Below, one piece after another: positions 1-51,312 of a stretch of DNA of 51,312 nt. The stretch comes from an uncultured Bacilli bacterium (GTDB lineage Bacteria > Bacillota_I > Bacilli_A > RF39 > UBA660). Where the stretch lies: assembly GCA_944358125.1 (NCBI GenBank), contig CALVQM010000001.1, positions 1 through 51,312 of the forward strand, in the 5' to 3' direction. The first letter of the stretch is position 1, and every line of letters starts with the position of its first letter. The translations under genes and the position numbers were made by a program. The notes under the pieces are model-generated. The model searched no databases. It saw only the letters and a list, made by a program, of their open reading frames with translations, and was not told the origin of the DNA.

Positions 1-38
1 ATATAATAACACTACTAATTCTTTATGTCTATTTTTAA

Positions 39-740
39 TTAACGATTTTTCATTATCTTGTCATAACTTCTAGGATATATTTCTTTAGTTTTTTTATTCT
101 TTTGGACAATTACTAAAGAACGATTACTTCCTTCTATTGGTAAATTAAATTTAATAGTATCAACAATTGTACTATCTAGTTTTTCTAATATTTTGGCACT
201 TTCTTTAATCTCTTCTTCACTTAAGCCTTTCATAGCAATTAATTTACCACCTACTTTTAAATAGGGAATTGATAATTCTAATAAAATACGAAGATGGGCT
301 ACAGCACGAGAAGTTACTATATCAAAGTATTCCCGGTAAGTTTTGGGTAAGTTTTCAGCTCGAGAATTAATACAAGTAACATTTTTTAAATTTAATTCTT
401 TGATAACTACTTCTAAAAATGCTATTTTTTTATGGTTAGAATCTAGTAAGGTTAGTTCAAGATCAGGATAAAATATTCTTAATACTATACCTGGAAAACC
501 AGCTCCAGTACCAATATCTAATAATTTTAAATTACCATTTAAAGAATACGCCTTTATAAGTGTTAGTGAGTCATAAAAATGTTTTAAATATATTTCTTCA
601 TCAGATTTAATGGCTGTTAAATTAAATTTTTTGTTATATTCTACTAGTAAATCTTTATATTTAGCTAAAGATGCTAAATTCTCTTTGGTAACTGAAATAT
701 TTAATTTTTCTACTTCTTTGATAAATGTTTCTATATTCAT
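39..740 (-). CDS. rsmG: 16S rRNA (guanine527-N7)-methyltransferase RsmG/GidB
   Basis: 233 aa with SAM-binding LLDIGTGAGFPGI motif. Lies directly downstream of mnmG, the classic mnmE-mnmG-rsmG order. Confidence 0.9.
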   Translation of the reverse strand: MNIETFIKEVEKLNISVTKENLASLAKYKDLLVEYNKKFNLTAIKSDEEIYLKHFYDSLTLIKAYSLNGNLKLLDIGTGAGFPGIVLRIFYPDLELTLLDSNHKKIAFLEVVIKELNLKNVTCINSRAENLPKTYREYFDIVTSRAVAHLRILLELSIPYLKVGGKLIAMKGLSEEEIKESAKILEKLDSTIVDTIKFNLPIEGSNRSLVIVQKNKKTKEIYPRSYDKIMKNR

Positions 741-749
741 ACAAACTCC

Positions 750-2606
750 TTATTTATCATATTTTTTCTTTAAGTATACTGTAAGTATCGCAATATCAGA
801 TGGGTTAACACCACTAATCCGAGTGGCTTGACCAATAGATATTGGTTTGATATCCTTTAATTTTTGTCTTGCTTCACTAGCTAGATTTAGAATATCATCA
901 TAATTAATATCTTTAGGTATTAGTTTTTCTTCTAATTTTTTAGCTTTTTCAGCTTCTTTATAAACTTTAGCGATATAGCCTTCATATTTAATTTCTATTT
1001 CTACTTCTTCTAATATATCTTCTCTATAGTCTAGTGGTATTATCTTTTTTATAATACCCATATTTATTTCAGGGCGTTTTAAGAATAAATAAAAATTAGT
1101 ACTAAAAGAAGGTATTTCAATGTTTAGACTTGTTAATAAATCTTTAGTTTCTGCATTCAATTTTAAGTTATTATTTCTTAAAATATTTTTAACTTCATTA
1201 ATTAAAGCTTCTTTTTCTTTTAGTTTATTAAATCTTTCTTCATCAATAGTACCATGATGATAGCCTATAGCTCTTAAACGTAAATCTGCATTATCATGGC
1301 GAAGAAGTAAGCGATATTCAGCTCGTGAGGTAAGCATACGATATGGTTCTTTAGTGCCTTTGGTTACTAAATCATCAATTAAAACACCAATGTAGGCTTC
1401 ATCCCTTCTTAAAATTAAGGGTTCTAATCCTTTTAATTTATGATGAGCATTAATACCCGCGATAAGTCCTTGAGCAGCAGCTTCTTCATAACCACTTGTC
1501 CCATTTATTTGACCAGCAGTAAATAAATTTTCAATTATTTTATTTTCTAGGCTGGTATTCATTTGGAGAGGGTTTAGAGCATCGTATTCAATAGCATAAG
1601 CATATTTACTAATTATAGCATTTTCTAATCCTTCTAGAGAATGAACCATATCCTCTTGAACACTTTTTGGCATAGAAGTAGAAAAGCCTTGTAAATACCA
1701 TTCATCATAGTAAATGCTTTCAGGTTCTAAAAATAATTGATGACGTTCTTTATCACTAAAACGAACTAATTTGTCTTCAATAGATGGACAATATCTTGGA
1801 CCTACTCCGGTTACATATCCACCATACATCGCTGATTTTTCTAAGTTATTTCTAATTATTTCGTGAGTTTTGGCATTAGTATATAAAAGATAACACTTTT
1901 GTTGTTCATTTATTTTGTAAAAAGGAGGATTATCAAAACTAAAAGTATAATATTTATTATCACCATTTTCCTCTTGCATTTTACTAAAATCAATAGATTC
2001 TTTTTTTATTCGAGGTGGTGTACCAGTTTTTAGTCTTTGAATATCTAAACCTAATCTTTTTAAGTTATCACTTAAGTTGTTACTTCTTGCTTCTCCATGT
2101 GGTCCACCGGGAGTATTTTCACTTCCAATTAAAATATTGGCTTTTAAATAAGTTCCGGTAGTTAGGATAGCACTTTTACTTTCAATCTTACTTTGATCAT
2201 TTAAAATTACGCCTTTTACCTTATTATTTTCAATTATTAAATCTTCTACCATACCTTCTTTGATTGTTAAGTTAGGAGTGCTATTTAAAAATTCTAACAT
2301 TACTTTAGGGTATGTTACTTTATCAGCTTGAGCACGTAAGCTTCTTACAGCTGGACCTTTACCATTATTTAACATCTTGATTTGAAAATGGGTACGATCA
2401 GCAACCTTGCCCATAATGCCACCTAGAGCATCTATCTCTCTTACAATAATACCTTTGGCTGTTCCACCAATAGATGGATTACAGGGCATGTCTGCAATAT
2501 TATTCTTGTTGGCTGTTATAAGAAGAGTTTTTAAGCCTAAATAAGCACCAATATGGGCAGCTTCACAACCAGCATGACCACCACCTACTACGATTAAATC
2601 ATACAT
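750..2606 (-). CDS. mnmG: tRNA uridine 5-carboxymethylaminomethyl modification enzyme MnmG/GidA
   Basis: N-terminal FAD motif DLIVVGGGHAGCEAA and a long GidA-type body. The track ORF starts at 2615 (GTG). The ATG at 2606 (MYDLIVVGGG) is the more likely start. Confidence 0.92.
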   Translation of the reverse strand: MYDLIVVGGGHAGCEAAHIGAYLGLKTLLITANKNNIADMPCNPSIGGTAKGIIVREIDALGGIMGKVADRTHFQIKMLNNGKGPAVRSLRAQADKVTYPKVMLEFLNSTPNLTIKEGMVEDLIIENNKVKGVILNDQSKIESKSAILTTGTYLKANILIGSENTPGGPHGEARSNNLSDNLKRLGLDIQRLKTGTPPRIKKESIDFSKMQEENGDNKYYTFSFDNPPFYKINEQQKCYLLYTNAKTHEIIRNNLEKSAMYGGYVTGVGPRYCPSIEDKLVRFSDKERHQLFLEPESIYYDEWYLQGFSTSMPKSVQEDMVHSLEGLENAIISKYAYAIEYDALNPLQMNTSLENKIIENLFTAGQINGTSGYEEAAAQGLIAGINAHHKLKGLEPLILRRDEAYIGVLIDDLVTKGTKEPYRMLTSRAEYRLLLRHDNADLRLRAIGYHHGTIDEERFNKLKEKEALINEVKNILRNNNLKLNAETKDLLTSLNIEIPSFSTNFYLFLKRPEINMGIIKKIIPLDYREDILEEVEIEIKYEGYIAKVYKEAEKAKKLEEKLIPKDINYDDILNLASEARQKLKDIKPISIGQATRISGVNPSDIAILTVYLKKKYDK

Positions 2607-2614
2607 AAATATCA

Positions 2615-3961
2615 CTACTTTCCTAAACAGAACTTACTAAATAGCGTATCTAATAGTTCATCTTGATAAGATTCACCGGTTATTTCACCAAGTAAATCCC
2701 AAGCTTTTTTAATATCAATGGCAATCATATCGACCGGAAGTTTACTACTTACGTTATTTAAAGCTTGGTCAATACTATTTAAGGCTTCATTAAGCAAGCC
2801 TATTTCTCTAGCACTTGATACTACTTCTAGGTTACTGTTATTAATACGTTCTAAATCAAATAATTCTCCTATTTTATCTTTTAATTTATCTAAACCATTT
2901 AAATCTACGGTATTGCCTTTTACAATATCATCTTTAGCAATTTTTAATTTGGTTGGTAAATCACTTTTATTAATGAAAGTTATGTGGGTTTTGTCTTTAA
3001 TTTTTTCCATAATTTCTTGATCTTCTTCTGTTAATGTCTCATTATTATTTAAGACATGAATTACAAGGTCAGATTCGTCTATTACTTTTAATGATTTATC
3101 AACGCCTATTTTTTCGACTACATCTTTTGTTTTTCTAATACCGGCGGTATCAATAAATTTTAGGGCAATGCCTTTTAGTTCAACTTCACCTTCCACAATA
3201 TCTCGAGTTGTACCAGCAATATCAGTTACAATAGCTTTGTTTTTATTTAATAAGGCATTTAAAATACTACTTTTTCCGACATTAGGACGACCTACAATAG
3301 CAACTTTGATACCATTCTCAACAATTTTACCGATTTTCCCTTCTTCAATTAAACTTTCTAATTCTTTTTTGATTTCCTTTAATTTGGGTGGAAGATTTTC
3401 TAAAGTTATTTCAAGGGCATCTTCGTATTCAGGAAAATCAATATTTACTTCAATATTAGCAAGAAGCTCAACAATAATTTCTCTTACGTTATTGATTTTT
3501 TTAGATACTTTACCACTTAAAGTATTAAGAGCTAATTTACGTTCCAAGTCGGTACGAGATTTAATTATACTGTTTACAGCTTGGGCTTCAGTTAAATCAA
3601 GGCGGCCATTTAAAAAAGCTCTTTTTGTAAATTCCCCTGGTTCGGCTAAACGAATGCCATTTGCAATTAATATTTCCAAGATTTTTTTGGTTGTTGAAAT
3701 TCCTCCATGAGAGTTAATTTCTACAATATCTTCTTTAGTATAAGTTTTTGGTGCTTTTAGGATGGTTACTAAAACTTCATCAATAACCTCACCATTGTTT
3801 ATAATATGGCCATAATGTATAGTGTGACTTTTTACTTCATTTAAGTTTTTGCCATCAAAAAGATTAGCAACTTTACTAATTGCCTCTTCCCCACTTACTC
3901 TAATAATAGATATAGCTCCTACTCCTAGAGCAGTTGATATTGCACAAATTGTATCATCCAT
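2615..3961 (-). CDS. mnmE: tRNA modification GTPase MnmE/TrmE
   Basis: 448 aa with G-domain motifs GRPNVGKSS and DTAGIR and the C-terminal FCLGK tail typical of MnmE. Confidence 0.92.
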   Translation of the reverse strand: MDDTICAISTALGVGAISIIRVSGEEAISKVANLFDGKNLNEVKSHTIHYGHIINNGEVIDEVLVTILKAPKTYTKEDIVEINSHGGISTTKKILEILIANGIRLAEPGEFTKRAFLNGRLDLTEAQAVNSIIKSRTDLERKLALNTLSGKVSKKINNVREIIVELLANIEVNIDFPEYEDALEITLENLPPKLKEIKKELESLIEEGKIGKIVENGIKVAIVGRPNVGKSSILNALLNKNKAIVTDIAGTTRDIVEGEVELKGIALKFIDTAGIRKTKDVVEKIGVDKSLKVIDESDLVIHVLNNNETLTEEDQEIMEKIKDKTHITFINKSDLPTKLKIAKDDIVKGNTVDLNGLDKLKDKIGELFDLERINNSNLEVVSSAREIGLLNEALNSIDQALNNVSSKLPVDMIAIDIKKAWDLLGEITGESYQDELLDTLFSKFCLGK

Positions 3962-3988
3962 AAAAAGTCACTCCTTTTAAGCGACTAT

Positions 3989-4017
3989 ATTATAGCAAAT
4001 AATTGAAGATTTAGCAA
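3989..4017 (-). promoter_or_regulatory. sigma-A type promoter of mnmE
   Basis: On the minus strand: TTGCTA, 17 nt, TATAAT, about 28 nt upstream of the mnmE ATG. Back-to-back with the sRNA promoter at 4026. Confidence 0.55.
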
Positions 4018-4060
4018 TTTTTTGCTTGTCAAAGATTATGATAAATTATATAATAAATAT

Positions 4061-4134
4061 GTAAGTGTTATCCATTTGGTGGATAGTGCCTGCTTTGTGG
4101 TCGACGCTATGCCTTATGGCTAGCGACTTTTTTT
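4061..4134 (+). ncRNA. antitoxin-like small RNA, repeat copy 1
   Basis: Own promoter TTGTCA(4026)-17 nt-TATAAT(4049). The transcript would start at the conserved GTAAGTGTTATC. It has a 5' hairpin (TTATCCA/TGGATA) and a GC-rich terminator hairpin (CGCTAtGCC/GGCTAGCG) followed by a T7 run. About 80% identical to copies at 4921 and 48322. Confidence 0.6.
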
Positions 4135-4164
4135 ATGTTCGTCTCTAATAATAGAGATTAGCAT
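4120..4164 (-). pseudogene. 5'-deleted remnant of the type I toxin-like peptide gene (copy 1)
   Basis: Encodes only MLISIIRDEHKKSR*, which aligns to the C-terminal half of the 26-aa peptide at 48381..48461. The about 100-nt 5' UTR, the SD and the first codons are missing. The promoter-like TTGCTT/TATAAT is fused directly onto the ATTATAATAATT codons. Confidence 0.5.
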
Positions 4165-4228
4165 AATTATTATAATAAACAAATACTTAAAAAAAGCAAA
4201 GAGAAGCGTTCGACAAAATTCCGATATC

Positions 4229-4852
4229 TTATCTTATCCTATGCTGGCAATCATTAAAACCATAAACTGAACTTTGATAATTTCTGTTAAAGAGGTCTAT
4301 TGCAAAAGCTTCACCATATCTTGAAGACTTTTTTATCATAAAGGCTCTAAATCTTTCAGGATCATATTTTTCAACGTTAAAATATTCTTCATGTCTATAG
4401 AGGGAAAAAAATAAATCTGTTAAATCTAAATCTATTAATGTATTTATGCCATTTTGTAAGGCCTTCTCACCTATTCTTTTTACACAATCTTGGGCATGAT
4501 ATCCACCTATAACTAGTTCCTCTGCTTCACCTAATTGATTAATGATTAGCTGTTCATTTGGATATTTGACTTCTTCTCCAGTATTTATACCTTTATTACT
4601 GACTGCTTCATTAAAAGTAACATCTGTAAAAATAATTTTGTCATCCTTTTTAGGTGTTATACCAAATATCTCTTTGTCTGGATAAAGAATATAAACAACT
4701 TGATATCCTTTATCACGATATCTTTTCTCTATGGCTTCATTTAACACATCAAAAGGCCTTTTAAAATTGTTGGCATCATAATATTCATTTCCCAAAAAGA
4801 AAACATTTGCGAATTCTTTAATGGGATAAAGATAGAGAAAAATTTTATTCAT
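4229..4852 (-). CDS. hypothetical protein, 207 aa (weak isochorismatase/cysteine-hydrolase-like pattern)
   Basis: Clean ORF with SD GAGG 9 nt upstream. The LVIGGYHAQDCVKRIGEKALQNGINTLIDLDLT segment resembles the isochorismatase-fold core. The family assignment is only a visual impression. Confidence 0.3.
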   Translation of the reverse strand: MNKIFLYLYPIKEFANVFFLGNEYYDANNFKRPFDVLNEAIEKRYRDKGYQVVYILYPDKEIFGITPKKDDKIIFTDVTFNEAVSNKGINTGEEVKYPNEQLIINQLGEAEELVIGGYHAQDCVKRIGEKALQNGINTLIDLDLTDLFFSLYRHEEYFNVEKYDPERFRAFMIKKSSRYGEAFAIDLFNRNYQSSVYGFNDCQHRIR

Positions 4853-4920
4853 TACATTAACCTCACTTTTCTATATTAATTAATCTTGAAATAATTTGTT
4901 TTATAGCATATAATAAGTAT

Positions 4921-4992
4921 GTAAGTGTTATCTGCTTCGTGGATAACGCCTACTTTGTGGTCGACGCTATGCCTTAAGCTAGCGTCTTTTTT
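4921..4992 (+). ncRNA. antitoxin-like small RNA, repeat copy 2
   Basis: Promoter TTGAAA(4886)-17 nt-TATAAT(4909). Same GTAAGTGTTATC start, 5' hairpin GTTATC/GATAAC and terminator hairpin plus T-run as copies 1 and 3. Confidence 0.6.
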
Positions 4993-4993
4993 C

Positions 4994-5065
4994 CTAAATT
5001 GATTTCAGTAAAACTAAAACAAGTAGGATTATTATAATGTATAAGTACTGTTTTTCCTTATCCAT
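4994..5065 (-). CDS. type I toxin-like hydrophobic peptide, 23 aa (MDKEKQYLYIIIILLVLVLLKSI)
   Basis: SD AGGTGA 6 nt upstream of the ATG. Promoter TTGCTT(5188-5193)-17 nt-TATAAT(5165-5170) gives a leader of about 95 nt. Convergent with the sRNA. A TAG stop precedes the conserved basic tail (EKRR*) seen in copy 3. Confidence 0.5.
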   Translation of the reverse strand: MDKEKQYLYIIIILLVLVLLKSI

Positions 5066-5230
5066 TTACATCACCTGCTTTCGATTAAACCCCCTGAATA
5101 AATCAGTAGTTTAAACTACTTACAAAATGAAGCAGGCGCTACCACCAGTAAATAACGATTATTTATTATAAAGCAAATACTTTAAAAAAGCAAGAAAAAG
5201 CGTTCGACAAAATTCGACGTTTATTTTTTG

Positions 5231-5257
5231 CAAAGAAAAACCAAGCGTATTGCTTGG
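5231..5257 (-). terminator. intrinsic terminator after rpsI
   Basis: Minus strand CCAAGCAATACGCTTGG hairpin followed by TTTTTCTTT. Confidence 0.7.
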
Positions 5258-5271
5258 AATAAGAAAACATA

Positions 5272-5688
5272 TTAACGCTTTGAGAATTGTGGAGCACGAC
5301 GAGCTTTTTTAAGTCCGTATTTTTTACGTTCTTTTACTCTAGCATCTCTTGTTAAGAAACCGTTAGCTTTTAAAATTTTACGATAAGAATCTTCTCTTGT
5401 TTGATCAGTATTCTCATCAAATTTTAATAGGGCTCTTGCTATACCTAAACGAATTGCTCCTGCTTGACCTGAATATCCTCCACCGTTTACAGTAATATCA
5501 ATATCAAAACGATTTAAATTATCTGTAACAGCTAGTGGTTGTTTTAAATCCATAACTAGGATTGCATTTGGGAAATATTCGTTTACATCAACACCGTTAA
5601 CAACGATATTTCCTGTTCCACCAGTAATTCTTACTTGGGCAGAACTACTTTTACGACGACCGGTTGCGGTCCATACTTGTTTAGCCAT
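5272..5688 (-). CDS. rpsI: 30S ribosomal protein S9
   Basis: 138 aa with the GGG(Y)SGQAGA motif and the C-terminal [12 protein letters not shown]. Preceded by SD GGAGG. Confidence 0.95.
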
Positions 5689-5698
5689 TTAAATCCTC

Positions 5699-6130
5699 CT
5701 AATCAATATTTAGTACTGTAGGTTTTTGGGCTTCATGTTTATGTTCACTACCTGCATAAACAAATAATTTCTTGCCCATTGCTCTTCCTAAAGAATTATG
5801 TGGAAGCATACCTTTAACAGCTCTTTCTACCATTTCTTCTGGATATTTTTCGATCATTACTTTAGCAGATCTTTCTCTTAAGCCTCCTGGATAACCAGAG
5901 TGATTGTAATACATCTTATCTTCTAACTTATTACCAGTTAAATTAACTTTAGATGCATTAACAATGATAACATAATCTCCACAGTCAACTCCTGGAGTAT
6001 AAGTAGGCTTATGTTTACCTCTTAATATAGTAGCAGCTTTTGTAGCAACTCTACCAAGAGTTTTTCCTTCCGCATCAATTACGTACCATGAACGTTTTAC
6101 GTTTTCTTTTTTTTGCATGAATGTCTTCAT
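5699..6130 (-). CDS. rplM: 50S ribosomal protein L13
   Basis: 143 aa with [13 protein letters not shown] and GMLP motifs. Shows the rplM-rpsI pairing. Confidence 0.95.
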
Positions 6131-6241
6131 ATATAATCCCTTTCATTTAGTCTTCCTTGCTTCCGCTTTCCCAGGGCATGGCAATTCCAACAAATAAAAT
6201 GTACCAGTTAAAATTATATGTAAAAACTAGTCATTTGTCAA
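6131..6241 (-). promoter_or_regulatory. rplM promoter plus about 75-nt structured leader (possible L13 autoregulatory leader)
   Basis: Minus strand TTGACA(6236-6241)-17 nt-TATAAT(6213-6218), followed by a GC-enriched leader (GCCATGCCCTGGGAAAGCGGAAGCAAGG) before SD AAAGGGA. Firmicute rplM operons are known to carry an L13 leader. The fold was not verified. Confidence 0.45.
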
Positions 6242-6258
6242 ATAGAAAATGAACTTTT

Positions 6259-6591
6259 TTAGCGTTTTGGACTAATTTCTTGGTTGTTTAGTAAAGTTTC
6301 TAGTTTTTCTATCTCTTTTGTTAGTTCTAAAATAACAGTTTTTTTAGCATTAGATGTCGTGAGTGGTGATACAGTATCTACATAAACTTTAGAAAAATGA
6401 ATTAAATTATTTAGTGTAGAAGTATCTATTTCACTTAATCTATTTTCTTCTATTACTACTATTAAAGCTTTGATGGCTTCCATTACTATATAAATCATAT
6501 CTATACTTTCAAATTTTTTCTTATTTCCGGTATGAATATTTTTAGCAAAAAAATAATATTTATCTAAAAAATTTTCGACACTATCTAACAT
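6259..6591 (-). CDS. hypothetical helical protein, 110 aa
   Basis: ORF overlapping the truA stop by 7 nt. No recognisable motif. Confidence 0.4.
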   Translation of the reverse strand: MLDSVENFLDKYYFFAKNIHTGNKKKFESIDMIYIVMEAIKALIVVIEENRLSEIDTSTLNNLIHFSKVYVDTVSPLTTSNAKKTVILELTKEIEKLETLLNNQEISPKR

Positions 6592-7322
6592 GTTCCCTCC
6601 TCATATTCTATTTTATTTAAATATAGACCATTTGGTATAGCTGTTTTAAATTGCTTTTTTATTTCTGGTGTAGCTAAAGACTTTTTAATTTCGTCTAAAC
6701 TAGCTTTGTTATTTGCTACATCTAACATAGCCCCTACTAGGTTTCTTACCATATACCGATAAAAACTTTTGCCAGTAAATTTAATTTCTAAAATATTATC
6801 TTTAATATGAAAATTAATATCATAAATAATACATTCATAATTTGGTCTTATACCAGATGTAAAATTTTTAAAGTTATGAATGCCTATAAATATTTTAGCA
6901 CATTCTTTCATTTTGTTAATATCTAATTTATAATTTGGTTGATAATAATAGTCAGTATATAGAGGATTATATTCTCCTATGTTTATTTTATAAATATATT
7001 CTTTTTTCACACAATTAAATCTAGGGTGAAAATTATTATTTACTATTTTAATATCTTTAATATAAATATATGGCGCTATAAGACTATTTAGAGCTCTTTT
7101 TAAATTATACTCTTTAATATTTATATCTAAATCAAAAGTTGCTTTGGCATCAAAGGCATGTACTCCTTTATCTGTTCTTCCAGCACCTTTTATTTTAATA
7201 TCTTTTTTGGCTATAATACTTAAGGCATCTTCTAATTTTTTTTGAATAGTTTCTTTATTTTTTAATCTTTGAAAGCCATAGAATTTAGAACCATCATAAG
7301 CCATACTTATTAAATATTTCAT
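6585..7322 (-). CDS. truA: tRNA pseudouridine(38-40) synthase TruA
   Basis: 245 aa with YDGSKFYGFQ and the catalytic GAGRTDKGVHA motif. Conserved position upstream of rplM. Confidence 0.92.
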   Translation of the reverse strand: MKYLISMAYDGSKFYGFQRLKNKETIQKKLEDALSIIAKKDIKIKGAGRTDKGVHAFDAKATFDLDINIKEYNLKRALNSLIAPYIYIKDIKIVNNNFHPRFNCVKKEYIYKINIGEYNPLYTDYYYQPNYKLDINKMKECAKIFIGIHNFKNFTSGIRPNYECIIYDINFHIKDNILEIKFTGKSFYRYMVRNLVGAMLDVANNKASLDEIKKSLATPEIKKQFKTAIPNGLYLNKIEYEEGTC

Positions 7323-7942
7323 TATTTTTGCTCCTTTAAGCGATATATGGCTTTTAATAAATCTTGAGTGTTTTTATAATTTTCAACATTTAAGCCTAAT
7401 TCTTTCATTAATTTAATAAATCTTATAATTTCGGGTTCATTAGCTTTATCTATAAATTCAAAGTATTTTTCTTTAGGAATAGTGTTAATAACAAAGTATT
7501 CGTCCACAATTAATAGTTCTTTTATATTATTCCATAAAACTGTAATATCATTGGTAAATAAAATTACGGTTCTTTGATAATCACTAGTCATTCTTTTCAT
7601 TAATCTTATGAAATAGTCTATTTCTTTGTGATTGAAACTCTTATCAAAATAATCTAATACTAAATAATCCTTGGCATCAATTAAAGCTTTGGCAAGAGAT
7701 ACTTTTTTTAATTCACCAATAGATAGATCATTAGCTTTTTTATCTATATAACTTTCATCTAATAATACCATTTTTAAGGAAGATTGAGCTTTGGGACTAT
7801 TTAAGTACTCACTAACTGTACCATTAAATTTATAGTCTGTTATAATGCTATAATTAGTGTTATTAGTTGTTAAATTAATATTACCCATTAAGCCATAAAT
7901 ATAACCTTTGGGTTTGTTTTCTAAAATTTTTGCTACTTCCAT
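7322..7942 (-). CDS. degenerate ABC-ATPase-like protein (EcfA-position paralog), 206 aa
   Basis: Recognisable ABC scaffold with the catalytic motifs replaced. Walker A is GLMGNINLTTN (no GKS/T). The signature is LSIGE. Walker B is LVLDYF. The H-loop is FTND. Occupies the ecfA slot upstream of truA. Confidence 0.6.
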   Translation of the reverse strand: MEVAKILENKPKGYIYGLMGNINLTTNNTNYSIITDYKFNGTVSEYLNSPKAQSSLKMVLLDESYIDKKANDLSIGELKKVSLAKALIDAKDYLVLDYFDKSFNHKEIDYFIRLMKRMTSDYQRTVILFTNDITVLWNNIKELLIVDEYFVINTIPKEKYFEFIDKANEPEIIRFIKLMKELGLNVENYKNTQDLLKAIYRLKEQK

Positions 7943-8544
7943 AAAACATTCACCAGCTCTTCATTATTAAAATAAACTTTATCAATAACGCCATAATATT
8001 TTAAGCCATTTGATAGTTCAACAATAAATGGTAAATTAAAACCTAATTTCTTTAATATTTTTTCTTCTTGTAAAACAAGTTCTTTTTTTCCTTCCATGAT
8101 TATTTTATTTTCATGTAATACAACTAAATAATCTAATAATAAAGTTTCTTCTATATTTGTTGTATAATTAATAATTCTTTTTTTATTTAATATTAAATAC
8201 CTAATTAATCTTTCTTTAAAAGCTTTGTCTAAATAAGTTAAAACATTACAAAAGACAAATACGGTTTTAGTAGTATTTAAGCTTGCTAAAATTTTTAGTT
8301 TTAATTCATCTATTTTGGTTAAATCTTTTTTATGTATTAGTTTTTCTTCATGAAATAATTCAAAAATATCATTTGATATTTCAAAAGTTTCCATACTTCT
8401 ATCTTTGGTTATTACAATACAATTATTATTTAAATAATATATAGCATCATCAGTATAATTAAATGAAGAAGTATATAAGATAGTTGTATTAATATCATAA
8501 ATTACTTTGTTATTTACATTAAATAATTCGTTCATATACATCAC
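7933..8544 (-). CDS. degenerate ABC-ATPase-like protein (EcfA-position paralog), 203 aa
   Basis: No Walker A at all. The signature region is LTKIDELKLKILASL. Walker B is VFVFCN and the D-loop is TYLD. The C-terminal GFNLPFIVELSNGLKYYG resembles the EcfA C-terminal helix region. Confidence 0.5.
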   Translation of the reverse strand: MMYMNELFNVNNKVIYDINTTILYTSSFNYTDDAIYYLNNNCIVITKDRSMETFEISNDIFELFHEEKLIHKKDLTKIDELKLKILASLNTTKTVFVFCNVLTYLDKAFKERLIRYLILNKKRIINYTTNIEETLLLDYLVVLHENKIIMEGKKELVLQEEKILKKLGFNLPFIVELSNGLKYYGVIDKVYFNNEELVNVLWK

Positions 8545-8580
8545 TCGCTTATATAATAACAGAAAATTACTTTTTTTTAA

Positions 8581-8610
8581 AGAAAAAACTGTGTTTATGT
8601 TTACACAGTT
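8581..8610 (-). terminator. intrinsic terminator after the 500-aa surface protein gene
   Basis: Minus strand AACTGTGT-8 nt loop-ACACAGTT followed by TTTTTT. Confidence 0.7.
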
Positions 8611-8618
8611 AATTTGTA

Positions 8619-10121
8619 TTAGGAAGCTCCAACGACTTTGAATGGATTAGTTGATGTTCCTGAACCTGTTAATGAAACATCAGCACGGATATTTATGACA
8701 GGACGCACACCAGAACCAGTCCAGTCTACATTGGCTGCACCACTGCCAAGACAACCGTCCAACCACACAATGAACACGACAGCACTGCCACCAAAGTAAT
8801 GCGGTGACATGGTCCAATAATTCTGCCCTGTATATAGGTAACTTTCAGTATTAGCATTATCCCAAGTAATTCCAGTTAATATTACTTCATCACTTGTTAC
8901 TAATCCTATTGGATTTGGCAATCTTCCATTATCTTGTGATAAAATATCCACATCACTACATTGTAAACTAGCTCCTCCATTTCTTCTATCATATGCAGCA
9001 TAATAAAAGCTACTATCTGTATAATTATCTCCACTAGCTGTATTTCTGTCACTGCAAAATCCAGTTCCTGTATCTATATATTGTTCATAATGTAAATTTT
9101 TATTATTATTTTCTATATTATCATTATACCAATTATTTAAGCTTGTCATTATTGTACTAGTCCGTCCAAAGCCATGCTGTTCATCTTCTTTATAAACCAA
9201 TCCTACATAATAACGTCTATTATATGAGCTATTAAATGCACTAGTTCCAATTTGAGTTCCCATTCCTTTAGTATTAGCACTTGTCCCTTGGTAAATCATT
9301 CTAATTGACCCATCTCCATTAATCCTTATTATTCGCCAATAAAAGCCTGCAAACTCTACCCAGTTATTTGGGTTCCCTGTATAGTAATAAGTAATACCCT
9401 TGCCTCCATTTGTCCAATCGGTCGTACTATTGGTTGGAGCATTTTCACTAGCTAATATGAAACCTCCGCTTTTTAGTCCTACTGTTACTTCTTTGCTTGT
9501 ACTTGCAACATTTCCTGCTGCATCTTCTACTCTTACGGTTATAGTGTGTACACTATCTTTTTCTAATCCTTCAAACGTATAACTATTTTCTTCTGTTCTT
9601 ATTTCTTCTTCATTATCTAATTGGAAGTAGTAATAATATATTCCTATGTTATCACTAGCATTAGCTATTACAGTAATGCTATTATCTGTACCCGATGTAG
9701 ATATGGAAAGTGTTGGATTCTCATTATCCGGTATTAAATCAAAATAGAGACTACATTTTGTTCCTTTTCTATTTAAATTATAAAAGCCTAATAATCCACT
9801 TTCATAAGTAAAAGCTGCATTTTCTATTTTTTCATCATTTACTTCACAGAATGATTGTTCTTCATTTAGGGTATAGCCAAATTTAGGGGCTATATCAGTT
9901 TCTCCTGCTGGTATTGCTCCATCTTGATTAAGATACATAGCAACTATATTTAAATCAGATGGTGAGAAATTAATAGTTCCTTGTATTAAGGGAATACTCT
10001 CTGTTACTCGGTATTTAGCTTGTGTAAAATTAAGTATTAATGAACTAATTAATGATACTACTAATAATGCTATTAATATATTTCTTTTTATATGACCTCT
10101 TTTTAAAACCTCGTATTTCAT
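8619..10121 (-). CDS. membrane-anchored/secreted surface protein with Ig/Fn3-like middle and YWTMSP...GVRPVINI C-terminal module
   Basis: N-terminal TM segment (ILIALLVVSLISSLIL) followed by the conserved AKYRVTESIPLIQGTINFSP. The C-terminal motif YWTMSP...GVRPVINIRADVSLTGSGTSTNPF matches a widespread Firmicute C-terminal module (I believe DUF6273, from memory). Paralog of 49841..51184. Confidence 0.6.
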   Translation of the reverse strand: MKYEVLKRGHIKRNILIALLVVSLISSLILNFTQAKYRVTESIPLIQGTINFSPSDLNIVAMYLNQDGAIPAGETDIAPKFGYTLNEEQSFCEVNDEKIENAAFTYESGLLGFYNLNRKGTKCSLYFDLIPDNENPTLSISTSGTDNSITVIANASDNIGIYYYYFQLDNEEEIRTEENSYTFEGLEKDSVHTITVRVEDAAGNVASTSKEVTVGLKSGGFILASENAPTNSTTDWTNGGKGITYYYTGNPNNWVEFAGFYWRIIRINGDGSIRMIYQGTSANTKGMGTQIGTSAFNSSYNRRYYVGLVYKEDEQHGFGRTSTIMTSLNNWYNDNIENNNKNLHYEQYIDTGTGFCSDRNTASGDNYTDSSFYYAAYDRRNGGASLQCSDVDILSQDNGRLPNPIGLVTSDEVILTGITWDNANTESYLYTGQNYWTMSPHYFGGSAVVFIVWLDGCLGSGAANVDWTGSGVRPVINIRADVSLTGSGTSTNPFKVVGAS

Positions 10122-10260
10122 TCTTAACTCTCCTTTATGAAGTTATACTTCATTGATTTTTTTACATCTATATGATTGTATTTAATTATATTTTACATCT
10201 GTTTGGATTTAATGTCAATACAATCATTTGAATGTATGAAATTATTAGTTTGGAGGTATT

Positions 10261-10491
10261 ATGGATATAAGTAAAATTAGAGAAATTAGAGAAGATAAGG
10301 ATCTGTCTCAAAGTGATATTGCAAAGCTATTAAAGACTACTCAACAACAGTATTCTAAATATGAACTAGGAATACGTTCTATTCCATTGGAGAAACTAGA
10401 TAAACTTGCCGATTACTATGATACTTCTATTGATTATTTAGTTGGTAGAACTGATGAGAGAAAGCCTTATAAGAAAAGTATATTAAAATAA
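10261..10491 (+). CDS. XRE-family HTH transcriptional regulator, 76 aa
   Basis: HTH_3 pattern LSQSDIAKLLKTTQQQYSKYELGIRSIPLEKLDKLADYYDTSIDYLVGR. Divergent from the surface protein gene. Confidence 0.85.
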   Translation: MDISKIREIREDKDLSQSDIAKLLKTTQQQYSKYELGIRSIPLEKLDKLADYYDTSIDYLVGRTDERKPYKKSILK

Positions 10492-10527
10492 AAGATGTTA
10501 GTAATTTTTGGGTTACTAACATCTTTT
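10491..10527. terminator. bidirectional terminator between convergent XRE and AAA ATPase genes
   Basis: Perfect 13-bp stem AAGATGTTAGTAA/TTACTAACATCTT flanked by A/T runs on both sides. Confidence 0.75.
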
Positions 10528-11758
10528 AAAAATTATCTTTTAGGAGAAAATCAATTAAATTTAAATGAATAATTCCGTTTCTTGATAGATCTATTTTATC
10601 AAGAGAAATTACGTATTTTGGATAATTATCTTCCAATTTTCCTAGAGCTTCAAAATCTCTTTTTATAGCATTCTCATTACCATTTATTTCATAAGTTACT
10701 TGAATATATTTTATTGTGCCATCTTTTTTAGCTATAAAATCTATTTCACCACTTTTAGTTTTACCAATATATACTTCATAGTCTCTATTTATTAATTCAT
10801 TATAAACGATATTTTCCAAAACAATGTAGCTTTTAAATTCAGGATTATTGTTTTTTATTTGAGCTATTCCTAAATCGGTAGCATAATACTTATTTAAAGT
10901 TTTTAAAATATTTTTTCCTGCTATGTCATATCTATAAACTTTTTTTATAATTAATGCTTTACATAATGCATTAATATAATTATATAGGGTTTCATAAGAT
11001 ATTTTTTTGTTTTCATGGGAAAGGTATTTAATGAGATTTTCAGCTGAAAATTCTCTACCTGATGTTTCTAATAAATATTGAAGAATAATATCAAATAGAT
11101 AGGTATCTTTTAGTTTAAGTCTTCTTACCACATCTCTTAAAATTATAGAGTCATATACACTATGCAAATAATTTTTTATGTCTGTTTCGTCGGAAAATTC
11201 ACAGCGATTAGGAAGCCCTCCCCATTTTGCATAATCCCAAAATGTTTCTAGATTATAGCCATCTTTTTGGGTTAACAAAACATATTCTTTATAAGATAGA
11301 GGGTTAATATTAAATAACACATATCTACCAGATAATACAGTCGATAGTTCATCAGATAATAGTTTAGAATTTGATCCCGTTAAAAAGATACTAATGTTTT
11401 TTATTGATGCTCGAAGTGAATTTACAACTTTTTCAAAGGCTTCAACATTTTGAATTTCATCTAAAAATAGGTAATACATCTTATTATCTTTAATTTTAGA
11501 TTTTACATATTTATTTAATTCTTTATAATTTAATAAATCTTCAAATTCTATAAATTCAAAATTAATAAATATTATGTGTTCTTCATCAATATTATTTTTT
11601 TCTTTTAATTCATCAATTATTTGGTTTAAAATAACAGATTTCCCACACCTACGAATACCAACTAAAATTTTTACTAAATCAGAATTATAAAATCCTCTTA
11701 TCTTGGATAAATAATTTTCTCTTATAAGCATAATATCACCCTTTAGTACATTATACAC
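10526..11758 (-). CDS. AAA-family ATPase (COG1373-like: AAA_14 + DUF4143 + nuclease-like C-terminus)
   Basis: Walker A GIRRCGKS and Walker B YLFLDEIQ. The C-terminal GEIDFIAKK...IQVTYEI resembles a PD-(D/E)xK-like end, as in this widespread family. Confidence 0.7.
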   Translation of the reverse strand: MYNVLKGDIMLIRENYLSKIRGFYNSDLVKILVGIRRCGKSVILNQIIDELKEKNNIDEEHIIFINFEFIEFEDLLNYKELNKYVKSKIKDNKMYYLFLDEIQNVEAFEKVVNSLRASIKNISIFLTGSNSKLLSDELSTVLSGRYVLFNINPLSYKEYVLLTQKDGYNLETFWDYAKWGGLPNRCEFSDETDIKNYLHSVYDSIILRDVVRRLKLKDTYLFDIILQYLLETSGREFSAENLIKYLSHENKKISYETLYNYINALCKALIIKKVYRYDIAGKNILKTLNKYYATDLGIAQIKNNNPEFKSYIVLENIVYNELINRDYEVYIGKTKSGEIDFIAKKDGTIKYIQVTYEINGNENAIKRDFEALGKLEDNYPKYVISLDKIDLSRNGIIHLNLIDFLLKDNF

Positions 11759-11779
11759 TATTTTATTTGTTTTGTAAAG

Positions 11780-11840
11780 TTATTACGGTTAAGCGTAATA
11801 ACTTTTTAATTTTGAGATTTATTACGGTCTATCGTAATAA
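11780..11840. promoter_or_regulatory. twin 22-bp palindromic operators upstream of the AAA ATPase gene
   Basis: TTATTACG-N6-CGTAATAA at 11780..11801 and again at 11819..11840. The proximal copy abuts a TTTACA-17 nt-TATAAT promoter on the minus strand. Confidence 0.6.
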
Positions 11841-11848
11841 GTCTTCAA

Positions 11849-11873
11849 ATAAAAAAACTAGCTAATACTAGTT
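11849..11873 (-). terminator. intrinsic terminator of rpmE
   Basis: Minus strand AACTAG-loop-CTAGTT overlapping the stop codon, followed by TTTTTTTATTT. Confidence 0.6.
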
Positions 11874-12080
11874 CTCTTCTTTGTTTAATCCATACTTACG
11901 ATTAAATTTTTCAATATTTCCAGTTTTCTTAACTTTTCCTTGTGCTCCTGTATAGAATGGATGACATTCACTACAAATTTCAACTTGAATATTTTCTTTT
12001 GTTGAATGAGTTTTAAATGAAGCTCCACATGCACAAGTAATAGTTGCTTCTTTTACCTCTGGATGTATTCCTTTTTTCAT
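11868..12080 (-). CDS. rpmE: 50S ribosomal protein L31 (Cys-containing zinc-ribbon form)
   Basis: [19 protein letters not shown]...[10 protein letters not shown]. The start at 12080 is preceded by GGGAGGTAATT. The track ORF extends further upstream without support. Confidence 0.92.
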
Positions 12081-12158
12081 AATTACCTCCCGCCATATCA
12101 AAATTTTTTGACATAGTAAATTCATTTGTCTTAAGTATTATATCATATTTTGAGCTAA

Positions 12159-12830
12159 TTACAACATTTTTTTGATTTCCTCGTAAATTGCTTTATGGCC
12201 TAAATAGTTTATGTAATAGCTTTCTTTATTTAAATAATAGTTTTTGTTCATTAATATTTTATTAATATCAATAAATAGAAAGTTGTTAGTTAGGGCAATA
12301 TCTCTTAAGCTGGCATTTATTTTTTCTATCGTTAATAAATCGTTTTTACCCCATGTATAAAGACTTATGACAATTACTTTATTATTATTTAGCATTTTAA
12401 TCATACTTAATAATTCTTCCATATCATGGAGATATTCTTCTTTAATTTCTCTTGTTATTTTAGTACTAGCTAGTTCATCCATGCCTATGGCTATAGTTAA
12501 GATATCAGCATTATTTATGGCTTGTTTTATTTCAATAGTTTTTTCTTTAATCGTTAGAGATTTATTTTCTTTTATTTCATATATTAATTCTTTTACAGTT
12601 TTTCCAGCGTTTGAAAATTCATGAGTATATTCTTTTAATTTGTGAGTGGCATCTAAATCATCTTTTAAATAATCATTAAAACTTTTACCTTCTATACCAT
12701 AAGGGGTCATTCCAATAGATAGGCCATCTCCTAATGATGTTAGAGTTAGTTCATTACTTTGAGTGAAAAAATAGATAATAACGGATAGTATACCTCCTAA
12801 TAATGCAATCGCTATTATCTTTTTCTTCAT
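12159..12830 (-). CDS. SGNH/GDSL-family hydrolase with N-terminal membrane anchor
   Basis: Block I motif SLGDGLSIG after a TM/signal segment. ATG at 12830 with GAGGTG 6 nt upstream. Confidence 0.6.
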   Translation of the reverse strand: MKKKIIAIALLGGILSVIIYFFTQSNELTLTSLGDGLSIGMTPYGIEGKSFNDYLKDDLDATHKLKEYTHEFSNAGKTVKELIYEIKENKSLTIKEKTIEIKQAINNADILTIAIGMDELASTKITREIKEEYLHDMEELLSMIKMLNNNKVIVISLYTWGKNDLLTIEKINASLRDIALTNNFLFIDINKILMNKNYYLNKESYYINYLGHKAIYEEIKKML

Positions 12831-12863
12831 AAATGTCACCTCAAAAAAATATAGTACACTATA

Positions 12864-14117
12864 CTATATTTCTCTTATTTCTATTTTAGCACCAACATTT
12901 GTTAGCTTACTTTCAATGCTTTCATATCCTCTTAATATATGTTCTACATCGTTAATAATAGTTGTTCCGGTAGCGGTAAGTCCCGCTAGGACTAAGGCTG
13001 CTCCGCCACGAAGATCGGTTGCTACAACTTCACATCCATGAAGTTTACTTGGACCAATAGTCATAGAACTCATACCTTTGACAGTTATATTAGCTCCCAT
13101 TTTATTTAATGATGGAACATGACCCATGCGGTTTTCCCAAATTGTTTCTTCAAATAAACTGGTACCGTTTGCTTGGGTTAATAAGACGCTCATTGGTTGA
13201 CCTATATCGGTTGGAAAACCAGGATAAACTAAAGTTTTAATATTTGTGGGTTTTAAATTATCTACTTTACTTATTATGATATTATCACTATTAATCGTAA
13301 TATCAGATTCCATGTCTTTTAATTTGCTAGTTAAAGCTTCTAAGTGTTTTGGAATGATATTCGTAATCTTCAGATTTTTACCTACTAAAGCACCGAGAAT
13401 TATGTATGTTCCGGCTTCAATACGGTCAGGTAAAACTGTTATATTACCACCATGTAATTTTTCTACACCAGTAATCGTTATTTCATCTGTTCCAGCACCT
13501 TCTATTTTGGCACCCATACTGATTAGAAAATCAGCTATATTTTCAATTTCAGCTTCTTTAGCAGCATTATGAATTACAGTTGTTCCTTCGGCTAGGACAC
13601 TGGCAAACATTAAGTTTACGGTGGCACCAACACTTTGGAATCTTAAATATATATCTGTTCCAATTAATTTATCGGCCTTTAAAATATATTTATTACCATC
13701 AATTGTTACATCGGCTCCTAAAGCTTTAAAACCATCAATATGAATATCTATTGGTCTAGCACCTATATTACAACCACCTGGAATGTATATTTCGACATAT
13801 TTTTCTTTGCCAAGTAATGCTCCCATAAAATAATAGGAAGCACGAAGTTTCTTGGAATGCTCTTCATCAATAATTGTATTTTTTAAATTTGTTGTATCTA
13901 TTTGTAATTTATCATTATCCAAAGTTACATCACAATTTAGTATTTCTAATATATCTATTAAAGCATCACGGTCTGATATGTTTGGTACATTATCTAGTTT
14001 TGATATCCCACTAGCTAGAATTGATGCAGGTATTAAAGCTACCGCACTATTTTTAGCACCACCTATAGGAATTTCCCCTGTTAAGATATTATTTCCCTCA
14101 ATTATCATTTGTTTCAT
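12864..14117 (-). CDS. murA: UDP-N-acetylglucosamine 1-carboxyvinyltransferase
   Basis: 417 aa with GGAKNSAVALIPA and the catalytic-loop PGGCNIGARPID. Confidence 0.93.
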   Translation of the reverse strand: MKQMIIEGNNILTGEIPIGGAKNSAVALIPASILASGISKLDNVPNISDRDALIDILEILNCDVTLDNDKLQIDTTNLKNTIIDEEHSKKLRASYYFMGALLGKEKYVEIYIPGGCNIGARPIDIHIDGFKALGADVTIDGNKYILKADKLIGTDIYLRFQSVGATVNLMFASVLAEGTTVIHNAAKEAEIENIADFLISMGAKIEGAGTDEITITGVEKLHGGNITVLPDRIEAGTYIILGALVGKNLKITNIIPKHLEALTSKLKDMESDITINSDNIIISKVDNLKPTNIKTLVYPGFPTDIGQPMSVLLTQANGTSLFEETIWENRMGHVPSLNKMGANITVKGMSSMTIGPSKLHGCEVVATDLRGGAALVLAGLTATGTTIINDVEHILRGYESIESKLTNVGAKIEIREI

Positions 14118-14326
14118 TTTAACACACCCTCACTTTTAGAAAAATATTAGTATAAGTAGGCTCTTATACTATTTTTTATGATTAATATTTATTTTGGTGC
14201 ATATTAAAGATATTTAATATTTCCCTCACAATTACTATATCTTTATATTTTTGTTTTGTCAAATATTTTTCTTTTTTTAGTGTCTAATTTGAATAAAAAT
14301 TGTAAAACTCCTCTTTATTATAGTAG

Positions 14327-14839
14327 GTGATAGGCTTGAAAAAAGTAATTGTAGTTTTATTTTTAGTTAGTTTAGCTTTTCTTTTTAGTAATCATGAGGA
14401 GGAAATTATTATTCCTAATAAGGCGATAAGATTTAGGGTAATTGCTAATAGTGATAGCGTGGAAGATCAGATGAAAAAGATGGAGATTAAGAGTGCTGTA
14501 GAAACGGAAGTATATACACTAATTAATGGGGAGGATAATATTAGCCAAGTTAGAAATATTATTGAGGATAATATGGATACTATAAAAGATATTGTAGAAG
14601 AATATAATGTTCCATATAATATTAATTATGGAAATAATTATTTTCCTAGTAAAACATATAAAGGTATAATGTATCCGGCAGGTAATTATGAGTCTTTAGT
14701 TATTACTTTGGGTGATGGGATTGGGTCTAATTTTTGGTGTGTATTATTTCCTCCTTTATGTTTGATTGATAATTCTAAGGAAGACATTAGTGACGTTGAT
14801 TATCAACTTTATGTTAAGAAGCTTCTTAAAGGGTTCTAA
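14327..14839 (+). CDS. spoIIR: stage II sporulation protein R
   Basis: IRFRVIANSDSVEDQ, YPAGNYESLVITLGDG and NFWCVLFPPLC align closely with B. subtilis SpoIIR. The real start may be the TTG at 14336, after TAGGTGAT. Confidence 0.88.
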   Translation: MIGLKKVIVVLFLVSLAFLFSNHEEEIIIPNKAIRFRVIANSDSVEDQMKKMEIKSAVETEVYTLINGEDNISQVRNIIEDNMDTIKDIVEEYNVPYNINYGNNYFPSKTYKGIMYPAGNYESLVITLGDGIGSNFWCVLFPPLCLIDNSKEDISDVDYQLYVKKLLKGF

Positions 14840-14880
14840 AATATAAATATCCTAATACAATTTGTTAGGAGGTTTTTTGT

Positions 14881-15414
14881 TTGAAGGAATTCTTTAGTAT
14901 ATTATTAATTGGAATTGCTTTATCTATGGATACTTTTTCTTTATCTTTGGGTGTTGGTATGTTTGGAGTTACAAACAAAAAAGCTCTACAACTAGCTAGT
15001 ATTGTTGGCTTGATGCATTTTGTTATGCCGCATTTAGGAATGATATTAGGAAGTAAATTAATAGAAATATTTGAGATAAAGTATGATATGTTATTAGGAT
15101 TTATTTTGATTATTATAGCATTACAGATGATTATTGATATTATTAGACATGAGGAAGAAAAGTTTAATTTATCTTTACTGGGCTGTTTTTTCTTTGCTTT
15201 TGGAGTTAGTTTAGATAGTTTTTCTTTAGGGCTTGGTCTTAAGGCTATTACTTCTAATATATATTTAGCTATGAGTGTATTTGCTCTATGTAGTTTTCTA
15301 TTTACTTATGCCGGTGTAATTGTTGGAAAATTTGCTAATAAATTATTAGGTATATATGCTAATATAATTGGAGCGATTATTTTGTTTATTTTAGGATTAT
15401 GTCATTTAATATAA
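14881..15414 (+). CDS. mntP: manganese efflux pump MntP family
   Basis: 177 aa polytopic membrane protein with the duplicated motif ALSMDTFS / GVSLDSFS. TTG start 8 nt after AGGAGG. Confidence 0.8.
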   Translation: MKEFFSILLIGIALSMDTFSLSLGVGMFGVTNKKALQLASIVGLMHFVMPHLGMILGSKLIEIFEIKYDMLLGFILIIIALQMIIDIIRHEEEKFNLSLLGCFFFAFGVSLDSFSLGLGLKAITSNIYLAMSVFALCSFLFTYAGVIVGKFANKLLGIYANIIGAIILFILGLCHLI

Positions 15415-15425
15415 AAACCCAGGAT

Positions 15426-15441
15426 TATTTCCCGGGAAATA
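15426..15441. promoter_or_regulatory. Noc-binding-site (NBS) palindrome
   Basis: TATTTCCCGGGAAATA, intergenic between convergent mntP and metG. Matches the published B. subtilis NBS ATTTCCCGGGAAAT exactly. Confidence 0.75.
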
Positions 15442-15442
15442 T

Positions 15443-16966
15443 TTATTTCGATTCAATACGATTAAATAATATTTTGGGCTCATTTAATTGTAAGTTTTCT
15501 TCAAGTTTACCAAAGTCTAATGAGTCATAACTAGTTTCTTTCGTATTTAATTCTTCTAATATCTTATTTGAAGTATCTGGTATAAATGGACTTAATAAAA
15601 TAGCACAAATACGAATACTTTCTAATAAGTTGTAAAGGACTGTTGCTAGGCGATCCTTTTTGGTTTCATCTTTTGCTAATACCCATGGAGTTGTCTCATC
15701 AATATATTTATTACAACTTCTAAGTACTTCCATAATTTCTTCGATAGCTTCATTTACTTTTAAGCCATTCATTTTTTCATCTACTACTGTCTTTAAGGAT
15801 ATAACTTTGCTAATTAACTCTTCATCTATCGCTTCTGCTACTTTCGGATTTTTAGTTAGGCCATTAAAATACTTATGAGCCATAGAAATAGTACGATTAA
15901 CTAGATTTCCTAAATTGTTAGCTAAATCACTATTTGTTCGACCGATTAAAGCTTCTTCTGAAAAATTGCCATCAGAGCCAAATGGTACTTCTCTTAAAGC
16001 ATAATATCTTACAGCATCCACACCATATGCATTAATATATTCTCTTGGATCTTTGTAATTCCCTAAACTTTTAGAAATTTTCCCACCATCTATTTTTAAC
16101 CAACCATGGCCGAAAACTTGTTTTGGTAGGGGAAGATCTAAAGCCATTAGCATACATGGCCAAATAATAACGTGAAATCTAGTTATTTCTTTTCCTACTA
16201 AATGAAGATCGGCTGGCCAATATTTTTTCATTAAAGTATCATCTTCGGGATAACCTAGGGAAGTTATATAGTTTGATAAAGCATCAATCCAGACATAAAC
16301 CACGTGTTTCGGATCAAAATCTACGGGTATTCCCCATGTAAAACTTGTTCTTGATACACATAAATCTTCTAATCCAGGCTTGATAAAATTATTTAACATT
16401 TCGTTTTTACGAGATATTGGTAAAATAAAGTCTGGGTGTTCTTCATAGTATTTAATAAGTTTATCTTGGTATTTTGATAGTTTGAAAAAGTATGCTTCTT
16501 CACTAACTAGTTTAACCTCTCTACCACAATCAGGACATTTGCCATCTTTAGCTTGGGACTCTGTCCAAAATGATTCACAAGGAATACAATACAATCCTTG
16601 ATAGGTTCCTTTATAAATATCACCTTGATTATATAGCTTTTTAAAAATTTTCTGGACACGTCTTACATGATCTTCATCAGTTGTACGAATAAAATAGTCG
16701 TAAGAAATATTTAGAGACTTCCATAGGTCTTTAGCATCCTTAATAATTTTATCGACATACTCTTTGGGTGTTACTCCAGCTTCACGAGCCTTTTTTTCGA
16801 TTTTTTCACCATGTTCATCTGTACCTGTTTGAAAATAAACATCATAACCTGTTAATCTTTTGTATCTAGCACAAGCATCGGCGATAATGGTCGTATAACA
16901 GTGACCAATATGGAAATTAGCACTTGGATAGTAAATTGGTGTTGTTACATAATATTTTTCTTTCAT
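15443..16966 (-). CDS. metG: methionine--tRNA ligase (short form)
   Basis: 507 aa with the HIGH-type motif ANFHIGHCY, KISKS, and the zinc knuckle CPDCG. Confidence 0.93.
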   Translation of the reverse strand: MKEKYYVTTPIYYPSANFHIGHCYTTIIADACARYKRLTGYDVYFQTGTDEHGEKIEKKAREAGVTPKEYVDKIIKDAKDLWKSLNISYDYFIRTTDEDHVRRVQKIFKKLYNQGDIYKGTYQGLYCIPCESFWTESQAKDGKCPDCGREVKLVSEEAYFFKLSKYQDKLIKYYEEHPDFILPISRKNEMLNNFIKPGLEDLCVSRTSFTWGIPVDFDPKHVVYVWIDALSNYITSLGYPEDDTLMKKYWPADLHLVGKEITRFHVIIWPCMLMALDLPLPKQVFGHGWLKIDGGKISKSLGNYKDPREYINAYGVDAVRYYALREVPFGSDGNFSEEALIGRTNSDLANNLGNLVNRTISMAHKYFNGLTKNPKVAEAIDEELISKVISLKTVVDEKMNGLKVNEAIEEIMEVLRSCNKYIDETTPWVLAKDETKKDRLATVLYNLLESIRICAILLSPFIPDTSNKILEELNTKETSYDSLDFGKLEENLQLNEPKILFNRIESK

Positions 16967-16984
16967 TTTCTTTTCCTCCTTTTA

Positions 16985-17192
16985 ATAAAATAAAAAATCA
17001 TAAACTAAGGACGAGTAAATACCCGTGGTACCACCTTAATTCATGATTTTATTCATGCACTTTACTTTTATAACGGTAAGTTGCCGTCTAAACTCCAGAG
17101 TCATCTTCCTCATTATCTAGTGTTTATTTTCATCAGCCATAAACTTTCTTTAAGCGTAGATAATAAGTACTCATTCCTTCAACATTTAAGAT
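16985..17192 (-). promoter_or_regulatory. T-box riboswitch leader of metG
   Basis: Promoter TTGACA(17222-17227)-17 nt-TATAAT(17199-17204). T-box sequence AATTAAGGTGGTACCACGGG (rc of 17022..17041). Long terminator helix AATCATGAATTAAGG/CCTTAGTTTATGATT followed by TTTTTTATTTT. Candidate specifier GAAG-AUG-A at 17102..17104. Confidence 0.85.
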
Positions 17193-17340
17193 ATGTTCAT
17201 TATATTATATGAAATATTTAATGTCAAGTAGAAGTTTGATTCTACAAAATGAAGTCAAAATTATTTAAAGTTTAGATAATTTAGATACACATTTAATGTA
17301 CATTTAAATTGTTTTATGTTATAATTATTATGGTGATATA

Positions 17341-17532
17341 ATGAAGAAAGCTGGTAGACCTAAAGGTAAAAATAAGAATGCAAGACTAAATATAATGATT
17401 GAAGAAAAAATTAAGAGCGAATACAAAAAAATTGCTCAAAAAAATGGAACTAACATTTCAGTTAAAACTTGTGAATTAATAGTTAAATATATAAATGAAA
17501 ACAAGGAGGCACAAAATAATGAACGTTATTGA
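17341..17532 (+). CDS. small ribbon-helix-helix-like protein, 63 aa (possible R-M controller)
   Basis: Basic N-terminus, then the beta-strand-like RLNIMI and two helices. The stop overlaps the methyltransferase ATG by 14 nt. Confidence 0.45.
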   Translation: MKKAGRPKGKNKNARLNIMIEEKIKSEYKKIAQKNGTNISVKTCELIVKYINENKEAQNNERY

Positions 17533-18637
17533 TTTATTTGCAGGATGTGGTGGATTAAGTTTAGGTTTTGAAATGGAAAATTTTAATGTTCTACTAGCTA
17601 TTGAAAAAGATGAATGGGCTGCTGAAACTTACAAAAAAAATCATCCTATTACTAATGTAATTATAGATGATATTACGAAAATAACGAATTTAGAAAATTT
17701 ATTACCAAAAAATACGACTATTGATGGAATTATTGGGGGACCTCCTTGTCAAGGATTTTCATTAAGTGGAAACAGAGATAAAAATGATCCAAGAAATAGT
17801 TTATTTATGGATTTTGTAAGATTTGTTAATTTTTTTAAGCCTAAATTTTTTGTAATGGAAAATGTAACGGGAATTTTATCAATGAAAACAAAGGAAAATA
17901 TGTTAGTGAAAGATCTAATTTTACAAGAATATGATAAAGCAGGATACAATGTTAAAATTTGTAAATTAAATGCTGCTGATTTTGGAGTGCCGCAAGCGAG
18001 AGTTAGAGTTGTTTTTATGGGTATTAGAAAAGATTTGCCTTTTAATGAAGATAAATTAGAGCCGAAACCCATATATTCCGAAAATGAATATGTCACAATT
18101 GAGCAAGCGATTATGGATTTGCCACAAATAAATTCTGGGGAAGGAGCAGAAGAAATGGACTATACTTGTGAGCCACAAAATAATTATCAACGATGGGCTA
18201 GAGGTAATAGTAGAAAAGTTTATAATCATGTTGCCATGCGTCATACTCAAAGGCTAATAAATCGATTTGATAATATTAAATTTGGGCAATCGGTTGCAGA
18301 CGTTGATGATTGTCACAAACAAAGAAAAAGAGGAGATGCATCAAAAATTAGTGGCAAAACTTTTTCTCAAAATAACATGAGACCATTTCCTGATAAGCCA
18401 TCACCGACAATTCCTGCCAGTTTTCAAAGTAATTTTATACATCCATATATAAATAGAAATTATACTGCTAGAGAAGGTGCAAGATTACAATCTTTTCCTG
18501 ATGATTATATTTTTTGTGGAAAAAGAACTACTATGTCTTGGGAAAAAAATTTATCTCAATATCAGCAAATTGGAAATGCAGTTCCACCCCTACTTGCTGA
18601 TGCTATAGCAAAAAATCTGCTTAACTATTTTAGTTAA
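17519..18637 (+). CDS. DNA (cytosine-5)-methyltransferase
   Basis: Motifs I FAGCGG, IV GGPPCQGFS, VI ENV, VIII QARVRV and X GNAVPP. ATG at 17519, 8 nt after AAGGAGG. Confidence 0.92.
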   Translation: MNVIDLFAGCGGLSLGFEMENFNVLLAIEKDEWAAETYKKNHPITNVIIDDITKITNLENLLPKNTTIDGIIGGPPCQGFSLSGNRDKNDPRNSLFMDFVRFVNFFKPKFFVMENVTGILSMKTKENMLVKDLILQEYDKAGYNVKICKLNAADFGVPQARVRVVFMGIRKDLPFNEDKLEPKPIYSENEYVTIEQAIMDLPQINSGEGAEEMDYTCEPQNNYQRWARGNSRKVYNHVAMRHTQRLINRFDNIKFGQSVADVDDCHKQRKRGDASKISGKTFSQNNMRPFPDKPSPTIPASFQSNFIHPYINRNYTAREGARLQSFPDDYIFCGKRTTMSWEKNLSQYQQIGNAVPPLLADAIAKNLLNYFS

Positions 18638-18704
18638 ACAGATTTTATTTTTCAACATTAATTAATCTACCAGGTGTATGAACTTTTCTTTCAATGGCAA
18701 TATT

Positions 18705-19427
18705 TTATATATCTTTACTAATTTGATTATAGTAATCTTTTAATACTGTATAATCAATTAGGGATTTTTCATTAAATCTTAAAACAAACATTTCATCTAA
18801 AATTTTATCATATCTAGCAGATATTATTTTATCATTTCCAACTTGGTTAGTTTCCATTAAGACATAGGTTTTAACATTTGGTGTTGCACTTTTTAATAAC
18901 TTACTAGAAAATTGTACTTCGCCAAACATGGTTGCATCTAAATAGGTTTTTACTTCGACAGCAATTATTGGCAAAATAATTTCAAAAGTATCATTTTCTA
19001 TTTTTATACTTACTTTTTTGCCAATACAGAAATCTATGTCTTTTTTCATAATATTTACTTTAAGATCATTTCCTATTTTTATTCCAGCATAAATACCTTT
19101 GTTATAAATACCTAATTCACCATTTTTTATATATTTATTATCCTGAAATAAATATGTACTTAATTCTTCTAAAAAAGTAGAACGAAATTTAGATTGTGAT
19201 GTTATGTTATTTTCTCTAGTAAATACATTTAATTTGGTATAATAATTATTTATAACTTCTGTGGCTTCTTTAAAAGTATTCTCATCTAAATTAGAAAAAT
19301 CAAAAGCTAATAATTTCATTTTAGTTTCTAAATACACATTTTCATAAAATTCCTTTATTTTTTCGCCTATTCCACCATAATTATTATGAATTTTATTTTT
19401 AAAGTTATTTTCATGTATATACAACAT
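18705..19427 (-). CDS. putative type II restriction endonuclease (PD-(D/E)xK-like)
   Basis: Convergent partner of the m5C methyltransferase. Candidate catalytic pattern DIDFCIG...AVEVKTYLD. ATG at 19427 follows AGGAGG. The family was not identified. Confidence 0.5.
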   Translation of the reverse strand: MLYIHENNFKNKIHNNYGGIGEKIKEFYENVYLETKMKLLAFDFSNLDENTFKEATEVINNYYTKLNVFTRENNITSQSKFRSTFLEELSTYLFQDNKYIKNGELGIYNKGIYAGIKIGNDLKVNIMKKDIDFCIGKKVSIKIENDTFEIILPIIAVEVKTYLDATMFGEVQFSSKLLKSATPNVKTYVLMETNQVGNDKIISARYDKILDEMFVLRFNEKSLIDYTVLKDYYNQISKDI

Positions 19428-19494
19428 ATTGGTGCCTCCTAAAAACATTATAACACAAATAGTTGATATTTTAAAATATTGGGTGGATTTTATC

Positions 19495-20010
19495 TTATAT
19501 ATCTAATTTTTGAGAAAAGATACTTGCTATAAGTTTTCCTATAATTATCTCATCTTTAATAGGAGTATCACTATACATGATAATTAGACCAATACTATCA
19601 TTTAAAGAAATAATAGGAATAAATACAAAATTGCCATTTAAAGTATATTCTCCCATTATTTCTGATGTATTTTCTTTAGTTATAATCTCTCTATTTTCTA
19701 AAATATTTAAATATTCTTGATTTAATAACTTGCCCTTTAAATCACTTGAAAGGCCAGCATGGGCTATAATTTTTTCCCGATCTGTAATAATTATTTTATA
19801 ATTAAAGTTATTATATATTAAATCGCATAAGTTACTTGCTAAATCACTATTTGTTGTCATACGATAATATTTTTTTAGGATAATACTGTCATTTTCAGTG
19901 AATATTTCCATGTTTTCACCATCTCTTATTCCTAAATTTCTTCGGATTTCTTTCGGTATAACAATGCGTCCTAGTTCATCAATTCTTCTTACTACTCCAG
20001 TAGACTTCAA
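19495..20010 (-). CDS. spoVT: stage V sporulation protein T (AbrB-type N-terminus plus GAF-like domain)
   Basis: MKSTGVVRRIDELGRIVIPKEIRRNLGIRDGE, a length of 171 aa, and a position downstream of mfd as in B. subtilis. Confidence 0.85.
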   Translation of the reverse strand: MKSTGVVRRIDELGRIVIPKEIRRNLGIRDGENMEIFTENDSIILKKYYRMTTNSDLASNLCDLIYNNFNYKIIITDREKIIAHAGLSSDLKGKLLNQEYLNILENREIITKENTSEIMGEYTLNGNFVFIPIISLNDSIGLIIMYSDTPIKDEIIIGKLIASIFSQKLDI

Positions 20011-20063
20011 ATTTTACAACTCCAATCTACTATTAATATTGGCGAACTATATATTTTTATACT

Positions 20064-20090
20064 AAAAAAATGCTGCTGTTTGGGCAACAT
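20064..20090 (-). terminator. intrinsic terminator after the 118-aa ORF
   Basis: Minus strand ATGTTGC-loop-GCAGCAT followed by TTTTTTT. Confidence 0.6.
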
Positions 20091-20447
20091 TTATTTAGTA
20101 AGTTTTTTAGATGTCTTTTCGATAAGTTTGTCTAATTCTTCAATTCGATAAGTATATATATCTTCTTGTCCTAAATTTTGAATTGTTACTTTAGCATTTT
20201 TTAATAAATTAGCAAACTCATTTACTAGTTCTGATGTCATAATTGGTAATGTTCTTTCAAAAAAGATACAAAAAGCAATCCAATCACTCACTTTTAATTT
20301 AGTAGTGGGTACTACTTTGTATATTTTTCTTAAATATGTCATTATAGCGTGTCCAGCATAGCTTTCATATTCTTTTTCAGTTTCTTCTAATGAGCTAATT
20401 ACAACTGGTTCAATATTTACATGTACTAATTTCTTTTCATCTATCAT
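20091..20447 (-). CDS. hypothetical protein, 118 aa
   Basis: ORF between mfd and spoVT. ATG at 20447 after AAGGGGTGA. No recognised motif. Confidence 0.4.
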   Translation of the reverse strand: MIDEKKLVHVNIEPVVISSLEETEKEYESYAGHAIMTYLRKIYKVVPTTKLKVSDWIAFCIFFERTLPIMTSELVNEFANLLKNAKVTIQNLGQEDIYTYRIEELDKLIEKTSKKLTK

Positions 20448-20561
20448 TATTATCACCCCTTAATGAGCGTCTATTGTACTATATTATAGCAATTTTGTCA
20501 AATTTTTTGCTTAAAACTCTAGAAAAAAGGACTTAAATAAAGTATTAATAAATAAATGGGG

Positions 20562-23500
20562 TTATTTATGAGAATTATTTCCCGGGAAATAATCGTCTTT
20601 GATTAGTTCTAAAACAGGGACAAAAGTATATAGAAAGTGTTTATCATTTGGCTTTAACATAAGTGTTATTTTGATTTTTTTGTTTAGATAAGCAAATTTT
20701 AAATTAGGATTAATATTATAACTTTCTAAAAATAGTTTATCTGCTTTTATATGACTAGATAATTCTTCAGGTAATTCTACTTCTACAAATCTTTCTGTTT
20801 GGGTTACTTTGGTAATATTTAGAGTTTTAGCTAGTTTTTCAAACCATTCTTCATACATGTAAATAATTATTGTTTCATCTACTTTACCAAAACGATCTTC
20901 TAATTCTTCTTTTACTTTTTTTAGGCTTTCCATTGAGTTTACTTCATTAATCATTTGGTGGATTTCAATTTTTATTTCATCATCTGTTGTATAATTATCA
21001 GAAATATGCGTACTGACATCTACTAAAGATTGTTTATCCTCTTCAGTTGGTACTTCTTCTCCTTTTAACCTTTTCATTTCATCTTCAATCATTTGCATAT
21101 ATAAATTAATACCTACGGAATCAACAAAACCAGCTTGTTCACTACCTAAAATGTCACCAGCTCCCCTTATTGCTAAATCACGCATAGCAATACGGTAACC
21201 ACTACCCAGTTCAGTAAATTCTTTTATAGCATCTAATCTTTTAATGGCTATATCATTAAGCATTTTGCTTTTATCATAAAGAAGATAAGCATATGCTATT
21301 TTGTTAGAACGTCCGACTCTTCCTCTTATTTGATATAATTGAGAAAGTCCAAATCTATCAGCATTATAAATAATTAAAGTATTAGTGTTAGGTATATCTA
21401 TTCCTGTTTCAATAATAGTTGTACATACTAAAATATCATATTTAAAATCAATAAAATCTTGCATAACATCTTCTAGTTCTTGTTTGTTCATTCTGCCATG
21501 AGCACTTACTATTCTGGCTTCTGGTACTAAAGATCTAATATGACTAACTATGCTATCTAGTTTATCGATATTGTTATAAAGAATAAATATTTGGCCATTT
21601 CTTGCTAATTCCTTATAAATAGCATCTTTAATAATTAAATCATTTTCTTCTAACACATAAGTTTGAATGGGATATCTATTTACAGGTGGAGTATCAATAA
21701 TTGATAAATCTCTTAAGCCTGACATAGCCATTTTCATTGTTCTAGGAATTGGAGTTGCTGATAAAGTTAAAACATTTACATCTGTTTTGAATTTTTTTAT
21801 CTTTTCTTTATGAGTTACTCCAAAGCGTTGTTCTTCATCAACAATTAGTAAACCTAATTTATTAAATTTAACATCATCACTTAAAAGCCTATGGGTGCCA
21901 AAGACAATATCAATAGTGCCTTTAGCTAAACCATCTAGTATTCTTTTCGTCTCTTTAGGAGAGGTAAAGCGATTAAGTAAGGCTATTTCTATAGGATAGT
22001 TTTTAAATCTTTCTTGGGCACTGCTATATTGCTGTTTCGATAAAATCGTGGTTGGACATAAATAAAATACTTGATGATTATTTAAAACAGTTTTGAACAT
22101 GGCTCTAAATGCTACTTCGGTTTTTCCGAACCCAACATCGCCACATAGTAATCTATCCATAGGTACTTGATTTTTTAAATCAGTATCTATTTCTTTAATA
22201 GCTTTATCTTGATCTTTTGTTGGAGTATATTCAAAACTATTTGCAAACTCTGTTTCCATATCGTAAGTTTTATAAATTTCGCCTTTCAAAGCTTTTCTTT
22301 CAGCATATAATTTTAATAATTCTTCAGAAATATCTTTGATTTTCTTTTCAACGGCCCTTTTGGTTTTAGCCCAACTTGTCGAATTTAATTTATTAATTTT
22401 TGGTTTTAGCCCTTCTTTACTTGTATATTTTAAAATGGTATTCATTTTTTCAACCGGAACATATACTTTATCATTATCGGCATAAAGAATTTCAAGATAA
22501 TCTTTGGCTAATCCTCTTTTAGTTAGAGTTTTTAGGCCATTATAAATACCTATTCCATGGGCCATATGAACGACATAATCCCCTTTATTAAGAGAATTTA
22601 AATCTTTTATTTTACTACCAATTTTATAAGAATTACGGTATTTTACTCGTTCAGTGCTTACTTTTTCAATATCATTTTCGCTTATTACGACTGTTTTAAC
22701 GATAATAAAGCCTTTAGCTAAATAGTTGTTTTCAATAGTAATAGGAACATTGATTAATTCTTTAATTATTTTAATTTGAGATGCTTTACTTAAATAAAAT
22801 ATTATTTTATAACCTCTATGGTACCATATTTCCGTTTGTTCTTTTAATTTTTCAAAATTAGAATGAAAGTTAGGGATTTCTTTGGTAGATAAGTTTAGAG
22901 TGTTTGCTCCTTTTTGATAATTATCAATAAAATTAAGATAGATATTTTCTTTTGGATTAATCTCGTCAAGAGCGAACATAAATCTAGTGTCTTTCGGTAA
23001 ATCTTTGGAAACACGAAATTCTAACATTTCTTCTTCTAATTTAGCATAATTAGCTTTTATTCTTGTCTCATCAACCGTAAGAACTATGGCATCTTTGGCA
23101 TAGTCTAGTAAACTTGATTTTTTATCAGTTTTAATTTCACCGTTCGTTACTAGTTTAATTTCATCTATTTCTTTGATGGACATTTGAGTAGACTCATCAA
23201 AATAGCGAATAGATTCAATGGTATTTCCAAAGAATTCGACTCTAATTGGGTGTTCTTCTAGAGTTACAAATATATCAATAACAAAACCTCTTATGGCATA
23301 TTCACCAGTAGTAGTAACTATGGTATCTCTTTTATAATCTAATTTATCTAGTATTTCAATTAGCTTTTCTCTATTTATTTCATCACCTTTTTTTAAAATG
23401 ATATTCATTTTTTCTTGAACAGATTGATCAGTTAGAAATTTTAAATATCCCATTAAGTTGGTTACAATAATACCTTTTTTATTCTTTAAAGCTTCTAATG

Positions 23501-23768
23501 TGTCAATTCTTGTAGTTTTAAGTTCTGGGGAAATAGCTAGAGCTTGGCTAGTTATAAAATCGTCCATAGGAAAAAGATAAGTGTTTTTTTCATAATTTCC
23601 AATGCCAGAGAAAAAAGTATTTGCTTCATATAATGTACTTAATAAGACTATGACATTTTTCTTTTTTTCTTTAAAAAGTTTAGACACGTAAAGATAGGCT
23701 AACTCATGAGTTAACCCCGTTATAGTTAAATTATTATCATATTTAAAATATTTATCTAAAAAATTCAT
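20562..23768 (-). CDS. mfd: transcription-repair coupling factor
   Basis: About 1068 aa with a UvrB-like N-terminus, the helicase motifs GDVGFGKTEVA and DEEQRFG, and the TRG region. Shows pth...mfd-spoVT synteny. Confidence 0.93.
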   Translation of the reverse strand: MNFLDKYFKYDNNLTITGLTHELAYLYVSKLFKEKKKNVIVLLSTLYEANTFFSGIGNYEKNTYLFPMDDFITSQALAISPELKTTRIDTLEALKNKKGIIVTNLMGYLKFLTDQSVQEKMNIILKKGDEINREKLIEILDKLDYKRDTIVTTTGEYAIRGFVIDIFVTLEEHPIRVEFFGNTIESIRYFDESTQMSIKEIDEIKLVTNGEIKTDKKSSLLDYAKDAIVLTVDETRIKANYAKLEEEMLEFRVSKDLPKDTRFMFALDEINPKENIYLNFIDNYQKGANTLNLSTKEIPNFHSNFEKLKEQTEIWYHRGYKIIFYLSKASQIKIIKELINVPITIENNYLAKGFIIVKTVVISENDIEKVSTERVKYRNSYKIGSKIKDLNSLNKGDYVVHMAHGIGIYNGLKTLTKRGLAKDYLEILYADNDKVYVPVEKMNTILKYTSKEGLKPKINKLNSTSWAKTKRAVEKKIKDISEELLKLYAERKALKGEIYKTYDMETEFANSFEYTPTKDQDKAIKEIDTDLKNQVPMDRLLCGDVGFGKTEVAFRAMFKTVLNNHQVFYLCPTTILSKQQYSSAQERFKNYPIEIALLNRFTSPKETKRILDGLAKGTIDIVFGTHRLLSDDVKFNKLGLLIVDEEQRFGVTHKEKIKKFKTDVNVLTLSATPIPRTMKMAMSGLRDLSIIDTPPVNRYPIQTYVLEENDLIIKDAIYKELARNGQIFILYNNIDKLDSIVSHIRSLVPEARIVSAHGRMNKQELEDVMQDFIDFKYDILVCTTIIETGIDIPNTNTLIIYNADRFGLSQLYQIRGRVGRSNKIAYAYLLYDKSKMLNDIAIKRLDAIKEFTELGSGYRIAMRDLAIRGAGDILGSEQAGFVDSVGINLYMQMIEDEMKRLKGEEVPTEEDKQSLVDVSTHISDNYTTDDEIKIEIHQMINEVNSMESLKKVKEELEDRFGKVDETIIIYMYEEWFEKLAKTLNITKVTQTERFVEVELPEELSSHIKADKLFLESYNINPNLKFAYLNKKIKITLMLKPNDKHFLYTFVPVLELIKDDYFPGNNSHK
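20575..20592. promoter_or_regulatory. NBS palindrome inside the mfd 3' end
   Basis: TTATTTCCCGGGAAATAA, read as ..FPGNN.. in mfd. Confidence 0.75.
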
Positions 23769-23849
23769 TTGTATCACCTACTAATAATTTGTATCTTCTA
23801 GTCGATTATAAATAATTTGGTGTTTTTCTTCTAATTTTTCTAATATTTC

Positions 23850-24290
23850 TTATTCTTTAATACCTAGATAATAAGCAAAATCTAGTAAATTTATAAAAAT
23901 ATTTTTAATATCTTGGGCATTTAAATTATTAAAAAGGTTTGTACTTAAATAATATATGTGATTAATTTGGTTTAATCTATTTTTTATTATCTTTGTATTA
24001 GTAAAATCAGTTATATTTATGTTTAATAAACCATAAAAATAGAAAATCATGTTTAAACAGTCGGCTAATTCTTCGAGCATTTTTTCTTTATTTGGTAATT
24101 TGATGCTCCAATATTTAAAATATTTTGTTTCATTGATAAATTCTCCTATTTCCACTAATAATTCAATACAATTTTTTTCATAAAATTCTGGTTCGTTTTT
24201 TTGATATTGAGAATTAAATTTTTCGTCTAACTTTTTATTTTCTTGATAATAGTTTTCCCATCTTTTGATTTTTGTTAACAGATTATTCAT
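23850..24290 (-). CDS. dimeric dUTPase-like protein (dUTPase_2/YncF-like)
   Basis: ELLVEIGEFINETKYFKYW...LEELADCLNMIFY resembles the all-alpha dUTPase family pattern. Assignment from memory. Confidence 0.45.
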   Translation of the reverse strand: MNNLLTKIKRWENYYQENKKLDEKFNSQYQKNEPEFYEKNCIELLVEIGEFINETKYFKYWSIKLPNKEKMLEELADCLNMIFYFYGLLNINITDFTNTKIIKNRLNQINHIYYLSTNLFNNLNAQDIKNIFINLLDFAYYLGIKE

Positions 24291-24849
24291 GATGGTTATT
24301 CCTTGTATTATATTTATTCATGGTTTTATCAAGACCATTTGTTATAAAAGAAGTAATAATTTCATCAAATTTGGCATATAAATTATTAAATATAGCTTGT
24401 TCTTCTAGGCTAAATTTTCCTAAGACATAATCTTTGGTATCTATTTTCTTATTATTCGAAATGCCTATTTTAAGCCTAGCAAAGTTATTATTTCCCAGAC
24501 ATTCAATAATAGATTTTATACCATTATGCCCCCCACTACTACTATTGGTTTTAAGGCGATACATACCAACTTCTAAATCTAAATCATCTTGAATTACTAA
24601 AATATCTTCTAATGGTATTTTATAGAAAGTTACAAATTCTTTTACGGCTTGGCCGGATAAATTCATATACGTAATTGGTTTTATTAAGATTATTTTTTCA
24701 TTGTTTATTATTTTTTCTTGATATAGAGCATTCCATTTTTTAGACCAATTATTACTACTAGCAAAGTGATCAATTACCATAAAGCCAATATTATGACGGG
24801 TATAAGTGTATTCTTGACCTGGATTACCTAAACCGACGATTAATTTCAT
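24283..24849 (-). CDS. pth: peptidyl-tRNA hydrolase
   Basis: LIVGLGNPG..Y..TRHNIGF and GGHNGIKSI motifs. Confidence 0.93.
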   Translation of the reverse strand: MKLIVGLGNPGQEYTYTRHNIGFMVIDHFASSNNWSKKWNALYQEKIINNEKIILIKPITYMNLSGQAVKEFVTFYKIPLEDILVIQDDLDLEVGMYRLKTNSSSGGHNGIKSIIECLGNNNFARLKIGISNNKKIDTKDYVLGKFSLEEQAIFNNLYAKFDEIITSFITNGLDKTMNKYNTRNNHHE

Positions 24850-25565
24850 TATTTATCTTCCTCCTTAAATATATTTTGATATGTTTTTGTTTCACGATCA
24901 ATTTTTACAGATTTTATTTTAACACCTGGTGATGAATTTTTGACCATTTTAAATAATACCATGATAGCCTCTTTCTTCCAATTGGAATAAATGAATATCA
25001 TTTTTTTAACATGTAAGTTATGCGTTGTAGCTAGATTTATAATTTCTTCTAGTCTTGATGGACGGTGGACTAAATAAAAGGCTCCTTTATCTTTTAATAA
25101 TCCTTTTACAATATCAAATATTTCTTCTAAAGTTATAGTTAATTCATGTCTTGCTATAGCTTTTTTTCTTTTTTCGTTTATTAAAGATGTTTCATTTACT
25201 TTGAAAAAGGGAGGATTACAAGTTATGATGTCAAAATTATTTCCCGGGAAATAATTTTTTAAGTCTTTAGCATTACAATTTAACATTTCTATGTTTGATA
25301 GATTATTTTCGACAATACTTTTTATGGCTAACAAATAAATTTCTCTTTGAATTTCAACACCTGTAATATCAATGTTATATTTTTTGCCAATGATTAAAGG
25401 TAGTGGTGCATTTCCACTACATATATCTAGTAAATTTTTATCGTTTTTATTTACATTTACAAATTCGGCTAGAAGTAAAGAATCGAGAGAGAATTTAAAT
25501 AACTCATTATCCTGGTAAATTTTTAAGCCATAATCGTATAAATCATTCAACACTTCCACTTTCAT
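24849..25565 (-). CDS. SAM-dependent methyltransferase, tRNA1(Val) m6A37 TrmN6/YabB-like
   Basis: LLDICSGNAPLPL (motif I) and the CNPPFF catalytic motif. The start codon is ambiguous (25565, or GTG at 25559). Confidence 0.7.
   Translation of the reverse strand: MKVEVLNDLYDYGLKIYQDNELFKFSLDSLLLAEFVNVNKNDKNLLDICSGNAPLPLIIGKKYNIDITGVEIQREIYLLAIKSIVENNLSNIEMLNCNAKDLKNYFPGNNFDIITCNPPFFKVNETSLINEKRKKAIARHELTITLEEIFDIVKGLLKDKGAFYLVHRPSRLEEIINLATTHNLHVKKMIFIYSNWKKEAIMVLFKMVKNSSPGVKIKSVKIDRETKTYQNIFKEEDK
25233..25258. promoter_or_regulatory. NBS palindrome (26-bp extended) inside the methyltransferase gene
   Basis: AAAATTATTTCCCGGGAAATAATTTT, read as ..YFPGNNF.. Confidence 0.75.
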
Positions 25566-26343
25566 CACCTAAAGAAATTTCCACTTTTTCATTATTTACT
25601 AACACTTTATAAGAACGATTTAAAATATCGACATTTACTACGGTACCTTCTCCTTGTTCTAGATTTATAATATCACCCACGTTTGGTAACCCTTCACTAC
25701 AACGAAGGTATTCCTCATCTTCATATGTAAGGCAACATAACAAACGTCCACATAAACCATTGACTTTTGATGGATTTAAAGCTAATCCTTGATTTTTTGC
25801 CATATTCATAGAAACAGAATCAATGTGATTTAAAAAATTGGCACAGCATATTTTTTCACCACATATTCCTACACCACCTACTTCGCGAGCTTTATCACGA
25901 GCACCAATTTGACGAAGTTCAATACGGGTACGATAAATAGCCGCTAGACGTCTAGCTAACTCTCGAAAATCAATTCGTTCATCAGCTAAAAAGTTAAATA
26001 TTAATTGTTTACGATCAAAAGTAAAACTAGCATTAATCATTTTCATATCTAGATTTAATTCTTTTACTAACATACGACATTGTTTTAAAGCTTGATCAGC
26101 ATCACGCAAGTTTTTTAAGTATTCTTCATAATCTTTTTTAGTAGAAATTCGAATTATATCTTTTAATTCATCAATATTTTTAATATTATCACTATTAAGA
26201 TAATTAACTACTTTACCAAATTGGAGTCCTTTTTCGGTTTCTGTTATGACAGTTACATTAATAGGACAACGAATTTTACTTTTAAAATTATAGATTTTAC
26301 CATTGTCTTTAAAATTAACACCATATATGTAATATCTATCCAT
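25543..26343 (-). CDS. ricT: PSP1-domain protein RicT/YaaT
   Basis: 266 aa with the Cys-rich segment GICGEKICCANFL...GLCGRLLCCLTYE. Position after holB. Confidence 0.85.
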   Translation of the reverse strand: MDRYYIYGVNFKDNGKIYNFKSKIRCPINVTVITETEKGLQFGKVVNYLNSDNIKNIDELKDIIRISTKKDYEEYLKNLRDADQALKQCRMLVKELNLDMKMINASFTFDRKQLIFNFLADERIDFRELARRLAAIYRTRIELRQIGARDKAREVGGVGICGEKICCANFLNHIDSVSMNMAKNQGLALNPSKVNGLCGRLLCCLTYEDEEYLRCSEGLPNVGDIINLEQGEGTVVNVDILNRSYKVLVNNEKVEISLGDESGSVE

Positions 26344-27199
26344 GATTTTCCCTCATTTCTATGACAAATTTATCTAATAATAATTCCATATTACCATTAT
26401 AACTCAAATCTTGTAAAAATTTGGTAATAATATTTAATTTGGATATAATTTCTTTAGTTCCTTCTTTAATTTCATATATATTTGTTATTTCTTCATTATA
26501 GCTTTTATTTAAGTTTTTTTCTAAATAATTTATATAAATTTCAAATATAATTTTAAACAGTATTTCTATGTCTTTTCTTTCTGATACTTTATTTAATATT
26601 AATTCTTTATGATTAATTAAAGCATTACTGGCTATTTTATTTAGATATAAATTAATTAGTTCTTTATAACTCGTAAATTGTTCAGTAGTTATATTTAATT
26701 TGTCTAAAATATTATCACTATCATAAGTTATTACTAAAGATTGACAACGACTTTTAATAGTAGGAATTATTACATCTTTATTATTTGTTATGAAAAAACC
26801 TAAAATGCCTTCCGTAGGTTCTTCAACAAACTTTAACATAGCATTAGCACTACTTCCATTTAATTTTTCGGCATTTTTTATTATATAAATGTTGTATTTG
26901 CTATATATAGGTTTAGTTTCAAAATTTATTTTTAGTTCTTCAATTTGATTTTTTTTAATACTCGCACCATCAGGTTCAATCGTTACTAGGCTTGGTAAAT
27001 TATTTTTATCAATCAAATTACATAAATTACATAGTTTACAAGATCCTTGATACTCTTCAGGACAATTTATGACTTTTATTAACTCCTTTAAATCATTTAT
27101 AAGTTTTGGAGTATTATTTGTTTCAATTAAATAAGCGTGAGCTAATCTTCCCTCACGATATTTTTCATAAATTTCCTTTAAATTATTATCTTTAAACAA
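26336..27199 (-). CDS. holB: DNA polymerase III subunit delta'
   Basis: RLAHAYLIE, the zinc-module-like CKLCNLCNLI, and FVEEP..GILGFFITN. Confidence 0.8.
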   Translation of the reverse strand: MFKDNNLKEIYEKYREGRLAHAYLIETNNTPKLINDLKELIKVINCPEEYQGSCKLCNLCNLIDKNNLPSLVTIEPDGASIKKNQIEELKINFETKPIYSKYNIYIIKNAEKLNGSSANAMLKFVEEPTEGILGFFITNNKDVIIPTIKSRCQSLVITYDSDNILDKLNITTEQFTSYKELINLYLNKIASNALINHKELILNKVSERKDIEILFKIIFEIYINYLEKNLNKSYNEEITNIYEIKEGTKEIISKLNIITKFLQDLSYNGNMELLLDKFVIEMRENHG

Positions 27200-27211
27200 A
27201 CTACCACATCC

Positions 27212-27397
27212 TTAAATTAATAAGTATACTGCGACTAATCCTAATATTCCAGGAGAACCTAGAAAGGTTACTAAAATAATGGTAATAATATTAATAGGAA
27301 TAAAAATATTTATACCTGATAATATTAAATTAAGACCATAAATACTTACAAATGCAAAGCATAATTTGCTTAAAACTTTGAGTATCTTCTTTTTCAT
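27212..27397 (-). CDS. small two-TM membrane protein, BofA-like
   Basis: 61 aa with FLGSPGILGLVAVYLL at the C-terminus. Located next to recR, where B. subtilis has bofA. Confidence 0.45.
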   Translation of the reverse strand: MKKKILKVLSKLCFAFVSIYGLNLILSGINIFIPINIITIILVTFLGSPGILGLVAVYLLI

Positions 27398-27434
27398 ATT
27401 TCATCACAGTTAATTATATGAATTTTCGATTACT

Positions 27435-28037
27435 TTATTCAGATATTTTCTTACGATCTTCTAGGGCTTTTTCAAGTGTTACATTATCTAAATAATCAAT
27501 TTCTGCGCCAATTGGGATACCATAAGATAATCGAGATATTGTTACCTTTTTATTTTCTAAAATTTTTTTGATATATAAAGTAGTAGCTTCTCCTTCTACT
27601 GTTGGCTTTAATGCTAAAATTAGTTCAGGACGATCTAATGCTTCTACTCTACTTACTAATGATGATAAATTAATATCTTCAGGGCCAATATCGTCCATAG
27701 GAGAGATAAGGCCATTTAAAACATGATAAGTTCCATTAAATGTACCAGACTTTTCAAATGAAAAAATACTTTTATAATCTTCAATTACACAAATAATATT
27801 TTTGTTTCTATTTTCATCACTACAAATATTACATATTTCCTGATCTGTTAGATGACCACATATAGAACATCTAGTTAGATTTTTTTTAGCCAATTTAATA
27901 GCATCACTAAATTCTTCTATTTCTTCTTCACTAAAATCTAATGTAGCTATGGCGAGACGTTCAGCGCTTTTCTCACCTATTCCTGGTAATTTTTGAAAAT
28001 AATTAATTAATTTTTCTAAATCTTGAGGATAATTCAT
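27435..28037 (-). CDS. recR: recombination protein RecR
   Basis: LPGIGEKSAERLA helix-hairpin-helix, zinc finger CSICGHLTDQEICNIC, and a Toprim region. Confidence 0.93.
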   Translation of the reverse strand: MNYPQDLEKLINYFQKLPGIGEKSAERLAIATLDFSEEEIEEFSDAIKLAKKNLTRCSICGHLTDQEICNICSDENRNKNIICVIEDYKSIFSFEKSGTFNGTYHVLNGLISPMDDIGPEDINLSSLVSRVEALDRPELILALKPTVEGEATTLYIKKILENKKVTISRLSYGIPIGAEIDYLDNVTLEKALEDRKKISE

Positions 28038-28336
28038 TAGAATAAGCCATTAAATGATGAGCCGTATGCTCCCATTTTACTTTCTACTTCTTTATCAATT
28101 TTTCTAACAGCGTCATTAACTGCTATTTTTATCATATCTTCTAACATTTCTTTATCATCTTGTTCAATATTTCCATCAAAAGTAATCTTAACTTTTTCAA
28201 TTTCCTTTTTTCCATTCATTTCTACAGTTAGCCATTCTGATGTCCCGGTAAAAATAGAATTATCTATTTCCTCTTTCTTTTTAGTTATTTCTTTTTGCAT
28301 TTTTTGGGCTTGAGCCATTAAATTTTGAATATTCAT
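28037..28336 (-). CDS. ybaB: YbaB/EbfC nucleoid-associated protein
   Basis: 99 aa, NLMAQAQKMQKEI start, in the dnaX-ybaB-recR arrangement. Confidence 0.9.
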   Translation of the reverse strand: MNIQNLMAQAQKMQKEITKKKEEIDNSIFTGTSEWLTVEMNGKKEIEKVKITFDGNIEQDDKEMLEDMIKIAVNDAVRKIDKEVESKMGAYGSSFNGLF

Positions 28337-28353
28337 TTAAATCTCCTTCTTCC

Positions 28354-30018
28354 TTATTCAATTTCTATTTTTTCTTTATCAAATATATCATAAGCGATTT
28401 TTTCAATATTATCAATATTATTTTCTTCTTCTTTGGCGATTTTTGGTTCTTCTATATAGTGATATTCATGTTTGTCGTGTAAATTTTTAATATATTCATG
28501 TTTTTCTTCATTCCATTTAGTTTCAGTTAAAGCAATAAATTTATATTCTATATTAAATGCTTTATTAAATAAGTCTTCTATTTCATTTAATCTATTGTTA
28601 ATTAAATTTGATGTTCCATCAATTATGCTGGTTAAAACACCTATTTTATCACTTGCAGTTACAACATTACAATCAATTAAAAGGTTCAACAAACTTTTAT
28701 CACTTAAATTATCCACAAATTTTTTCCACATTTCTTTTAAATTTTGTAAATATTGTTTTTTAGCATTTACAAAACAATTATTTACCCTAATTTTTATTAA
28801 TTCAGTATAGGTCTCTGGTTGTGAAATTATTTCCCGGGAAATAATTTTAACTGGGGCTTCTTCATTTGTGATGGCAACGGGTGCTGGTGTTTTTATTTTT
28901 TCGGTATTTTCTTTAATTATTTCCCGGGAAATAAATTTTGTGGTGCTTTGATTATTTTGAATAATTTCATCTACCACTTGTTCTTCTTTTTTTGTGCCTG
29001 GAAAATATTTTAATAAAGTTATTTCAATTAAAAGATATGGATCAATACTCATATTAACATAATTGGATATGTCTGCAAGAGCAAAAGCCATTTCTTTTAA
29101 TTTATCATAAGATAATCCTTGATAGTTATAGTCTTTTTTTGCTTTAATAGCTTCTTCTTCAATTTTTTCTAGCATTTTTTTAATTAAAACTTTATAGTCG
29201 ATAGCTAATTCCTTAAATTTTTTCATCATACTATCAAAGTTATCCACATTATTTTCTAATATTAAATTAAATAAGTCATTAATTTGTTTTTTTGAGACCG
29301 AACCAAAGTGTTCTATGACATCATTTATAGTTATTTTTTCCGTGGTACTTGATAATTGATCTAAAATACTTAAAGCATCACGCATACCACCATCAGAAAT
29401 ATAAGCTATTTCTTCTAACGCATCATCATCTATAGCTATATTTTCTTCAGATATAACAAATTTTAGACGATTTATAATATCAGCTATAGATATTTTATGA
29501 AAATCAAATCTTTGACAACGTGAAAGAATGGTTATAGGCACTGCTTCAATGTTGGTAGTTGCCAATATAAAGACTACATGTTTAGGTGGCTCTTCTAATG
29601 TTAATAATAAGGCATTAAAGGCACTGGTACTTAACATGTGAACCTCATCTATTATATACACTTTGTATTTAGAATAGGCTGGGGCTAATTTAATATTATT
29701 AATAATTTCCCGTATTTCATCTACACCATTATTTGAAGCTGCATCAATTTCAATAATATCAGCATTTTCTTTAAAATGGAGGCAGCTATCACATTCATTA
29801 CATGGTCCTTCATTAGTCGGATTTAAGCAGTTAATAGCTTTCGCAAAAACCTTGGCTGTGCTAGTTTTTCCCGTTCCTCTTGGACCTGAAAATATATAAG
29901 CATGTGATATTTTTTCTGTTTTTATAGCATTTTTTAATATTGAAACCATGTAATCTTGCCCAACAATACTTGAAAAATTGTCTGGTCTATATTTACGATA
30001 TAATACTTTGTAATCCAT
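28354..30018 (-). CDS. dnaX: DNA polymerase III subunits gamma/tau
   Basis: Walker A GPRGTGKTS, zinc module CNECDSC, and Walker B IIDEVHMLS. Confidence 0.93.
   Translation of the reverse strand: MDYKVLYRKYRPDNFSSIVGQDYMVSILKNAIKTEKISHAYIFSGPRGTGKTSTAKVFAKAINCLNPTNEGPCNECDSCLHFKENADIIEIDAASNNGVDEIREIINNIKLAPAYSKYKVYIIDEVHMLSTSAFNALLLTLEEPPKHVVFILATTNIEAVPITILSRCQRFDFHKISIADIINRLKFVISEENIAIDDDALEEIAYISDGGMRDALSILDQLSSTTEKITINDVIEHFGSVSKKQINDLFNLILENNVDNFDSMMKKFKELAIDYKVLIKKMLEKIEEEAIKAKKDYNYQGLSYDKLKEMAFALADISNYVNMSIDPYLLIEITLLKYFPGTKKEEQVVDEIIQNNQSTTKFISREIIKENTEKIKTPAPVAITNEEAPVKIISREIISQPETYTELIKIRVNNCFVNAKKQYLQNLKEMWKKFVDNLSDKSLLNLLIDCNVVTASDKIGVLTSIIDGTSNLINNRLNEIEDLFNKAFNIEYKFIALTETKWNEEKHEYIKNLHDKHEYHYIEEPKIAKEEENNIDNIEKIAYDIFDKEKIEIE
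28824..28847. promoter_or_regulatory. NBS palindrome (24-bp extended) inside the dnaX linker
   Basis: AAATTATTTCCCGGGAAATAATTT, read as IISREIIS. Confidence 0.75.
28917..28934. promoter_or_regulatory. NBS palindrome inside the dnaX linker
   Basis: TTATTTCCCGGGAAATAA, read as FISREIIK, 90 bp from the previous copy. Confidence 0.75.
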
Positions 30019-30053
30019 AAAAAATCCACCCCAGTTAATTATACCATATTAAC

Positions 30054-30479
30054 TTAATTCTTGTCTCTTTTCTTTTGAAAAAAATTTTTTAAAATTAATC
30101 CATACATTTGTTCATATGTACATATGTTCATTTTATTGAATTTTGTTTTTTTATATTCTTTTTTGATATCAGGTTTATCTATTAAGTAATAAACATTTCT
30201 TATACGAGATTGTTTAATTATATTTTCACATATGCTGCATGGTTTTAATGTTACATACAAATCGCAATCAAAAAGACGCCAAGTTTTCAATTTTTTACTG
30301 GCTTTTTTGATAGCTATTACTTCAGCATGAGCTAAAACATTATGGCTTTGTTCTCTTTTATTAAATGCCTTGGAAATTATTTTATCATTTTTTACTATAA
30401 TAGCACTTACTGGCACTTCATTTTTAGCAGAAGCTCTTTTAGCTAGTTTCATTAAAGTTTTTAAGTATTTTTCTTGCAT
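30054..30479 (-). CDS. tadA: tRNA-specific adenosine deaminase
   Basis: HAEVIAIKKA and LKPCSICENII zinc-binding motifs. ATG at 30479 after GGGTGAT. Confidence 0.85.
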   Translation of the reverse strand: MQEKYLKTLMKLAKRASAKNEVPVSAIIVKNDKIISKAFNKREQSHNVLAHAEVIAIKKASKKLKTWRLFDCDLYVTLKPCSICENIIKQSRIRNVYYLIDKPDIKKEYKKTKFNKMNICTYEQMYGLILKNFFQKKRDKN

Positions 30480-30492
30480 ATTATCACCCAAT

Positions 30493-30569
30493 AAAAAAGT
30501 GCACACAAATAGAGATTGACGTGGCTGCTACCTCCCGGTCCTGACCAGATTACAATATATTTGTTGCAC
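30493..30569 (-). ncRNA. ffs: signal recognition particle RNA, short 4.5S type (about 77 nt)
   Basis: Minus strand CTGGTCAGGACCGGGAGGTAGCAGCCACG matches the conserved domain IV (GGUCAGGUCCGGAAGGAAGCAGCC) with a GGGA tetraloop. Terminal helix GTGCAACAAATA/TATTTGTGTGCAC followed by TTTTTT. Promoter TTGCAA(30599-30604)-17 nt-TAAATT(30576-30581). Confidence 0.85.
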
Positions 30570-30610
30570 ATATATAATTTATCATAAAAAGTTGGAAATT
30601 GCAAGTCCTA

Positions 30611-30626
30611 TGTTTCACGTGAAACT
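30611..30626. promoter_or_regulatory. parS site 1 (15/16)
   Basis: TGTTTCACGTGAAACT versus the Firmicute consensus TGTTNCACGTGAAACA. Confidence 0.75.
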
Positions 30627-30666
30627 ATATTTTTTACATTTTTACTTATTAATGATCTTATAAAAA

Positions 30667-30682
30667 TGTTTCACGTGAAACA
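30667..30682. promoter_or_regulatory. parS site 2 (perfect)
   Basis: TGTTTCACGTGAAACA. Confidence 0.85.
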
Positions 30683-30787
30683 TTGTTAGTAACTATTTTT
30701 GATATTTTCTATTTATTTTAATATATATTTTTATTATTAAAGTTTATTAATTTAAAATTAATTTTTAAATTTAATAACATTTTTTAA

Positions 30788-30803
30788 TGTTCCACGTGGA
30801 ACA
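30788..30803. promoter_or_regulatory. parS site 3 (symmetric variant)
   Basis: TGTTCCACGTGGAACA, a perfect palindrome. The left half equals the B. subtilis parS half-site. Confidence 0.75.
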
Positions 30804-30834
30804 TGGTGGATATTATTTTAGGTTTATGTTTTAA

Positions 30835-30850
30835 TGTTTCACGTGAAACA
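30835..30850. promoter_or_regulatory. parS site 4 (perfect, within a 24-bp palindrome 30831..30854)
   Basis: TTAATGTTTCACGTGAAACATTAA. Confidence 0.85.
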
Positions 30851-31041
30851 TTAATTTTTGTTACGTAAATCACATTAATTTTGATTTTTTTAAATTCAAC
30901 ATACAAATCGTTAAATTCACTAATCAAATTGAGAAATTTGCCAGAGAAATTTATTATTTTTGCTTTTGAAATAACTAATTCAACTAGCGGTTGAATTAAT
31001 AAAAGTCAGATCAAAATAAAGTACATTTTTGTGGTTATTAT

Positions 31042-31057
31042 AGTTTCACGTGAAACG
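31042..31057. promoter_or_regulatory. parS site 5 (14/16, outer bases differ)
   Basis: AGTTTCACGTGAAACG. Confidence 0.65.
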
Positions 31058-31125
31058 TTTTCGTTTTTCCCACCATTTTTATAGTTATCCACAATTTTTC
31101 AATATTTATTTTTTTAATTTTATGC

Positions 31126-31157
31126 AAATAAAAAACCATTAGATTATTCTAACGGTT
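31126..31157 (-). terminator. intrinsic terminator of gyrA
   Basis: Minus strand AACCGTTAG-loop-CTAATGGTT followed by TTTTTATTT. Confidence 0.7.
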
Positions 31158-31172
31158 CTTTATTTATTAATT

Positions 31173-33629
31173 TTATTGCTGTTCTTCACTATTAACATCT
31201 TGATCAATTGCTTCATCATCTAGTTCTTCTTTTTCAACTAGACTAATAGTAGTTACGTATTGATCATCTTTTAAATGAATTAATCTAACACCTTGTGTTA
31301 CTCTTCCTAAAGTATTAATTTGATCTAAAGTCATTCTCATGGTTGTTCCGGTATTAGTCATTATAACTAATTCTTTGTTTTCATCAACAACTTTTACAGC
31401 TGCTATATTACCATTTTTTTCAGTAATATTTAGGGCTTTTACTCCTTTACTGCCACGACTTGTTTCTCTAAAATCACTTACTAAAGTCTTTTTTCCATAT
31501 CCTTTTTCAGTTACCAACAATATTTTATCATTTTCATTTACTACTTCGGCACAAACACATTTACTTCCATCAAGATTTATTCCTTTGACACCACTAGCTG
31601 TACGACCCATAGGTCTAATTTTATCTTCATAAAATTTTACCATTCGACCGGTTTGGCTACCTAGTAAAATATAATTATTACCATTGGTACGCTTTACGGC
31701 AAGTAATTCATCATTTTCTTTTAAATTAATACAAATTTTGCCTGACGTACGTATGTTTGAAAACTCTTCGATTGCGGTTTTCTTAACTAAACCTTGTTTA
31801 GTAACAAATAATAAATATTTTGTATCTTCTTTAGATGAAATTCCTAATATAGAACTGATTGTTTCATCTTTTTCAATTGGAATTAAATTAATAATTGGAA
31901 GACCTTTAGATTGTCGATTAAATTCTGGTATTTCATATCCTTTAATTCGATATACTTTTCCTTTATTAGTAAAGAATAAAACGTGATCATGAGATGAAAT
32001 ATTAATAATTTCTTCAACAAAGTCTTCATCATTGGTTGTCATACCTTTAATACCCATGCCACCACGTTTTTGTGCTTTAAAGGTATCAGATGTAGTTCTT
32101 TTAATATAACCTTTATTAGTCATGGCTATAAGTACATTTTCTTCAGGAATTAAAGATTCATCTTCAATATATTCAATAGCGGTCATATCAATATCTGTAC
32201 GACGTTTATCACCATATTTATCTTTAATTTCTAATAATTCTTCTTTAATAATATTTAATACTTTTTCTTCAGAAGCAAGAATACCTCTTAATTCTTCAAT
32301 TAATTTTAATAACTCATTTAATTCTTCTTCAATTTTATCTCTTTCCAAGCCTGTTAATCTTCTTAAACGCATTTCTAATATGGCTTCAGCTTGAACATCA
32401 CTTAAATTGAAATTGTTCATTAAACCAGCTTTAGCTTCTTCATCAGAGGCAGATGCTCTAATTAATTTAATTACAGCATCAATATGATCTAAAGCGATTT
32501 TTAATCCTTCTAAAATATGAACTCTTTTTTCAGCCTTATCTAGGTCAAATTGGGTTCTTCTAATAATAACTTCTTTTTGATAATCAATATATTTTGAAAT
32601 AATATCTTTTAATCCAAGTGTTTTAGGTACACCATTATCAAGCATTAAGAAAATAATACCATAGGTTGTTTGAAAAGCGGTGTGTTTATATAATTTATTT
32701 AAAATAACACTAGCATTTGCATCTTTTTTTAAAGTAATTGTAATTTTGATACCATCTTTTAGATCAGCATGATAATCAGTAATACCTTCTAATACCTTGT
32801 TATGAACGAGTTCAGCAACTTTGTTTTTAAGTTCTAGGGTATTTACACCATATGGTACTTCATCAACGATAATATATTGTCTACCATTTTTTTCTTCAAT
32901 ATGAGCACGGCTCCTAATAGTAATTGTTCCCCGACCTGTTTCATAGGCTTTTTTAATACCACTATTACCGAGAATTAAAGCTCCTGTTGGAAAATCGGGA
33001 CCTTTAATATACTCCATTAAACCGTTTACATCAATGTCAGGATTATCAATATAGGCTATACAACCATCAATTACTTCACCAAGATTATGAGGAGGAATAT
33101 TGGTTGCCATACCAACAGCGATACCCATAGTTCCATTTACTAATATATTCGGAAATCTTGATGGTAATACTTCTGGTTCTTTCGTTGTTTCATCATAGTT
33201 TGGTAAGAAGTTCACCGTATTTTTATTAATATCTCTTAATAATTCCATAGATATTTTAGCTAGTTTAGCTTCGGTATAACGGTAAGCAGCAGCTCCATAA
33301 CCTTCAATGTTACCAAAGTTTCCATGACCGTCTACTAACATATAACGATAGTTAAAATCTTGAGCCATTCTTACCATTGCTTCATAAATACTTGAGTCTC
33401 CATGTGGGTGATATTTACCCATTACATCACCAACAATAGTTGCAGATTTACGATGTTGTTTATCTGGAGTTAAGCCATTTTGAAGCATATCATATAAAAT
33501 TCTTCGATGAACTGGTTTTAGTCCATCTCTTAAATCTGGTAGGGCACGAGATACAATAACACTCATGGAATACTCAAGAAATGAATCTTTTATTTCAGTT
33601 ACTATATTATTTTGTTCTAATCTATCCAT
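31173..33629 (-). CDS. gyrA: DNA gyrase subunit A
   Basis: 818 aa with the QRDR region [17 protein letters not shown], the active-site [10 protein letters not shown], and a beta-pinwheel C-terminal domain. Confidence 0.96.
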
Positions 33630-33640
33630 ATAAACCCTCC

Positions 33641-36645
<3,005 letters not shown>

Positions 36646-36747
36646 TTTTTAGCCCCTACTTTGTTGATATAAAAAAATTAATGGTATAATCGTACTCCTA
36701 TACCTATATATATTATATCATAAAAAAAGACCTTTTTAAAGGTTTTT

Positions 36748-37188
36748 TTAGTGTTTTCGGCCTTTTAAGGCTGAAAGTAACCGTGTTGCCCGAAGGACTT
36801 GGCGATCAAATATTGTACAACTTATTTCTAAATCAATTTCGCGGTTATTTTTAAAGATAACTGTTACTTGATTATCATTTTTTAGGTAATATTTTAAAAT
36901 ATTTTGAGATACAAGCCAAATACAGTTTGGGTGAAGATAAGAATGTGTTGGTATTAAAATTAGCTTCTTTACTTCATCAATTACTATTGGTGGTTTGTAA
37001 GTTGCTCCAATTAAAGAACTACTTCCATGTCTCCTTCCTGCTAAAGTGGATCCAGATAGAACACAATTATGTTCTAATATTTGGAGAATAGGCTCATCAA
37101 TTAAAATATCATTACTAGTTTCTAGTATATGAGTTTTATCCCCTTCGGGAATGAGAGCAAGTGTTTTTTCTTTTATTATATACGGCAT
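36748..37188 (-). CDS. comK: ComK-family protein, 146 aa
   Basis: Aligns by eye to B. subtilis ComK. LALIPEG aligns with IAVLPEE. SGSTLAGRRHGS aligns with GSSYAGRKAGT. YKPPIVID aligns with HKPPIMVD. LILIPTHS..HPNCIWL aligns with IFLFPTLS..RPQCGWI. FDRQVLRATRL aligns with FENQVYRTAWL. ATG at 37188, 8 nt after AAAGGGGG. Confidence 0.65.
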   Translation of the reverse strand: MPYIIKEKTLALIPEGDKTHILETSNDILIDEPILQILEHNCVLSGSTLAGRRHGSSSLIGATYKPPIVIDEVKKLILIPTHSYLHPNCIWLVSQNILKYYLKNDNQVTVIFKNNREIDLEISCTIFDRQVLRATRLLSALKGRKH

Positions 37189-37196
37189 GACCAATG

Positions 37197-37232
37197 CCCC
37201 CTTTCATATAATGTTATAACATATGAAAAGGG
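37197..37232 (-). promoter_or_regulatory. hairpin sequestering the comK-like Shine-Dalgarno
   Basis: Minus strand CCCTTTTCATAT...ATATGAAAGGGGG: 11 bp with one bulge. The 3' arm contains the SD. No U-run follows. Confidence 0.5.
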
Positions 37233-37265
37233 CGAAATTTGTCGAACCGTGGAAAAGCATTTATT

Positions 37266-38384
37266 TTAGTAAGTTTTTATTGGTAAAATTAGTTGAATTA
37301 GAGATTCATCTGTTAAAGATTTGATAATTAATGGTTTTACATCACTATTTAGAAGTAATAATATTTCTTCTTCTCCTAAAGTTTTAATAGCTTCTAACAT
37401 ATATTTAGAAGAGAAAGAAATTTCTAGACGATCTTTGTTGTTGGTTTCTACACTTAGTTGTTCTTCTACTTTACCAATTTCGGAAGCATAAGAATTAATT
37501 GTCATTTTGGTATTTTCCAAAGTCATTTTAACAATGTTTTTATCTTTTCCTTGTGTTAGAAGAGCGGCTCTATCGATAGCGTCATTAAAATCTTTTTTGG
37601 TTACTTTAACAATATAGGCAAATTCACTTGGAATTAAGTTAGAAGTATTGGGATAATTACCACTTAAAATATTGGTTTGAAAATTAATGTTTTTATATTT
37701 AAATAATACTTTATTATTAAAAATGTGCATTTCGATATCAGAATCATCAGTAATAATCCGTTCTAATTCCATTATATTTTTACCAGGAATAACAATTTCG
37801 ACATCTTTTTCGACAGGACTTGATAATTTAATATTCTTTTTAGCTAAACGATAAGAATCCGTTGCTACAGTTTCTAAAACATCTTTAGTAAACTTAAAAT
37901 TTACACCAGTTAAAATGGGTCTTAATTCTTGATTAGAAATAGCAAATACGGTTTGATTAATAATCGTTTTAAATATTTCACCATTAATTATAATAGGATC
38001 TTTATTAATTTCTAACTTAACATCAGGATAATCATTAATATCTAGACAATTTAAGTTATATTGGTTATTGTCGGTATAGATTTTTATTTTTAATCCATCA
38101 ATAACTTCAAAGTTAATTAAATCACTAGGCATTTTTCTAACTATGTCTAAGATATATTTACTTTGAATAATTATTCCTCCTAAAGAACTTATTTCTTTTA
38201 TTTCTTTAGATTCAATTAGCACTTTAATTGTTAATTCAGAATCACTAGCTGTTAAATATAGGCCATTATTTGTAAGTTCAAATTTAATACCATTTAATAC
38301 AGGTATGACATTTTTTGTTGATATTGCTCTTGTTACATTACTTAACCCTTCTAAAATTATGCTTTTTTCAATTGTAAATTTCAT
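37266..38384 (-). CDS. dnaN: DNA polymerase III beta sliding clamp
   Basis: MKFTIEKS start as in B. subtilis MKFTIQK. About 372 aa with three-domain clamp length. Position after dnaA. Confidence 0.93.
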   Translation of the reverse strand: MKFTIEKSIILEGLSNVTRAISTKNVIPVLNGIKFELTNNGLYLTASDSELTIKVLIESKEIKEISSLGGIIIQSKYILDIVRKMPSDLINFEVIDGLKIKIYTDNNQYNLNCLDINDYPDVKLEINKDPIIINGEIFKTIINQTVFAISNQELRPILTGVNFKFTKDVLETVATDSYRLAKKNIKLSSPVEKDVEIVIPGKNIMELERIITDDSDIEMHIFNNKVLFKYKNINFQTNILSGNYPNTSNLIPSEFAYIVKVTKKDFNDAIDRAALLTQGKDKNIVKMTLENTKMTINSYASEIGKVEEQLSVETNNKDRLEISFSSKYMLEAIKTLGEEEILLLLNSDVKPLIIKSLTDESLIQLILPIKTY

Positions 38385-38390
38385 ATTCAT

Positions 38391-38530
38391 TCCTTCTTTC
38401 TTTAAATTATTATTATTTATAATAGTGTTAATAATGTTTGTAACTTCTTTTTTTCTTTTATTTAAGCTAAATTTTGTCGATTTTTTATGTTTATAACTAC
38501 TAATTTATTCACAGTTTTGCAACAAGTTAT
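38391..38530. other. dnaA-dnaN intergenic part of oriC (candidate unwinding region)
   Basis: One near-consensus DnaA box TTATTCACA (38505..38513) is followed immediately (read toward dnaN) by TAGTAG (rc of 38497..38502), a DnaA-trio-like motif. An extremely AT-rich stretch follows at 38400..38460. Confidence 0.5.
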
Positions 38531-39880
38531 TTACAATTTAGCTTTTATTTCTTTAATTGTTTGTTCTAATTCGTGATTAGTAAGTAATTCTTGAGATATC
38601 TTATCACAAGCGAATATTACTGTTGAATGATCTCGACCTCCAAATTCTAAGCCTATTCTTGGGAAAGTTTCATCTGTTTCCATTCGGCACAGGTACATGG
38701 CTAGTTGACGCGGATGAGCTACTTTGTTGCTTCGTTTCTTTCCTTTTAAATCTTCAATTGTTATATTATAGTGATCAGCGACGGCTTTTTGAATTTTGGT
38801 AATATTATTGTTAGAATAGATATTTTTATTAACAAAATCTTTTAAGGCTTCACAAGTAAATTCTAAATCAATTGTTTTAGGAACAATCATTGCGGTGTAT
38901 GCCATAAGTCTGTTAATTGCTCCTTCTAGAAATCTTATGTCATTTTGACAAGCATTAGCAATATATTCAATGCTTTCTTCTTTTATTAGGCCCGCTAGAC
39001 TAGTATTTTCGATTTTTTTCCTGATAATTCGACATCTTAAGTCAAAATCGGGTGGATAAATATCTACGGGTAAGCCCCACATAAATCTGGACCGCAGGCG
39101 TTCTTCTAAAATTTTTAAATCTTCTGGAGATCGGTCACTACTGATAATAATTTGTTTATTCGACTGATGTAGATAATTAAAAGTGTTGAAAAATTCTTGT
39201 TGGGTTTTTTCGGCTCCTACTAGGTACTGGATATCATCAATAATTAAAACATCTACATTGCGGTATTTATTTTTAAAATCATTGGCATATTCTACAGTAT
39301 TTTTGGCATTATCCGGATTAGCAATATTCGTATATTCGGTCATAAATTCATCACAAGTACAATATAATACTTTTCGATTAGAATTCTCTGTTATAAAATT
39401 ACCTATTGCGTGCATTAAATGCGTTTTACCAAGACCACTTTTTCCATATATAAATAAAGGATTATGGATTCGACCCGGGGCTTCTGCTACGGCCATGGCC
39501 GCTACTTTAGCAAGTCTATTGGTATCTCCTACGACAAAGTTATCAAAGTTTAGATTGGGATTTAGGTTTGTTTCAAAATTACTATTGTTAGTAACTTCAT
39601 TGTTATTAACAACTATATCAGGTGTTTCTTCAATATCACTTTCTAAGACAAATTCAATATCGTAATTTATATTGGTTATGCTAGCCAGTGTTTTTTCAAT
39701 TAAAGAATAATAATTATCTCCTAGCATTTTTTTATGAATTTCCATGGGGACTTTAAAAGTTATTTTATCACTTGTTAGACTTACAATACTCAAGTCATTG
39801 AACCAGGCATGGAAAGATGCTGGATTGATCTCTTTATAGATGTTATCTAAAAATAGTTTTAATAATTCTTCTTTATCCAA
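38531..39880 (-). CDS. dnaA: chromosomal replication initiator protein DnaA
   Basis: AAA+ Walker A GKSGLGKTHL, LIIDDIQ, and domain IV RDHSTV. Likely TTG start at 39880 after GGGGTGAGG. The track ORF extends to 39916. Confidence 0.93.
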   Translation of the reverse strand: MDKEELLKLFLDNIYKEINPASFHAWFNDLSIVSLTSDKITFKVPMEIHKKMLGDNYYSLIEKTLASITNINYDIEFVLESDIEETPDIVVNNNEVTNNSNFETNLNPNLNFDNFVVGDTNRLAKVAAMAVAEAPGRIHNPLFIYGKSGLGKTHLMHAIGNFITENSNRKVLYCTCDEFMTEYTNIANPDNAKNTVEYANDFKNKYRNVDVLIIDDIQYLVGAEKTQQEFFNTFNYLHQSNKQIIISSDRSPEDLKILEERLRSRFMWGLPVDIYPPDFDLRCRIIRKKIENTSLAGLIKEESIEYIANACQNDIRFLEGAINRLMAYTAMIVPKTIDLEFTCEALKDFVNKNIYSNNNITKIQKAVADHYNITIEDLKGKKRSNKVAHPRQLAMYLCRMETDETFPRIGLEFGGRDHSTVIFACDKISQELLTNHELEQTIKEIKAKL

Positions 39881-39916
39881 CTTTAACCTCACCCCACAGT
39901 CTGGACTTTTTAACAC

Positions 39917-40320
39917 ATTAATTGTATCGCATTTTTTTTGTAATTTAAAGTCTAAAATGACAAATTTTTTTATTCACATGTTATCCACATGACTTATGCC
40001 TTATAATACCTTAGTTTTTAGGTTTTATCAACATTATCCACAAAATTTATTAAAAATTTATTCACTATTCACAATTTTAAAATTTTAGTTAATTGTTAGT
40101 AATGTGGATAACTTTTAAATTTGATACACAAGAAGCGGTTGTTACAGGGATTAGATATAAATATGGTTTTGTGGATAACTAGGTTTTTATTCACATTTTA
40201 ATTCAAAAATGGTGTTGATAAATATTTTTCTTATTCTTTTTTATTATAAGTGATTGTTTATAAAAAGTGGATAGTTTTATTTTCGAGCTTCTAACCCGGT
40301 TATTCCTTAAAAAAACTTGA
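39917..40320. other. oriC DnaA-box cluster upstream of dnaA
   Basis: Perfect TTATCCACA/TGTGGATAA boxes at 39981..39989, 40034..40042, 40103..40111 and 40170..40178. One-mismatch TTATTCACA boxes at 39970..39978 and 40187..40195. Confidence 0.85.
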
Positions 40321-40378
40321 CTAAACATGAATTAAATATTATAATTAAAACACTTGAATTTTTAAGGAGGTGTTCGTT

Positions 40379-40501
40379 ATGAAAAGTACATATCAACCTA
40401 ATAATCGTAAAAAAGCTAAAAAACATGGATTTTTTGCTAGAAAAGAAACTAATATTTTAAAGAACAGACGTAAAAAAGGTCGTAAAGTTTTATGTAAGTA
40501 G
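40379..40501 (+). CDS. rpmH: 50S ribosomal protein L34
   Basis: Not in the ORF track. [49 protein letters not shown] 7 nt upstream. Confidence 0.93.
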
Positions 40502-40528
40502 CCACTTTTTGCAGTGGTATTTTTTTTC
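40501..40528 (+). terminator. hairpin plus T-run between rpmH and rnpA (probable partial terminator)
   Basis: GCCACT-loop-AGTGGT followed by ATTTTTTTT. Confidence 0.5.
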
Positions 40529-40553
40529 TTATTTTTAATTTGGAGTGATACTG

Positions 40554-40895
40554 ATGAGAAAATTTGAAGTTGTTAAGAAGAATGATGAATTTAATGATAT
40601 AATTAAATCAGGAAAGTATTTAAGAAATCATTTTTATAATATATATTATAAGGATGGAAATAGTGACTATCCGAAATTTGGATTAGCGGTTAGTAAGAAG
40701 TTTGGAACGGCTGTAGAAAGAAATAAAATTAAACGACAACTTCGAACTTTGATTGATCATAATAAAAACTTGTTTTCAAAACGTCATAATTATATTATAA
40801 TGGTAAGAGGTGGAGTAAAAGATTTAACTTACCAAGAAATGGAGATACAATTGGTTCAGTTGTTAGAGAAAGGAAAGTTTAATGAAAAAAATTAA
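40554..40895 (+). CDS. rnpA: ribonuclease P protein component
   Basis: KKNDEFNDIIKSGK and the RNR-type motif AVERNKIKRQLR. ATG at 40554 after GGAGTGA. Confidence 0.9.
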   Translation: MRKFEVVKKNDEFNDIIKSGKYLRNHFYNIYYKDGNSDYPKFGLAVSKKFGTAVERNKIKRQLRTLIDHNKNLFSKRHNYIIMVRGGVKDLTYQEMEIQLVQLLEKGKFNEKN

Positions 40896-41907
40896 AATTG
40901 GAGTATTAGTATTACTGGTAGCTATGCTTACGGCTTGTGGTAATAGTAATTATATTGTTAATGATGAGGGAACTGTTGTAGAGTATGAAGCAACAGGACA
41001 GATTTTACAAAAAGATATTTTATGTAAGCCGGAAGATAAAGATTTAGATGAATTATATCAGGAGTATGGAGATCAAACAAAGATTCCGTATGAAGATTTA
41101 CCTCTTTGTAGTGAATTTAGTTTATCTAGTAATAAGGCTGATGGAATTTGGGAAGGCATATTTGTTAAGCCTCTTGCTTTTCTAATTATGAAGCTTGGAT
41201 ATCTTATCAATAGTTTTGGCCTTTCAGTTATTTTAATTGGTCTTGCTATACGTTTAATATTGATGCCTATATCTCGTAAGACGATGAGACAATCAAGTAA
41301 TATGAAGAAAGCTCAACCAGAAATAGCTAGAATAGAAAAGAAATATGCTGGTAAAAATGATAATGAGTCAATGCTTGCTAAGTCACAGGAAATGATGATG
41401 GTTTATAAAAAATATAATATTAGTCCTTTTGGTAGTTGCTTACTAGCATTTATTCAACTTCCTCTATTCTTTGCTTTCTTACAAGCGATTAATAGAACAC
41501 CTGCGATATTTGAAGATACTTTCTTTGGACTTACTTTAGGTCAAACACCAATGAAAGGTTTGTTTGAATATCATCAGTGGGCTTATCTCATTATTATTGC
41601 TTTAATTATTTTAACAACTTATTTGTCATTTAGAAATTCTATGTCAACTACCCAAACAGGTAATCAAGATATGGAACGACAAATGCAATTTATCTTTAAA
41701 TTTATGATTATTATGATTTCGGTTGCTTCTTTATATTTATCAACTGCTATTGCGTTATATTGGATTGCAACAAATGGATTTGTAGTTCTTCAAAACTTTG
41801 TCTTTAAGAAAATTGATCAAAGGAATGAAGCGAAAGATCGGATAATTGTTCCTGTTAAAAATAAAAAGAAAGATAAAAAGGAAGCTAATAAGAAGAAAGG
41901 AAAATAG
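40882..41907 (+). CDS. yidC: membrane protein insertase YidC/SpoIIIJ (lipoprotein type)
   Basis: Lipobox LTAC, a five-TM 60-kDa-IMP core (MRQSSNMKKAQPEI...YKKYNISPFGSCL) and a basic C-tail. Confidence 0.9.
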   Translation: MKKIKIGVLVLLVAMLTACGNSNYIVNDEGTVVEYEATGQILQKDILCKPEDKDLDELYQEYGDQTKIPYEDLPLCSEFSLSSNKADGIWEGIFVKPLAFLIMKLGYLINSFGLSVILIGLAIRLILMPISRKTMRQSSNMKKAQPEIARIEKKYAGKNDNESMLAKSQEMMMVYKKYNISPFGSCLLAFIQLPLFFAFLQAINRTPAIFEDTFFGLTLGQTPMKGLFEYHQWAYLIIIALIILTTYLSFRNSMSTTQTGNQDMERQMQFIFKFMIIMISVASLYLSTAIALYWIATNGFVVLQNFVFKKIDQRNEAKDRIIVPVKNKKKDKKEANKKKGK

Positions 41908-41909
41908 TC

Positions 41910-42518
41910 ATGAATGTAGTAGTAAAAAGTGCTAAATTTAAAGAAGAAGCTTTAGAATTAGTTTTAAAGGAATTAAATGCAAGTGAAGAAGAAGTTGTCT
42001 ATTCTTTTAAGGAAGTTAAGGGTGGTCTTTTTAAAGGTGTTACTTATGAATGTAAGGGATTTTTAAAGACAGATATTTTAACTGAACTTCAAGAGTATTT
42101 AAAAGGTATAATAACGGGTATGGGCTTAGAAGTATCTTTTGAAGTTAATACAAAAGATGGTGTAACAACAATAAAGATGTATACTTCGAATAATCCAATT
42201 ATTATTGGTCATAATGGTCAAAATTTGGATGCGTTAACAACTATTGCTCGTCAATTTATTAAAAATATTACTTCTAATGGACCTAAAATACTTTTGGATG
42301 TTGAAGATTATAAGGATAGACAAGTAAAAAGATTAGAGCGACTTGCTAAGAATTTGGCTCGTGATGTTATAAAAACTAAAACAGATGTGGAAATGGATAA
42401 TATGAATTCTTATGAAAGAAGAGTTGTTCATAATGCTTTATCTGATTTTAAAGGCGTTAAGACAGAAAGTGTTGGAGAAGAACCTAATAGACATGTTGTT
42501 ATAAAATATGATAAATAA
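41910..42518 (+). CDS. jag: Jag/KhpB RNA-binding protein (Jag_N-KH-R3H)
   Basis: 202 aa with the R3H-type end MNSYERRVVHNALSDFKGVKTESVGEEPNRHVVI. Follows yidC. Confidence 0.9.
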   Translation: MNVVVKSAKFKEEALELVLKELNASEEEVVYSFKEVKGGLFKGVTYECKGFLKTDILTELQEYLKGIITGMGLEVSFEVNTKDGVTTIKMYTSNNPIIIGHNGQNLDALTTIARQFIKNITSNGPKILLDVEDYKDRQVKRLERLAKNLARDVIKTKTDVEMDNMNSYERRVVHNALSDFKGVKTESVGEEPNRHVVIKYDK

Positions 42519-42718
42519 GTACCTTAGGGTGCTTTTTTTGTGCAACGAAAAACCTCAGTTTTTGATGTGAATCCTGTTTGATAGACATCATAAAAAAACT
42601 TCTCATAATAAAGTCAAGTATTTTCTGCAAAATTTTTAACTTTATTTTTATTTTCTAGATTTTTAAATTTTAGATAAAAAATTATCTGATTTTATTAGGC
42701 AACTATTTGTAAAACGTG

Positions 42719-42747
42719 TTGACAACTTTTAATATTAGTGATAAATT
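42719..42747 (+). promoter_or_regulatory. sigma-A promoter of the peptide/AlaRS-like/radical-SAM operon
   Basis: TTGACA(42719)-17 nt-TAAATT(42742) with TG at the extended -10 position. Confidence 0.65.
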
Positions 42748-42775
42748 AATTACTAATATTTGAAGAGGTGAAATT

Positions 42776-42892
42776 ATGAGTGTGAGTTTTAAAGGAAAAT
42801 ACAATATTAAATCTATTATGATGATTACAGTATTTTCTTTCCTCATGCTCTTTATTTTAAATGACGTTGGTGCTAGGGCGATTTATCGCTAA
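42776..42892 (+). CDS. 38-aa hydrophobic peptide (MSVSFKGKYNIKSIMMITVFSFLMLFILNDVGARAIYR)
   Basis: Not in the ORF track. SD AGAGGTGA 5 nt upstream of the ATG. It is the first cistron after the promoter. Basic N-terminus, one TM-length hydrophobic stretch, no Cys. Confidence 0.5.
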   Translation: MSVSFKGKYNIKSIMMITVFSFLMLFILNDVGARAIYR

Positions 42893-42912
42893 ATTTTTTA
42901 ATTGTTAGAAAG

Positions 42913-43911
42913 TTGGTAATAATTGTGGAAGAAAAATTTAAAACGAAGAGTGAATATTTGGATTTTGTTGAACAAAAATTTAAAGATTGTTTTAGTAGTA
43001 AAGACTATATTGAAGAACAACCTGTAAATATAACATCTCAAGTTGATAAAACTGTTGATTTTATAGGCTCTAAAATTTCGCCATTAAAAAAATATGTTTT
43101 AACAGAAGATTTTGGTGAGAATGGAAGATTTTTGATTCAAAACAGTATGAAATTAAAATCATTACGGTATTTGAAAGAAACTACACCACAAAAATTTGGC
43201 TCTTATTATAAATGTATGGGAACACTTTCAAAGCCTGATTTGGAAAAAGTTGTATTTGATATGTTTGAATATTTAACTTATGAAAAATATTTAGGTATAG
43301 ATTTAGATGATATATGTATAAAGATTTGTTCCAAAGATGATGATTTAATGGGAGCTATAAGAAATGTTGATAGTAGAATAAATCGCGAAGTTGACAAAAC
43401 TAGTATTGAACATTATAGACATAAATATGGTATGTCTAAAGAAAATATAACGGGTAGAGATTTTAATATTGGAATTCGAAAAAAAGGTACTAATGATTAT
43501 TTTAGTTGTGGTACTTTTGTATTAATGGAATCTCCTGATAAAAAAATAGCAATAGATATGGGAATAGGTAATTGTTCTTTATCTATGTGCAAATTTGGTG
43601 TTGATTCAACTGTGCAAAGTTCACGAATGGCAGATTTAATTAATATAGATTCAATTGAAAAAGAAAAATTTGCTGATTCTTTAATTGCTGTCTCTACATT
43701 ATTAAAAGAGGATATAATAAATCATCCTTCTAAACATTTTAGAAAAAAATTTAGACTGTATTTTAATGCATTATCTTATTGGAGTGAAAAGTTAAATATT
43801 ACTGAAGAAGAAATATTAATTTATGCGTTGGACTATTTAAATTTAGAATATAAAGAAAATTTTTCATATACTGATGAAAGATTTGCTAAAATTTTAACAT
43901 TACATAAATAG
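42913..43911 (+). CDS. free-standing alanyl-tRNA-synthetase catalytic-core-like protein (divergent class II aaRS paralog)
   Basis: By-eye colinear match to the E. coli AlaRS N-terminal domain. VDFIGSKISPLKKYVL aligns with LLFTNAGMNQFKDVFL. YYKCMGTLS aligns with FFEMLGNFS. FEYLTYEKY aligns with WELLTSEKW. AIDMGIGNC aligns with VDTGMGLER. FADSLIAVSTLL aligns with IADHIRSCAFLI. No tRNA-binding or editing domains are present. The start codon is uncertain (TTG 42913 or GTG 42925). Confidence 0.55.
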   Translation: MVIIVEEKFKTKSEYLDFVEQKFKDCFSSKDYIEEQPVNITSQVDKTVDFIGSKISPLKKYVLTEDFGENGRFLIQNSMKLKSLRYLKETTPQKFGSYYKCMGTLSKPDLEKVVFDMFEYLTYEKYLGIDLDDICIKICSKDDDLMGAIRNVDSRINREVDKTSIEHYRHKYGMSKENITGRDFNIGIRKKGTNDYFSCGTFVLMESPDKKIAIDMGIGNCSLSMCKFGVDSTVQSSRMADLINIDSIEKEKFADSLIAVSTLLKEDIINHPSKHFRKKFRLYFNALSYWSEKLNITEEEILIYALDYLNLEYKENFSYTDERFAKILTLHK

Positions 43912-43925
43912 TAGGAGGTTAGAGT

Positions 43926-46061
43926 ATGAAGAAAGTTAATATTTTTGAAAATCCAGAATTTTATCGAAAAATGATATTGAAATATAATAGTTTACTAAAG
44001 TATGATATAGATAAATGTAATGGTAAATCATTGATATGTGTATTTTTTACATCATATTGTGGTGTTGGTTGTCCTTTTTGCTTTTTTCATTCTCCAAGTT
44101 TAAAGAAAGAAAATAACTTATTAGAAGAATTAGAAAATCATTTTTCAAGAGATGGAATAGAAAAATTTATTTCATTTGCAAATGAATCTAATGTTGGCTA
44201 TTTACAAATTTCTGGTGGTGGAGAGCCTTTTTTAGAAAAAAATGCAATTATAGAATGCTTGAAAAGAGTAGAAGCTGATAGAATTATACTTGTAACAAGT
44301 GGCTCTTGGGCATTTGATAAAGTGAAAGCAGAAGAGTATATTGATGATTTGTATGATGCTTTTAATGAACGAAAAAGTAAAGCTAGGGTAACTATTAGAC
44401 TTAGCGTTAGTGATTATCATAATATAAAATTAAAAGGAAAACCGGTTGTAAATTTAATAAAAATTTTTGATGATAAATATAAGAATGATAAAAATTTTAC
44501 TTTACAATTAAAAACTTTTGAAAATGATAATTCTCTTGTAAATTTATTAAATGAGTACTTTCCAGGATTTAAGCTAAATATTGTAGAAGATAATGGTTCA
44601 GACGATTTCAATCACATCAAGATTATGCCTTGGAAGTATGTGTTAACTTTAAAATCTGGGTTTAAGATTATTGTAGGAAAATCTAGAATTTTTAATTCTA
44701 ATTTGCGTCCTAATTTATATGATAAAGAGGAAATAAGGAAAAGTGAAAAGATATATGATACTGATTTAGAGTTATCTCAGAAAAATAATTCATCTATTGT
44801 TTATAATAGTAATGGTATTAATGGAATTGATTGGATTGTAGAGTATAATGGTAATGTGTGTACTTGGCAAAATAGAGTTCAAGATAATTTGTTAAATATA
44901 TATGAAGATAATTATAATGATGTTTTGCGTAATACTTATAGTGATCCACTTACTTATTCTTATATAGATAAGGGAGCAAAATATAGGGAAAAAATAGTTA
45001 GTGAGGTGTCTCCTAAAACAGTTTCTTTAATGAAATCTGTTAATATTCGTGATTATGCAGGAACACAATTATTTTTGGATGAGAAAATAAGATTATACTA
45101 TACAATAAGAGTAATACAAGATTATCTTTTGGAAGATAAAATAAATACCGATGTTTTAAATGAATTTCCTAAAGAGTTAATAAATGCAATTAAATCTAAT
45201 TTAAAGGAGTTGAAATGTAATTATTTTAAATCAAATTATAGTATTTTAGAACAAGAGTTAAGTATTCCTGTAAATGCATTGGAACTTCACGATTTTTTAG
45301 AATTAGTAAAATTAGGACATTTTGAAATTTCTGATGATAAGGTACAAAAGGCTATTAAGTATTATAATTTTATTTCCAATAGTAATATTAATAGTATTGA
45401 TGAAATCAAATGTTCTAGTGATTTAGAAATTGAAAAAAGACTGACAAAAAGAATGATGGAAAGGAAAAAGATTAAATCTGAAGAGGCACCTATATATTAC
45501 TATTTATGTAGGCATGGTGAAACAAATTGGAATGTTGAAAAGCGAATTAAAGGACAGTTAGAAACTATTGATACAGAATTCACTGAGCGTGGTATTAAAC
45601 AGATTGAAACTCTTGCAACTTTTATTGAATCTAATAATGTTCAAGCTATTTTTTCTTCTGATTTGAGTAGAACTGTGGAAACTGCTAGAATAGTAAATAA
45701 CAAAATTAATGTTCCTTTATATTTCTATAATAAATTTAGAGGGTTAAACATGGGAGACTTTCAAGGTAAATCTATTGATTGTTTTTTAAATGATGACTAT
45801 GTGAAAGAATGCTTTAAAGATTATAATTTAGTTATACCTGGTGGCGAAAGTATAAATCAATTAATATCTAGATTTAAAGATGGTATGGATATTATAAGAA
45901 ATAAGTATAATTATGATAGAGTTTCTATTATTTCTCATGGTGCTGCAATTAGTAATATTAAATCATCAATAAGTGGAGATAAATATGAAAATATTGATTA
46001 TTGTGTTTTGAAATATTATAATAATAATTATGAAATAGTTGAGTATGGAAACTACAATTAA
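43926..46061 (+). CDS. radical SAM domain / unknown middle domain / histidine phosphatase (PGM-family) fusion protein, 711 aa
   Basis: N-terminus has the CX3CX2C motif in FFTSYCGVGCPFCFF plus ISGGGEPF. The C-terminus (from about aa 520) has LCRHGETNWN...SDLSRTVETA...ISHGAAI, the RHG/H phosphatase signature. SD AGGAGG lies 7 nt upstream. Confidence 0.8.
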   Translation: MKKVNIFENPEFYRKMILKYNSLLKYDIDKCNGKSLICVFFTSYCGVGCPFCFFHSPSLKKENNLLEELENHFSRDGIEKFISFANESNVGYLQISGGGEPFLEKNAIIECLKRVEADRIILVTSGSWAFDKVKAEEYIDDLYDAFNERKSKARVTIRLSVSDYHNIKLKGKPVVNLIKIFDDKYKNDKNFTLQLKTFENDNSLVNLLNEYFPGFKLNIVEDNGSDDFNHIKIMPWKYVLTLKSGFKIIVGKSRIFNSNLRPNLYDKEEIRKSEKIYDTDLELSQKNNSSIVYNSNGINGIDWIVEYNGNVCTWQNRVQDNLLNIYEDNYNDVLRNTYSDPLTYSYIDKGAKYREKIVSEVSPKTVSLMKSVNIRDYAGTQLFLDEKIRLYYTIRVIQDYLLEDKINTDVLNEFPKELINAIKSNLKELKCNYFKSNYSILEQELSIPVNALELHDFLELVKLGHFEISDDKVQKAIKYYNFISNSNINSIDEIKCSSDLEIEKRLTKRMMERKKIKSEEAPIYYYLCRHGETNWNVEKRIKGQLETIDTEFTERGIKQIETLATFIESNNVQAIFSSDLSRTVETARIVNNKINVPLYFYNKFRGLNMGDFQGKSIDCFLNDDYVKECFKDYNLVIPGGESINQLISRFKDGMDIIRNKYNYDRVSIISHGAAISNIKSSISGDKYENIDYCVLKYYNNNYEIVEYGNYN

Positions 46062-46080
46062 AGTTGAAAAGAGGATAGCT

Positions 46081-46785
46081 ATGGTTTTATTTTTGACTAG
46101 TAACATTGGTGGAATAAAAAAGGAAAATGGGCAAAAAATACCTGTAGAGTTTTATTCTAAAAATCAATTTTTGTTAAATATGAAAAAAAGTTTAAAAAAT
46201 AATAAAAAGTTTGTGTTAATTGCAAGTAATCCGTTTAATTTCGAACAAAACGATAAATTTTTAGAAATGGATATAGAAGCATTAAAATTATCTAATTTAT
46301 CTTTTGATGAATGCTTAATATTAGATAATAGAAACAAAACTAAAGTTTCTGAAGTTTTAAAGGATAGTTCATTGATATTTTTGTGTGGGGGAAATACATA
46401 TATTCAAAATCAATTTTTTAATGAGATTGATTTAAAAAACTATATTAAAGATTTGGATTCTACTATCGTTGGTATTAGTGCAGGTGCTATTAATTCTGCG
46501 GATATTGTATTTAATAGTCCAGAAGAAGATAATGATTTATCTAATCCATATATATTGGTGGGATTAGGTTTGACTGAATTTAATATAGAGCCTCATTTTG
46601 ATATACATAATGATAATATACTTCAAATGAAATCAATTTTAGATGAGTCTTATAAAAGAGTAATTTATGGATTACCAGACGGCTCTTATATTGTGGGTAA
46701 CAAAGTATATGGTAGGTGTTATAAAATTTATCAAGGTAATATTGAAATAATATGTAATGATAATGAGTGTTTTTTACTTGAGTAG
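46081..46785 (+). CDS. peptidase S51 (PepE/cyanophycinase-like) family protein
   Basis: LIFLCGGNTYIQ, the nucleophile motif VGISAGAINS, and IEPHFD. ATG at 46081, 5 nt after AGAGGA. The track ORF starts at 46039. Confidence 0.75.
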   Translation: MVLFLTSNIGGIKKENGQKIPVEFYSKNQFLLNMKKSLKNNKKFVLIASNPFNFEQNDKFLEMDIEALKLSNLSFDECLILDNRNKTKVSEVLKDSSLIFLCGGNTYIQNQFFNEIDLKNYIKDLDSTIVGISAGAINSADIVFNSPEEDNDLSNPYILVGLGLTEFNIEPHFDIHNDNILQMKSILDESYKRVIYGLPDGSYIVGNKVYGRCYKIYQGNIEIICNDNECFLLE

Positions 46786-46844
46786 AAATTTATTAATAAC
46801 TTAATTGTGCATTTGTCATAAAATATCTTAGAGGAGGATGTTTT

Positions 46845-48203
46845 ATGGCTAAAAAGGTTGTTATTGATCCTGGTCATGGAGGAGAAGATCCTGGAACTAG
46901 TGCTAATGGAATTGTTGAAAAAGATTATACTTTGTTAATTAGTCAATATATGGCTGATCGTTTAACGGAACTAGGAATAGAAAATGCTTTAACTAGGGAT
47001 AGTGATGTTACACTTGATTCAACGACAAGACCTAAGACTGCTCAAAGTTTATTTGGTACGGGTAGTGATGTTATTTTGGTATCTAATCATATTAACGCTG
47101 GTGGTGGAGATGGAGCAGAAATAATTTATGCTTTAAGAAATAGTGATACTTTATCTAGTAAGATAGCTAGTGAATTTATTAAGTCTGGACAAAATGTAAG
47201 AAAGTATTATCAAAGAAGACTTCCTAGTAATTCTAGTAAAGATTATTATTACATTTTAAGAGAAACACCTAATAATGAATCTATTATTGTGGAATATGGC
47301 TTTGCTGATTCAACAGGGGATGATGTCAATCAAATTAAAAATAATTATAAAGAACTTGCTGAGGCAGTTGTAAGGGCTCTTGCTAATTATATTGGTGTAG
47401 CTTATACAGCTCCAGCAGGAAGTGGTGGTAATTATTATACGGTTAAAGCTGGAGATACTTTATATGGAATTGCAAGAAATTATGGTATTAGTGTTGATGA
47501 ACTTAAAGCTGCTAATAATTTAACAAGTAATACTCTTACGATTGGAGAAGTATTAATTATTCCGGAAGTAGAGACACCAGAAACTCCTGATGAAAATATT
47601 TATATTGTTAAAAGTGGAGATACTCTTTATTCTATTGCCAATAAATATGGGATGAGTGTTAATGAACTTAAATCTTTAAATAATGTTACAAGTGATGTTT
47701 TATCTATTGGTCAGGAATTAATAGTTAGTGAAGGTAACGCAGCAACACTCGATACTTATACAGTTAAATCTGGTGATACTTTGTATAGTATTGCTAATAA
47801 ATATGGTTTAACAGTAAATGAATTAAAGCAACTTAATAATTTAACTAGTGATATTTTAAGTATTGGACAAGTGTTAAATATTAGTAATAGTGTATCATCT
47901 CCTAACCCATCTAATACTTATACAGTTAAAAGTGGAGATTCTTTATATAGTATTGCTAAAAAGTATGGTATAACGGTAGATGCTTTAAAAAGTGCTAATG
48001 GAAAAACTTCTAATTTACTTTCTATTGGAGAAATATTAGTTATACCAACTACAACAGCGACTACTAGAACTTACACTGTTAAATCTGGTGATAGTTTGTG
48101 GAAAATAGCTACTAATTATGGGGTTAGTGTGAATGCTTTAAAGCAAGCGAATGGCCTTACAAGTGATCTTTTATCAATAGGTCAAGTACTTGTAATTCCT
48201 TAG
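46845..48203 (+). CDS. N-acetylmuramoyl-L-alanine amidase (Amidase_3) with five LysM repeats
   Basis: VIDPGHGGEDPGT...HINAGGG catalytic domain. Five tandem LysM repeats of the YTVKSGDTLYSIA..YG..V..LK..N.L.S..L.IGQ.L.I type. No N-terminal signal peptide is visible. Confidence 0.9.
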   Translation: MAKKVVIDPGHGGEDPGTSANGIVEKDYTLLISQYMADRLTELGIENALTRDSDVTLDSTTRPKTAQSLFGTGSDVILVSNHINAGGGDGAEIIYALRNSDTLSSKIASEFIKSGQNVRKYYQRRLPSNSSKDYYYILRETPNNESIIVEYGFADSTGDDVNQIKNNYKELAEAVVRALANYIGVAYTAPAGSGGNYYTVKAGDTLYGIARNYGISVDELKAANNLTSNTLTIGEVLIIPEVETPETPDENIYIVKSGDTLYSIANKYGMSVNELKSLNNVTSDVLSIGQELIVSEGNAATLDTYTVKSGDTLYSIANKYGLTVNELKQLNNLTSDILSIGQVLNISNSVSSPNPSNTYTVKSGDSLYSIAKKYGITVDALKSANGKTSNLLSIGEILVIPTTTATTRTYTVKSGDSLWKIATNYGVSVNALKQANGLTSDLLSIGQVLVIP

Positions 48204-48321
48204 TTTTAAGAAGTACTCTTGAGATTATTTTTGAAAAAATATTAATTGATAATTTTTTGTTTATAAAAATTAAAAGTAAAAAATTCTTGTTAATCTATTC
48301 GAAATATGATATATTGAATAT

Positions 48322-48398
48322 GTAAGTGTTATCTACTTAGTGGATAACGCCTGCATTGTAGCAAACGTTATGCCTTTTGGCTAACGTCTTTTCTTTTG
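48322..48398 (+). ncRNA. antitoxin-like small RNA, repeat copy 3
   Basis: Promoter TTGTTA(48287)-17 nt-TATATT(48310). Conserved GTAAGTGTTATC start. The terminator stem CGTTAtGCC/GGCTAACG carries compensatory C-G to T-A changes relative to copy 1. Confidence 0.6.
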
Positions 48399-48461
48399 CT
48401 CATCTCTAATAATAGAGATAAGTAAAATTATTATAATCAGTAATAATCTAGTATCACACAT
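48381..48461 (-). CDS. type I toxin-like hydrophobic peptide, 26 aa (MCDTRLLLIIIILLISIIRDEQKKRR)
   Basis: SD GGAGGG 6 nt upstream of the ATG. Promoter TTGCTT(48589-48594)-17 nt-CATAAT(48566-48571). Leader of about 100 nt whose 5' GCCUGCUUUC can pair with the SD region GAAAGUAGG. The last codons overlap the convergent sRNA. Confidence 0.55.
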   Translation of the reverse strand: MCDTRLLLIIIILLISIIRDEQKKRR

Positions 48462-48642
48462 TTACATCCCTCCTACTTTCATAAAACCCCCTGAATAAAA
48501 TCCAAGTAGTTATTACTACTCATAAAAAGAAAGCAGGCGCTACCACCAGTTAGATAACAGCATCTATTATGAAACTTTGTCTATAAAAAAGCAAGAGAAA
48601 GCGTTCGACAAATACTGACGTTTTCTGACATCTGTGTCGAAA

Positions 48643-48672
48643 ATAAAAAAATACCTATTTATTAAGGTATTT
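48643..48672 (-). terminator. intrinsic terminator of the XRE gene pair
   Basis: Minus strand AATACCT-loop-AGGTATT overlapping the stop, followed by TTTTTTTATTTT. Confidence 0.6.
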
Positions 48673-49113
48673 AGGATGGTCTATTTTACCAAGTAAATAA
48701 TCCGCAGAGATATTATATTTTTTACATATTTGGTATAAATAAGTTGTAGCAATAATATAATTCCCTTTTTCATATTTTGCTAACATAGAATTATCTACAT
48801 TTAAAATATCCGCTAATTTAATTTGGGTAAGATTATTTTCTTTTCTGATCTCTTTTAATCGTTCACTAGATAATTTGATATTAATTTCATCTCTTAAGTT
48901 TTTATATTTTTTAATATTAGTAAATTCAAATATATAATCAATTGAGACATTAAAATAGTTACATAAAGTATTTAGATGTATTATCGGGATGGTTTGCTCT
49001 TCTTTTTCATACCTGCTATATAAACTATCAGATATTTTTAATAAATTAGATATTTCAATATTAGTTTTCCCATATCTATCTCTTAATTGATATAATTTTA
49101 TACCATAGTTCAC
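48655..49113 (-). CDS. XRE-family regulator with two HTH_3 domains, 152 aa
   Basis: Two HTH repeats (ISNLLKISDSLYSRYEK and LADILNVDNSMLAKYEKG). GTG start at 49113 by alignment with the paralog at 49236..49694. Confidence 0.8.
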   Translation of the reverse strand: MNYGIKLYQLRDRYGKTNIEISNLLKISDSLYSRYEKEEQTIPIIHLNTLCNYFNVSIDYIFEFTNIKKYKNLRDEINIKLSSERLKEIRKENNLTQIKLADILNVDNSMLAKYEKGNYIIATTYLYQICKKYNISADYLLGKIDHPKYLNK

Positions 49114-49156
49114 GTATATCACCATATACAATTTCTCATATCTACGTTTTTTTGAC

Positions 49157-49174
49157 TATTTATTCGAATAAATA
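49157..49174. promoter_or_regulatory. 18-bp perfect palindrome operator candidate
   Basis: TATTTATTCGAATAAATA upstream of the XRE gene. Followed by a plus-strand TTGACT(49187)-17 nt-TATAAT(49210). Confidence 0.5.
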
Positions 49175-49235
49175 TTCCAAAAAATATTGACTTTAGTATA
49201 TTTAATATATATAATTATTGTAGAATTAAAGGTTC

Positions 49236-49694
49236 TTAACTAATATAACTTTTAGGTTTATCTGTTTTTCCTAATAGATAATCAGCGGAAATACCATATT
49301 TTTTGCAGATTTGGTATAAATAAGAAGTAGCAATTGGAAAAAGTGCTCTTTCATATTTTGAAATTGTAGAATTATCTGTATTTAATATGGTTGCAATTTT
49401 TAATTGAGTTAATTTGTTTTCTTTTCTAAATTCCTTTAATCTTTGAGAAGATAAGTTAATATTTATTTCTTTTTTAGATTTGTTATAGTTTTTTAATTTA
49501 GTAAAATTAAAAATATAATCTAATGAAACACCAAAATAATTACATAAAGTATTTAAATGTTTTATTGGGATAGTTTGCTTGTTTTTTTCGTATCTGCTAT
49601 ATAGGCTATCAGATATTTTTAATAAGTTTGCCATTTCTACATTAGTAAGTCCTTGACGATCTCTTAAATTAAATAGTTGTTTTCCATAGTCCAT
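49236..49694 (-). CDS. XRE-family regulator with two HTH_3 domains, 152 aa (tandem paralog)
   Basis: Colinear with 48655..49113 at roughly two-thirds identity by eye. Confidence 0.85.
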   Translation of the reverse strand: MDYGKQLFNLRDRQGLTNVEMANLLKISDSLYSRYEKNKQTIPIKHLNTLCNYFGVSLDYIFNFTKLKNYNKSKKEININLSSQRLKEFRKENKLTQLKIATILNTDNSTISKYERALFPIATSYLYQICKKYGISADYLLGKTDKPKSYIS

Positions 49695-49736
49695 AATATC
49701 ACCATAATTATTTTCTCTTATTCAGAGTAATTAGCC

Positions 49737-49754
49737 TATTTATCCGAATAAATA
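49737..49754. promoter_or_regulatory. operator candidate, second copy (17/18 palindrome)
   Basis: TATTTATCCGAATAAATA, followed by TTGACT(49767)-17 nt-TATAAT(49790) facing the surface-protein pseudogene. Confidence 0.5.
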
Positions 49755-49840
49755 TTCCAATTTTTCTTGACTATGCAAAACACTAATAGTATAATTAGAA
49801 TAGTTAAGGATCTTTAATTTTATGAAAGTAGATTATAAAA

Positions 49841-51184
49841 TTGAAGATAAATAAAGAAATAGAATTTGAAATATTACATTCTAATAAACATAGAATATAT
49901 CTTTTATGTGGTATTGTCTGTGTAGTGGTACTTATGGTTACTTTAATTGTTACGACATCAAAAGCTAAATATAGAACTACACAGAGTATTCATTTCATAC
50001 AGGGAACTATTAATTATTCTCCATATGATTATAGAACAGTAGCTATGTATATAGATGGAGAACCAGTAGATAACATTACCTGATGGTAAATATGAATTAA
50101 CAGAAGAATCATATTGTACTAATGAAGAGAATGTTAAAGATGAATCTATAACACTAAGTTATGATAGTGCTACTCAAGGGTTATTAATTACTCCGATGAA
50201 TAAGAAAGGAACAAAGTGTTATTTATACTTTGAGGAACAAAAGCCATCGAAAGATGTAATATTAGCTAAAGAAGGAGGAACAGCCGCAATAGAAGCAAAA
50301 GGAACTCCAAACTTTGCAACTGTTGCCACAACCGATATGGGAATGTATGCAGCCGAAGATGATTATGGAACAAGTTACTATTATAGAGGAGCTGTTCAAG
50401 ATAACTGGGTGCAGTTTGGAACAGATAGTAGTGGACAAGCACTCTATTGGAGAATCATAAGAATTAATGGAGATGCAACCATAAGACTCATCTATAATGG
50501 AATCAGTACTGCTCAAACAGGGGATAGTACTATGATAAGTACAGAAGAAGTATTCAATAGTGGTTGGAATGATAATATGTATGTAGGATATATGTACACG
50601 AATGGTCAACTGCATGGTTTGGGAACGAATAGTGATATCAAAACAACTATCGATAATTGGTATGCGAGTACTTAGCAGATGAAGCAGAATATTTAGAAGG
50701 GAGTACAGGCTTCTTTGGAGATAGAACTATTGATCCAACAAGTAGTGGAACCGGAATAGGAACTAGTGCTACTGATTATGCAGCCTATCACCGATTAGTA
50801 AGTAATAAAGCCCCAATATTAACCTGTCCAGATAAGCAAGACTTGTATACAACAAGCGGAAGTAGTACAGGAAATGCAGCGTTACAATATCCAGTAGGAC
50901 TCATCACTGCTGATGAAGCCACGTTTGCAGGGACTTTTCCATGGTCTGGCAATAATAATAATAATTATCTAAAGACAGGACGCTCATACTGGACTATGTC
51001 TCCGTATCACGGTTTCCATGCTTACGTGTTTTATGTGGCTTATTCCGGCAGTATGGGTGGCTACTACGTAGATGAAACGTTTGAGGACTCGTATGGCGTC
51101 AGACCAGTCATAAACCTACGTGCTGATATAGAAATAACCGGCTCCGGAACAACATCCGACCCATTTAAATTATCAGTCGAATAA
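49841..51184 (+). pseudogene. frameshifted paralog of the 500-aa surface protein
   Basis: Three consecutive ORFs (49841..50083, 50196..50675, 50657..51184) are colinear with 8619..10121. Shared segments are AKYRTTQSIHFIQGTINYSP, NKKGTKCYLYF, YWRIIRINGD, NWY and YWTMSP...GVRPVINLRADIEITGSGTTSDPF. Frame changes fall near 50070..50083 and 50664..50669. Confidence 0.8.
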
Positions 51185-51312
51185 TATTATCAGTCGATTT
51201 TAAAAAATTTGGTTTAAAAGCTAGACTTTTTTTGCGTTTTCGACTGATAACATTTATAAATTTAACAACTGGTTTAGTAAATCTTGGTCATCATTCCAAT
51301 CTTCAAGATACT

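Follow-up and report, generated by a model that had tools for sequence, protein, structure and literature searches.

A cluster of parS sites between gyrA and the SRP RNA gene near the replication origin of uncultured Bacilli

In Bacillus subtilis, parS occurs as single sites that are dispersed over hundreds of kilobases, mostly within genes, and spo0J-soj adjoin noc at oriC. A different arrangement is found in the stretch of DNA that was analysed here (the window), a complete metagenomic contig of 51,312 bases from an uncultured bacterium: five parS-like palindromes lie in 447 bp of non-coding DNA (30611-31057) downstream of gyrA, with no other in 51 kb, and neither spo0J nor soj was found near noc, gyrA or oriC in the regions examined. 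This raises the question whether the five palindromes together act as a centromere, and which protein would read them. Why parS sites cluster is an open question in the field (PMC7333895).

The array and its genomic setting

All five palindromes have a perfect 14-bp core, GTTyCACGTGrAAC, and differ from the 16-bp Firmicute parS consensus TGTTNCACGTGAAACA at zero to two positions each (Table 1). A core scan of the 51,312 bases gave no further site with at most two mismatches. The chance expectation for a 16-mer with at most two mismatches is 0.03 per window, and none of 100 shuffles attained five sites. The sites are far above chance and, within the 51-kb window, limited to the gap between gyrA and the SRP RNA gene. 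No periodicity or repeat unit was found in the array: the spacings are 56, 121, 47 and 207 bp, and similarity ends at the sites. The array holds no Noc-binding site (NBS), even when three mismatches are allowed. The sequence-only reading of this DNA had listed five copies of the Firmicute parS consensus with irregular spacings, and its sequences, positions and spacings are all correct, as is the assignment to the consensus, which also agrees with the origin-proximal position.

Table 1 Features of the array, its surroundings and the Noc-NBS system (positions in the window unless a contig is named)
Feature	Position	Strand	Remarks
SRP RNA gene (ffs)	30483-30580	minus	Downstream neighbour of the array; Rfam RF00169, 62.9 bits
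Promoter-like element of the SRP RNA gene	30576-30604	minus	-35 TTGCAA (30599-30604), 17-nt spacer, extended -10 TGATAAATT (30576-30584)
Non-coding gap holding the array	30581-31172		592 bp, from the SRP RNA gene to the gyrA stop codon
parS 1	30611-30626		TGTTTCACGTGAAACT; perfect 14-bp core; upstream of the SRP RNA gene, 6 bp from its promoter-like TTGCAA; position kept in L002-L005
parS 2	30667-30682		TGTTTCACGTGAAACA; perfect 16-mer; aligns with a site in L002-L005
parS 3	30788-30803		TGTTCCACGTGGAACA; symmetric variant
parS 4	30835-30850		TGTTTCACGTGAAACA; perfect 16-mer
parS 5	31042-31057		AGTTTCACGTGAAACG; perfect core, both outer bases altered; kept beside the DnaA box in L002, L003 and L005
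Consensus DnaA box	31085-31093	plus	TTATCCACA; between parS 5 and the gyrA terminator
gyrA terminator hairpin	31126-31165	minus	-19.6 kcal/mol, z = -7.3; inverted repeat, stem flanked by an A-run and a T-run
gyrA	31173-33629	minus	Upstream neighbour of the array; translation, 63-97% identity to gyrA of 80 genomes
oriC DnaA-box cluster	39970-40221		Upstream of dnaA; nine boxes (up to one mismatch), of which four are perfect
Perfect NBS	15427, 20577, 25239, 28829, 28919, 35906		ATTTCCCGGGAAAT; 14 bp each; all outside the array
Noc-type ParB-family gene	L082 13946-15262		About 3.2 kb past the left end of the window

No ORF of at least 50 aa (translation table 11) is present in the gap (30581-31172), and a hairpin follows gyrA. 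A simple consensus scan reported neither a terminator nor an SRP RNA promoter, the promoter scoring 8/12 where the scan needs 9/12. The terminator was recognised by folding and the promoter-like element by alignment, in which the TTGCAA/TGATAAATT pair is kept in the four nearest relatives (L002-L005); we infer that this pair is the SRP RNA promoter. The ORF-free gap between gyrA terminator and SRP RNA promoter that had been described is thus indeed present, and the same holds for the consensus DnaA box at its edge. The description of signals that point away from the gap on both sides is right for the SRP RNA promoter but not for the other side. Since gyrA and the SRP RNA gene both lie on the minus strand, gyrA transcription enters the gap and ends at the hairpin. 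The distance between array and oriC, which had been put at about 9 kb from dnaA, is about 9.2 kb, as measured from the oriC DnaA-box cluster that adjoins the GC-skew minimum near 38-39 kb.

The contig has a low GC content (28%) and comes from a member of the class Bacilli that has a cell wall and uses translation table 11, the latter because in-frame TGA is missing from real genes. A Mollicute reading with table 4, which the low GC content prompted, was rejected on the absence of in-frame TGA from real genes and the presence of murA and a LysM amidase. The nearest named relative is Candidatus Caccenecus avistercoris, with 97% gyrA identity and about 91% DNA identity. Relatives are frequently labelled 'Tenericutes', yet cell-wall and sporulation-type genes are present: murA and genes for a LysM amidase and a SpoVT C-terminal domain protein occur in the window (19498-19911, 12864-14117, 46845-48203), and a cell-wall hydrolase (Pfam Hydrolase_2), DivIC, YabP, SpoVG and a Peptidase_U57 (YabG-family) protease are encoded just past its right end (L153-L158).

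On the minus strand, dnaA, dnaN, a comK-like gene, recF, gyrB and gyrA follow each other outward from oriC up to the array gap, beyond which come the SRP RNA gene, tadA, dnaX and recR and later mfd, metG, murA, rplM-rpsI and mnmE-mnmG-rsmG; rpmH, rnpA, yidC and jag lie on the opposite side of oriC. The gene between dnaN and recF (36751-37191, minus strand) belongs to the ComK family (PF06338, E = 2.8e-33), and an ORF of similar length and sequence occupies this position in a relative (L033); in B. subtilis this place is taken by yaaA. A T-box leader (17004-17191; Rfam, 111 bits) is located upstream of the methionyl-tRNA synthetase gene (15443-16966), both on the minus strand. Two genes close to it (17495-18637, plus strand; 18708-19448, minus strand) probably make up a restriction-modification pair of type II. 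The motifs FAGCGG, PPCQGFS and ENV identify the methylase as a C5 cytosine methyltransferase, and the nuclease is similar to Bpu10I (Pfam E = 1.8e-9). Other assemblies of the lineage stop near this pair.

Conservation of the locus in related species

For comparison, 80 loci were fetched via gyrA, one genome per species, nearly all from uncultured gut Bacilli and with gyrA 63-97% identical. A parS site with a perfect core directly follows gyrA in 74 of the 80 species, and at least two sites are present in 60 of the 65 loci for which at least 1 kb of downstream sequence is available (median 4, maximum 18). Six loci lack a perfect-core site, four of which are on contigs that end within 380 bp of gyrA. 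In the 1.45 Mb of gyrA loci, all parS sites with at most one mismatch are found from 78 bp before the gyrA stop codon to 3 kb after it. The SRP RNA gene follows the array in all six relatives tested. Sites inside dnaX occur in three relatives (L042 14441-14546, L051 4768-4882 and L054 13970-14045).

When the window is aligned with its four closest relatives (L002-L005; mean column identity 57%), parS sites, gyrA terminator, DnaA box and SRP RNA promoter are in register and the spacers are not; the DNA identity of L002 and L003 to the window is 84-91%, and between species the array spacers are unrelated. Since the sites align while the spacers diverge, this comparison is strong evidence that the sites are kept by selection. 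Exact tandem-repeat arrays with periods of 36-117 bp were found in nine relatives, for example 15 units of 36 bp in L066, 11 of 53 bp in L014 and 7 of 64 bp in L073, and the other arrays are irregular like that of the window. To judge from such repeats, arrays evidently grow and shrink by tandem duplication. Conservation of the array in relatives, which had been set beforehand as a check, was thus found at the same gap in 74 of 80 species, and together with the consensus and the origin-proximal position this supports the centromere-like identity that was proposed for the locus. The suggested likeness to plasmid centromeres can be maintained for the nine relatives with exact repeats and not for the window, whose own array is not periodic.

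What sets the number of parS sites is also listed as an open question (PMC7333895), and one orthologous locus with 1-18 sites in 74 species offers a natural series for it. Because of this range, and of the fresh tandem amplifications, the gain, loss and spacing of centromere sites become open to comparative study. Tight intergenic parS clusters are not unique to the clade, since small tandem clusters (2-4 sites, 35-46 bp apart) occur in unrelated organisms just upstream of soj-spo0J, on contigs with 49-58% GC (L134/L135 8959-9052, L139 510-571, L142 1135-1269).

The same comparison bears on other explanations for the palindromes. They could be operators for an unrelated CACGTG-centred transcription factor that regulates the SRP RNA gene, tadA-dnaX or gyrA, which would fit the location of parS 1 just upstream of the promoter-like -35 element and the conservation of this position in the four closest relatives. 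However, about 330 sites from 74 species still match the Firmicute parS consensus over all 16 bp, the number of sites and their distance to the promoter vary freely, some relatives have sites inside dnaX, and amplification to 7-15 tandem copies is not normal for operators; we consider an operator function very improbable. It is just as hard to believe that the gap serves chiefly to bind DnaA or to control replication, like the DnaA-box clusters outside oriC of Bacillus subtilis, with parS being secondary. The consensus DnaA box is kept after the gyrA terminator in genus-level relatives (+49 to +104 after gyrA in L002, L003, L005, L006, L007, L009, L026 and L056), a perfect box directly abuts a parS site in L003 and L004 (GTTATCCACAATGTTTCACGTG), and the density of perfect boxes in arrays is about six times that of the flanks (0.38 versus 0.06 per kb). 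On the other hand, the gap of the window has a single perfect box, three more isolated perfect boxes are present in the window outside oriC, and no more than 13 of 66 arrays contain a perfect box, whereas parS is present almost everywhere. The box at the array edge may add replication-linked control. Finally, exact tandem arrays in nine relatives, and the fact that several contigs break within or just before the array, could be taken as signs of a neutral or selfish repeat expansion that has no present function. This is extremely unlikely in view of the aperiodic array of the window with spacers that share nothing beyond the sites, of cores that stay perfect while spacers diverge, and of the occupation of the locus in 74 of 80 species over the whole range of gyrA identity.

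Candidate readers of the sites

In most Firmicutes, spo0J adjoins noc, near oriC. No ParB-family protein was found in the window by motif and tblastn scans and by Pfam searches on ORFs of unknown function. A ParB of the parS type, defined by R173 and G201 (Caulobacter numbering), was found neither within 10 kb past the right end of the window in the same species, nor within 10 kb beyond rsmG in congeneric contigs, nor within 10 kb of gyrA in the 80 relatives. The surroundings of noc, up to 10 kb away, were likewise negative in about 50 clade loci, among them the closest noc-bearing contigs found and long-read contigs from Ca. C. avistercoris. Of about 130 clade loci, none had a ParB-family gene other than the Noc-type ones within 10 kb of gyrA or noc. 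Neither soj nor spo0J follows noc in L033, L082, L159-L164 and the metagenome loci, and in the regions examined no clade locus was matched in tblastn with B. subtilis Soj, the matches being confined to high-GC outgroup loci. Unrelated high-GC contigs have soj-spo0J at the usual place, beside small parS clusters. Since the part of the genome that was read comprises about 70 kb around oriC, a parS-type ParB may lie elsewhere.

A congeneric contig with about 91% DNA identity (L082) continues past the left end of the window with rsmG, a gene for a 584-aa unknown protein, an IS remnant and a gene for a 438-aa ParB-family protein, which NCBI labels only as 'ParB/RepB/Spo0J family partition protein'. 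Its best matches among solved structures are to Noc (7ng0, E = 3.5e-54), with Spo0J behind, and it scores 292 bits against the Noc model TIGR04285, under the cut-off of 315 bits. We take its C-terminal tail to resemble the C-terminal domain of B. subtilis Noc. At the specificity residues 173/179/184/201 it reads Q-K-N-R, and in a metagenome scan around noc all 49 clade orthologues in which these positions are covered read QK[NTSAG]R. Specificity for parS or NBS is set by four residues, which read RTAG in ParB and QKKR in Noc; R173 is retained in all parS-specific variants, and a QKKR variant of Caulobacter ParB switches fully to NBS (PMC7383237). By these sequence matches, the ParB-family protein encoded near the window is Noc-type. 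As a candidate for the cognate ParB of the array it was rejected, with solved-structure matches, family model and specificity residues all being of the Noc type.

The Noc-type residues Q173, K179 and R201 pair with the six perfect NBS of the window, which are spread over 20 kb on the dnaA side of oriC, mostly within genes, at about one per 8.5 kb of window. With up to three mismatches, nine NBS matches are observed against a shuffle mean of 2.8. In its NBS sites ATTTCCCGGGAAAT and its congeneric Noc-type protein, the window resembles the Noc-NBS system of B. subtilis, which differs in site and in protein from the parS of the array; in relatives, NBS and parS are interleaved in one array. The clade protein deviates from B. 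subtilis Noc by a very short N-terminus before the ParB N-terminal domain and by an acidic low-complexity insertion of about 190 aa ahead of the Noc-like C-terminal domain (L082, also L159-L164), as well as by its score below the TIGR04285 cut-off. Two of the NBS (28829-28842 and 28919-28932) are in the variable linker of the dnaX gene, where they encode ISREI. The dnaX genes of L042, L051 and L054 carry parS instead, apparently at a comparable position, and NBS and parS may replace each other inside the dnaX coding region.

The sites themselves give information on the number of readers. Among palindromes with the pattern xTTyCzCGzGyAAx, 327 of the parS type (G1 and A6 in both halves) and 140 of the NBS type (A1 and C6 in both halves) were counted in 2.14 Mb of DNA from the clade. 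Mixed palindromes and G1/C6 half-sites are both absent from this DNA, and A/A half-sites number only six. One relaxed reader would be expected to tolerate hybrid sites, and their absence makes a single relaxed reader for parS and NBS unlikely. Since the site classes are discrete, they point to two readers, a dedicated parS reader being distinct from Noc.

It is nevertheless conceivable that canonical Spo0J/ParB and Soj have been lost in the clade and that parS is read by a Noc-type paralogue that binds both parS and NBS, or by an unrecognised protein. The only ParB-family gene in any clade locus is of the Noc type, the place for soj-spo0J after noc is vacant, NBS and parS occur in one array in 26 relatives, and dual-specificity variants occur in mutational scans (PMC7383237). 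Against such a loss, every clade orthologue has the combination Q173, K179 and R201, with which Caulobacter ParB switches fully to NBS, while parS-specific variants keep R173; the 481 sites form two discrete classes, and hybrid half-sites and mixed palindromes are both missing from them; and the part of the genome that was read is only about 70 kb. We therefore regard it as unlikely. If the sites are functional, a canonical ParB encoded elsewhere is very probably their reader, because of the two discrete site classes and of the published mutational scans, in which R173 is kept and QKKR switches specificity.

Proposed role and composite arrays in relatives

The reading that we prefer, with a probability of roughly 0.7, is that the five palindromes are genuine, selected parS sites that jointly form the origin-proximal centromere of the chromosome, with a ParB of the Spo0J type, encoded outside the region read, loading SMC. 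The array would be the place, close to the origin, where ParB and probably also SMC are loaded; its role as a hub we infer. A Spo0J-type ParB (R173, G201) with a gene outside the roughly 70 kb read would nucleate on each site as a CTP-bound clamp. As the gyrA terminator delimits the gap on one side and the SRP RNA promoter on the other, an efficient terminator would keep RNA polymerase off the sites, and the presence of several sites in about 450 bp would allow a high loading rate. From the sites the clamps would slide to the DNA on either side and there recruit SMC, at a distance of about 9 kb from oriC. Since a Soj/ParA gene was not seen, SMC loading and origin organisation would be the main output, as in the ParA-less Streptococcus pneumoniae and Staphylococcus aureus.

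The latter two organisms have few, dispersed parS sites and a known parB gene, whereas the sites of the window form a dense array and parB was not located in the regions examined. What they share with the window is that Soj/ParA is not seen, that parS is near the origin and that SMC loading is expected rather than ParA-driven transport (PMC7333895). ParA-less ParB-parS-SMC systems are established, and the number of parS sites near the origin varies from 1 to 23 (PMC7333895). The exact tandem units of some relatives, each with one palindrome, are similar to sopC of the F plasmid, which consists of 12 tandem 43-bp repeats, each with a 16-bp inverted repeat. In contrast to sopC, the array of the window is irregular and has no repeat unit, its sites are chromosomal parS and not the SopB site, and the locus is chromosomal and without adjacent partition genes. 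The parS clusters of Streptomyces coelicolor, Listeria innocua, Pseudomonas aeruginosa and Caulobacter extend over kilobases to hundreds of kilobases and include genic sites, whereas here a single intergenic gap, whose syntenic position is the same throughout the clade, contains the whole set, with tandem amplification in some species. These clusters, with 20-23 sites in S. coelicolor and L. innocua and a cluster of four in P. aeruginosa, have in common with the window that multiple sites are near the origin (PMC7333895). The B. subtilis Spo0J(ParB)-parS system agrees in the 16-bp consensus and in being origin-proximal, and the proposed output, a ParB-CTP clamp that recruits SMC, is also alike (PMC7333895). 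The array is a conserved centromere-like locus of an already known kind, the chromosomal parS cluster.

In the genus of the window, the array contains parS only. In 26 relatives, perfect NBS also occur within the array downstream of gyrA, and 15 of these have at least two NBS. In the 14 arrays with at least two sites of each type, 83 of 107 steps between neighbours switch type, whereas in 5,000 shuffles such switches average 56.6 and never exceed 74. Judged by composite tandem units such as those of L041 (75 bp; array 12550-13230), L030 (64 bp) and L063 (117 bp), with a unit of 84 bp also found, this alternation is partly inherited by the duplication of such units. Irregular arrays (L016, L044, L061) alternate too, and L026 is also composite. 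In the literature searched we found no description of composite parS/NBS arrays. Spo0J and Noc are reported to act jointly in the control of the division site in B. subtilis (PMC6852036), and the alternating arrays suggest side-by-side loading of ParB and Noc, which would tie in with this joint action. The gap between gyrA and the SRP RNA gene might in this clade even serve to nucleate both kinds of CTP-dependent ParB-family clamp, with ParB loading at parS and Noc at the NBS interleaved with it; such a dedicated hub would be remodelled by tandem amplification, lie far from the genes of the binding proteins and work in the absence of ParA. This proposal is tentative, and we give it somewhat less than an even chance. 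If true, the hub would link the loading of SMC with the tethering of the origin region to the membrane and with its division control. The pattern across the clade is worth following up, the composite arrays of relatives most of all.

The array also marks the origin region in uncultured genomes that are often mislabelled 'Tenericutes'. It may contribute to assembly breaks, since several contigs stop just after gyrA. Breaks are also seen at the left end of the window (positions 1-40), where several independent assemblies of the species break right after rsmG. A further contig begins just before noc, the loci concerned by these breaks including L001, L154 and L162, and a congener carries an IS-like remnant between rsmG and noc. 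The independent breaks after rsmG and the start before noc suggest a repeated or variable element between these two genes.

Follow-up and report, generated by a model that had tools for sequence, protein, structure and literature searches.

A mobile cassette pairing an AlaRS-like protein with a radical SAM-histidine phosphatase fusion and an S51 peptidase: a possible aminoacyl-nucleoside pathway in uncultured gut and symbiotic microbes

Introduction

A tightly packed gene cluster at positions 42,719 to 46,785 of the window (the whole 51,312-nt stretch of DNA analysed here, from an uncultured Bacilli bacterium) raises the question of what an alanyl-tRNA synthetase (AlaRS)-like protein, a radical SAM (rSAM)-histidine phosphatase fusion and a serine peptidase might make together. 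A first-pass annotation, drawn from the sequence alone, read the locus as a four-cistron operon behind a strong promoter and suggested chemistry leading to an aminoacylated, modified nucleotide. Here, we ask which genes belong to the conserved unit, how intact their catalytic machinery is, and which function best accounts for their distribution.

Results

The four-ORF layout was reproduced on re-analysis in all its ORFs, spacings, Shine-Dalgarno (SD) sites and domain calls, including intergenic gaps of 20, 14 and 19 nt. On the plus strand, a 38-aa hydrophobic small ORF (42776..42892, from the ORF list and its translation) precedes the AlaRS-like gene (42913..43911), the 711-aa rSAM-phosphatase ORF (43926-46061, with TAGGAGGT directly 5' of its start) and a 234-aa S51 peptidase of the PepE/cyanophycinase type (46081..46785). 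The first possible start of the 332-aa AlaRS-like ORF is a TTG at 42913; gene calls in close relatives begin at the GVG-equivalent GTG at 42925 (328 aa), behind an AAGGTGG-type SD, and this GTG is the likely start. Similarly, the mechanical S51 ORF begins at 46039, and the ATG at 46081, which lies behind the SD AAGAGGA and gives the 19-nt gap, is the likely start.

In the window the cassette sits after rpmH-rnpA-yidC-jag, with a GC-skew switch near 40000. The jag-mnmE linkage is indeed broken, as had been noted, with rsmG, mnmG and mnmE found at 39-3961 on the minus strand, ~38 kb from jag. Immediately downstream, an Amidase_3 protein with five LysM repeats (46845..48203, plus strand, Pfam) is a neighbour outside the conserved cassette; related loci have a serine recombinase, or else other genes, at this position. 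The plus strand showed no terminator from 42900 to 48600, and the LysM amidase may therefore share the transcript.

The proposed promoter, a candidate sigma-70 element (TTGACA, 17 nt, TAAATT, with a TG extension; 42719..42747, plus strand, by pattern match), is present, and its -35 and extended -10 are kept in a relative (L072) whose DNA further upstream diverges. However, promoter-like matches in this AT-rich DNA (47 found) were as frequent as in shuffles (46.8 expected), so that the pattern alone is no evidence. The small ORF did not hold as a cluster member. It was limited to relatives of ~95% identity (L071-L073), in which the first 25 codons and the SD are retained and 10-nt and 1-nt frame-changing indels alter the C-terminus. 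At ten other loci, the DNA 5' of the AlaRS-like gene contained no counterpart, and an iterative HMM search with the peptide gave no matches. On this comparison the ORF is clade-specific and outside the conserved unit; it could encode a small membrane protein or a leader peptide, or be spurious. A weak, terminator-like hairpin of 5 pairs followed by a T-run (42877..42900, plus strand) overlaps its end; the hairpin sequence is conserved in L071-L073, where the T-run is longer, making it a possible candidate attenuator.

The claimed colinearity of the 332-aa protein with the AlaRS aminoacylation core was borne out by profile and structural searches. NCBIfam alaS matched it (E 1.8e-5), as did AlaRS 1riq in a profile search against the PDB (E 0.039), and hhalign placed it colinear with residues 1-461 of E. 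coli AlaRS (E 2.5e-4). An AlphaFold (AF2) model (pLDDT 91.7) returned AlaRS structures for all of its best 24 Foldseek matches (E 5e-15; TM 0.74, TMq 0.71-0.75); judged on this predicted fold, the resemblance is real, with the fold search decisive. The protein comprises the class II aminoacylation core and the first helices of the tRNA-recognition domain, and lacks the editing and C-Ala domains. Pfam and NCBIfam hold no dedicated family model for it, and its 105 homologues are all unnamed. Within this family, the motif-2 Arg69 position carries a basic residue (K/R80), the Asp235 position that binds the amino group is filled by D/E215, and Gly237 corresponds to G217. The AlaRS 283-310 region, which includes the acceptor-stem contact Asn303, is matched in the alignment by a 'PS-K-HFR' helix. 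The class II motif-3 arginine found no aligned counterpart by hhalign, and catalysis by the AlaRS-like protein thus stays putative.

Pfam matches and invariant motif columns upheld the assignment of the 711-aa protein as a CX3CX2C rSAM joined to an RHG phosphatase. Fer4_12 and Radical_SAM match residues 32-144 and His_Phos_1 matches residues 526-707 (E 1.7e-33), the latter a branch 1 domain encoded at 45490..46061 (plus strand). The CX3CX2C (C45/C49/C52), GGGEP (97-101) and RHGET (529-533) motifs, together with E641 and H671, are invariant across the family, and with R582 all phosphatase catalytic residues are in place; by its motifs the protein is an intact fusion. Foldseek matched the phosphatase domain to PhoE, CobC and PspA-type phosphatases (TMt 0.75-0.80). 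The rSAM part, an uncharacterised family with a core of ~520 aa (43926..45480, plus strand; Pfam and family comparison), joins a partial TIM barrel to a large C-terminal domain that is beta/helical and conserved. Its profile found no sequence relative in the PDB, Foldseek output was dominated by phosphatase-domain matches and gave no informative structural neighbour, and neither Pfam nor NCBIfam detected a SPASM or RRE domain. Identification as a viperin was rejected, pVip models matching only the first ~90 residues and the NCBIfam viperin model giving no match.

Clustering of the rSAM family at 50% identity gave at least 152 clusters (E<=1e-30). The family is found mainly in host-dependent lineages with small genomes: Patescibacteria, Chlamydiae, Paracaedibacteraceae, Legionellaceae, DPANN and tiny gut Bacilli. 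Members are fused to NUDIX (L042), adenosine deaminase (L053) or, in one case, SIR2_2; Nudix, A_deaminase or RpiB-Nudix genes lie 3' of others, and dTMP-kinase-like and adenylate-kinase genes flank some. Fusion to, and flanking by, nucleotide enzymes points to a free nucleotide as the likely substrate, although the adenosine-deaminase fusions could merely dispose of 5'-deoxyadenosine. At ~55 of 70 loci of the family, the AlaRS-like and S51 genes are both missing, suggesting that aminoacylation is an add-on in some lineages rather than a general trait.

The description of the fourth gene as a PepE-like serine peptidase also stood: Peptidase_S51 (PF03575) matched with E 5e-13, and the GxSAG serine and 'PH' histidine align with those of alpha-aspartyl dipeptidase 7c9b. 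To our knowledge, the described S51 enzymes are Asp-X dipeptidases and cyanophycinases, and none is a nucleoside deacylase.

Gene-neighbourhood analysis supported co-occurrence of the three large genes in Bacillota, Patescibacteria and Alphaproteobacteria; they are adjacent, in varying order, in MAGs of Bacilli, Clostridia, Patescibacteria and Alphaproteobacteria, and one protein (P0022) fuses rSAM, histidine phosphatase and S51. The operon originally proposed therefore survives as a functionally linked unit of three genes conserved across phyla, but without the 38-aa ORF. In four loci (L001, L002, L003 and L018), the three genes and a large serine recombinase form a ~5.86-kb insertion. It disrupts a DacA-like gene at the SxxK codons and has an AAAATCATGAC core at both junctions; as the only cargo of this element, the three genes are self-sufficient. 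The cassette is patchily distributed, is pseudogenised in L081 and L082, and occupies a rel-adjacent site that holds non-homologous cassettes in other genomes. No relatives were found among 2.9 million viral contigs, and no exporter gene was found within the cassette.

AlaRS-like loci without the big rSAM, where enough flank was available, all carry a different 280-290-aa rSAM and an HAD/NT5C phosphatase beside the S51 and AlaRS-like genes. This smaller rSAM matches PADLOC pVip models (E 1e-20) and viperin structures across most of its length, suggesting that a viperin-like rSAM with an HAD nucleotidase can functionally displace the big rSAM beside the AlaRS-like/S51 pair. Some of these operons (L106 and L107) have, instead of the AlaRS-like gene, a tandem pair of AsnRS copies, 93% identical, with differences concentrated in residues 319-445. 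The neighbours of more distant AlaRS-like genes are an S66 peptidase of the MccF/LdcA type, a methyltransferase, an HD phosphohydrolase and an AsnA/AsnRS-like core.

Discussion

The gene content and folds seen here, the intactness of the catalytic motifs, and the cassette's conserved linkage and mobility lead us to infer a substrate, product, order of steps and biological role: a mobile three-enzyme operon that turns a nucleotide into a modified nucleoside capped with an amino acid and that controls the cap as well, a reading to which we give a probability of about 0.45. The pathway is best read as an undescribed aminoacyl-nucleoside pathway. The rSAM domain, using a [4Fe-4S] cluster and SAM, would produce a 5'-deoxyadenosyl radical and with it modify a free nucleotide, which is probably a purine. 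The fused phosphatase would strip phosphate to leave a nucleoside or lower phosphate. The truncated AlaRS-like protein may then hold this nucleoside in its former ATP/adenylate pocket and add an amino acid, probably transferred from aminoacyl-tRNA by analogy with AcmF of ascamycin biosynthesis, or alternatively activated directly with ATP. Cleavage of the aminoacyl bond by the S51 peptidase would provide producer self-protection, recycling or activation. The product, which would mimic an aminoacyl-adenylate or the 3' end of aminoacyl-tRNA, is likely an antibiotic- or antiviral-type molecule of uncultured gut and symbiotic microbes. The aminoacylated modified nucleotide and viperin-like chemistry suggested initially agree with the rSAM fusions, the kinase neighbours and the viperin-like substitute; since AcmF uses Ala-tRNA, however, direct activation by the AlaRS-like protein is neither the sole nor perhaps the likeliest mechanism.

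Much the same chemistry could serve viperin-like anti-phage immunity, with a modified nucleotide (chain terminator or signal) acting in the producing cell during infection and the phosphatase, AlaRS-like protein and S51 peptidase tuning, storing or detoxifying it; role and site of action would differ. We regard this as rather unlikely. The rSAM N-terminus has a weak PADLOC pVip match (E 1.2e-5), the substitute partner rSAM is pVip-like, kinase neighbours of the big rSAM resemble the viperin-kinase pairing, and mobility, patchiness and occasional decay fit defence, but the NCBIfam viperin model does not match the 711-aa protein, and the cassette matches no PADLOC system. One family member carries SIR2_2, presumably a defence effector domain, an AbiLi/AriA-like ATPase lies immediately 3' of the cassette in L093, and a STAND-like LuxR/NB-ARC/TPR protein (domains read by eye) lies upstream in L014-L016; against these, a single defence neighbour was seen, and a triphosphate chain terminator would be destroyed by the fused phosphatase or Nudix. 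The lack of viral relatives in 2.9 million contigs is neutral for defence and gives no counter-defence signal.

Housekeeping or conditional RNA or nucleotide metabolism in reduced genomes (tRNA/rRNA modification, or salvage or repair of damaged nucleotides), with the AlaRS-like protein as a tRNA-binding specificity subunit, seems improbable. The family's small-genome, host-dependent hosts, RlmN/Cfr-like rSAM neighbours at six loci, the retained part of the tRNA-recognition domain and the window operon's placement after rpmH-rnpA-yidC-jag would suit it; sole-cargo carriage by a serine-recombinase element, pseudogenisation in L081 and L082, exchange with non-homologous cassettes at the rel-adjacent site, and fusion partners (Nudix, adenosine deaminase, nucleotide kinases) that work on free nucleotides argue otherwise. 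Pairing of an rSAM with a peptidase is common in RiPP clusters, and the small hydrophobic ORF with its good SD directly 5' of the cassette could be cast as a 38-aa precursor, with an rSAM maturase, an S51 leader peptidase and amino-acid addition by the AlaRS-like protein. This is most improbable: no other cassette locus has the peptide, indels change its C-terminus even at 95% identity, the rSAM matches neither SPASM nor RRE, and its fusion partners are all nucleotide enzymes.

The aminoacyl-nucleoside reading has parallels in several known systems. Re-use of a class II core outside translation, without the full tRNA-binding apparatus, is familiar from AsnA, EpmA/PoxA, HisZ and BirA-type proteins, although none is AlaRS-derived. 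Viperin/pVips with CMPK2-type kinases share an rSAM that acts, or in the cassette probably acts, on a free nucleotide, frequent nucleotide-kinase pairing and an accessory or mobile distribution, and a viperin-like rSAM fills the same operon slot in sister loci; in contrast, the 711-aa protein has its own 270-aa C-terminal domain and a phosphatase that would undo a triphosphate product. MccF (S66) immunity and aaRS-inhibitor clusters likewise combine a serine peptidase with aminoacyl-nucleotide chemistry, as echoed by the S66 neighbours of distant AlaRS-like genes and the sister operon with duplicated AsnRS, but the window has S51 rather than S66, no MccB/ThiF adenylyltransferase and, unlike microcin C and resistant-aaRS clusters, no conserved precursor peptide or extra full-length aaRS. 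In puromycin (pur) biosynthesis, Pur7 (Nudix) and Pur3 (phosphatase) strip phosphates and Pur6 attaches an amino acid, while in oxetanocin biosynthesis the HD phosphohydrolase OxsA works with the B12-dependent rSAM OxsB. These pathways share the logic of nucleotide modification, phosphate removal and amino-acid attachment, with a removable protecting group for self-resistance; their key enzymes are non-homologous, Pur6 not being aaRS-like and OxsB requiring B12.

Searches of Pfam, NCBIfam, PADLOC, PHROGs and the PDB linked the three large proteins to no characterised pathway, in line with the first-pass annotation, which nevertheless overlooked ascamycin. The Streptomyces ascamycin cluster encodes the transferase AcmF, the AlaRS AcmD, the hydrolase AcmE and the B12-type rSAM AcmH (PMC12945691; PMC4257720). 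A truncated AlaRS-like protein with D232E and without most of the ATP-binding residues, AcmF moves Ala from Ala-tRNA onto a nucleoside sulfamate, and AcmE takes it off (PMC12945691). The two systems differ in host (Actinobacteria vs gut Bacilli, CPR and Alphaproteobacteria), in the sulfamate machinery absent from the cassette, in the hydrolase (alpha/beta vs S51) and in the rSAM, which in the cassette belongs to an unrelated family fused to a histidine phosphatase. Both nonetheless have a cut-down AlaRS-like protein consisting of aminoacylation and tRNA-recognition parts only, with degenerate ATP-site residues, encoded together with an rSAM and beside a hydrolase that removes, or in the cassette would remove, the amino acid, in a setting of actual or, in the cassette, proposed nucleoside tailoring; by these described features, AcmF is a characterised precedent for nucleoside aminoacylation by a protein of this kind.

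Organisation of the gene cluster

The four plus-strand ORFs that the first-pass annotation had read as one operon were recovered in the same order and with the same gaps of 20, 14 and 19 nt: a 38-aa hydrophobic ORF (42776-42892), a 332-aa alanyl-tRNA synthetase (AlaRS)-like ORF (42913-43911), a 711-aa ORF joining a radical SAM (rSAM) domain to a histidine phosphatase (HisPhos) domain (43926-46061) and an S51 peptidase ORF (likely ATG at 46081, end at 46785). The good Shine-Dalgarno sequences it had placed before the last two cistrons are likewise present, as TAGGAGGT for the 711-aa gene and AAGAGGA for the S51 gene, and in close relatives the start of the 332-aa gene is a GTG lying four codons further in, preceded by AAGGTGG. 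Upstream, a pattern match on the plus strand (42719-42747) gives a promoter-like TTGACA-17-TAAATT with a TG extension. Such matches are equally common in real and shuffled sequence (47 vs 46.8), so the case for the promoter is its position and the fact that it is conserved in a homologous locus (L072) whose upstream DNA is otherwise different. No plus-strand terminator was found between the S51 gene and the following LysM amidase gene (46845-48203, plus strand), and no riboswitch or T-box leader was matched in Rfam across 42400-47000.

The cluster lies downstream of plus-strand rpmH-rnpA-yidC-jag, which ends at 42518 with a terminator-like hairpin. The replication origin is within the window, where dnaA occupies 38531-39916 on the minus strand and GC skew changes sign near 40000. 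Intact rsmG, mnmG and mnmE (39-3961, minus strand) are found on the origin's dnaA side, ~38 kb away from jag, confirming that the jag-mnmE linkage is broken and that the usual jag-mnmE-mnmG-rsmG block is rearranged here. Composition gives no clear sign of foreign DNA, with a GC content of 25% in the cassette and 26-30% in its flanks. Beyond the amidase gene are two tandem minus-strand regulators (48655-49131 and 49236-49694), judged paralogous by eye from their translations and each apparently built of two XRE-type HTH units; the former has two stretches matching such domains, along with RstR-, PezA- and MqsA-like matches. GC content rises to 0.37 in 50000-51312, compared with ~0.25 elsewhere, and two overlapping plus-strand ORFs there (50196-50675 and 50657-51184), with no NCBIfam match, could be a split or foreign gene.

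The 38-aa peptide did not hold up as a conserved member. It has no counterpart at ten other loci and no HMM matches, and its C-terminus is rewritten by 10-nt and 1-nt indels even in relatives that are 95% identical. A short hairpin and T-run (42877-42900) overlap its stop codon and are kept in three related loci (L071-L073); they could act as a leader-peptide attenuator of the operon.

Three enzymes of the cassette

Weak matches of the 332-aa protein to NCBIfam alaS (E 1.8e-5) and, in a profile search, to AlaRS 1riq (E 0.039) had hinted at an AlaRS core, and its predicted structure (pLDDT 91.7) bears this out. In Foldseek searches against the PDB it has the class II AlaRS aminoacylation-domain fold: AlaRS entries fill the top 24 places, with catalytic fragments in the first 19 (E values reaching 5e-15, TMq 0.71-0.75, 14-17% identity), and with GlyRS-alpha and AsnA ranked far behind. 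Alignment with hhalign to residues 1-461 of E. coli AlaRS is colinear, pairing residues 15-265 with 8-300. Across the family, the position of motif-2 Arg69 is always basic (K in 21 and R in 12 of 33 sequences), the position of Asp235, which binds the amino group in AlaRS, holds D or E, and that of Gly237 holds Gly. Of the tRNA-recognition domain the protein retains only the initial helices; it lacks the editing and C-Ala domains and matches no Pfam family. It is not a complete AlaRS, given its length of 332 aa, an alaS score of 23.5 bits against a cut-off of 529, a motif-3 arginine that is not aligned, and the K or R in motif 2. Four neighbouring gene families (c1, c6, c19 and c23) were rejected as hidden AlaRS-like or S51 homologues, with hhalign probabilities of at most 1.3%. 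The gene upstream of the rSAM gene in L005 (family c59) does not match the AlaRS-like profile; BLASTP aligns it locally to residues 283-358 of E. coli AlaRS (E 2e-4).

The 711-aa protein belongs to the radical SAM superfamily, with C45, C49 and C52 and G97-G99-E100-P101 all invariant. At residues 32-144 it scores 29.8 bits for Fer4_12 (cut-off 22) and 21.4 bits for Radical_SAM, which is under the cut-off of 29.5, and its AF2 model (pLDDT 91.8) has a beta/alpha core at 35-253. The C-terminal domain is a histidine phosphatase of branch 1 (PF00300, E 1.7e-33, 116 bits against a cut-off of 21.7) with RHGET at 529-533 (R529-H530-G531), E641 and H671 invariant and R582 conserved; Foldseek aligns it to PhoE, CobC and PspA at TMt 0.75-0.80, and it reaches no NCBIfam equivalog cut-off. 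The ~270 residues between barrel and phosphatase are strongly conserved and have no Pfam, NCBIfam or PDB relative. In Foldseek searches of the full model against PDB and BFVD, matches are dominated by the phosphatase domain and rSAM folds are generic (TM about 0.2-0.26); a profile of the rSAM core found no significant match in the PDB, viperin included. Assignment as a viperin or prokaryotic viperin was rejected, since the PADLOC pVip match is limited to residues 37-126 (model 2-78 of 257, E 1.2e-5) and NCBIfam viperin_w_prok is absent from the matches.

The third protein is an S51 peptidase (PF03575, E 5e-13, 49.6 bits against a cut-off of 23.9) whose GISAG and EPH align with GSSAG and NPH of the alpha-aspartyl dipeptidase 7c9b, which hold the nucleophile Ser and catalytic His. 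At 30.3 bits for PRK05282, against an NCBIfam cut-off of 156, it is not the dipeptidase PepE equivalog.

Conservation and mobility of the three-gene unit

Searches with the 711-aa protein returned 129 homologues, with full-length rSAM-HisPhos fusions in Clostridia, Christensenellaceae and Patescibacteria and unfused proteins of ~520 aa in other phyla; one homologue of 951 aa (P0022) carries rSAM, HisPhos and S51 domains in a single chain. A scan of 185,579 species genomes yielded 70 rSAM loci, and the genes around them were called by clustering ORFs and by iterative HMM searching. An AlaRS-like gene lies no more than 5 kb from the rSAM gene in 11 of these loci and an S51 gene in about 14 (S51 HMM matches in 15 loci). 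The linked loci come from Bacilli, Shapirobacteria, Janthinobacterium, an alphaproteobacterium and a Clostridia MAG, with at least three gene orders among them. From the other direction, the AlaRS-like protein has 105 homologues, all unnamed, and was found in 28 metagenome loci, 13 of which have the rSAM-HisPhos gene, whether intact, truncated where the contig stops, or decayed; most of these 13 also have S51 where the contig reaches far enough. Co-occurrence in other genomes therefore stands for the three large genes of the proposed operon, and falls for the 38-aa ORF.

At four loci (L001, L002, L003 and L018) a gene for a large serine recombinase comes after the AlaRS-like, rSAM-HisPhos and S51 genes, and the two halves of a gene for a DacA-type D-Ala-D-Ala carboxypeptidase flank this set of four. 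The break in the carboxypeptidase gene falls precisely at its SITKIMT (SxxK) codons, with a AAAATCATGAC-type core at both junctions, and the insertion measures ~5.86 kb (L001 8809-14681; L002 3697-9560). At these loci the three genes are the sole cargo of a small integrative element, which argues strongly that they function together and are transferred horizontally. In L081 (6372-8437) and L082 (7986-9266) the rSAM-HisPhos gene is decayed to fragments, as is typical of a dispensable gene, with S51 intact; in L082 a HisPhos remnant is all that is left of it and the AlaRS-like gene has decayed too. A phage origin was rejected, as neither the rSAM nor the AlaRS-like family has a relative in 2.9 million viral contigs.

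Sister cassettes with replaced parts

Six AlaRS-like loci with sufficient flank lack the large rSAM gene (L090, L091, L093, L094, L103 and L104), and all six have instead a different rSAM of 280-290 aa and a HAD/NT5C-type phosphatase, both adjoining the S51 and AlaRS-like genes. This small rSAM aligns to PADLOC pVip models along the greater part of each model (E 1.2e-20), and its profile matches viperin and viperin-like structures (7n7h, 5vsl, 6b4c and others) as well as PqqE, BlsE and MoaA. Since none of its homologues is named viperin, and the NCBIfam viperin model is absent from its 25 best matches, 'viperin-like' here denotes resemblance and not membership. The four functions of rSAM, phosphatase, AlaRS-like protein and S51 are thus found together again at these loci, with non-homologous proteins filling two of the slots. 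In two further loci (L106, 6897-9743, and L107) the AlaRS-like slot is taken by two tandem AsnRS genes, in the order viperin-like rSAM, two AsnRS, S51 and an APH-type kinase. The two AsnRS are 93% identical, both score over the asnS cut-off, and the positions at which they differ are almost all confined to residues 319-445 of the catalytic domain (e.g. GASQRED vs GACQKED). Such a recent duplication with a changed catalytic region suggests that one copy provides self-resistance to a synthetase inhibitor or has been recruited as a ligase.

The same rel gene (RelA/SpoT, about 480-500 aa) precedes three different cassettes in related tiny-genome Bacilli: (i) rSAM-HisPhos, B12-rSAM, AlaRS-like, S51 and an MBL protein (L011/L022/L026); (ii) HAD, a 226-aa unknown, small rSAM, S51 and AlaRS-like (L090); and (iii) an NT5C fusion, small rSAM, two AsnRS, S51 and APH (L106/L107). 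The rel-adjacent site looks like a variable accessory hotspot. At L099 (390-4985), L100 (4841-9565) and L101 (5023-8843), more distant AlaRS-like genes (25-32% identity) share operons with genes encoding an S66 (LdcA/MccF-type) peptidase, an HD phosphohydrolase and a SAM methyltransferase, plus an AsnA/AsnRS-like class II core. These operons form a second, apparently undescribed cassette; a derivative of a class II synthetase thus keeps recurring in the company of a phosphohydrolase and a serine peptidase.

Partners and probable substrate of the rSAM family

A profile search of 1.84 billion representatives placed the rSAM family of the 711-aa protein in 152 clusters (50% identity) at E<=1e-30. 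Elsewhere in the family, the rSAM is fused to a C-terminal NUDIX domain (L042-type, ~675 aa) or adenosine deaminase (L053-type, ~815 aa), and in other lineages separate Nudix, adenosine-deaminase or RpiB-Nudix genes lie directly downstream; further partners are separate histidine phosphatases and dTMP-kinase-like with adenylate-kinase genes. As all of these handle free nucleotides or nucleosides, we infer a nucleotide, probably a purine nucleotide, as the substrate of the rSAM enzyme. The rSAM core is also embedded in giant proteins, among them P0358 (1474 aa), with a SIR2_2 domain N-terminal to the core, P0354 (1466 aa), with a weak PHP match, and P0405 (6629 aa). In L035/L036 (7797-9443) a 548-aa protein matching the small rSAM profile (E 2e-26) is encoded just upstream of a gene for an rSAM of the large family and a Nudix gene, indicating that the two rSAM families can co-occur.

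Proposed pathway and alternatives

Taken together, comparative genomics and the predicted structures best support a mobile pathway of three enzymes, in which the rSAM domain would modify a nucleotide, the fused phosphatase would strip its phosphate, the AlaRS-like enzyme would aminoacylate the modified product and the S51 peptidase would reverse or control the amino-acid cap. Its product could be a secreted antibiotic, mimicking an aminoacyl-adenylate or a tRNA end, or an intracellular antiviral. We keep the latter, an immunity function, alive: in L093 (9994-11675) an AbiLi/AriA-like AAA ATPase (PADLOC E 2.6e-36) and a 179-aa partner directly follow S51, the sole known defence-gene neighbour seen, and the rSAM family includes the SIR2 fusion. 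Literature searches for a described rSAM/Nudix/SIR2 conflict system returned nothing relevant. The phosphatase and Nudix partners favour a nucleoside end product over a triphosphate chain terminator. Housekeeping RNA modification is unlikely because the cassette is mobile and decays.

A RiPP cluster is disfavoured, as the putative precursor peptide is not conserved and Pfam and NCBIfam scans detected no SPASM or RRE domain in the cassette proteins. The microcin C system consists of a ThiF-like adenylyltransferase (MccB), a heptapeptide precursor and MccF/MccE immunity; a likeness to it was rejected, with no ThiF, S66 or GNAT family match among the four window proteins in Pfam and NCBIfam.

Extending the three-enzyme pathway, we give a chance of roughly three in ten to the view that these loci represent a widespread, unrecognised pathway class of human-gut Bacilli, CPR bacteria and intracellular symbionts. 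Such pathways would make aminoacyl-nucleosides that imitate aminoacyl-adenylates or the charged end of a tRNA, with the nucleoside formed by a new rSAM family through an undescribed transformation and capped by a re-purposed AlaRS core, immunity arising via an Asp-type serine peptidase or a duplicated synthetase, and would serve as a chemical weapon or antiviral of never-cultured organisms. If so, a new rSAM family, which comprises 152 or more clusters at 50% identity and has no known structural or functional relative, would join the short list of rSAM enzymes acting on free nucleotides, which includes viperin, MoaA, QueE and OxsB. Nucleoside-type bioactive compounds would then be expected from CPR bacteria and from gut Bacilli with tiny genomes, two groups that are, to our knowledge, chemically almost unexplored. 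Because the three genes move as a 5.9-kb element, the pathway is directly testable by synthesis and heterologous expression.

Comparison with known systems

The pairing of a putatively nucleotide-acting rSAM with nucleotide-enzyme partners follows the same logic as viperin with its kinase and OxsB with OxsA. For the AlaRS-like protein the closest precedent is AcmF of the ascamycin cluster (tabulated in PMC4257720), described as a truncated AlaRS-like protein with aminoacylation and tRNA-recognition domains only, which lacks most ATP-binding and alanine-activating residues, carries N219Q and D232E, and moves alanine from Ala-tRNA(Ala) to the nucleoside sulfamate dealanylascamycin; AcmE, a neighbouring hydrolase, is proposed to take the alanine off (PMC12945691). 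Compared by AcmF's description, the AlaRS-like/S51 pair of the window appears to fit this pattern both in its architecture and in the genes beside it. By analogy, the modified nucleoside would occupy the former ATP pocket and gain an amino acid, perhaps from an aminoacyl-tRNA or from an adenylate made in situ, which S51 would remove, and AcmF-type re-use of the AlaRS core would, if the pathway is as proposed, reach many uncultured lineages beyond one Streptomyces pathway. Neither the rSAM family nor the gene combination is described in the family libraries, structures and literature searched. That one Streptomyces pathway already represents this kind of system, in which nucleoside tailoring is joined to a de-capping hydrolase and an aminoacyl transferase resembling AlaRS, and the rSAM family at the centre of the cassette is itself new.

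Follow-up and report, generated by a model that had tools for sequence, protein, structure and literature searches.

Some radical-SAM enzymes act on a nucleotide and are paired with a phosphohydrolase that releases the nucleoside, as PolH/NikJ are with PolJ and OxsB is with the HD phosphohydrolase OxsA. In these pairs the partners are separate proteins, and they belong to other radical-SAM and phosphatase families than the two halves of the fusion protein described here. In puromycin-type logic, a purine NTP is modified at the ribose, a Nudix hydrolase (Pur7) and a monophosphatase (Pur3) strip the phosphates, an aminoacyl-nucleoside synthetase (Pur6) attaches an amino acid, and a hydrolase (NapH) and an exporter serve activation or self-protection; the puromycin, A201A, cystocin, and 3'-amino-3'-deoxyguanosine pathways also have Pur10, Pur4, and the exporter Pur8 (PMC11641026). 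In ascamycin biosynthesis, two enzymes act on an adenosine-derived nucleoside: AcmF, a truncated AlaRS-like, aminoacyl-tRNA-dependent transferase, and AcmE, a hydrolase (PMC12945691). Nucleocidin biosynthesis involves the radical-SAM gene nucJ and the histidine phosphatase Orf3, which is essential for fluorination (PMC10946740); this may be taken as a loose parallel only to the fusion protein.

The locus compared here with these systems is a cassette of three genes within the window, the whole stretch of 51,312 nucleotides that was analyzed. Its features are as follows.

42517..42534, + strand: terminator-like hairpin directly after jag (consensus scan only; weak, with 2 sites against 0.9 expected)
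42913..43911, + strand: putative truncated alanyl-tRNA synthetase (AlaRS) paralog, first cassette gene (weak NCBIfam match, AlphaFold2, Foldseek)
43926..46061, + strand: fusion gene, radical-SAM module and histidine phosphatase, 711 aa, ATG start
43926..44600, + strand: radical-SAM core, residues 1-225 (Pfam Fer4_12 and Radical_SAM, family profile, AlphaFold2 secondary structure)
44058-44081, + strand: CX3CX2C cluster motif, residues 45-52, within the core
44601..45485, + strand: family-specific extension, residues 226-520 (predicted beta region 233-313 and helical bundle 330-510)
45492..46049, + strand: histidine phosphatase domain (His_Phos_1, branch 1), residues 523-708 (Pfam, Foldseek, catalytic residues)
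45513-45515, + strand: predicted nucleophile H530 of the phosphatase, with R529, R582, E641, and H671
46039..46785, + strand: Peptidase_S51-family hydrolase, last cassette gene (Pfam, conserved motif)

The best reading of this cassette, given a probability of about 45% as a whole, has four parts. The fusion gene would encode a bifunctional enzyme, radical-SAM over its N-terminal 520 residues and a branch-1 histidine phosphatase over its C-terminal 190. Residues 1-520 would belong to a radical-SAM family not described before, whose members bind a single [4Fe-4S] cluster and no auxiliary one. The cassette would be a three-gene, horizontally mobile operon. By analogy with the pathways above, it would make a modified nucleoside to which an amino acid has been attached.

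The domain fusion reported in the earlier note on this DNA is real, as the 711-aa frame is intact and the catalytic motif sequences of both halves are complete. The cluster motif falls within FFTSYCGVGCPFCFF (residues 40-54), which holds C45, C49, and C52, and ISGGGEPF follows at residues 95-102 with its GGGEP SAM-binding motif at 97-101; both are N-terminal, as previously described. Toward the other end, YYYLCRHGETNWN (residues 524-536) includes R529 and H530, and SHGAAI (residues 670-675) contains H671. Pfam placed Fer4_12 (PF13353, related to PF04055 Radical_SAM) at residues 32-134, above its cut-off (E 8.5e-7, 29.8 bits vs 22), and PF04055 itself at residues 40-144, under its gathering cut-off (E 3e-4, 21.4 bits vs 29.5). 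His_Phos_1 matched residues 526-707 with an E-value of 1.7e-33, and residues 145-525 gave no match in Pfam and NCBIfam scans. AlphaFold2 returned a single compact model (pLDDT 93.7, pTM 0.92). In Foldseek searches with the full model, phosphatases made up the PDB matches listed, and the BFVD matches listed were generic phosphatase and radical-SAM proteins of low TM; these results are therefore uninformative on the fold of the extension.

The fusion is widespread. NCBI, ENA, and Logan assemblies contain 93 independent contigs that encode an identical 711-aa protein. Full-length fusions form about 70 clusters, with 45-94% identity, whose members come from gut Bacilli, Clostridia, Alphaproteobacteria, and Patescibacteria. 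Among phage records, plasmid records, and IMG/VR contigs, the radical-SAM module is absent and only the phosphatase part finds matches. The architecture had been called unusual and undescribed: the first label falls, since the fusion recurs, unannotated, across metagenomes, and the second stands, as literature searches for both the architecture and the family returned no description and public annotation names the protein only 'histidine phosphatase family protein' or 'PhoE'.

Conservation within the family defines the N-terminal module. C45, C49, and C52 are the sole invariant cysteines among 74 aligned members, and C38 (conserved in 85%) and C312 (73%) are isolated residues. Because no further cysteine is invariant, the protein lacks the C-terminal cysteine-rich motif of SPASM and twitch enzymes and hence their auxiliary cluster, whose absence the earlier note had stated; membership in these groups was rejected. 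Invariant positions of the core are T42, the three cysteines, G97, G99, and E100, and S96-G-G-G-E100-P is kept across the family. In the AlphaFold2 model, residues 35-225 form six alternating beta/alpha units in a (beta/alpha)6 pattern. On the basis of its cluster motif, GGE-type motif, and modeled partial barrel, the segment of residues 1-225 is classified in the radical-SAM superfamily. Its best sequence match among solved structures is the radical-SAM epimerase YydG (8ai3), which the family profile matched over residues 37-210 (E 2.5e-9); unlike YydG, which has auxiliary-cluster cysteines and a peptide substrate, the fusion lacks such cysteines and carries a different C-terminal extension.

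The middle of the protein had been described as a connecting domain of about 270 residues without a recognizable motif. The lack of a recognized domain is borne out: Pfam and NCBIfam offered no candidate for a separate known domain, and a profile of residues 226-520 found no match in the PDB (best E 0.19). Its role as a connector is not, because the same extension is present in all stand-alone family members of about 520 aa. It contains conserved residues of its own (D280, D302, a YNGN motif at 307-310, W314, D320, R354, E360, R375, Y391, and R395). Judged from these alignments, residues 1-520 are one conserved module in which the beta/helical extension of about 290 residues is an obligatory part and not a linker; beyond the radical-SAM core, this module is unmatched in Pfam, NCBIfam, and the PDB. 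The family also occurs without any phosphatase. Clustered at 50% identity, its members give at least 100 representatives. It is widespread in uncultured symbionts (gut RF39-like Bacilli, Patescibacteria, DPANN, Chlamydiae, and Legionellaceae); its distribution is patchy and concentrated in small-genome, host-associated lineages.

The full histidine-phosphatase signature reported earlier, including the distal SHGAAI histidine, extends to the other fusions: R529, H530, G531, E532, T533, N536, R582, E641, and H671 are invariant in 35/35 fusion proteins. With its RHG motif, second arginine, glutamate acid/base, and distal histidine, this half is a branch-1 (His_Phos_1) enzyme by sequence and model. 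The top Foldseek matches of the domain were PhoE (1h2e), CobC (6e4b and 6nru), and a riboflavin-pathway histidine phosphatase (HFP, 9mmh), with target TM values of 0.75-0.79. It shares its fold and full catalytic set with PhoE/YhfR, with CobC (the alpha-ribazole-5'-phosphate phosphatase), with PspA, and with the riboflavin-pathway HFP, several of which dephosphorylate nucleotide-like monophosphates; unlike the present protein, none of these is fused to a radical-SAM domain. Orthology with dPGM/GpmB, CobC, or PspA was rejected, all NCBIfam equivalog scores being far under the cut-offs (90 vs 261, 83 vs 162.9, and 72 vs 350, respectively), and the domain is placed as a generic phosphatase-type member.

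Across other lineages, the radical-SAM module is repeatedly found with phosphoesterases. In a distant clade (35-38% identity, about 15 loci from uncultured Clostridia), a separate 174-aa histidine phosphatase gene lies directly upstream of a 527-aa homolog. In other clades its place is taken by a NUDIX partner, fused C-terminally, fused N-terminally, or adjacent, by an EEP phosphatase, near the module in Chlamydiae and Verrucomicrobia clusters, or by PHP or ARMT1-like phosphatase domains; giant proteins that contain the module carry these last two and a second His_Phos domain. A phosphoesterase is fused or at most 4 genes away in 51/71 non-redundant loci, which include closely related genomes and are not independent. 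Among unfused neighbors, phosphoesterases make up 8.8% of genes within 2 positions vs 2.1% of those more than 4 positions away, again with closely related genomes included. Going by gene content, the phosphatase link has arisen several times, a point in favor of the best reading.

Other partners have their known roles in nucleotide metabolism or small-molecule chemistry. Adenosine deaminase (PF00962) is fused to the module in proteins of 813-816 aa or adjacent to it, adenylate kinase, dTMP-kinase-like, and NDK-like genes lie nearby, and fusions with dCTP-deaminase-like and SIR2 (SIR2_2) domains occur. One locus has an ENPP-type phosphodiesterase, a NUDIX protein, and a cytidylate kinase as neighbors. 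In 6 loci, spread over 5 phyla, the module adjoins an RlmN/Cfr-like radical-SAM protein of the adenine-methylase type; this partner lacks the N-terminal ~70 residues and covers profile positions 70-346 only. RpiB-NUDIX and an RmlD-like SDR are also found, as are small-molecule-type partners: a B12 radical-SAM protein, a methyltransferase, a carbamoyltransferase, ABC and MFS exporters, and a LuxR-type STAND regulator. The partner families c1 (257 aa) and c6 (~360 aa) had no Pfam, NCBIfam, or PDB match. At the level of gene content, the link of the family to phosphoesterases and nucleotide enzymes is consistent, and several partners point to nucleotides, adenine in particular. The recurrence of such partners supports the earlier suggestion that the substrate or product of the radical-SAM half is phosphorylated, for instance a nucleotide or a sugar phosphate.

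The best pointer to the pathway comes from the two flanking genes of the cassette. The first encodes a protein of 332 aa from a TTG start, or 317 aa from the gene callers' start. Pfam found no match in it, and the NCBIfam AlaRS model matched weakly (E 1.8e-5). Its AlphaFold2 model (pLDDT 94.5) clearly has the fold of the AlaRS aminoacylation domain: Foldseek matched it to AlaRS, namely the catalytic fragments 3hxu, 1riq, and 9jc7 (TM 0.75) and also 4xem, with E-values of 2e-16 to 1e-15, query TM values of 0.72-0.76, and 14% identity. Besides this domain, the protein retains a short helical portion of the tRNA-recognition domain, and both the editing and the C-Ala domain are missing. At 14% identity, residue mapping is tentative: K/R80 would occupy the R69 position and D/E215 the D235 position, and a variable T201 would stand at the Asn212 position and S/T/A222 at that of the motif-3 arginine. 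A full canonical AlaRS was therefore rejected, given the short length, the missing domains, and the apparent loss of Asn212 and the class-II motif-3 arginine. Because these two residues appear to be lost, albeit in a low-identity alignment, the chemistry of the protein is uncertain. Its family is narrow, with about 100 clusters and none of them below 44% identity.

The last gene encodes 248 aa from a TTG start that overlaps the stop of the fusion gene, or 234 aa if the following ATG is used. It is a member of the S51 family by its Pfam score (PF03575, 49.6 bits vs 23.9) and its conserved catalytic Ser/His, a G145-x-S147-A-G motif and H186 being invariant in 18/18 cassette homologs. PepE orthology was rejected (30 bits vs 156 for the equivalog).

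The three cassette genes travel together. In every locus looked up from the AlaRS-like family, the AlaRS-like gene adjoins the fusion and the S51 gene is present as well, in three different gene orders. One protein, P0022 (951 aa), combines radical-SAM, His_Phos, and S51 domains in a single chain. Six fusion loci (L013, L015, L016, L019, L020, and L023) have no complete AlaRS-like gene beside them, and several of these end at a contig edge; L013 and L020 retain the S51 gene, and L015 and L023 retain both the S51 and a Cfr-like gene. In Janthinobacterium, an unfused radical-SAM module clusters with an AlaRS-like gene, an MFS transporter, and an NDK-like gene. Four loci have a large serine recombinase next to the cassette, whose context differs elsewhere. 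In the window it lies beside rnpA-yidC-jag at the origin. The candidate hairpin after jag would close that unit, and the cassette downstream is therefore probably a separate transcription unit; a promoter scan was uninformative (46 sites vs 44.5 expected).

Under the best reading, a so far undescribed modified nucleoside, most likely one based on adenine, is probably either made or processed by the cassette. We infer what the substrate is, in which order the steps run, and what kind of product results, as follows. By means of a 5'-deoxyadenosyl radical, the radical-SAM module would modify the ribose of a phosphorylated, nucleotide-type substrate, for which an adenine nucleotide is the likeliest candidate. 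The fused phosphatase would then take off the phosphate and release the modified nucleoside. The AlaRS-like paralog would add an amino acid to it, either as an ATP-dependent ligase or as an aminoacyl-tRNA-dependent transferase like AcmF, and the S51 hydrolase would take the amino acid off again, for activation or self-protection. From these four steps, the predicted product would therefore be an antimetabolite or prodrug of the aminoacyl-nucleoside type.

Judged by the description of AcmF (PMC12945691), the likeness to ascamycin is that of a stand-alone truncated AlaRS paralog which combines the aminoacylation domain with tRNA-recognition parts, in which canonical activation residues (the motif-3 arginine and the Asn212 equivalent) seem partly lost. 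As AcmF has AcmE, this protein has a hydrolase as its partner, which might cleave off the aminoacyl group; the setting is that of a modified adenine nucleoside, known for ascamycin and presumed here. In contrast to ascamycin, no sulfamate genes accompany the cassette, its hydrolase is an S51 serine peptidase instead of a secreted alpha/beta-hydrolase, and its core enzyme, the radical-SAM-phosphatase fusion, has no counterpart in the acm cluster. The hosts also differ, being gut Bacilli and CPR bacteria as opposed to Streptomyces. As in the puromycin pathway, the family is linked to NUDIX proteins, a monophosphatase, an aminoacyl-ligase-like protein, a hydrolase, and MFS/ABC exporters; unlike that pathway, which uses a dehydrogenase and an aminotransferase, the ribose chemistry would be radical-SAM based. 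The Pur enzymes show no homology to the cassette proteins as far as compared, and the resemblance is one of logic and not of membership.

Several points count against the best reading: among solved structures, the one nearest to the radical-SAM core is YydG, a peptide epimerase and not a nucleotide enzyme; the AlaRS-like protein appears to have lost the two activation residues named above; six fusion loci are without a complete AlaRS-like neighbor; and the hosts are small-genome symbionts that are not known as natural-product producers. If the reading is true, it would add a large unannotated branch to the radical-SAM enzymes, with many members fused to nucleotide-metabolizing domains, and a second, independent case, after AcmF, of a truncated AlaRS paralog recruited to small-molecule metabolism. 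It would also imply that abundant gut bacteria and episymbionts, uncultured and seldom counted among producers, make nucleoside-type bioactives. The protein comes from many metagenomes and its host bacterium is common, so the product could matter to gut ecology; with only three genes in the operon, the proposal is directly testable. A stronger version, in which residues 1-520 form a new class of nucleotide-modifying radical-SAM enzymes and the cassette, in common human-gut bacteria, uses undescribed ribose radical chemistry to make an aminoacyl-nucleoside antimetabolite or prodrug not yet known, one that resembles ascamycin or puromycin and inhibits either translation or an aminoacyl-tRNA synthetase, is considered doubtful.

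The main rival, itself unlikely, is a viperin-like anti-phage defense in which the module, during infection, turns a cellular NTP into a chain-terminating or otherwise toxic nucleotide, with kinases as the source of its substrate and a phosphatase or NUDIX partner that limits self-toxicity or recycles the product. Like viperins and pVips, the family is single-cluster and associated with nucleotide kinases, and a free nucleotide substrate, known for viperin, is presumed for it; at about 520 aa, it carries a 290-aa extension that viperins lack. A PADLOC pVip model did match at the cluster-binding region (E 1.2e-5), but weakly and over only 77/257 profile positions (2-78), and no viperin structure in the PDB was matched by the family profile at E <= 1 nor the fusion by the NCBIfam viperin model; membership in viperins or pVips was rejected. 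The SIR2_2, dCTP-deaminase-like, and adenosine deaminase fusions are known defense effector domains, a STAND NTPase neighbor is present, and the cassette is mobile and found in varied contexts. Against this, no cassette protein convincingly matches any PADLOC model, the window cassette does not lie in a defense island, and the exporters, methyltransferases, carbamoyltransferase, and aminoacyl-transferase-like partner suit biosynthesis better.

It is quite improbable that the pathway is directed at RNA, with the module and the Cfr-like protein modifying an adenosine in tRNA or rRNA, the AlaRS-like protein reading the acceptor end, the phosphatase taking off a terminal 2',3'-cyclic, 3'-, or 5'-phosphate, and the S51 enzyme deacylating. 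The tRNA-recognition part of the AlaRS fold, the RlmN/Cfr-like partners, the position of the window cassette next to jag/KhpB and rnpA, and the LysRS or TyrRS gene that adjoins the cassette in two loci would all fit this proposal. However, the NUDIX, adenosine deaminase, kinase, RpiB, SDR, and exporter partners act on free nucleotides or sugars, the Cfr-like partner is without the N-terminal domain of RlmN, and Pfam finds no RNA-binding domain in the fusion.

A slim chance is left to housekeeping salvage or detoxification in nucleotide-auxotrophic symbionts, such as the disposal of 5'-deoxyadenosine or the conversion of scavenged nucleotides, with neighbors that are merely syntenic. The concentration of the family in small-genome, host-associated lineages and the locus with ENPP-type, NUDIX, and cytidylate kinase genes agree with it. 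The patchy distribution and mobile context do not, and 5'-deoxyadenosine offers no phosphate to a phosphatase or kinases. In addition, homologs from gut Bacilli or Clostridia share ~50% identity with those from Patescibacteria or Alphaproteobacteria, which suggests transfer instead of a vertically inherited core function.

Slimmer still is the chance of a RiPP- or pearlin-like pathway, in which the module would modify a peptide, the AlaRS-like protein append an amino acid, the phosphatase take off an activating phosphate, and the S51 peptidase release the product. Aminoacyl-tRNA-dependent peptide extension is known (PMC12945691), the operon includes a peptidase, and YydG, the nearest solved structure by sequence, acts on a peptide; against it, the SPASM/twitch cysteines are absent and the family-wide partners are nucleotide and not peptide-processing enzymes. 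A precursor peptide upstream of the cassette was rejected as well: small ORFs exist within 42519-42912, but neither these nor the intergenic DNA are conserved in 17 related loci. Finally, an artifact, whether a chance open reading frame or two genes joined by the frameshift or misassembly that the earlier note had named as its refutation, is excluded by the identical product on 93 contigs, the ~70 fused clusters across phyla, and the one confident AlphaFold2 model.

The giant proteins in which the radical-SAM module sits range over 3,000-6,600 aa. The protein P0182 has a length of 6,629 aa.

The fusion gene is an unbroken open reading frame (43926-46061, plus strand) encoding a 711-aa protein, and the boundaries and motifs quoted for it in the earlier note were all found in place:

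aa 40-54, radical-SAM cluster motif FFTSYCGVGCPFCFF, with C45, C49 and C52
aa 95-102, ISGGGEPF
aa 524-536, phosphatase motif YYYLCRHGETNWN
aa 670-675, SHGAAI

Pfam assigns Fer4_12 and Radical_SAM to aa 32-144 and His_Phos_1 to aa 526-707 (E 1.7e-33), with no match between aa 144 and 526; NCBIfam gives no additional family-level match. C45, C49 and C52 are the only invariant cysteines of the radical-SAM part, so it carries a single cluster and no SPASM or twitch site, confirming the first reading on this point. All 35 fusions compared keep the phosphatase catalytic residues R529, H530, R582, E641 and H671 unchanged, in agreement with the complete histidine-phosphatase signature recognized initially. 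A frameshift or misassembly joining two genes, the objection raised in the earlier note, was not borne out. The identical 711-aa protein is carried by 93 contigs (NCBI, ENA and Logan assemblies), ∼70 clusters of full-length fusions are known (45-94% identity), and the AlphaFold2 model, built from a 74-sequence alignment, forms one compact unit (pLDDT 93.7, pTM 0.92). A sequencing or assembly artifact is therefore excluded as the origin of the fusion.

This recurrent, genuine fusion reveals an uncharacterized radical-SAM family with a clear nucleotide and phosphatase theme. An exhaustive HMMER search over 1.84 billion cluster representatives returned 115 proteins at E ≤ 1e-30, most of them 500-540 aa long, devoid of a phosphatase and covering query residues ∼5-515. 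Residues 226-520 are conserved to the same degree as the radical-SAM core, with invariant or near-invariant positions including D280, D302, Y307-N-G-N310, W314, D320, R354, E360, R375, Y391 and R395; in the AlphaFold2 model, aa 233-313 form a beta region and aa 330-510 a helical bundle after it. Arginines and lysines conserved in the module (K34, R119, R158, K232, R354, R375, R389 and R395) are candidates for lining a phosphate-binding site. The phosphatase-less homologs and the conservation of aa 226-520 show that aa 1-520 make up a single module, belonging to a radical-SAM family not described before, with the phosphatase added on here. The ∼270-aa "unknown domain" of the earlier note indeed matches no known domain, but it is part of the radical-SAM enzyme rather than a separate region. 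A profile of aa 226-520 matches nothing in the PDB, and the whole-family profile matches only the core of the peptide epimerase YydG there (E 2.5e-9, aa 37-210). Neither Pfam (2025) nor NCBIfam (June 2026) contains a model for the module, public records name these proteins just "histidine phosphatase family protein" or "PhoE", and the literature search found no description of the module.

Genomic neighborhoods were analyzed at 72 loci from species-representative genomes and, in addition, on several metagenomic contigs, in which ORFs were called and clustered and representatives annotated. A phosphoesterase is fused to the module or encoded at most four genes away in 51 of 71 non-redundant loci. 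Among unfused neighbors, phosphoesterases account for 8.8% of genes within two positions versus 2.1% of those at a distance of over four positions (odds ratio 4.6, p ∼1e-4, a significance inflated by related genomes). In ∼15 uncultured Clostridia loci, a separate 174-aa His_Phos gene lies directly upstream of the module, its product sharing 25-29% identity with aa 526-684/707 of the fusion protein. NUDIX is fused at either end of the module or adjacent to it, and EEP phosphatase, PHP and ARMT1-like domains are also among the partners. The radical-SAM module, as a stretch of ∼480 aa, also occurs inside giant multidomain proteins (P0182, 6629 aa; P0181, 3259 aa; P0185, 2920 aa) and in other very large ones (P0140, P0130, P0141, P0154, P0165, P0170). 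Pfam has no family for most of their length; the other domains they contain include His_Phos_1 (P0181), SIR2_2 (P0141) and an ARMT1-like phosphatase with an M54 peptidase (P0170). The phosphorylated substrate or product first inferred from the fusion is supported by this repeated linkage to phosphate-removing and nucleotide enzymes.

The recurrent non-phosphatase partners act on nucleotides, particularly adenine. They include adenosine deaminase (fused or adjacent), a dCTP-deaminase-like domain, SIR2_2, adenylate kinase with a dTMP-kinase-like P-loop protein, an NDK-like protein, RpiB-NUDIX and an RmlD-like SDR. An RlmN/Cfr-like radical-SAM partner, which is missing RlmN's N-terminal ∼70 residues and scores 168-226 bits against a cut-off of 290, recurs beside the module in several phyla (loci L017, L029, L014, L015, L023 and L074); RlmN and Cfr methylate adenine C2 or C8. 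Further partners are B12-binding radical-SAM enzymes, methyltransferases, a carbamoyltransferase, ABC and MFS exporters and a LuxR-type STAND regulator, and the neighborhoods look like small biosynthetic clusters. Two conserved protein families, c1 and c6, directly adjoin the module in many loci and have no sequence match in Pfam, NCBIfam or the PDB. Representative partner genes are:

L017 10108-11004, RlmN/Cfr-like gene, overlapping the end of the fusion gene
L029 1163-2137, minus strand, RlmN/Cfr-like gene
L046 7232-8005, family c1 (∼257 aa), uncultured Clostridia
L005 6916-8004 and 11048-12175, family c6 (∼360 aa), Chlamydiae and Verrucomicrobia, often in two copies

The flanking genes hold much of the information. 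The window covers the chromosomal origin region, with a flip in GC skew near 40 kb, and the three cassette genes are tightly packed, with a possible S51 start overlapping the fusion stop:

minus strand, dnaA, dnaN, recF and gyrB
plus strand, rnpA, yidC and jag
38531-40895 and 750-3961, origin-region and gene-order evidence
42913-43911, plus strand, truncated stand-alone AlaRS paralog, 332 aa
43926-46061, plus strand, fusion gene
46039-46785, plus strand, Peptidase_S51 gene

The cassette follows a terminator-like hairpin behind jag. The genes that commonly come after jag, mnmE and mnmG, are found here ∼40 kb away on the opposite (minus) strand, and the cassette sits in the post-jag position. 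Pfam gives no match for the 332-aa protein; its AlphaFold2 model (pLDDT 94.5) matches AlaRS catalytic fragments (E ∼1e-16, TM ∼0.75), and sequence profiles also indicate AlaRS, weakly. In a tentative mapping at 14% identity, the equivalents of R69 (K/R80) and D235 (D/E215) are kept, and the positions of N212 and the motif-3 arginine are not. This family is narrow (∼100 clusters, all at least 44% identical), and its gene adjoins the fusion and S51 genes in every locus looked up. The nucleophile motif G-x-S-A-G is retained in the S51 proteins, as is a histidine.

Gene order within the trio varies, with three arrangements seen, and a triple fusion including S51 was seen once (P0022). A Janthinobacterium cluster combines an unfused module with genes for an AlaRS-like protein, an NDK-like protein and an MFS transporter. 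A large serine recombinase (Resolvase, Recombinase and Zn ribbon) directly follows the cassette in four loci (L011, at 11065-12717; L012; L013; L028), which suggests that the cassette lies at the edge of an integrative element. Searches of phage, plasmid and IMG/VR contigs found none that carries the module. The module's hosts are mostly small-genome, host-associated lineages, including Clostridium sp. CAG:417, Mycoplasma sp. CAG:611, other uncultured gut Bacilli, Patescibacteria, DPANN archaea, Chlamydiae, Legionellaceae and Paracaedibacteraceae.

The simplest reading of the cassette is a sequence of modification, dephosphorylation, aminoacylation and deacylation. The substrate of the radical-SAM module would be phosphorylated and of nucleotide type, probably an adenine nucleotide that it modifies on the ribose; the fused phosphatase would then free the nucleoside, the AlaRS-like protein would aminoacylate it, and the S51 hydrolase could take the amino acid off again. 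In its logic, the compact three-gene cassette resembles aminoacyl-nucleoside antibiotic pathways. The only comparable stand-alone truncated AlaRS paralog found in the literature searched is AcmF of ascamycin, which is without most activation residues and moves alanine from Ala-tRNA onto an adenosine-derived nucleoside, a product hydrolyzed by AcmE (PMC12945691). Puromycin-type pathways act on a purine NTP, which is modified and then dephosphorylated by the Nudix enzyme Pur7 and the monophosphatase Pur3, followed by Pur6 aminoacylation, export and reactivation by a hydrolase (PMC11641026). The likeness to AcmF/AcmE and to the Pur enzymes is one of pathway logic.

The main rival is a viperin-like defense role, consistent with the kinase neighbors, the SIR2 and deaminase fusions, the mobile cassette and a weak pVip match; however, the family fails viperin membership tests, and the exporters and tailoring enzymes suit biosynthesis better. 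Housekeeping salvage would suit the way the hosts live but does not fit a distribution that is patchy and mobile. An RNA-directed role could be read from the AlaRS fold and the Cfr-like partner; the partners acting on free nucleotides speak against it. The S51 gene and the resemblance to YydG would point to a peptide-directed role, for which no conserved precursor ORF was found.

Several neighbors extend the picture around the module. In two different arrangements, the cassette is directly preceded by short RelA/SpoT homologs (479-503 aa; HD, synthetase and TGS, with no C-terminal regulatory domains detected):

L021 6390-7901, L085 4455-5903 and L087 516-1955, also L032 and L077, short RelA/SpoT homolog

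Their position could mean that the cassette is functionally tied to (p)ppGpp-type nucleotides, or it could be mere conserved synteny. After the L087 cassette, the 7779-12146 region encodes an MBL-fold hydrolase (weak Apyc1-like match), two more S51 proteins, an ENPP-type phosphodiesterase and two NUDIX proteins, an island rich in nucleotide phosphohydrolases. In a Staskawiczbacteria genome (L023, 6562-7980), a lysyl-tRNA synthetase (490 bits versus a 468-bit cut-off) overlaps the fusion-gene start by 4 nt, holding the position taken elsewhere by the AlaRS-like gene; it is probably a housekeeping enzyme, although its coupling to the fusion gene is still notable. Near the cassette in the window are:

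46845-48203, Amidase_3 protein with five LysM repeats
48655-49131 and 49236-49694 (minus strand), tandem paralogous regulators

The regulators lie just downstream of the Amidase_3 protein; the first has two XRE-type HTH domains (Pfam), and the second is closely similar to it in sequence.

Follow-up and report, generated by a model that had tools for sequence, protein, structure and literature searches.

A multi-copy module of uncultured gut Bacilli with a short hydrophobic peptide and a convergent antisense RNA, a probable type I toxin–antitoxin-type family

The question raised by this locus is whether two short convergent transcription units in a 51,312-nucleotide stretch of DNA from an uncultured Bacilli bacterium (the whole of which is referred to here as the window) form a type I toxin–antitoxin module and, if so, how the antitoxin RNA would silence its partner. 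A sequence-only reading had proposed such a module, consisting of a minus-strand mRNA for a 26-residue hydrophobic peptide and a plus-strand small RNA (sRNA) converging on it. Comparative sequence analysis indicates that the module is real and conserved, with a structured mRNA predicted to encode a 26-residue putative membrane peptide and a predicted antisense sRNA. The locus is probably a type I toxin–antitoxin-type module of a previously unannotated family; judged by the same comparisons, the family is new, in uncultured gut Bacilli, and its kind is already known. The coordinates of all features are collected in Table 1.

Table 1. Features of the module under study (copy 3) and of its two paralogs, in window coordinates
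Feature	Position	Strand	Basis or remark
Copy 3, whole module	48286-48623		
Upstream box, direct repeat GTCAGT-ATTT-GTCGAAC	48603..48619	-	conserved in all three window copies
Putative toxin promoter TTGCTT-17-CATAAT (-35 at 48594-48589, -10 at 48571-48566)	48566..48594	-	read from sequence
Predicted transcription start of mRNA	~48561	-	
5' arm of long-range helix	48533..48559	-	MFE and consensus fold
U-rich anti-SD tract (UUCUUUUUAU)	48522..48531	-	pairs with 48476-48467 in MFE
Conserved hairpin AGUAGU-AAUA-ACUACU (AGTAGT at 48520-48515, ACTACT at 48510-48505)	48505..48520	-	RNAalifold consensus
Small hairpin CUUGGAU / AUUCAGG, then G5 tract (48491-48487)	48487..48504	-	MFE
Shine-Dalgarno (SD) GGAGGG, 6 nt before ATG	48468..48473	-	read from sequence
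26-aa ORF, MCDTRLLLIIIILLISIIRDEQKKRR (subtype A putative toxin)	48381..48461	-	ORF listing
3' arm of long-range helix, in mRNA 3' UTR, complement of sRNA hairpin 1	48327..48355	-	MFE, consensus fold, pair counts
sRNA promoter TTGTTA-17-TATATT, TG-extended -10	48287..48315	+	promoter scan
Antisense sRNA, ~76 nt	48322..48397	+	fold z = -5.9; covariance model 96.9 bits
sRNA hairpin 1	48322-48355	+	
sRNA motif CGCCTGC	48348-48354	+	
sRNA terminator hairpin	48365-48388	+	contains complement of ORF stop codon (48381-48383)
sRNA U-run	48389-48397	+	
Copy 2, subtype B	4885..5222	-	ORF 5065..4994 encodes MDKEKQYLYIIIILLVLVLLKSI, 23 aa
Copy 2 toxin promoter	5193-5165	-	
Copy 2 sRNA	4921-5001	+	promoter TTGAAA-17-TATAAT at 4886-4914
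Copy 1, decayed	4025..4221	-	deletion between promoter -10 TATAATAA and identical string within ORF
Copy 1 sRNA, intact	4061-4142	+	strong promoter TTGTCA-17-TATAAT at 4026-4054; 87.6 bits

The minus-strand promoter of the sequence-only reading, together with its leader of about 100 nt, was recovered, the leader measuring ~97 nt. The -35 element agrees with TTGACA at 3 of 6 positions, and the promoter therefore fell below threshold and was unlisted by a generic promoter scan. Across the family the same signal recurs (TTGCTT in 33 of 41 members, CATAAT in 37 of 41 and the 17-nt spacer in 36 of 41), and it is this conservation, not the match to consensus, that argues for a promoter here. The upstream box ends 8 nt ahead of the -35 and has the family consensus GTCGAA-N4-GTCGAAC; the double GTCGAA repeat was found in 31 of 43 modules and a single GTCGAAC in another 7, and the box was seen solely alongside modules. 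The element was also considered as a LexA box and rejected by inspection, having CGAAC without the palindromic second half.

Within the leader, the AGTAGT/ACTACT stem and the G5 tract had both been pointed out before, and both are present. The arms of the AGUAGU/ACUACU hairpin are kept across the family and its loop is variable; in single-sequence MFE structures the hairpin is in competition with a longer helix involving the G5 tract. The UUCAGGGGG of the small hairpin and G5 region is conserved, though it was included in the pattern used for the genome scan, which fixed the 5' segment GGTAGCGCCTGC and the G5 tract, such that invariance in that set is partly ascertainment. The diverged module L042b likewise carries CAAGGGGGUU. 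An upstream mini-ORF (AUG AAA GUA GGA GGG AUG UAA) overlapping the SD of copy 3 was discarded as a family feature, its start being AUG, ACG or AUC depending on the member. The full minus-strand mRNA folds with a z score of -7.9 relative to shuffled sequences. Because the minus strand has no clear intrinsic terminator for this mRNA, its 3' end was placed from the long-range helix described below, which gives a length of ~240 nt.

The SD and the 26-residue ORF are located as originally read. Peptides of the family are 23–27 residues long, with a polar N terminus, an Ile/Leu core of 13–14 residues, a length on the short side for crossing a membrane, and a basic tail in most subtypes. Four subtypes recur in different species: subtype A (26 aa, M[SC]DT[RK]LLLIIII[LM]LISIIR[DE]E[QH]KK[RS]R), subtype A' (24 aa, MSDMTLLLIIIIMLIQKDN[YH]EKRR), subtype C (27 aa, MNEEIKYLFIIIIMLISxIRDEHKKSR) and subtype B (23 aa, MxxExxxL[YF]IIIILLxLVLLKxx), the last without the basic tail. 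Eight variants were compared with Pfam and NCBIfam and none gave a match, in agreement with the earlier remark that the peptide does not obviously resemble a named family. The Fst_toxin family of Pfam likewise gave no match, and its APxxxG motif is missing from all subtypes.

Whether the ORF is coding at all bears on a reading in which the locus would be a MITE-like non-coding element, repeated or mobile and with inverted repeats of ~28 nt, or an attenuator with an Ile-rich leader peptide, the ORF being incidental or purely regulatory. A multi-copy unit of ~345 bp with internal inverted repeats is what such an element might look like, and the 11-nt ATTATAATAAT, which codes for IIII, shows no nucleotide variation. 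The substitution pattern nevertheless suggests that the ORF evolves as coding sequence: variable sites are distributed 20/13/39 over the three codon positions, the third varying most, all indels in the ORF are in-frame multiples of 3, the start codon column interchanges ATG, GTG and TTG, and the amino acid sequence is conserved. A small (<60 aa), hydrophobic coding ORF, as expected of the type I class, is thus predicted here. At copy 3 an attenuator would, moreover, have no target gene on the toxin strand, the neighbouring gene downstream being convergent. The inverted repeats lie inside the unit, with conservation reaching out to both promoters, and the constraint on the repeats appears to act on RNA, not DNA, as set out below. 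Taken with these points, the repeat or attenuator reading is very improbable.

On the plus strand, the promoter claimed by the sequence-only reading was found by promoter scan, and the sRNA that it would drive is, at ~76 nt, very close to the ~75 nt proposed. This promoter is conserved, with the 17-nt spacer in 41 of 43 modules, a -10 of TATATT or TATAAT in 38 of 43 and the TG extension in 28 of 43. The sRNA is laid out as hairpin 1, a variable linker, a terminator hairpin and a U-run. It is perfectly complementary to the last ~76 nt of the mRNA, namely the 3' UTR together with the final 5 codons of the ORF and its stop codon, and the sRNA terminator hairpin overlaps the toxin stop codon as had been described. 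A conserved promoter, two hairpins and a terminator, all predicted from sequence, together represent the antisense RNA gene that the type I class calls for.

Alignment of 24 sRNAs gave a consensus fold of 21 pairs for the two hairpins. Read on the plus strand, hairpin 1 is canonical in every cell through the use of G.U pairs, its variation being restricted to C-G to U-G, U-A to U-G and A-U to G-U, and the terminator stem shows compensatory changes (CG to UA and GC to AU). Read on the minus strand, hairpin 1 is only 81% canonical, because the wobble pairs turn into C.A mismatches. This asymmetry argues that the sRNA is a plus-strand RNA with a structure maintained on that strand only. A covariance-model search of the window, which had been suggested earlier on the basis of three copies, returned exactly those three, all on the plus strand and at 84–97 bits, with the next match at 29 bits. 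When the whole window was searched against Rfam at the gathering threshold, a T-box and an SRP RNA were the only matches, and no antitoxin RNA family (RatA, Sok, Sib, RdlD or par RNAII) was detected; relaxing the threshold to E<=10 for positions 48100-48800 gave nothing relevant.

A feature that the sequence-only reading missed is a long-range helix between the 5' and 3' ends of the mRNA. The first ~30 nt of the mRNA (CUGUUAUCUAACUGGUGGUAGCGCCUGC) are a near copy of the sRNA 5' end (GUGUUAUCUACUUAGUGGAUAACGCCUGC), that is, of hairpin 1, and therefore pair with the mRNA's own 3' UTR (48559-48533 with 48355-48327). For the same reason the mRNA 5' end and the sRNA would compete for one 3' site, and in the models the 5' arm behaves as a cis mimic of the antitoxin. 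In the RNAalifold consensus the helix has 24 pairs and is 99.1% canonical, all variation preserving pairing; column pair 12-251, for example, reads CG9/UA8/UG7 with 0 broken. It was present in the MFE structure of all 25 members folded (22–29 pairs), and cognate 5'/3' duplexes in 35 unique modules were calculated at -30 to -43 kcal/mol. As the family members are closely related, these covariation counts represent non-independent events.

Diverged modules were informative in this respect. In L031b and L056 the 5' arm has changed in step with the loop and upper stem of hairpin 1, and L042b, a tandem module of L042 with an unrelated 32-aa peptide (MKVRLKVILPRIIKIALVLEIVTNAKTKNNRH), has both arms shifted together (GUGUUAUC to GCGUUAGG). 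In all three, the arms pair best with their own partner, and L042b keeps the helix, the anti-SD tract and the two-hairpin sRNA despite its different peptide. The helix accepts G.U pairs on the minus strand, which points to a constraint acting on RNA, not on inverted repeats in the DNA.

The SD is predicted to be largely inaccessible, with a mean probability of being unpaired of 0.05 as modelled for the free full-length mRNA. The sequence-only reading had attributed sequestration to the extreme 5' segment of the leader. That segment, GCCUGCUUUC, can indeed pair with GAAAGUAGG (9 bp, one G.U), but folds and covariation put the U-rich tract on the SD. GCCUGC itself lies inside the 24-bp long-range helix, and the U-rich tract directly 3' of it is the SD partner in ~18 of 25 members by MFE. 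Tract type tracks SD type, UUUCUUUU occurring with GGAGG and UUCAUUU with GGUGA. The six-pair anti-SD helix is 91.5% paired and contains compensatory columns (AU11/UG7/CG2 and AU14/GC7). Its covariation score was reached by none of 500 shuffles; because the helix was derived from the same, related sequences, this is supportive of, rather than proof for, an SD sequestered by the U-rich tract adjoining the long-range helix. Both SD/anti-SD pairing and a 5'-3' long-distance interaction, the key determinants of type I toxin mRNAs (PMC8594479), are thus predicted here with support from covariation.

Accessibility of the SD was modelled in free, sRNA-bound and 3'-trimmed states. The register of the sequence-only reading, in which CCUGCUU pairs with AAGYRGG, could form in almost every member and turned up as an alternative fold in models of GGUGA-type members with a blocked 3' end. 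The modelled mean probability that the SD is unpaired was 0.27 free versus 0.24 sRNA-bound; on sRNA binding, accessibility went up in GGAGG-type members and down in GGUGA-type members. The models thus give no consistent direction of effect of sRNA binding on exposure of the SD.

The sRNA motif CGCCUGC had earlier been called anti-SD-like, and it raises the alternative that this motif, not the 3' overlap, is the main means by which the sRNA acts, in trans and at the ribosome-binding site. The motif is present, CGCCU[GA]C is conserved among family sRNAs and recurs at the mRNA 5' end, and in GGUGA-type members it can pair with GCAGGUG, SD included. The anti-SD role did not hold up: most of the motif is tied up in the stem at the base of hairpin 1 (pairs 1-34, 2-33, 3-32, 5-30, 6-29 and 7-28), GGAGG-type members, the window copy among them, allow only 5 bp plus a mismatch, and the best duplexes between the sRNA and the mRNA 5' UTR were no better than shuffled controls (z +0.4 to -2.8). 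We regard action in trans as improbable, and pairing at the 3' overlap as the route by which the type I module would work.

Of the three copies in the window, the sequence-only reading seems to have considered copy 3 alone to be intact. This stands for copy 1, in which a deletion took the leader, SD, start codon and N-terminal half of the ORF and left the sRNA gene; it does not stand for copy 2, which is a conserved subtype and not a degenerate one. Copy 2 was considered as a nonsense mutant and that explanation was rejected, the 23-aa form being conserved in several species. Other decayed copies (L033 and L037/L055/L062) show the same pattern as copy 1, dropping the toxin translation signals and keeping the sRNA, which lends indirect support to a putative toxin neutralized by the RNA.

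A leader-pattern scan of species-representative genomes gave 31 true matches and 6 chance ones, the true ones all being in metagenome-assembled genomes (MAGs) of uncultured Bacilli, and a separate metagenome scan with an sRNA pattern added 23 more loci. Profile searches over all DNA fetched by both scans yielded at least 43 distinct full modules plus fragments, from ~8 uncultured Bacilli MAG species and with several in tandem. About 12 copies are carried by Candidatus Caccenecus avistercoris (Bacilli incertae sedis at NCBI), with its locus L010 matching copy 3 of the window and L022 matching copy 2. The amidase that flanks the module here is also found on gut metagenome contigs bearing a nearly identical module. 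Neither in public assemblies nor in gut metagenome contigs was a gene called at the module.

On the chromosome, the modules sit in regions of housekeeping genes, with rpsI, mnmE and the replication origin close by. No prophage genes were recognized adjoining the window copies, and three pattern scans of viral contigs gave no match. Searches of plasmid and phage collections with the module (blastn) and the peptide (tblastn) also gave no match, although the low-complexity filter may mask the peptide.

Based on these features, a mechanism can be proposed. A weak, conserved promoter would drive the ~240-nt minus-strand mRNA for a 23–27-residue peptide, and a stronger, TG-extended promoter would drive the convergent ~76-nt sRNA. 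The 24-bp helix of the first ~30 nt with the 3' UTR would close the mRNA, the adjoining U-rich tract burying the SD. On the model of bsrG/SR4 and txpA/RatA, the mRNA in its closed form would be stable and poorly translated; the sRNA would enter through the terminator-loop and linker region and displace the 5' arm; RNase III would cut the ~76-bp duplex and so destroy the toxin mRNA; and the freed 5' segment CCUGCUU could re-pair with AAGYRGG at the SD. Where the sRNA is lost, the peptide would be made and would damage the membrane.

The same RNA architecture could also belong to a small membrane protein gene under cis-antisense control, with no toxin–antitoxin pair, the peptide being physiological (e.g. 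a modulator of a membrane protein) and its level tuned by the sRNA. The evidence gathered here bears on RNA architecture and coding, the hydrophobic core is only 13–14 residues long, the genomic setting is that of chromosomal housekeeping genes, and plasmid and phage collections gave no match, all of which would suit such a gene. Less easily reconciled with it are the ~12 copies per small genome, the tandem duplicates and mixed peptide subtypes, the one tandem copy with an unrelated peptide on the same chassis, and the repeated loss of translation signals with retention of the sRNA. Heavy SD sequestration and an mRNA-closing helix are, moreover, hallmarks of toxin mRNAs (PMC8594479). We consider a purely physiological peptide unlikely and retain the toxin–antitoxin interpretation.

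A broader view, which is possible but doubtful, is that the family is a portable regulatory chassis carrying at least five different peptides, in which the cis mimic gates access of the antitoxin and the repeat box is the operator of a regulator. The parts of such a chassis may be the GTCGAA box, the weak promoter, the antitoxin-mimic 5' end, the anti-SD tract and the convergent two-hairpin sRNA. If this were true, the direct-repeat operator would couple toxin transcription to a signal.

Among known systems, the layout agrees with the 3'-overlapping type I systems of Firmicutes, as the sequence-only reading had recognized: the transcripts are a convergent pair, with a 5'-3' helix and a 3'-end overlap like those of bsrG/SR4. 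In Gram-positive families the antisense RNA lies on the 3' side with partial overlap (T1TAdb paper, PMC8594479). In the bsrG mRNA, helix P1 is reported to join nt 1–33 to the 3' part, and SR4 is complementary to the 3' half of this helix; binding of SR4 releases nt 1–33 and lengthens the SD-sequestering stem, and RNase III degrades the duplex (PMC3834814). RNase III is likewise expected to degrade the duplex in txpA/RatA and similar 3'-overlap systems (PMC3531473).

The likeness to bsrG/SR4, which is located on the SPbeta prophage of Bacillus subtilis, extends to several features. In both, here by prediction, a toxin mRNA and an sRNA converge and overlap at their 3' ends, a 5'-3' helix closes the free mRNA and its 3' half is the antitoxin target (PMC3834814), the SD is partly sequestered and the antitoxin promoter is the stronger of the two (PMC3834814; PMC8309996). 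Both peptides are hydrophobic with a basic C-terminal tail, subtype B here being without one. The SD of bsrG is re-paired after binding of the antitoxin, and here re-pairing by CCUGCUU is suggested by analogy. No sequence similarity between the two systems was detected with Rfam, Pfam or NCBIfam, and tblastn against phage records, which are expected to include SPbeta-type phages, gave no match, with the reservation that the low-complexity filter may mask the query. They also differ in size, the peptide being 23–27 aa here versus 38 aa for bsrG, the sRNA ~76 nt versus ~180 nt for SR4 and the mRNA ~240 nt versus ~294 nt. The sRNA has only two hairpins here, without the non-complementary 5' stem-loop, and the modules are chromosomal, multi-copy and preceded by the GTCGAA direct-repeat box.

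Similar distinctions apply to other families. Toxins of txpA/RatA, yonT/SR6, bsrE/SR5 and sprG/SprF are 30–59 aa long. Unlike these systems, the module has no match to RatA or to any other antitoxin family in Rfam, and its sRNA is probably fully covered by the mRNA instead of partly overlapping it. The par system of pAD1 (fst/RNAII, Fst/Ldr superfamily) has convergent transcripts with a shared terminator region, a small peptide with a hydrophobic core and charged tail, and an SD in an intramolecular stem (PMC8309996), all of which are found or predicted here. The two par RNAs are complementary at their 5' ends (direct repeats DRa and DRb), with the start codon covered, whereas the 5' ends here are alike as inverted repeats and non-complementary; the complementarity of sRNA and mRNA 5' ends outside the overlap that characterizes Fst systems was represented here only by duplexes no better than shuffles. 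In the Gram-negative hok/Sok system, 5'-3' pairing of the full-length toxin mRNA likewise keeps it inert (PMC3834814; PMC8594479), but Sok acts on the 5' region, at the mok ribosome-binding site, and the mRNA must be trimmed at its 3' end for activation, whereas the sRNA here would target the 3' arm of the helix.

Type I systems are hard to find and have been reported from few phyla (PMC12390103). The present family is missing from Rfam, Pfam and NCBIfam, yet uncultured gut Bacilli with small genomes carry about twelve copies of it, and the sRNA covariance model and peptide motifs could be used to annotate such loci in MAGs. By analogy, the module is closest in its predicted workings to bsrG/SR4 without being a member by sequence. 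The 43 modules provide a clean comparative set, with natural compensatory changes in the 5'-3' helix, the anti-SD helix and both sRNA hairpins, that bears on the mechanism in which an antitoxin displaces an mRNA's own 5' end, one that has so far rested mainly on bsrG/SR4.

A direct-repeat box was found upstream of the toxin promoter in all three module copies of the window (see table), ending ~8 nt 5' of the toxin -35 element. Across the family of putative toxin-antitoxin modules, it is present in double form in 31 of 43 members and as a single GTCGAAC in 7 of 43, and it was seen solely alongside modules. The box may serve as an operator or as an UP-like element.

The same box, together with the toxin promoter, the G5 tract and the anti-SD tract, is kept in a second module that lies in tandem in the related locus L042 (2325-2660, plus strand). 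The peptide encoded there (32 amino acids, MKVRLKVILPRIIKIALVLEIVTNAKTKNNRH) is an unrelated one, and the antisense sRNA and the 5' mimic, the near copy of the sRNA hairpin at the start of the toxin mRNA, have diverged together. This suggests that more than one kind of peptide can be carried by the RNA chassis.

Within the putative toxin ORF, an 11-nt stretch coding for IIII (ATTATAATAAT) showed zero nucleotide variation in 24/24 aligned members, third codon positions included. It is similar to a -10 box, and a promoter scan returned GTGATA-16-TATAAT at 48457-48430; the deletion in the decayed copy 1 had this string as an endpoint. Separately, in one family member a group II intron (L051:354-1033, minus strand) interrupts the putative toxin ORF after codon 10. 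The intron is ~680 nt long, ORF-less and on the strand opposite to the toxin ORF, and it matches Rfam RF02005 (145.8 bits) and RF00029 (55.1 bits).

Features of the window with their coordinates
Feature	Position	Strand	Remark
GTCGAA-N4-GTCGAAC direct repeat	48603-48619 (copy 3), 5202-5218 (copy 2), 4208-4225 (copy 1)	-	
ATTATAATAAT, 11 nt	48424-48434	-	same column block in family alignment A3
Two tandem paralogous double-HTH (XRE-type) genes	48655-49131, 49236-49694	-	Pfam
207-aa ORF	4229-4852	-	between copies 2 and 1
Perfect palindrome AAATTATTTCCCGGGAAATAATTT, 26-28 nt, six copies	15421, 20571, 25233, 28823, 28913, 35900		
T-box leader	17004-17191	-	
Small SRP RNA	30483-30580	-	

The double-HTH pair sits immediately upstream of copy 3; its coding regions share 74% identity over 300 nt, and the upstream regions are likewise repeated (repeats D3 and D10). 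On metagenome contig L006, an assembly gap spans the pair. Copies 2 and 1 are direct repeats bracketing the 207-aa ORF, since it lies between them; no Pfam family was found for it. Two module copies in locus L014 are similarly spaced (~900 nt).

Candidate explanations for the AAATTATTTCCCGGGAAATAATTT palindromes are bidirectional terminators or a REP-like element. Between 31 and 40 kb, the sizes and order of the ORFs, taken alone, suggest the arrangement gyrA-gyrB-recF-dnaN-dnaA (31173-39916); if that order is true, the window would include the chromosomal replication origin region.
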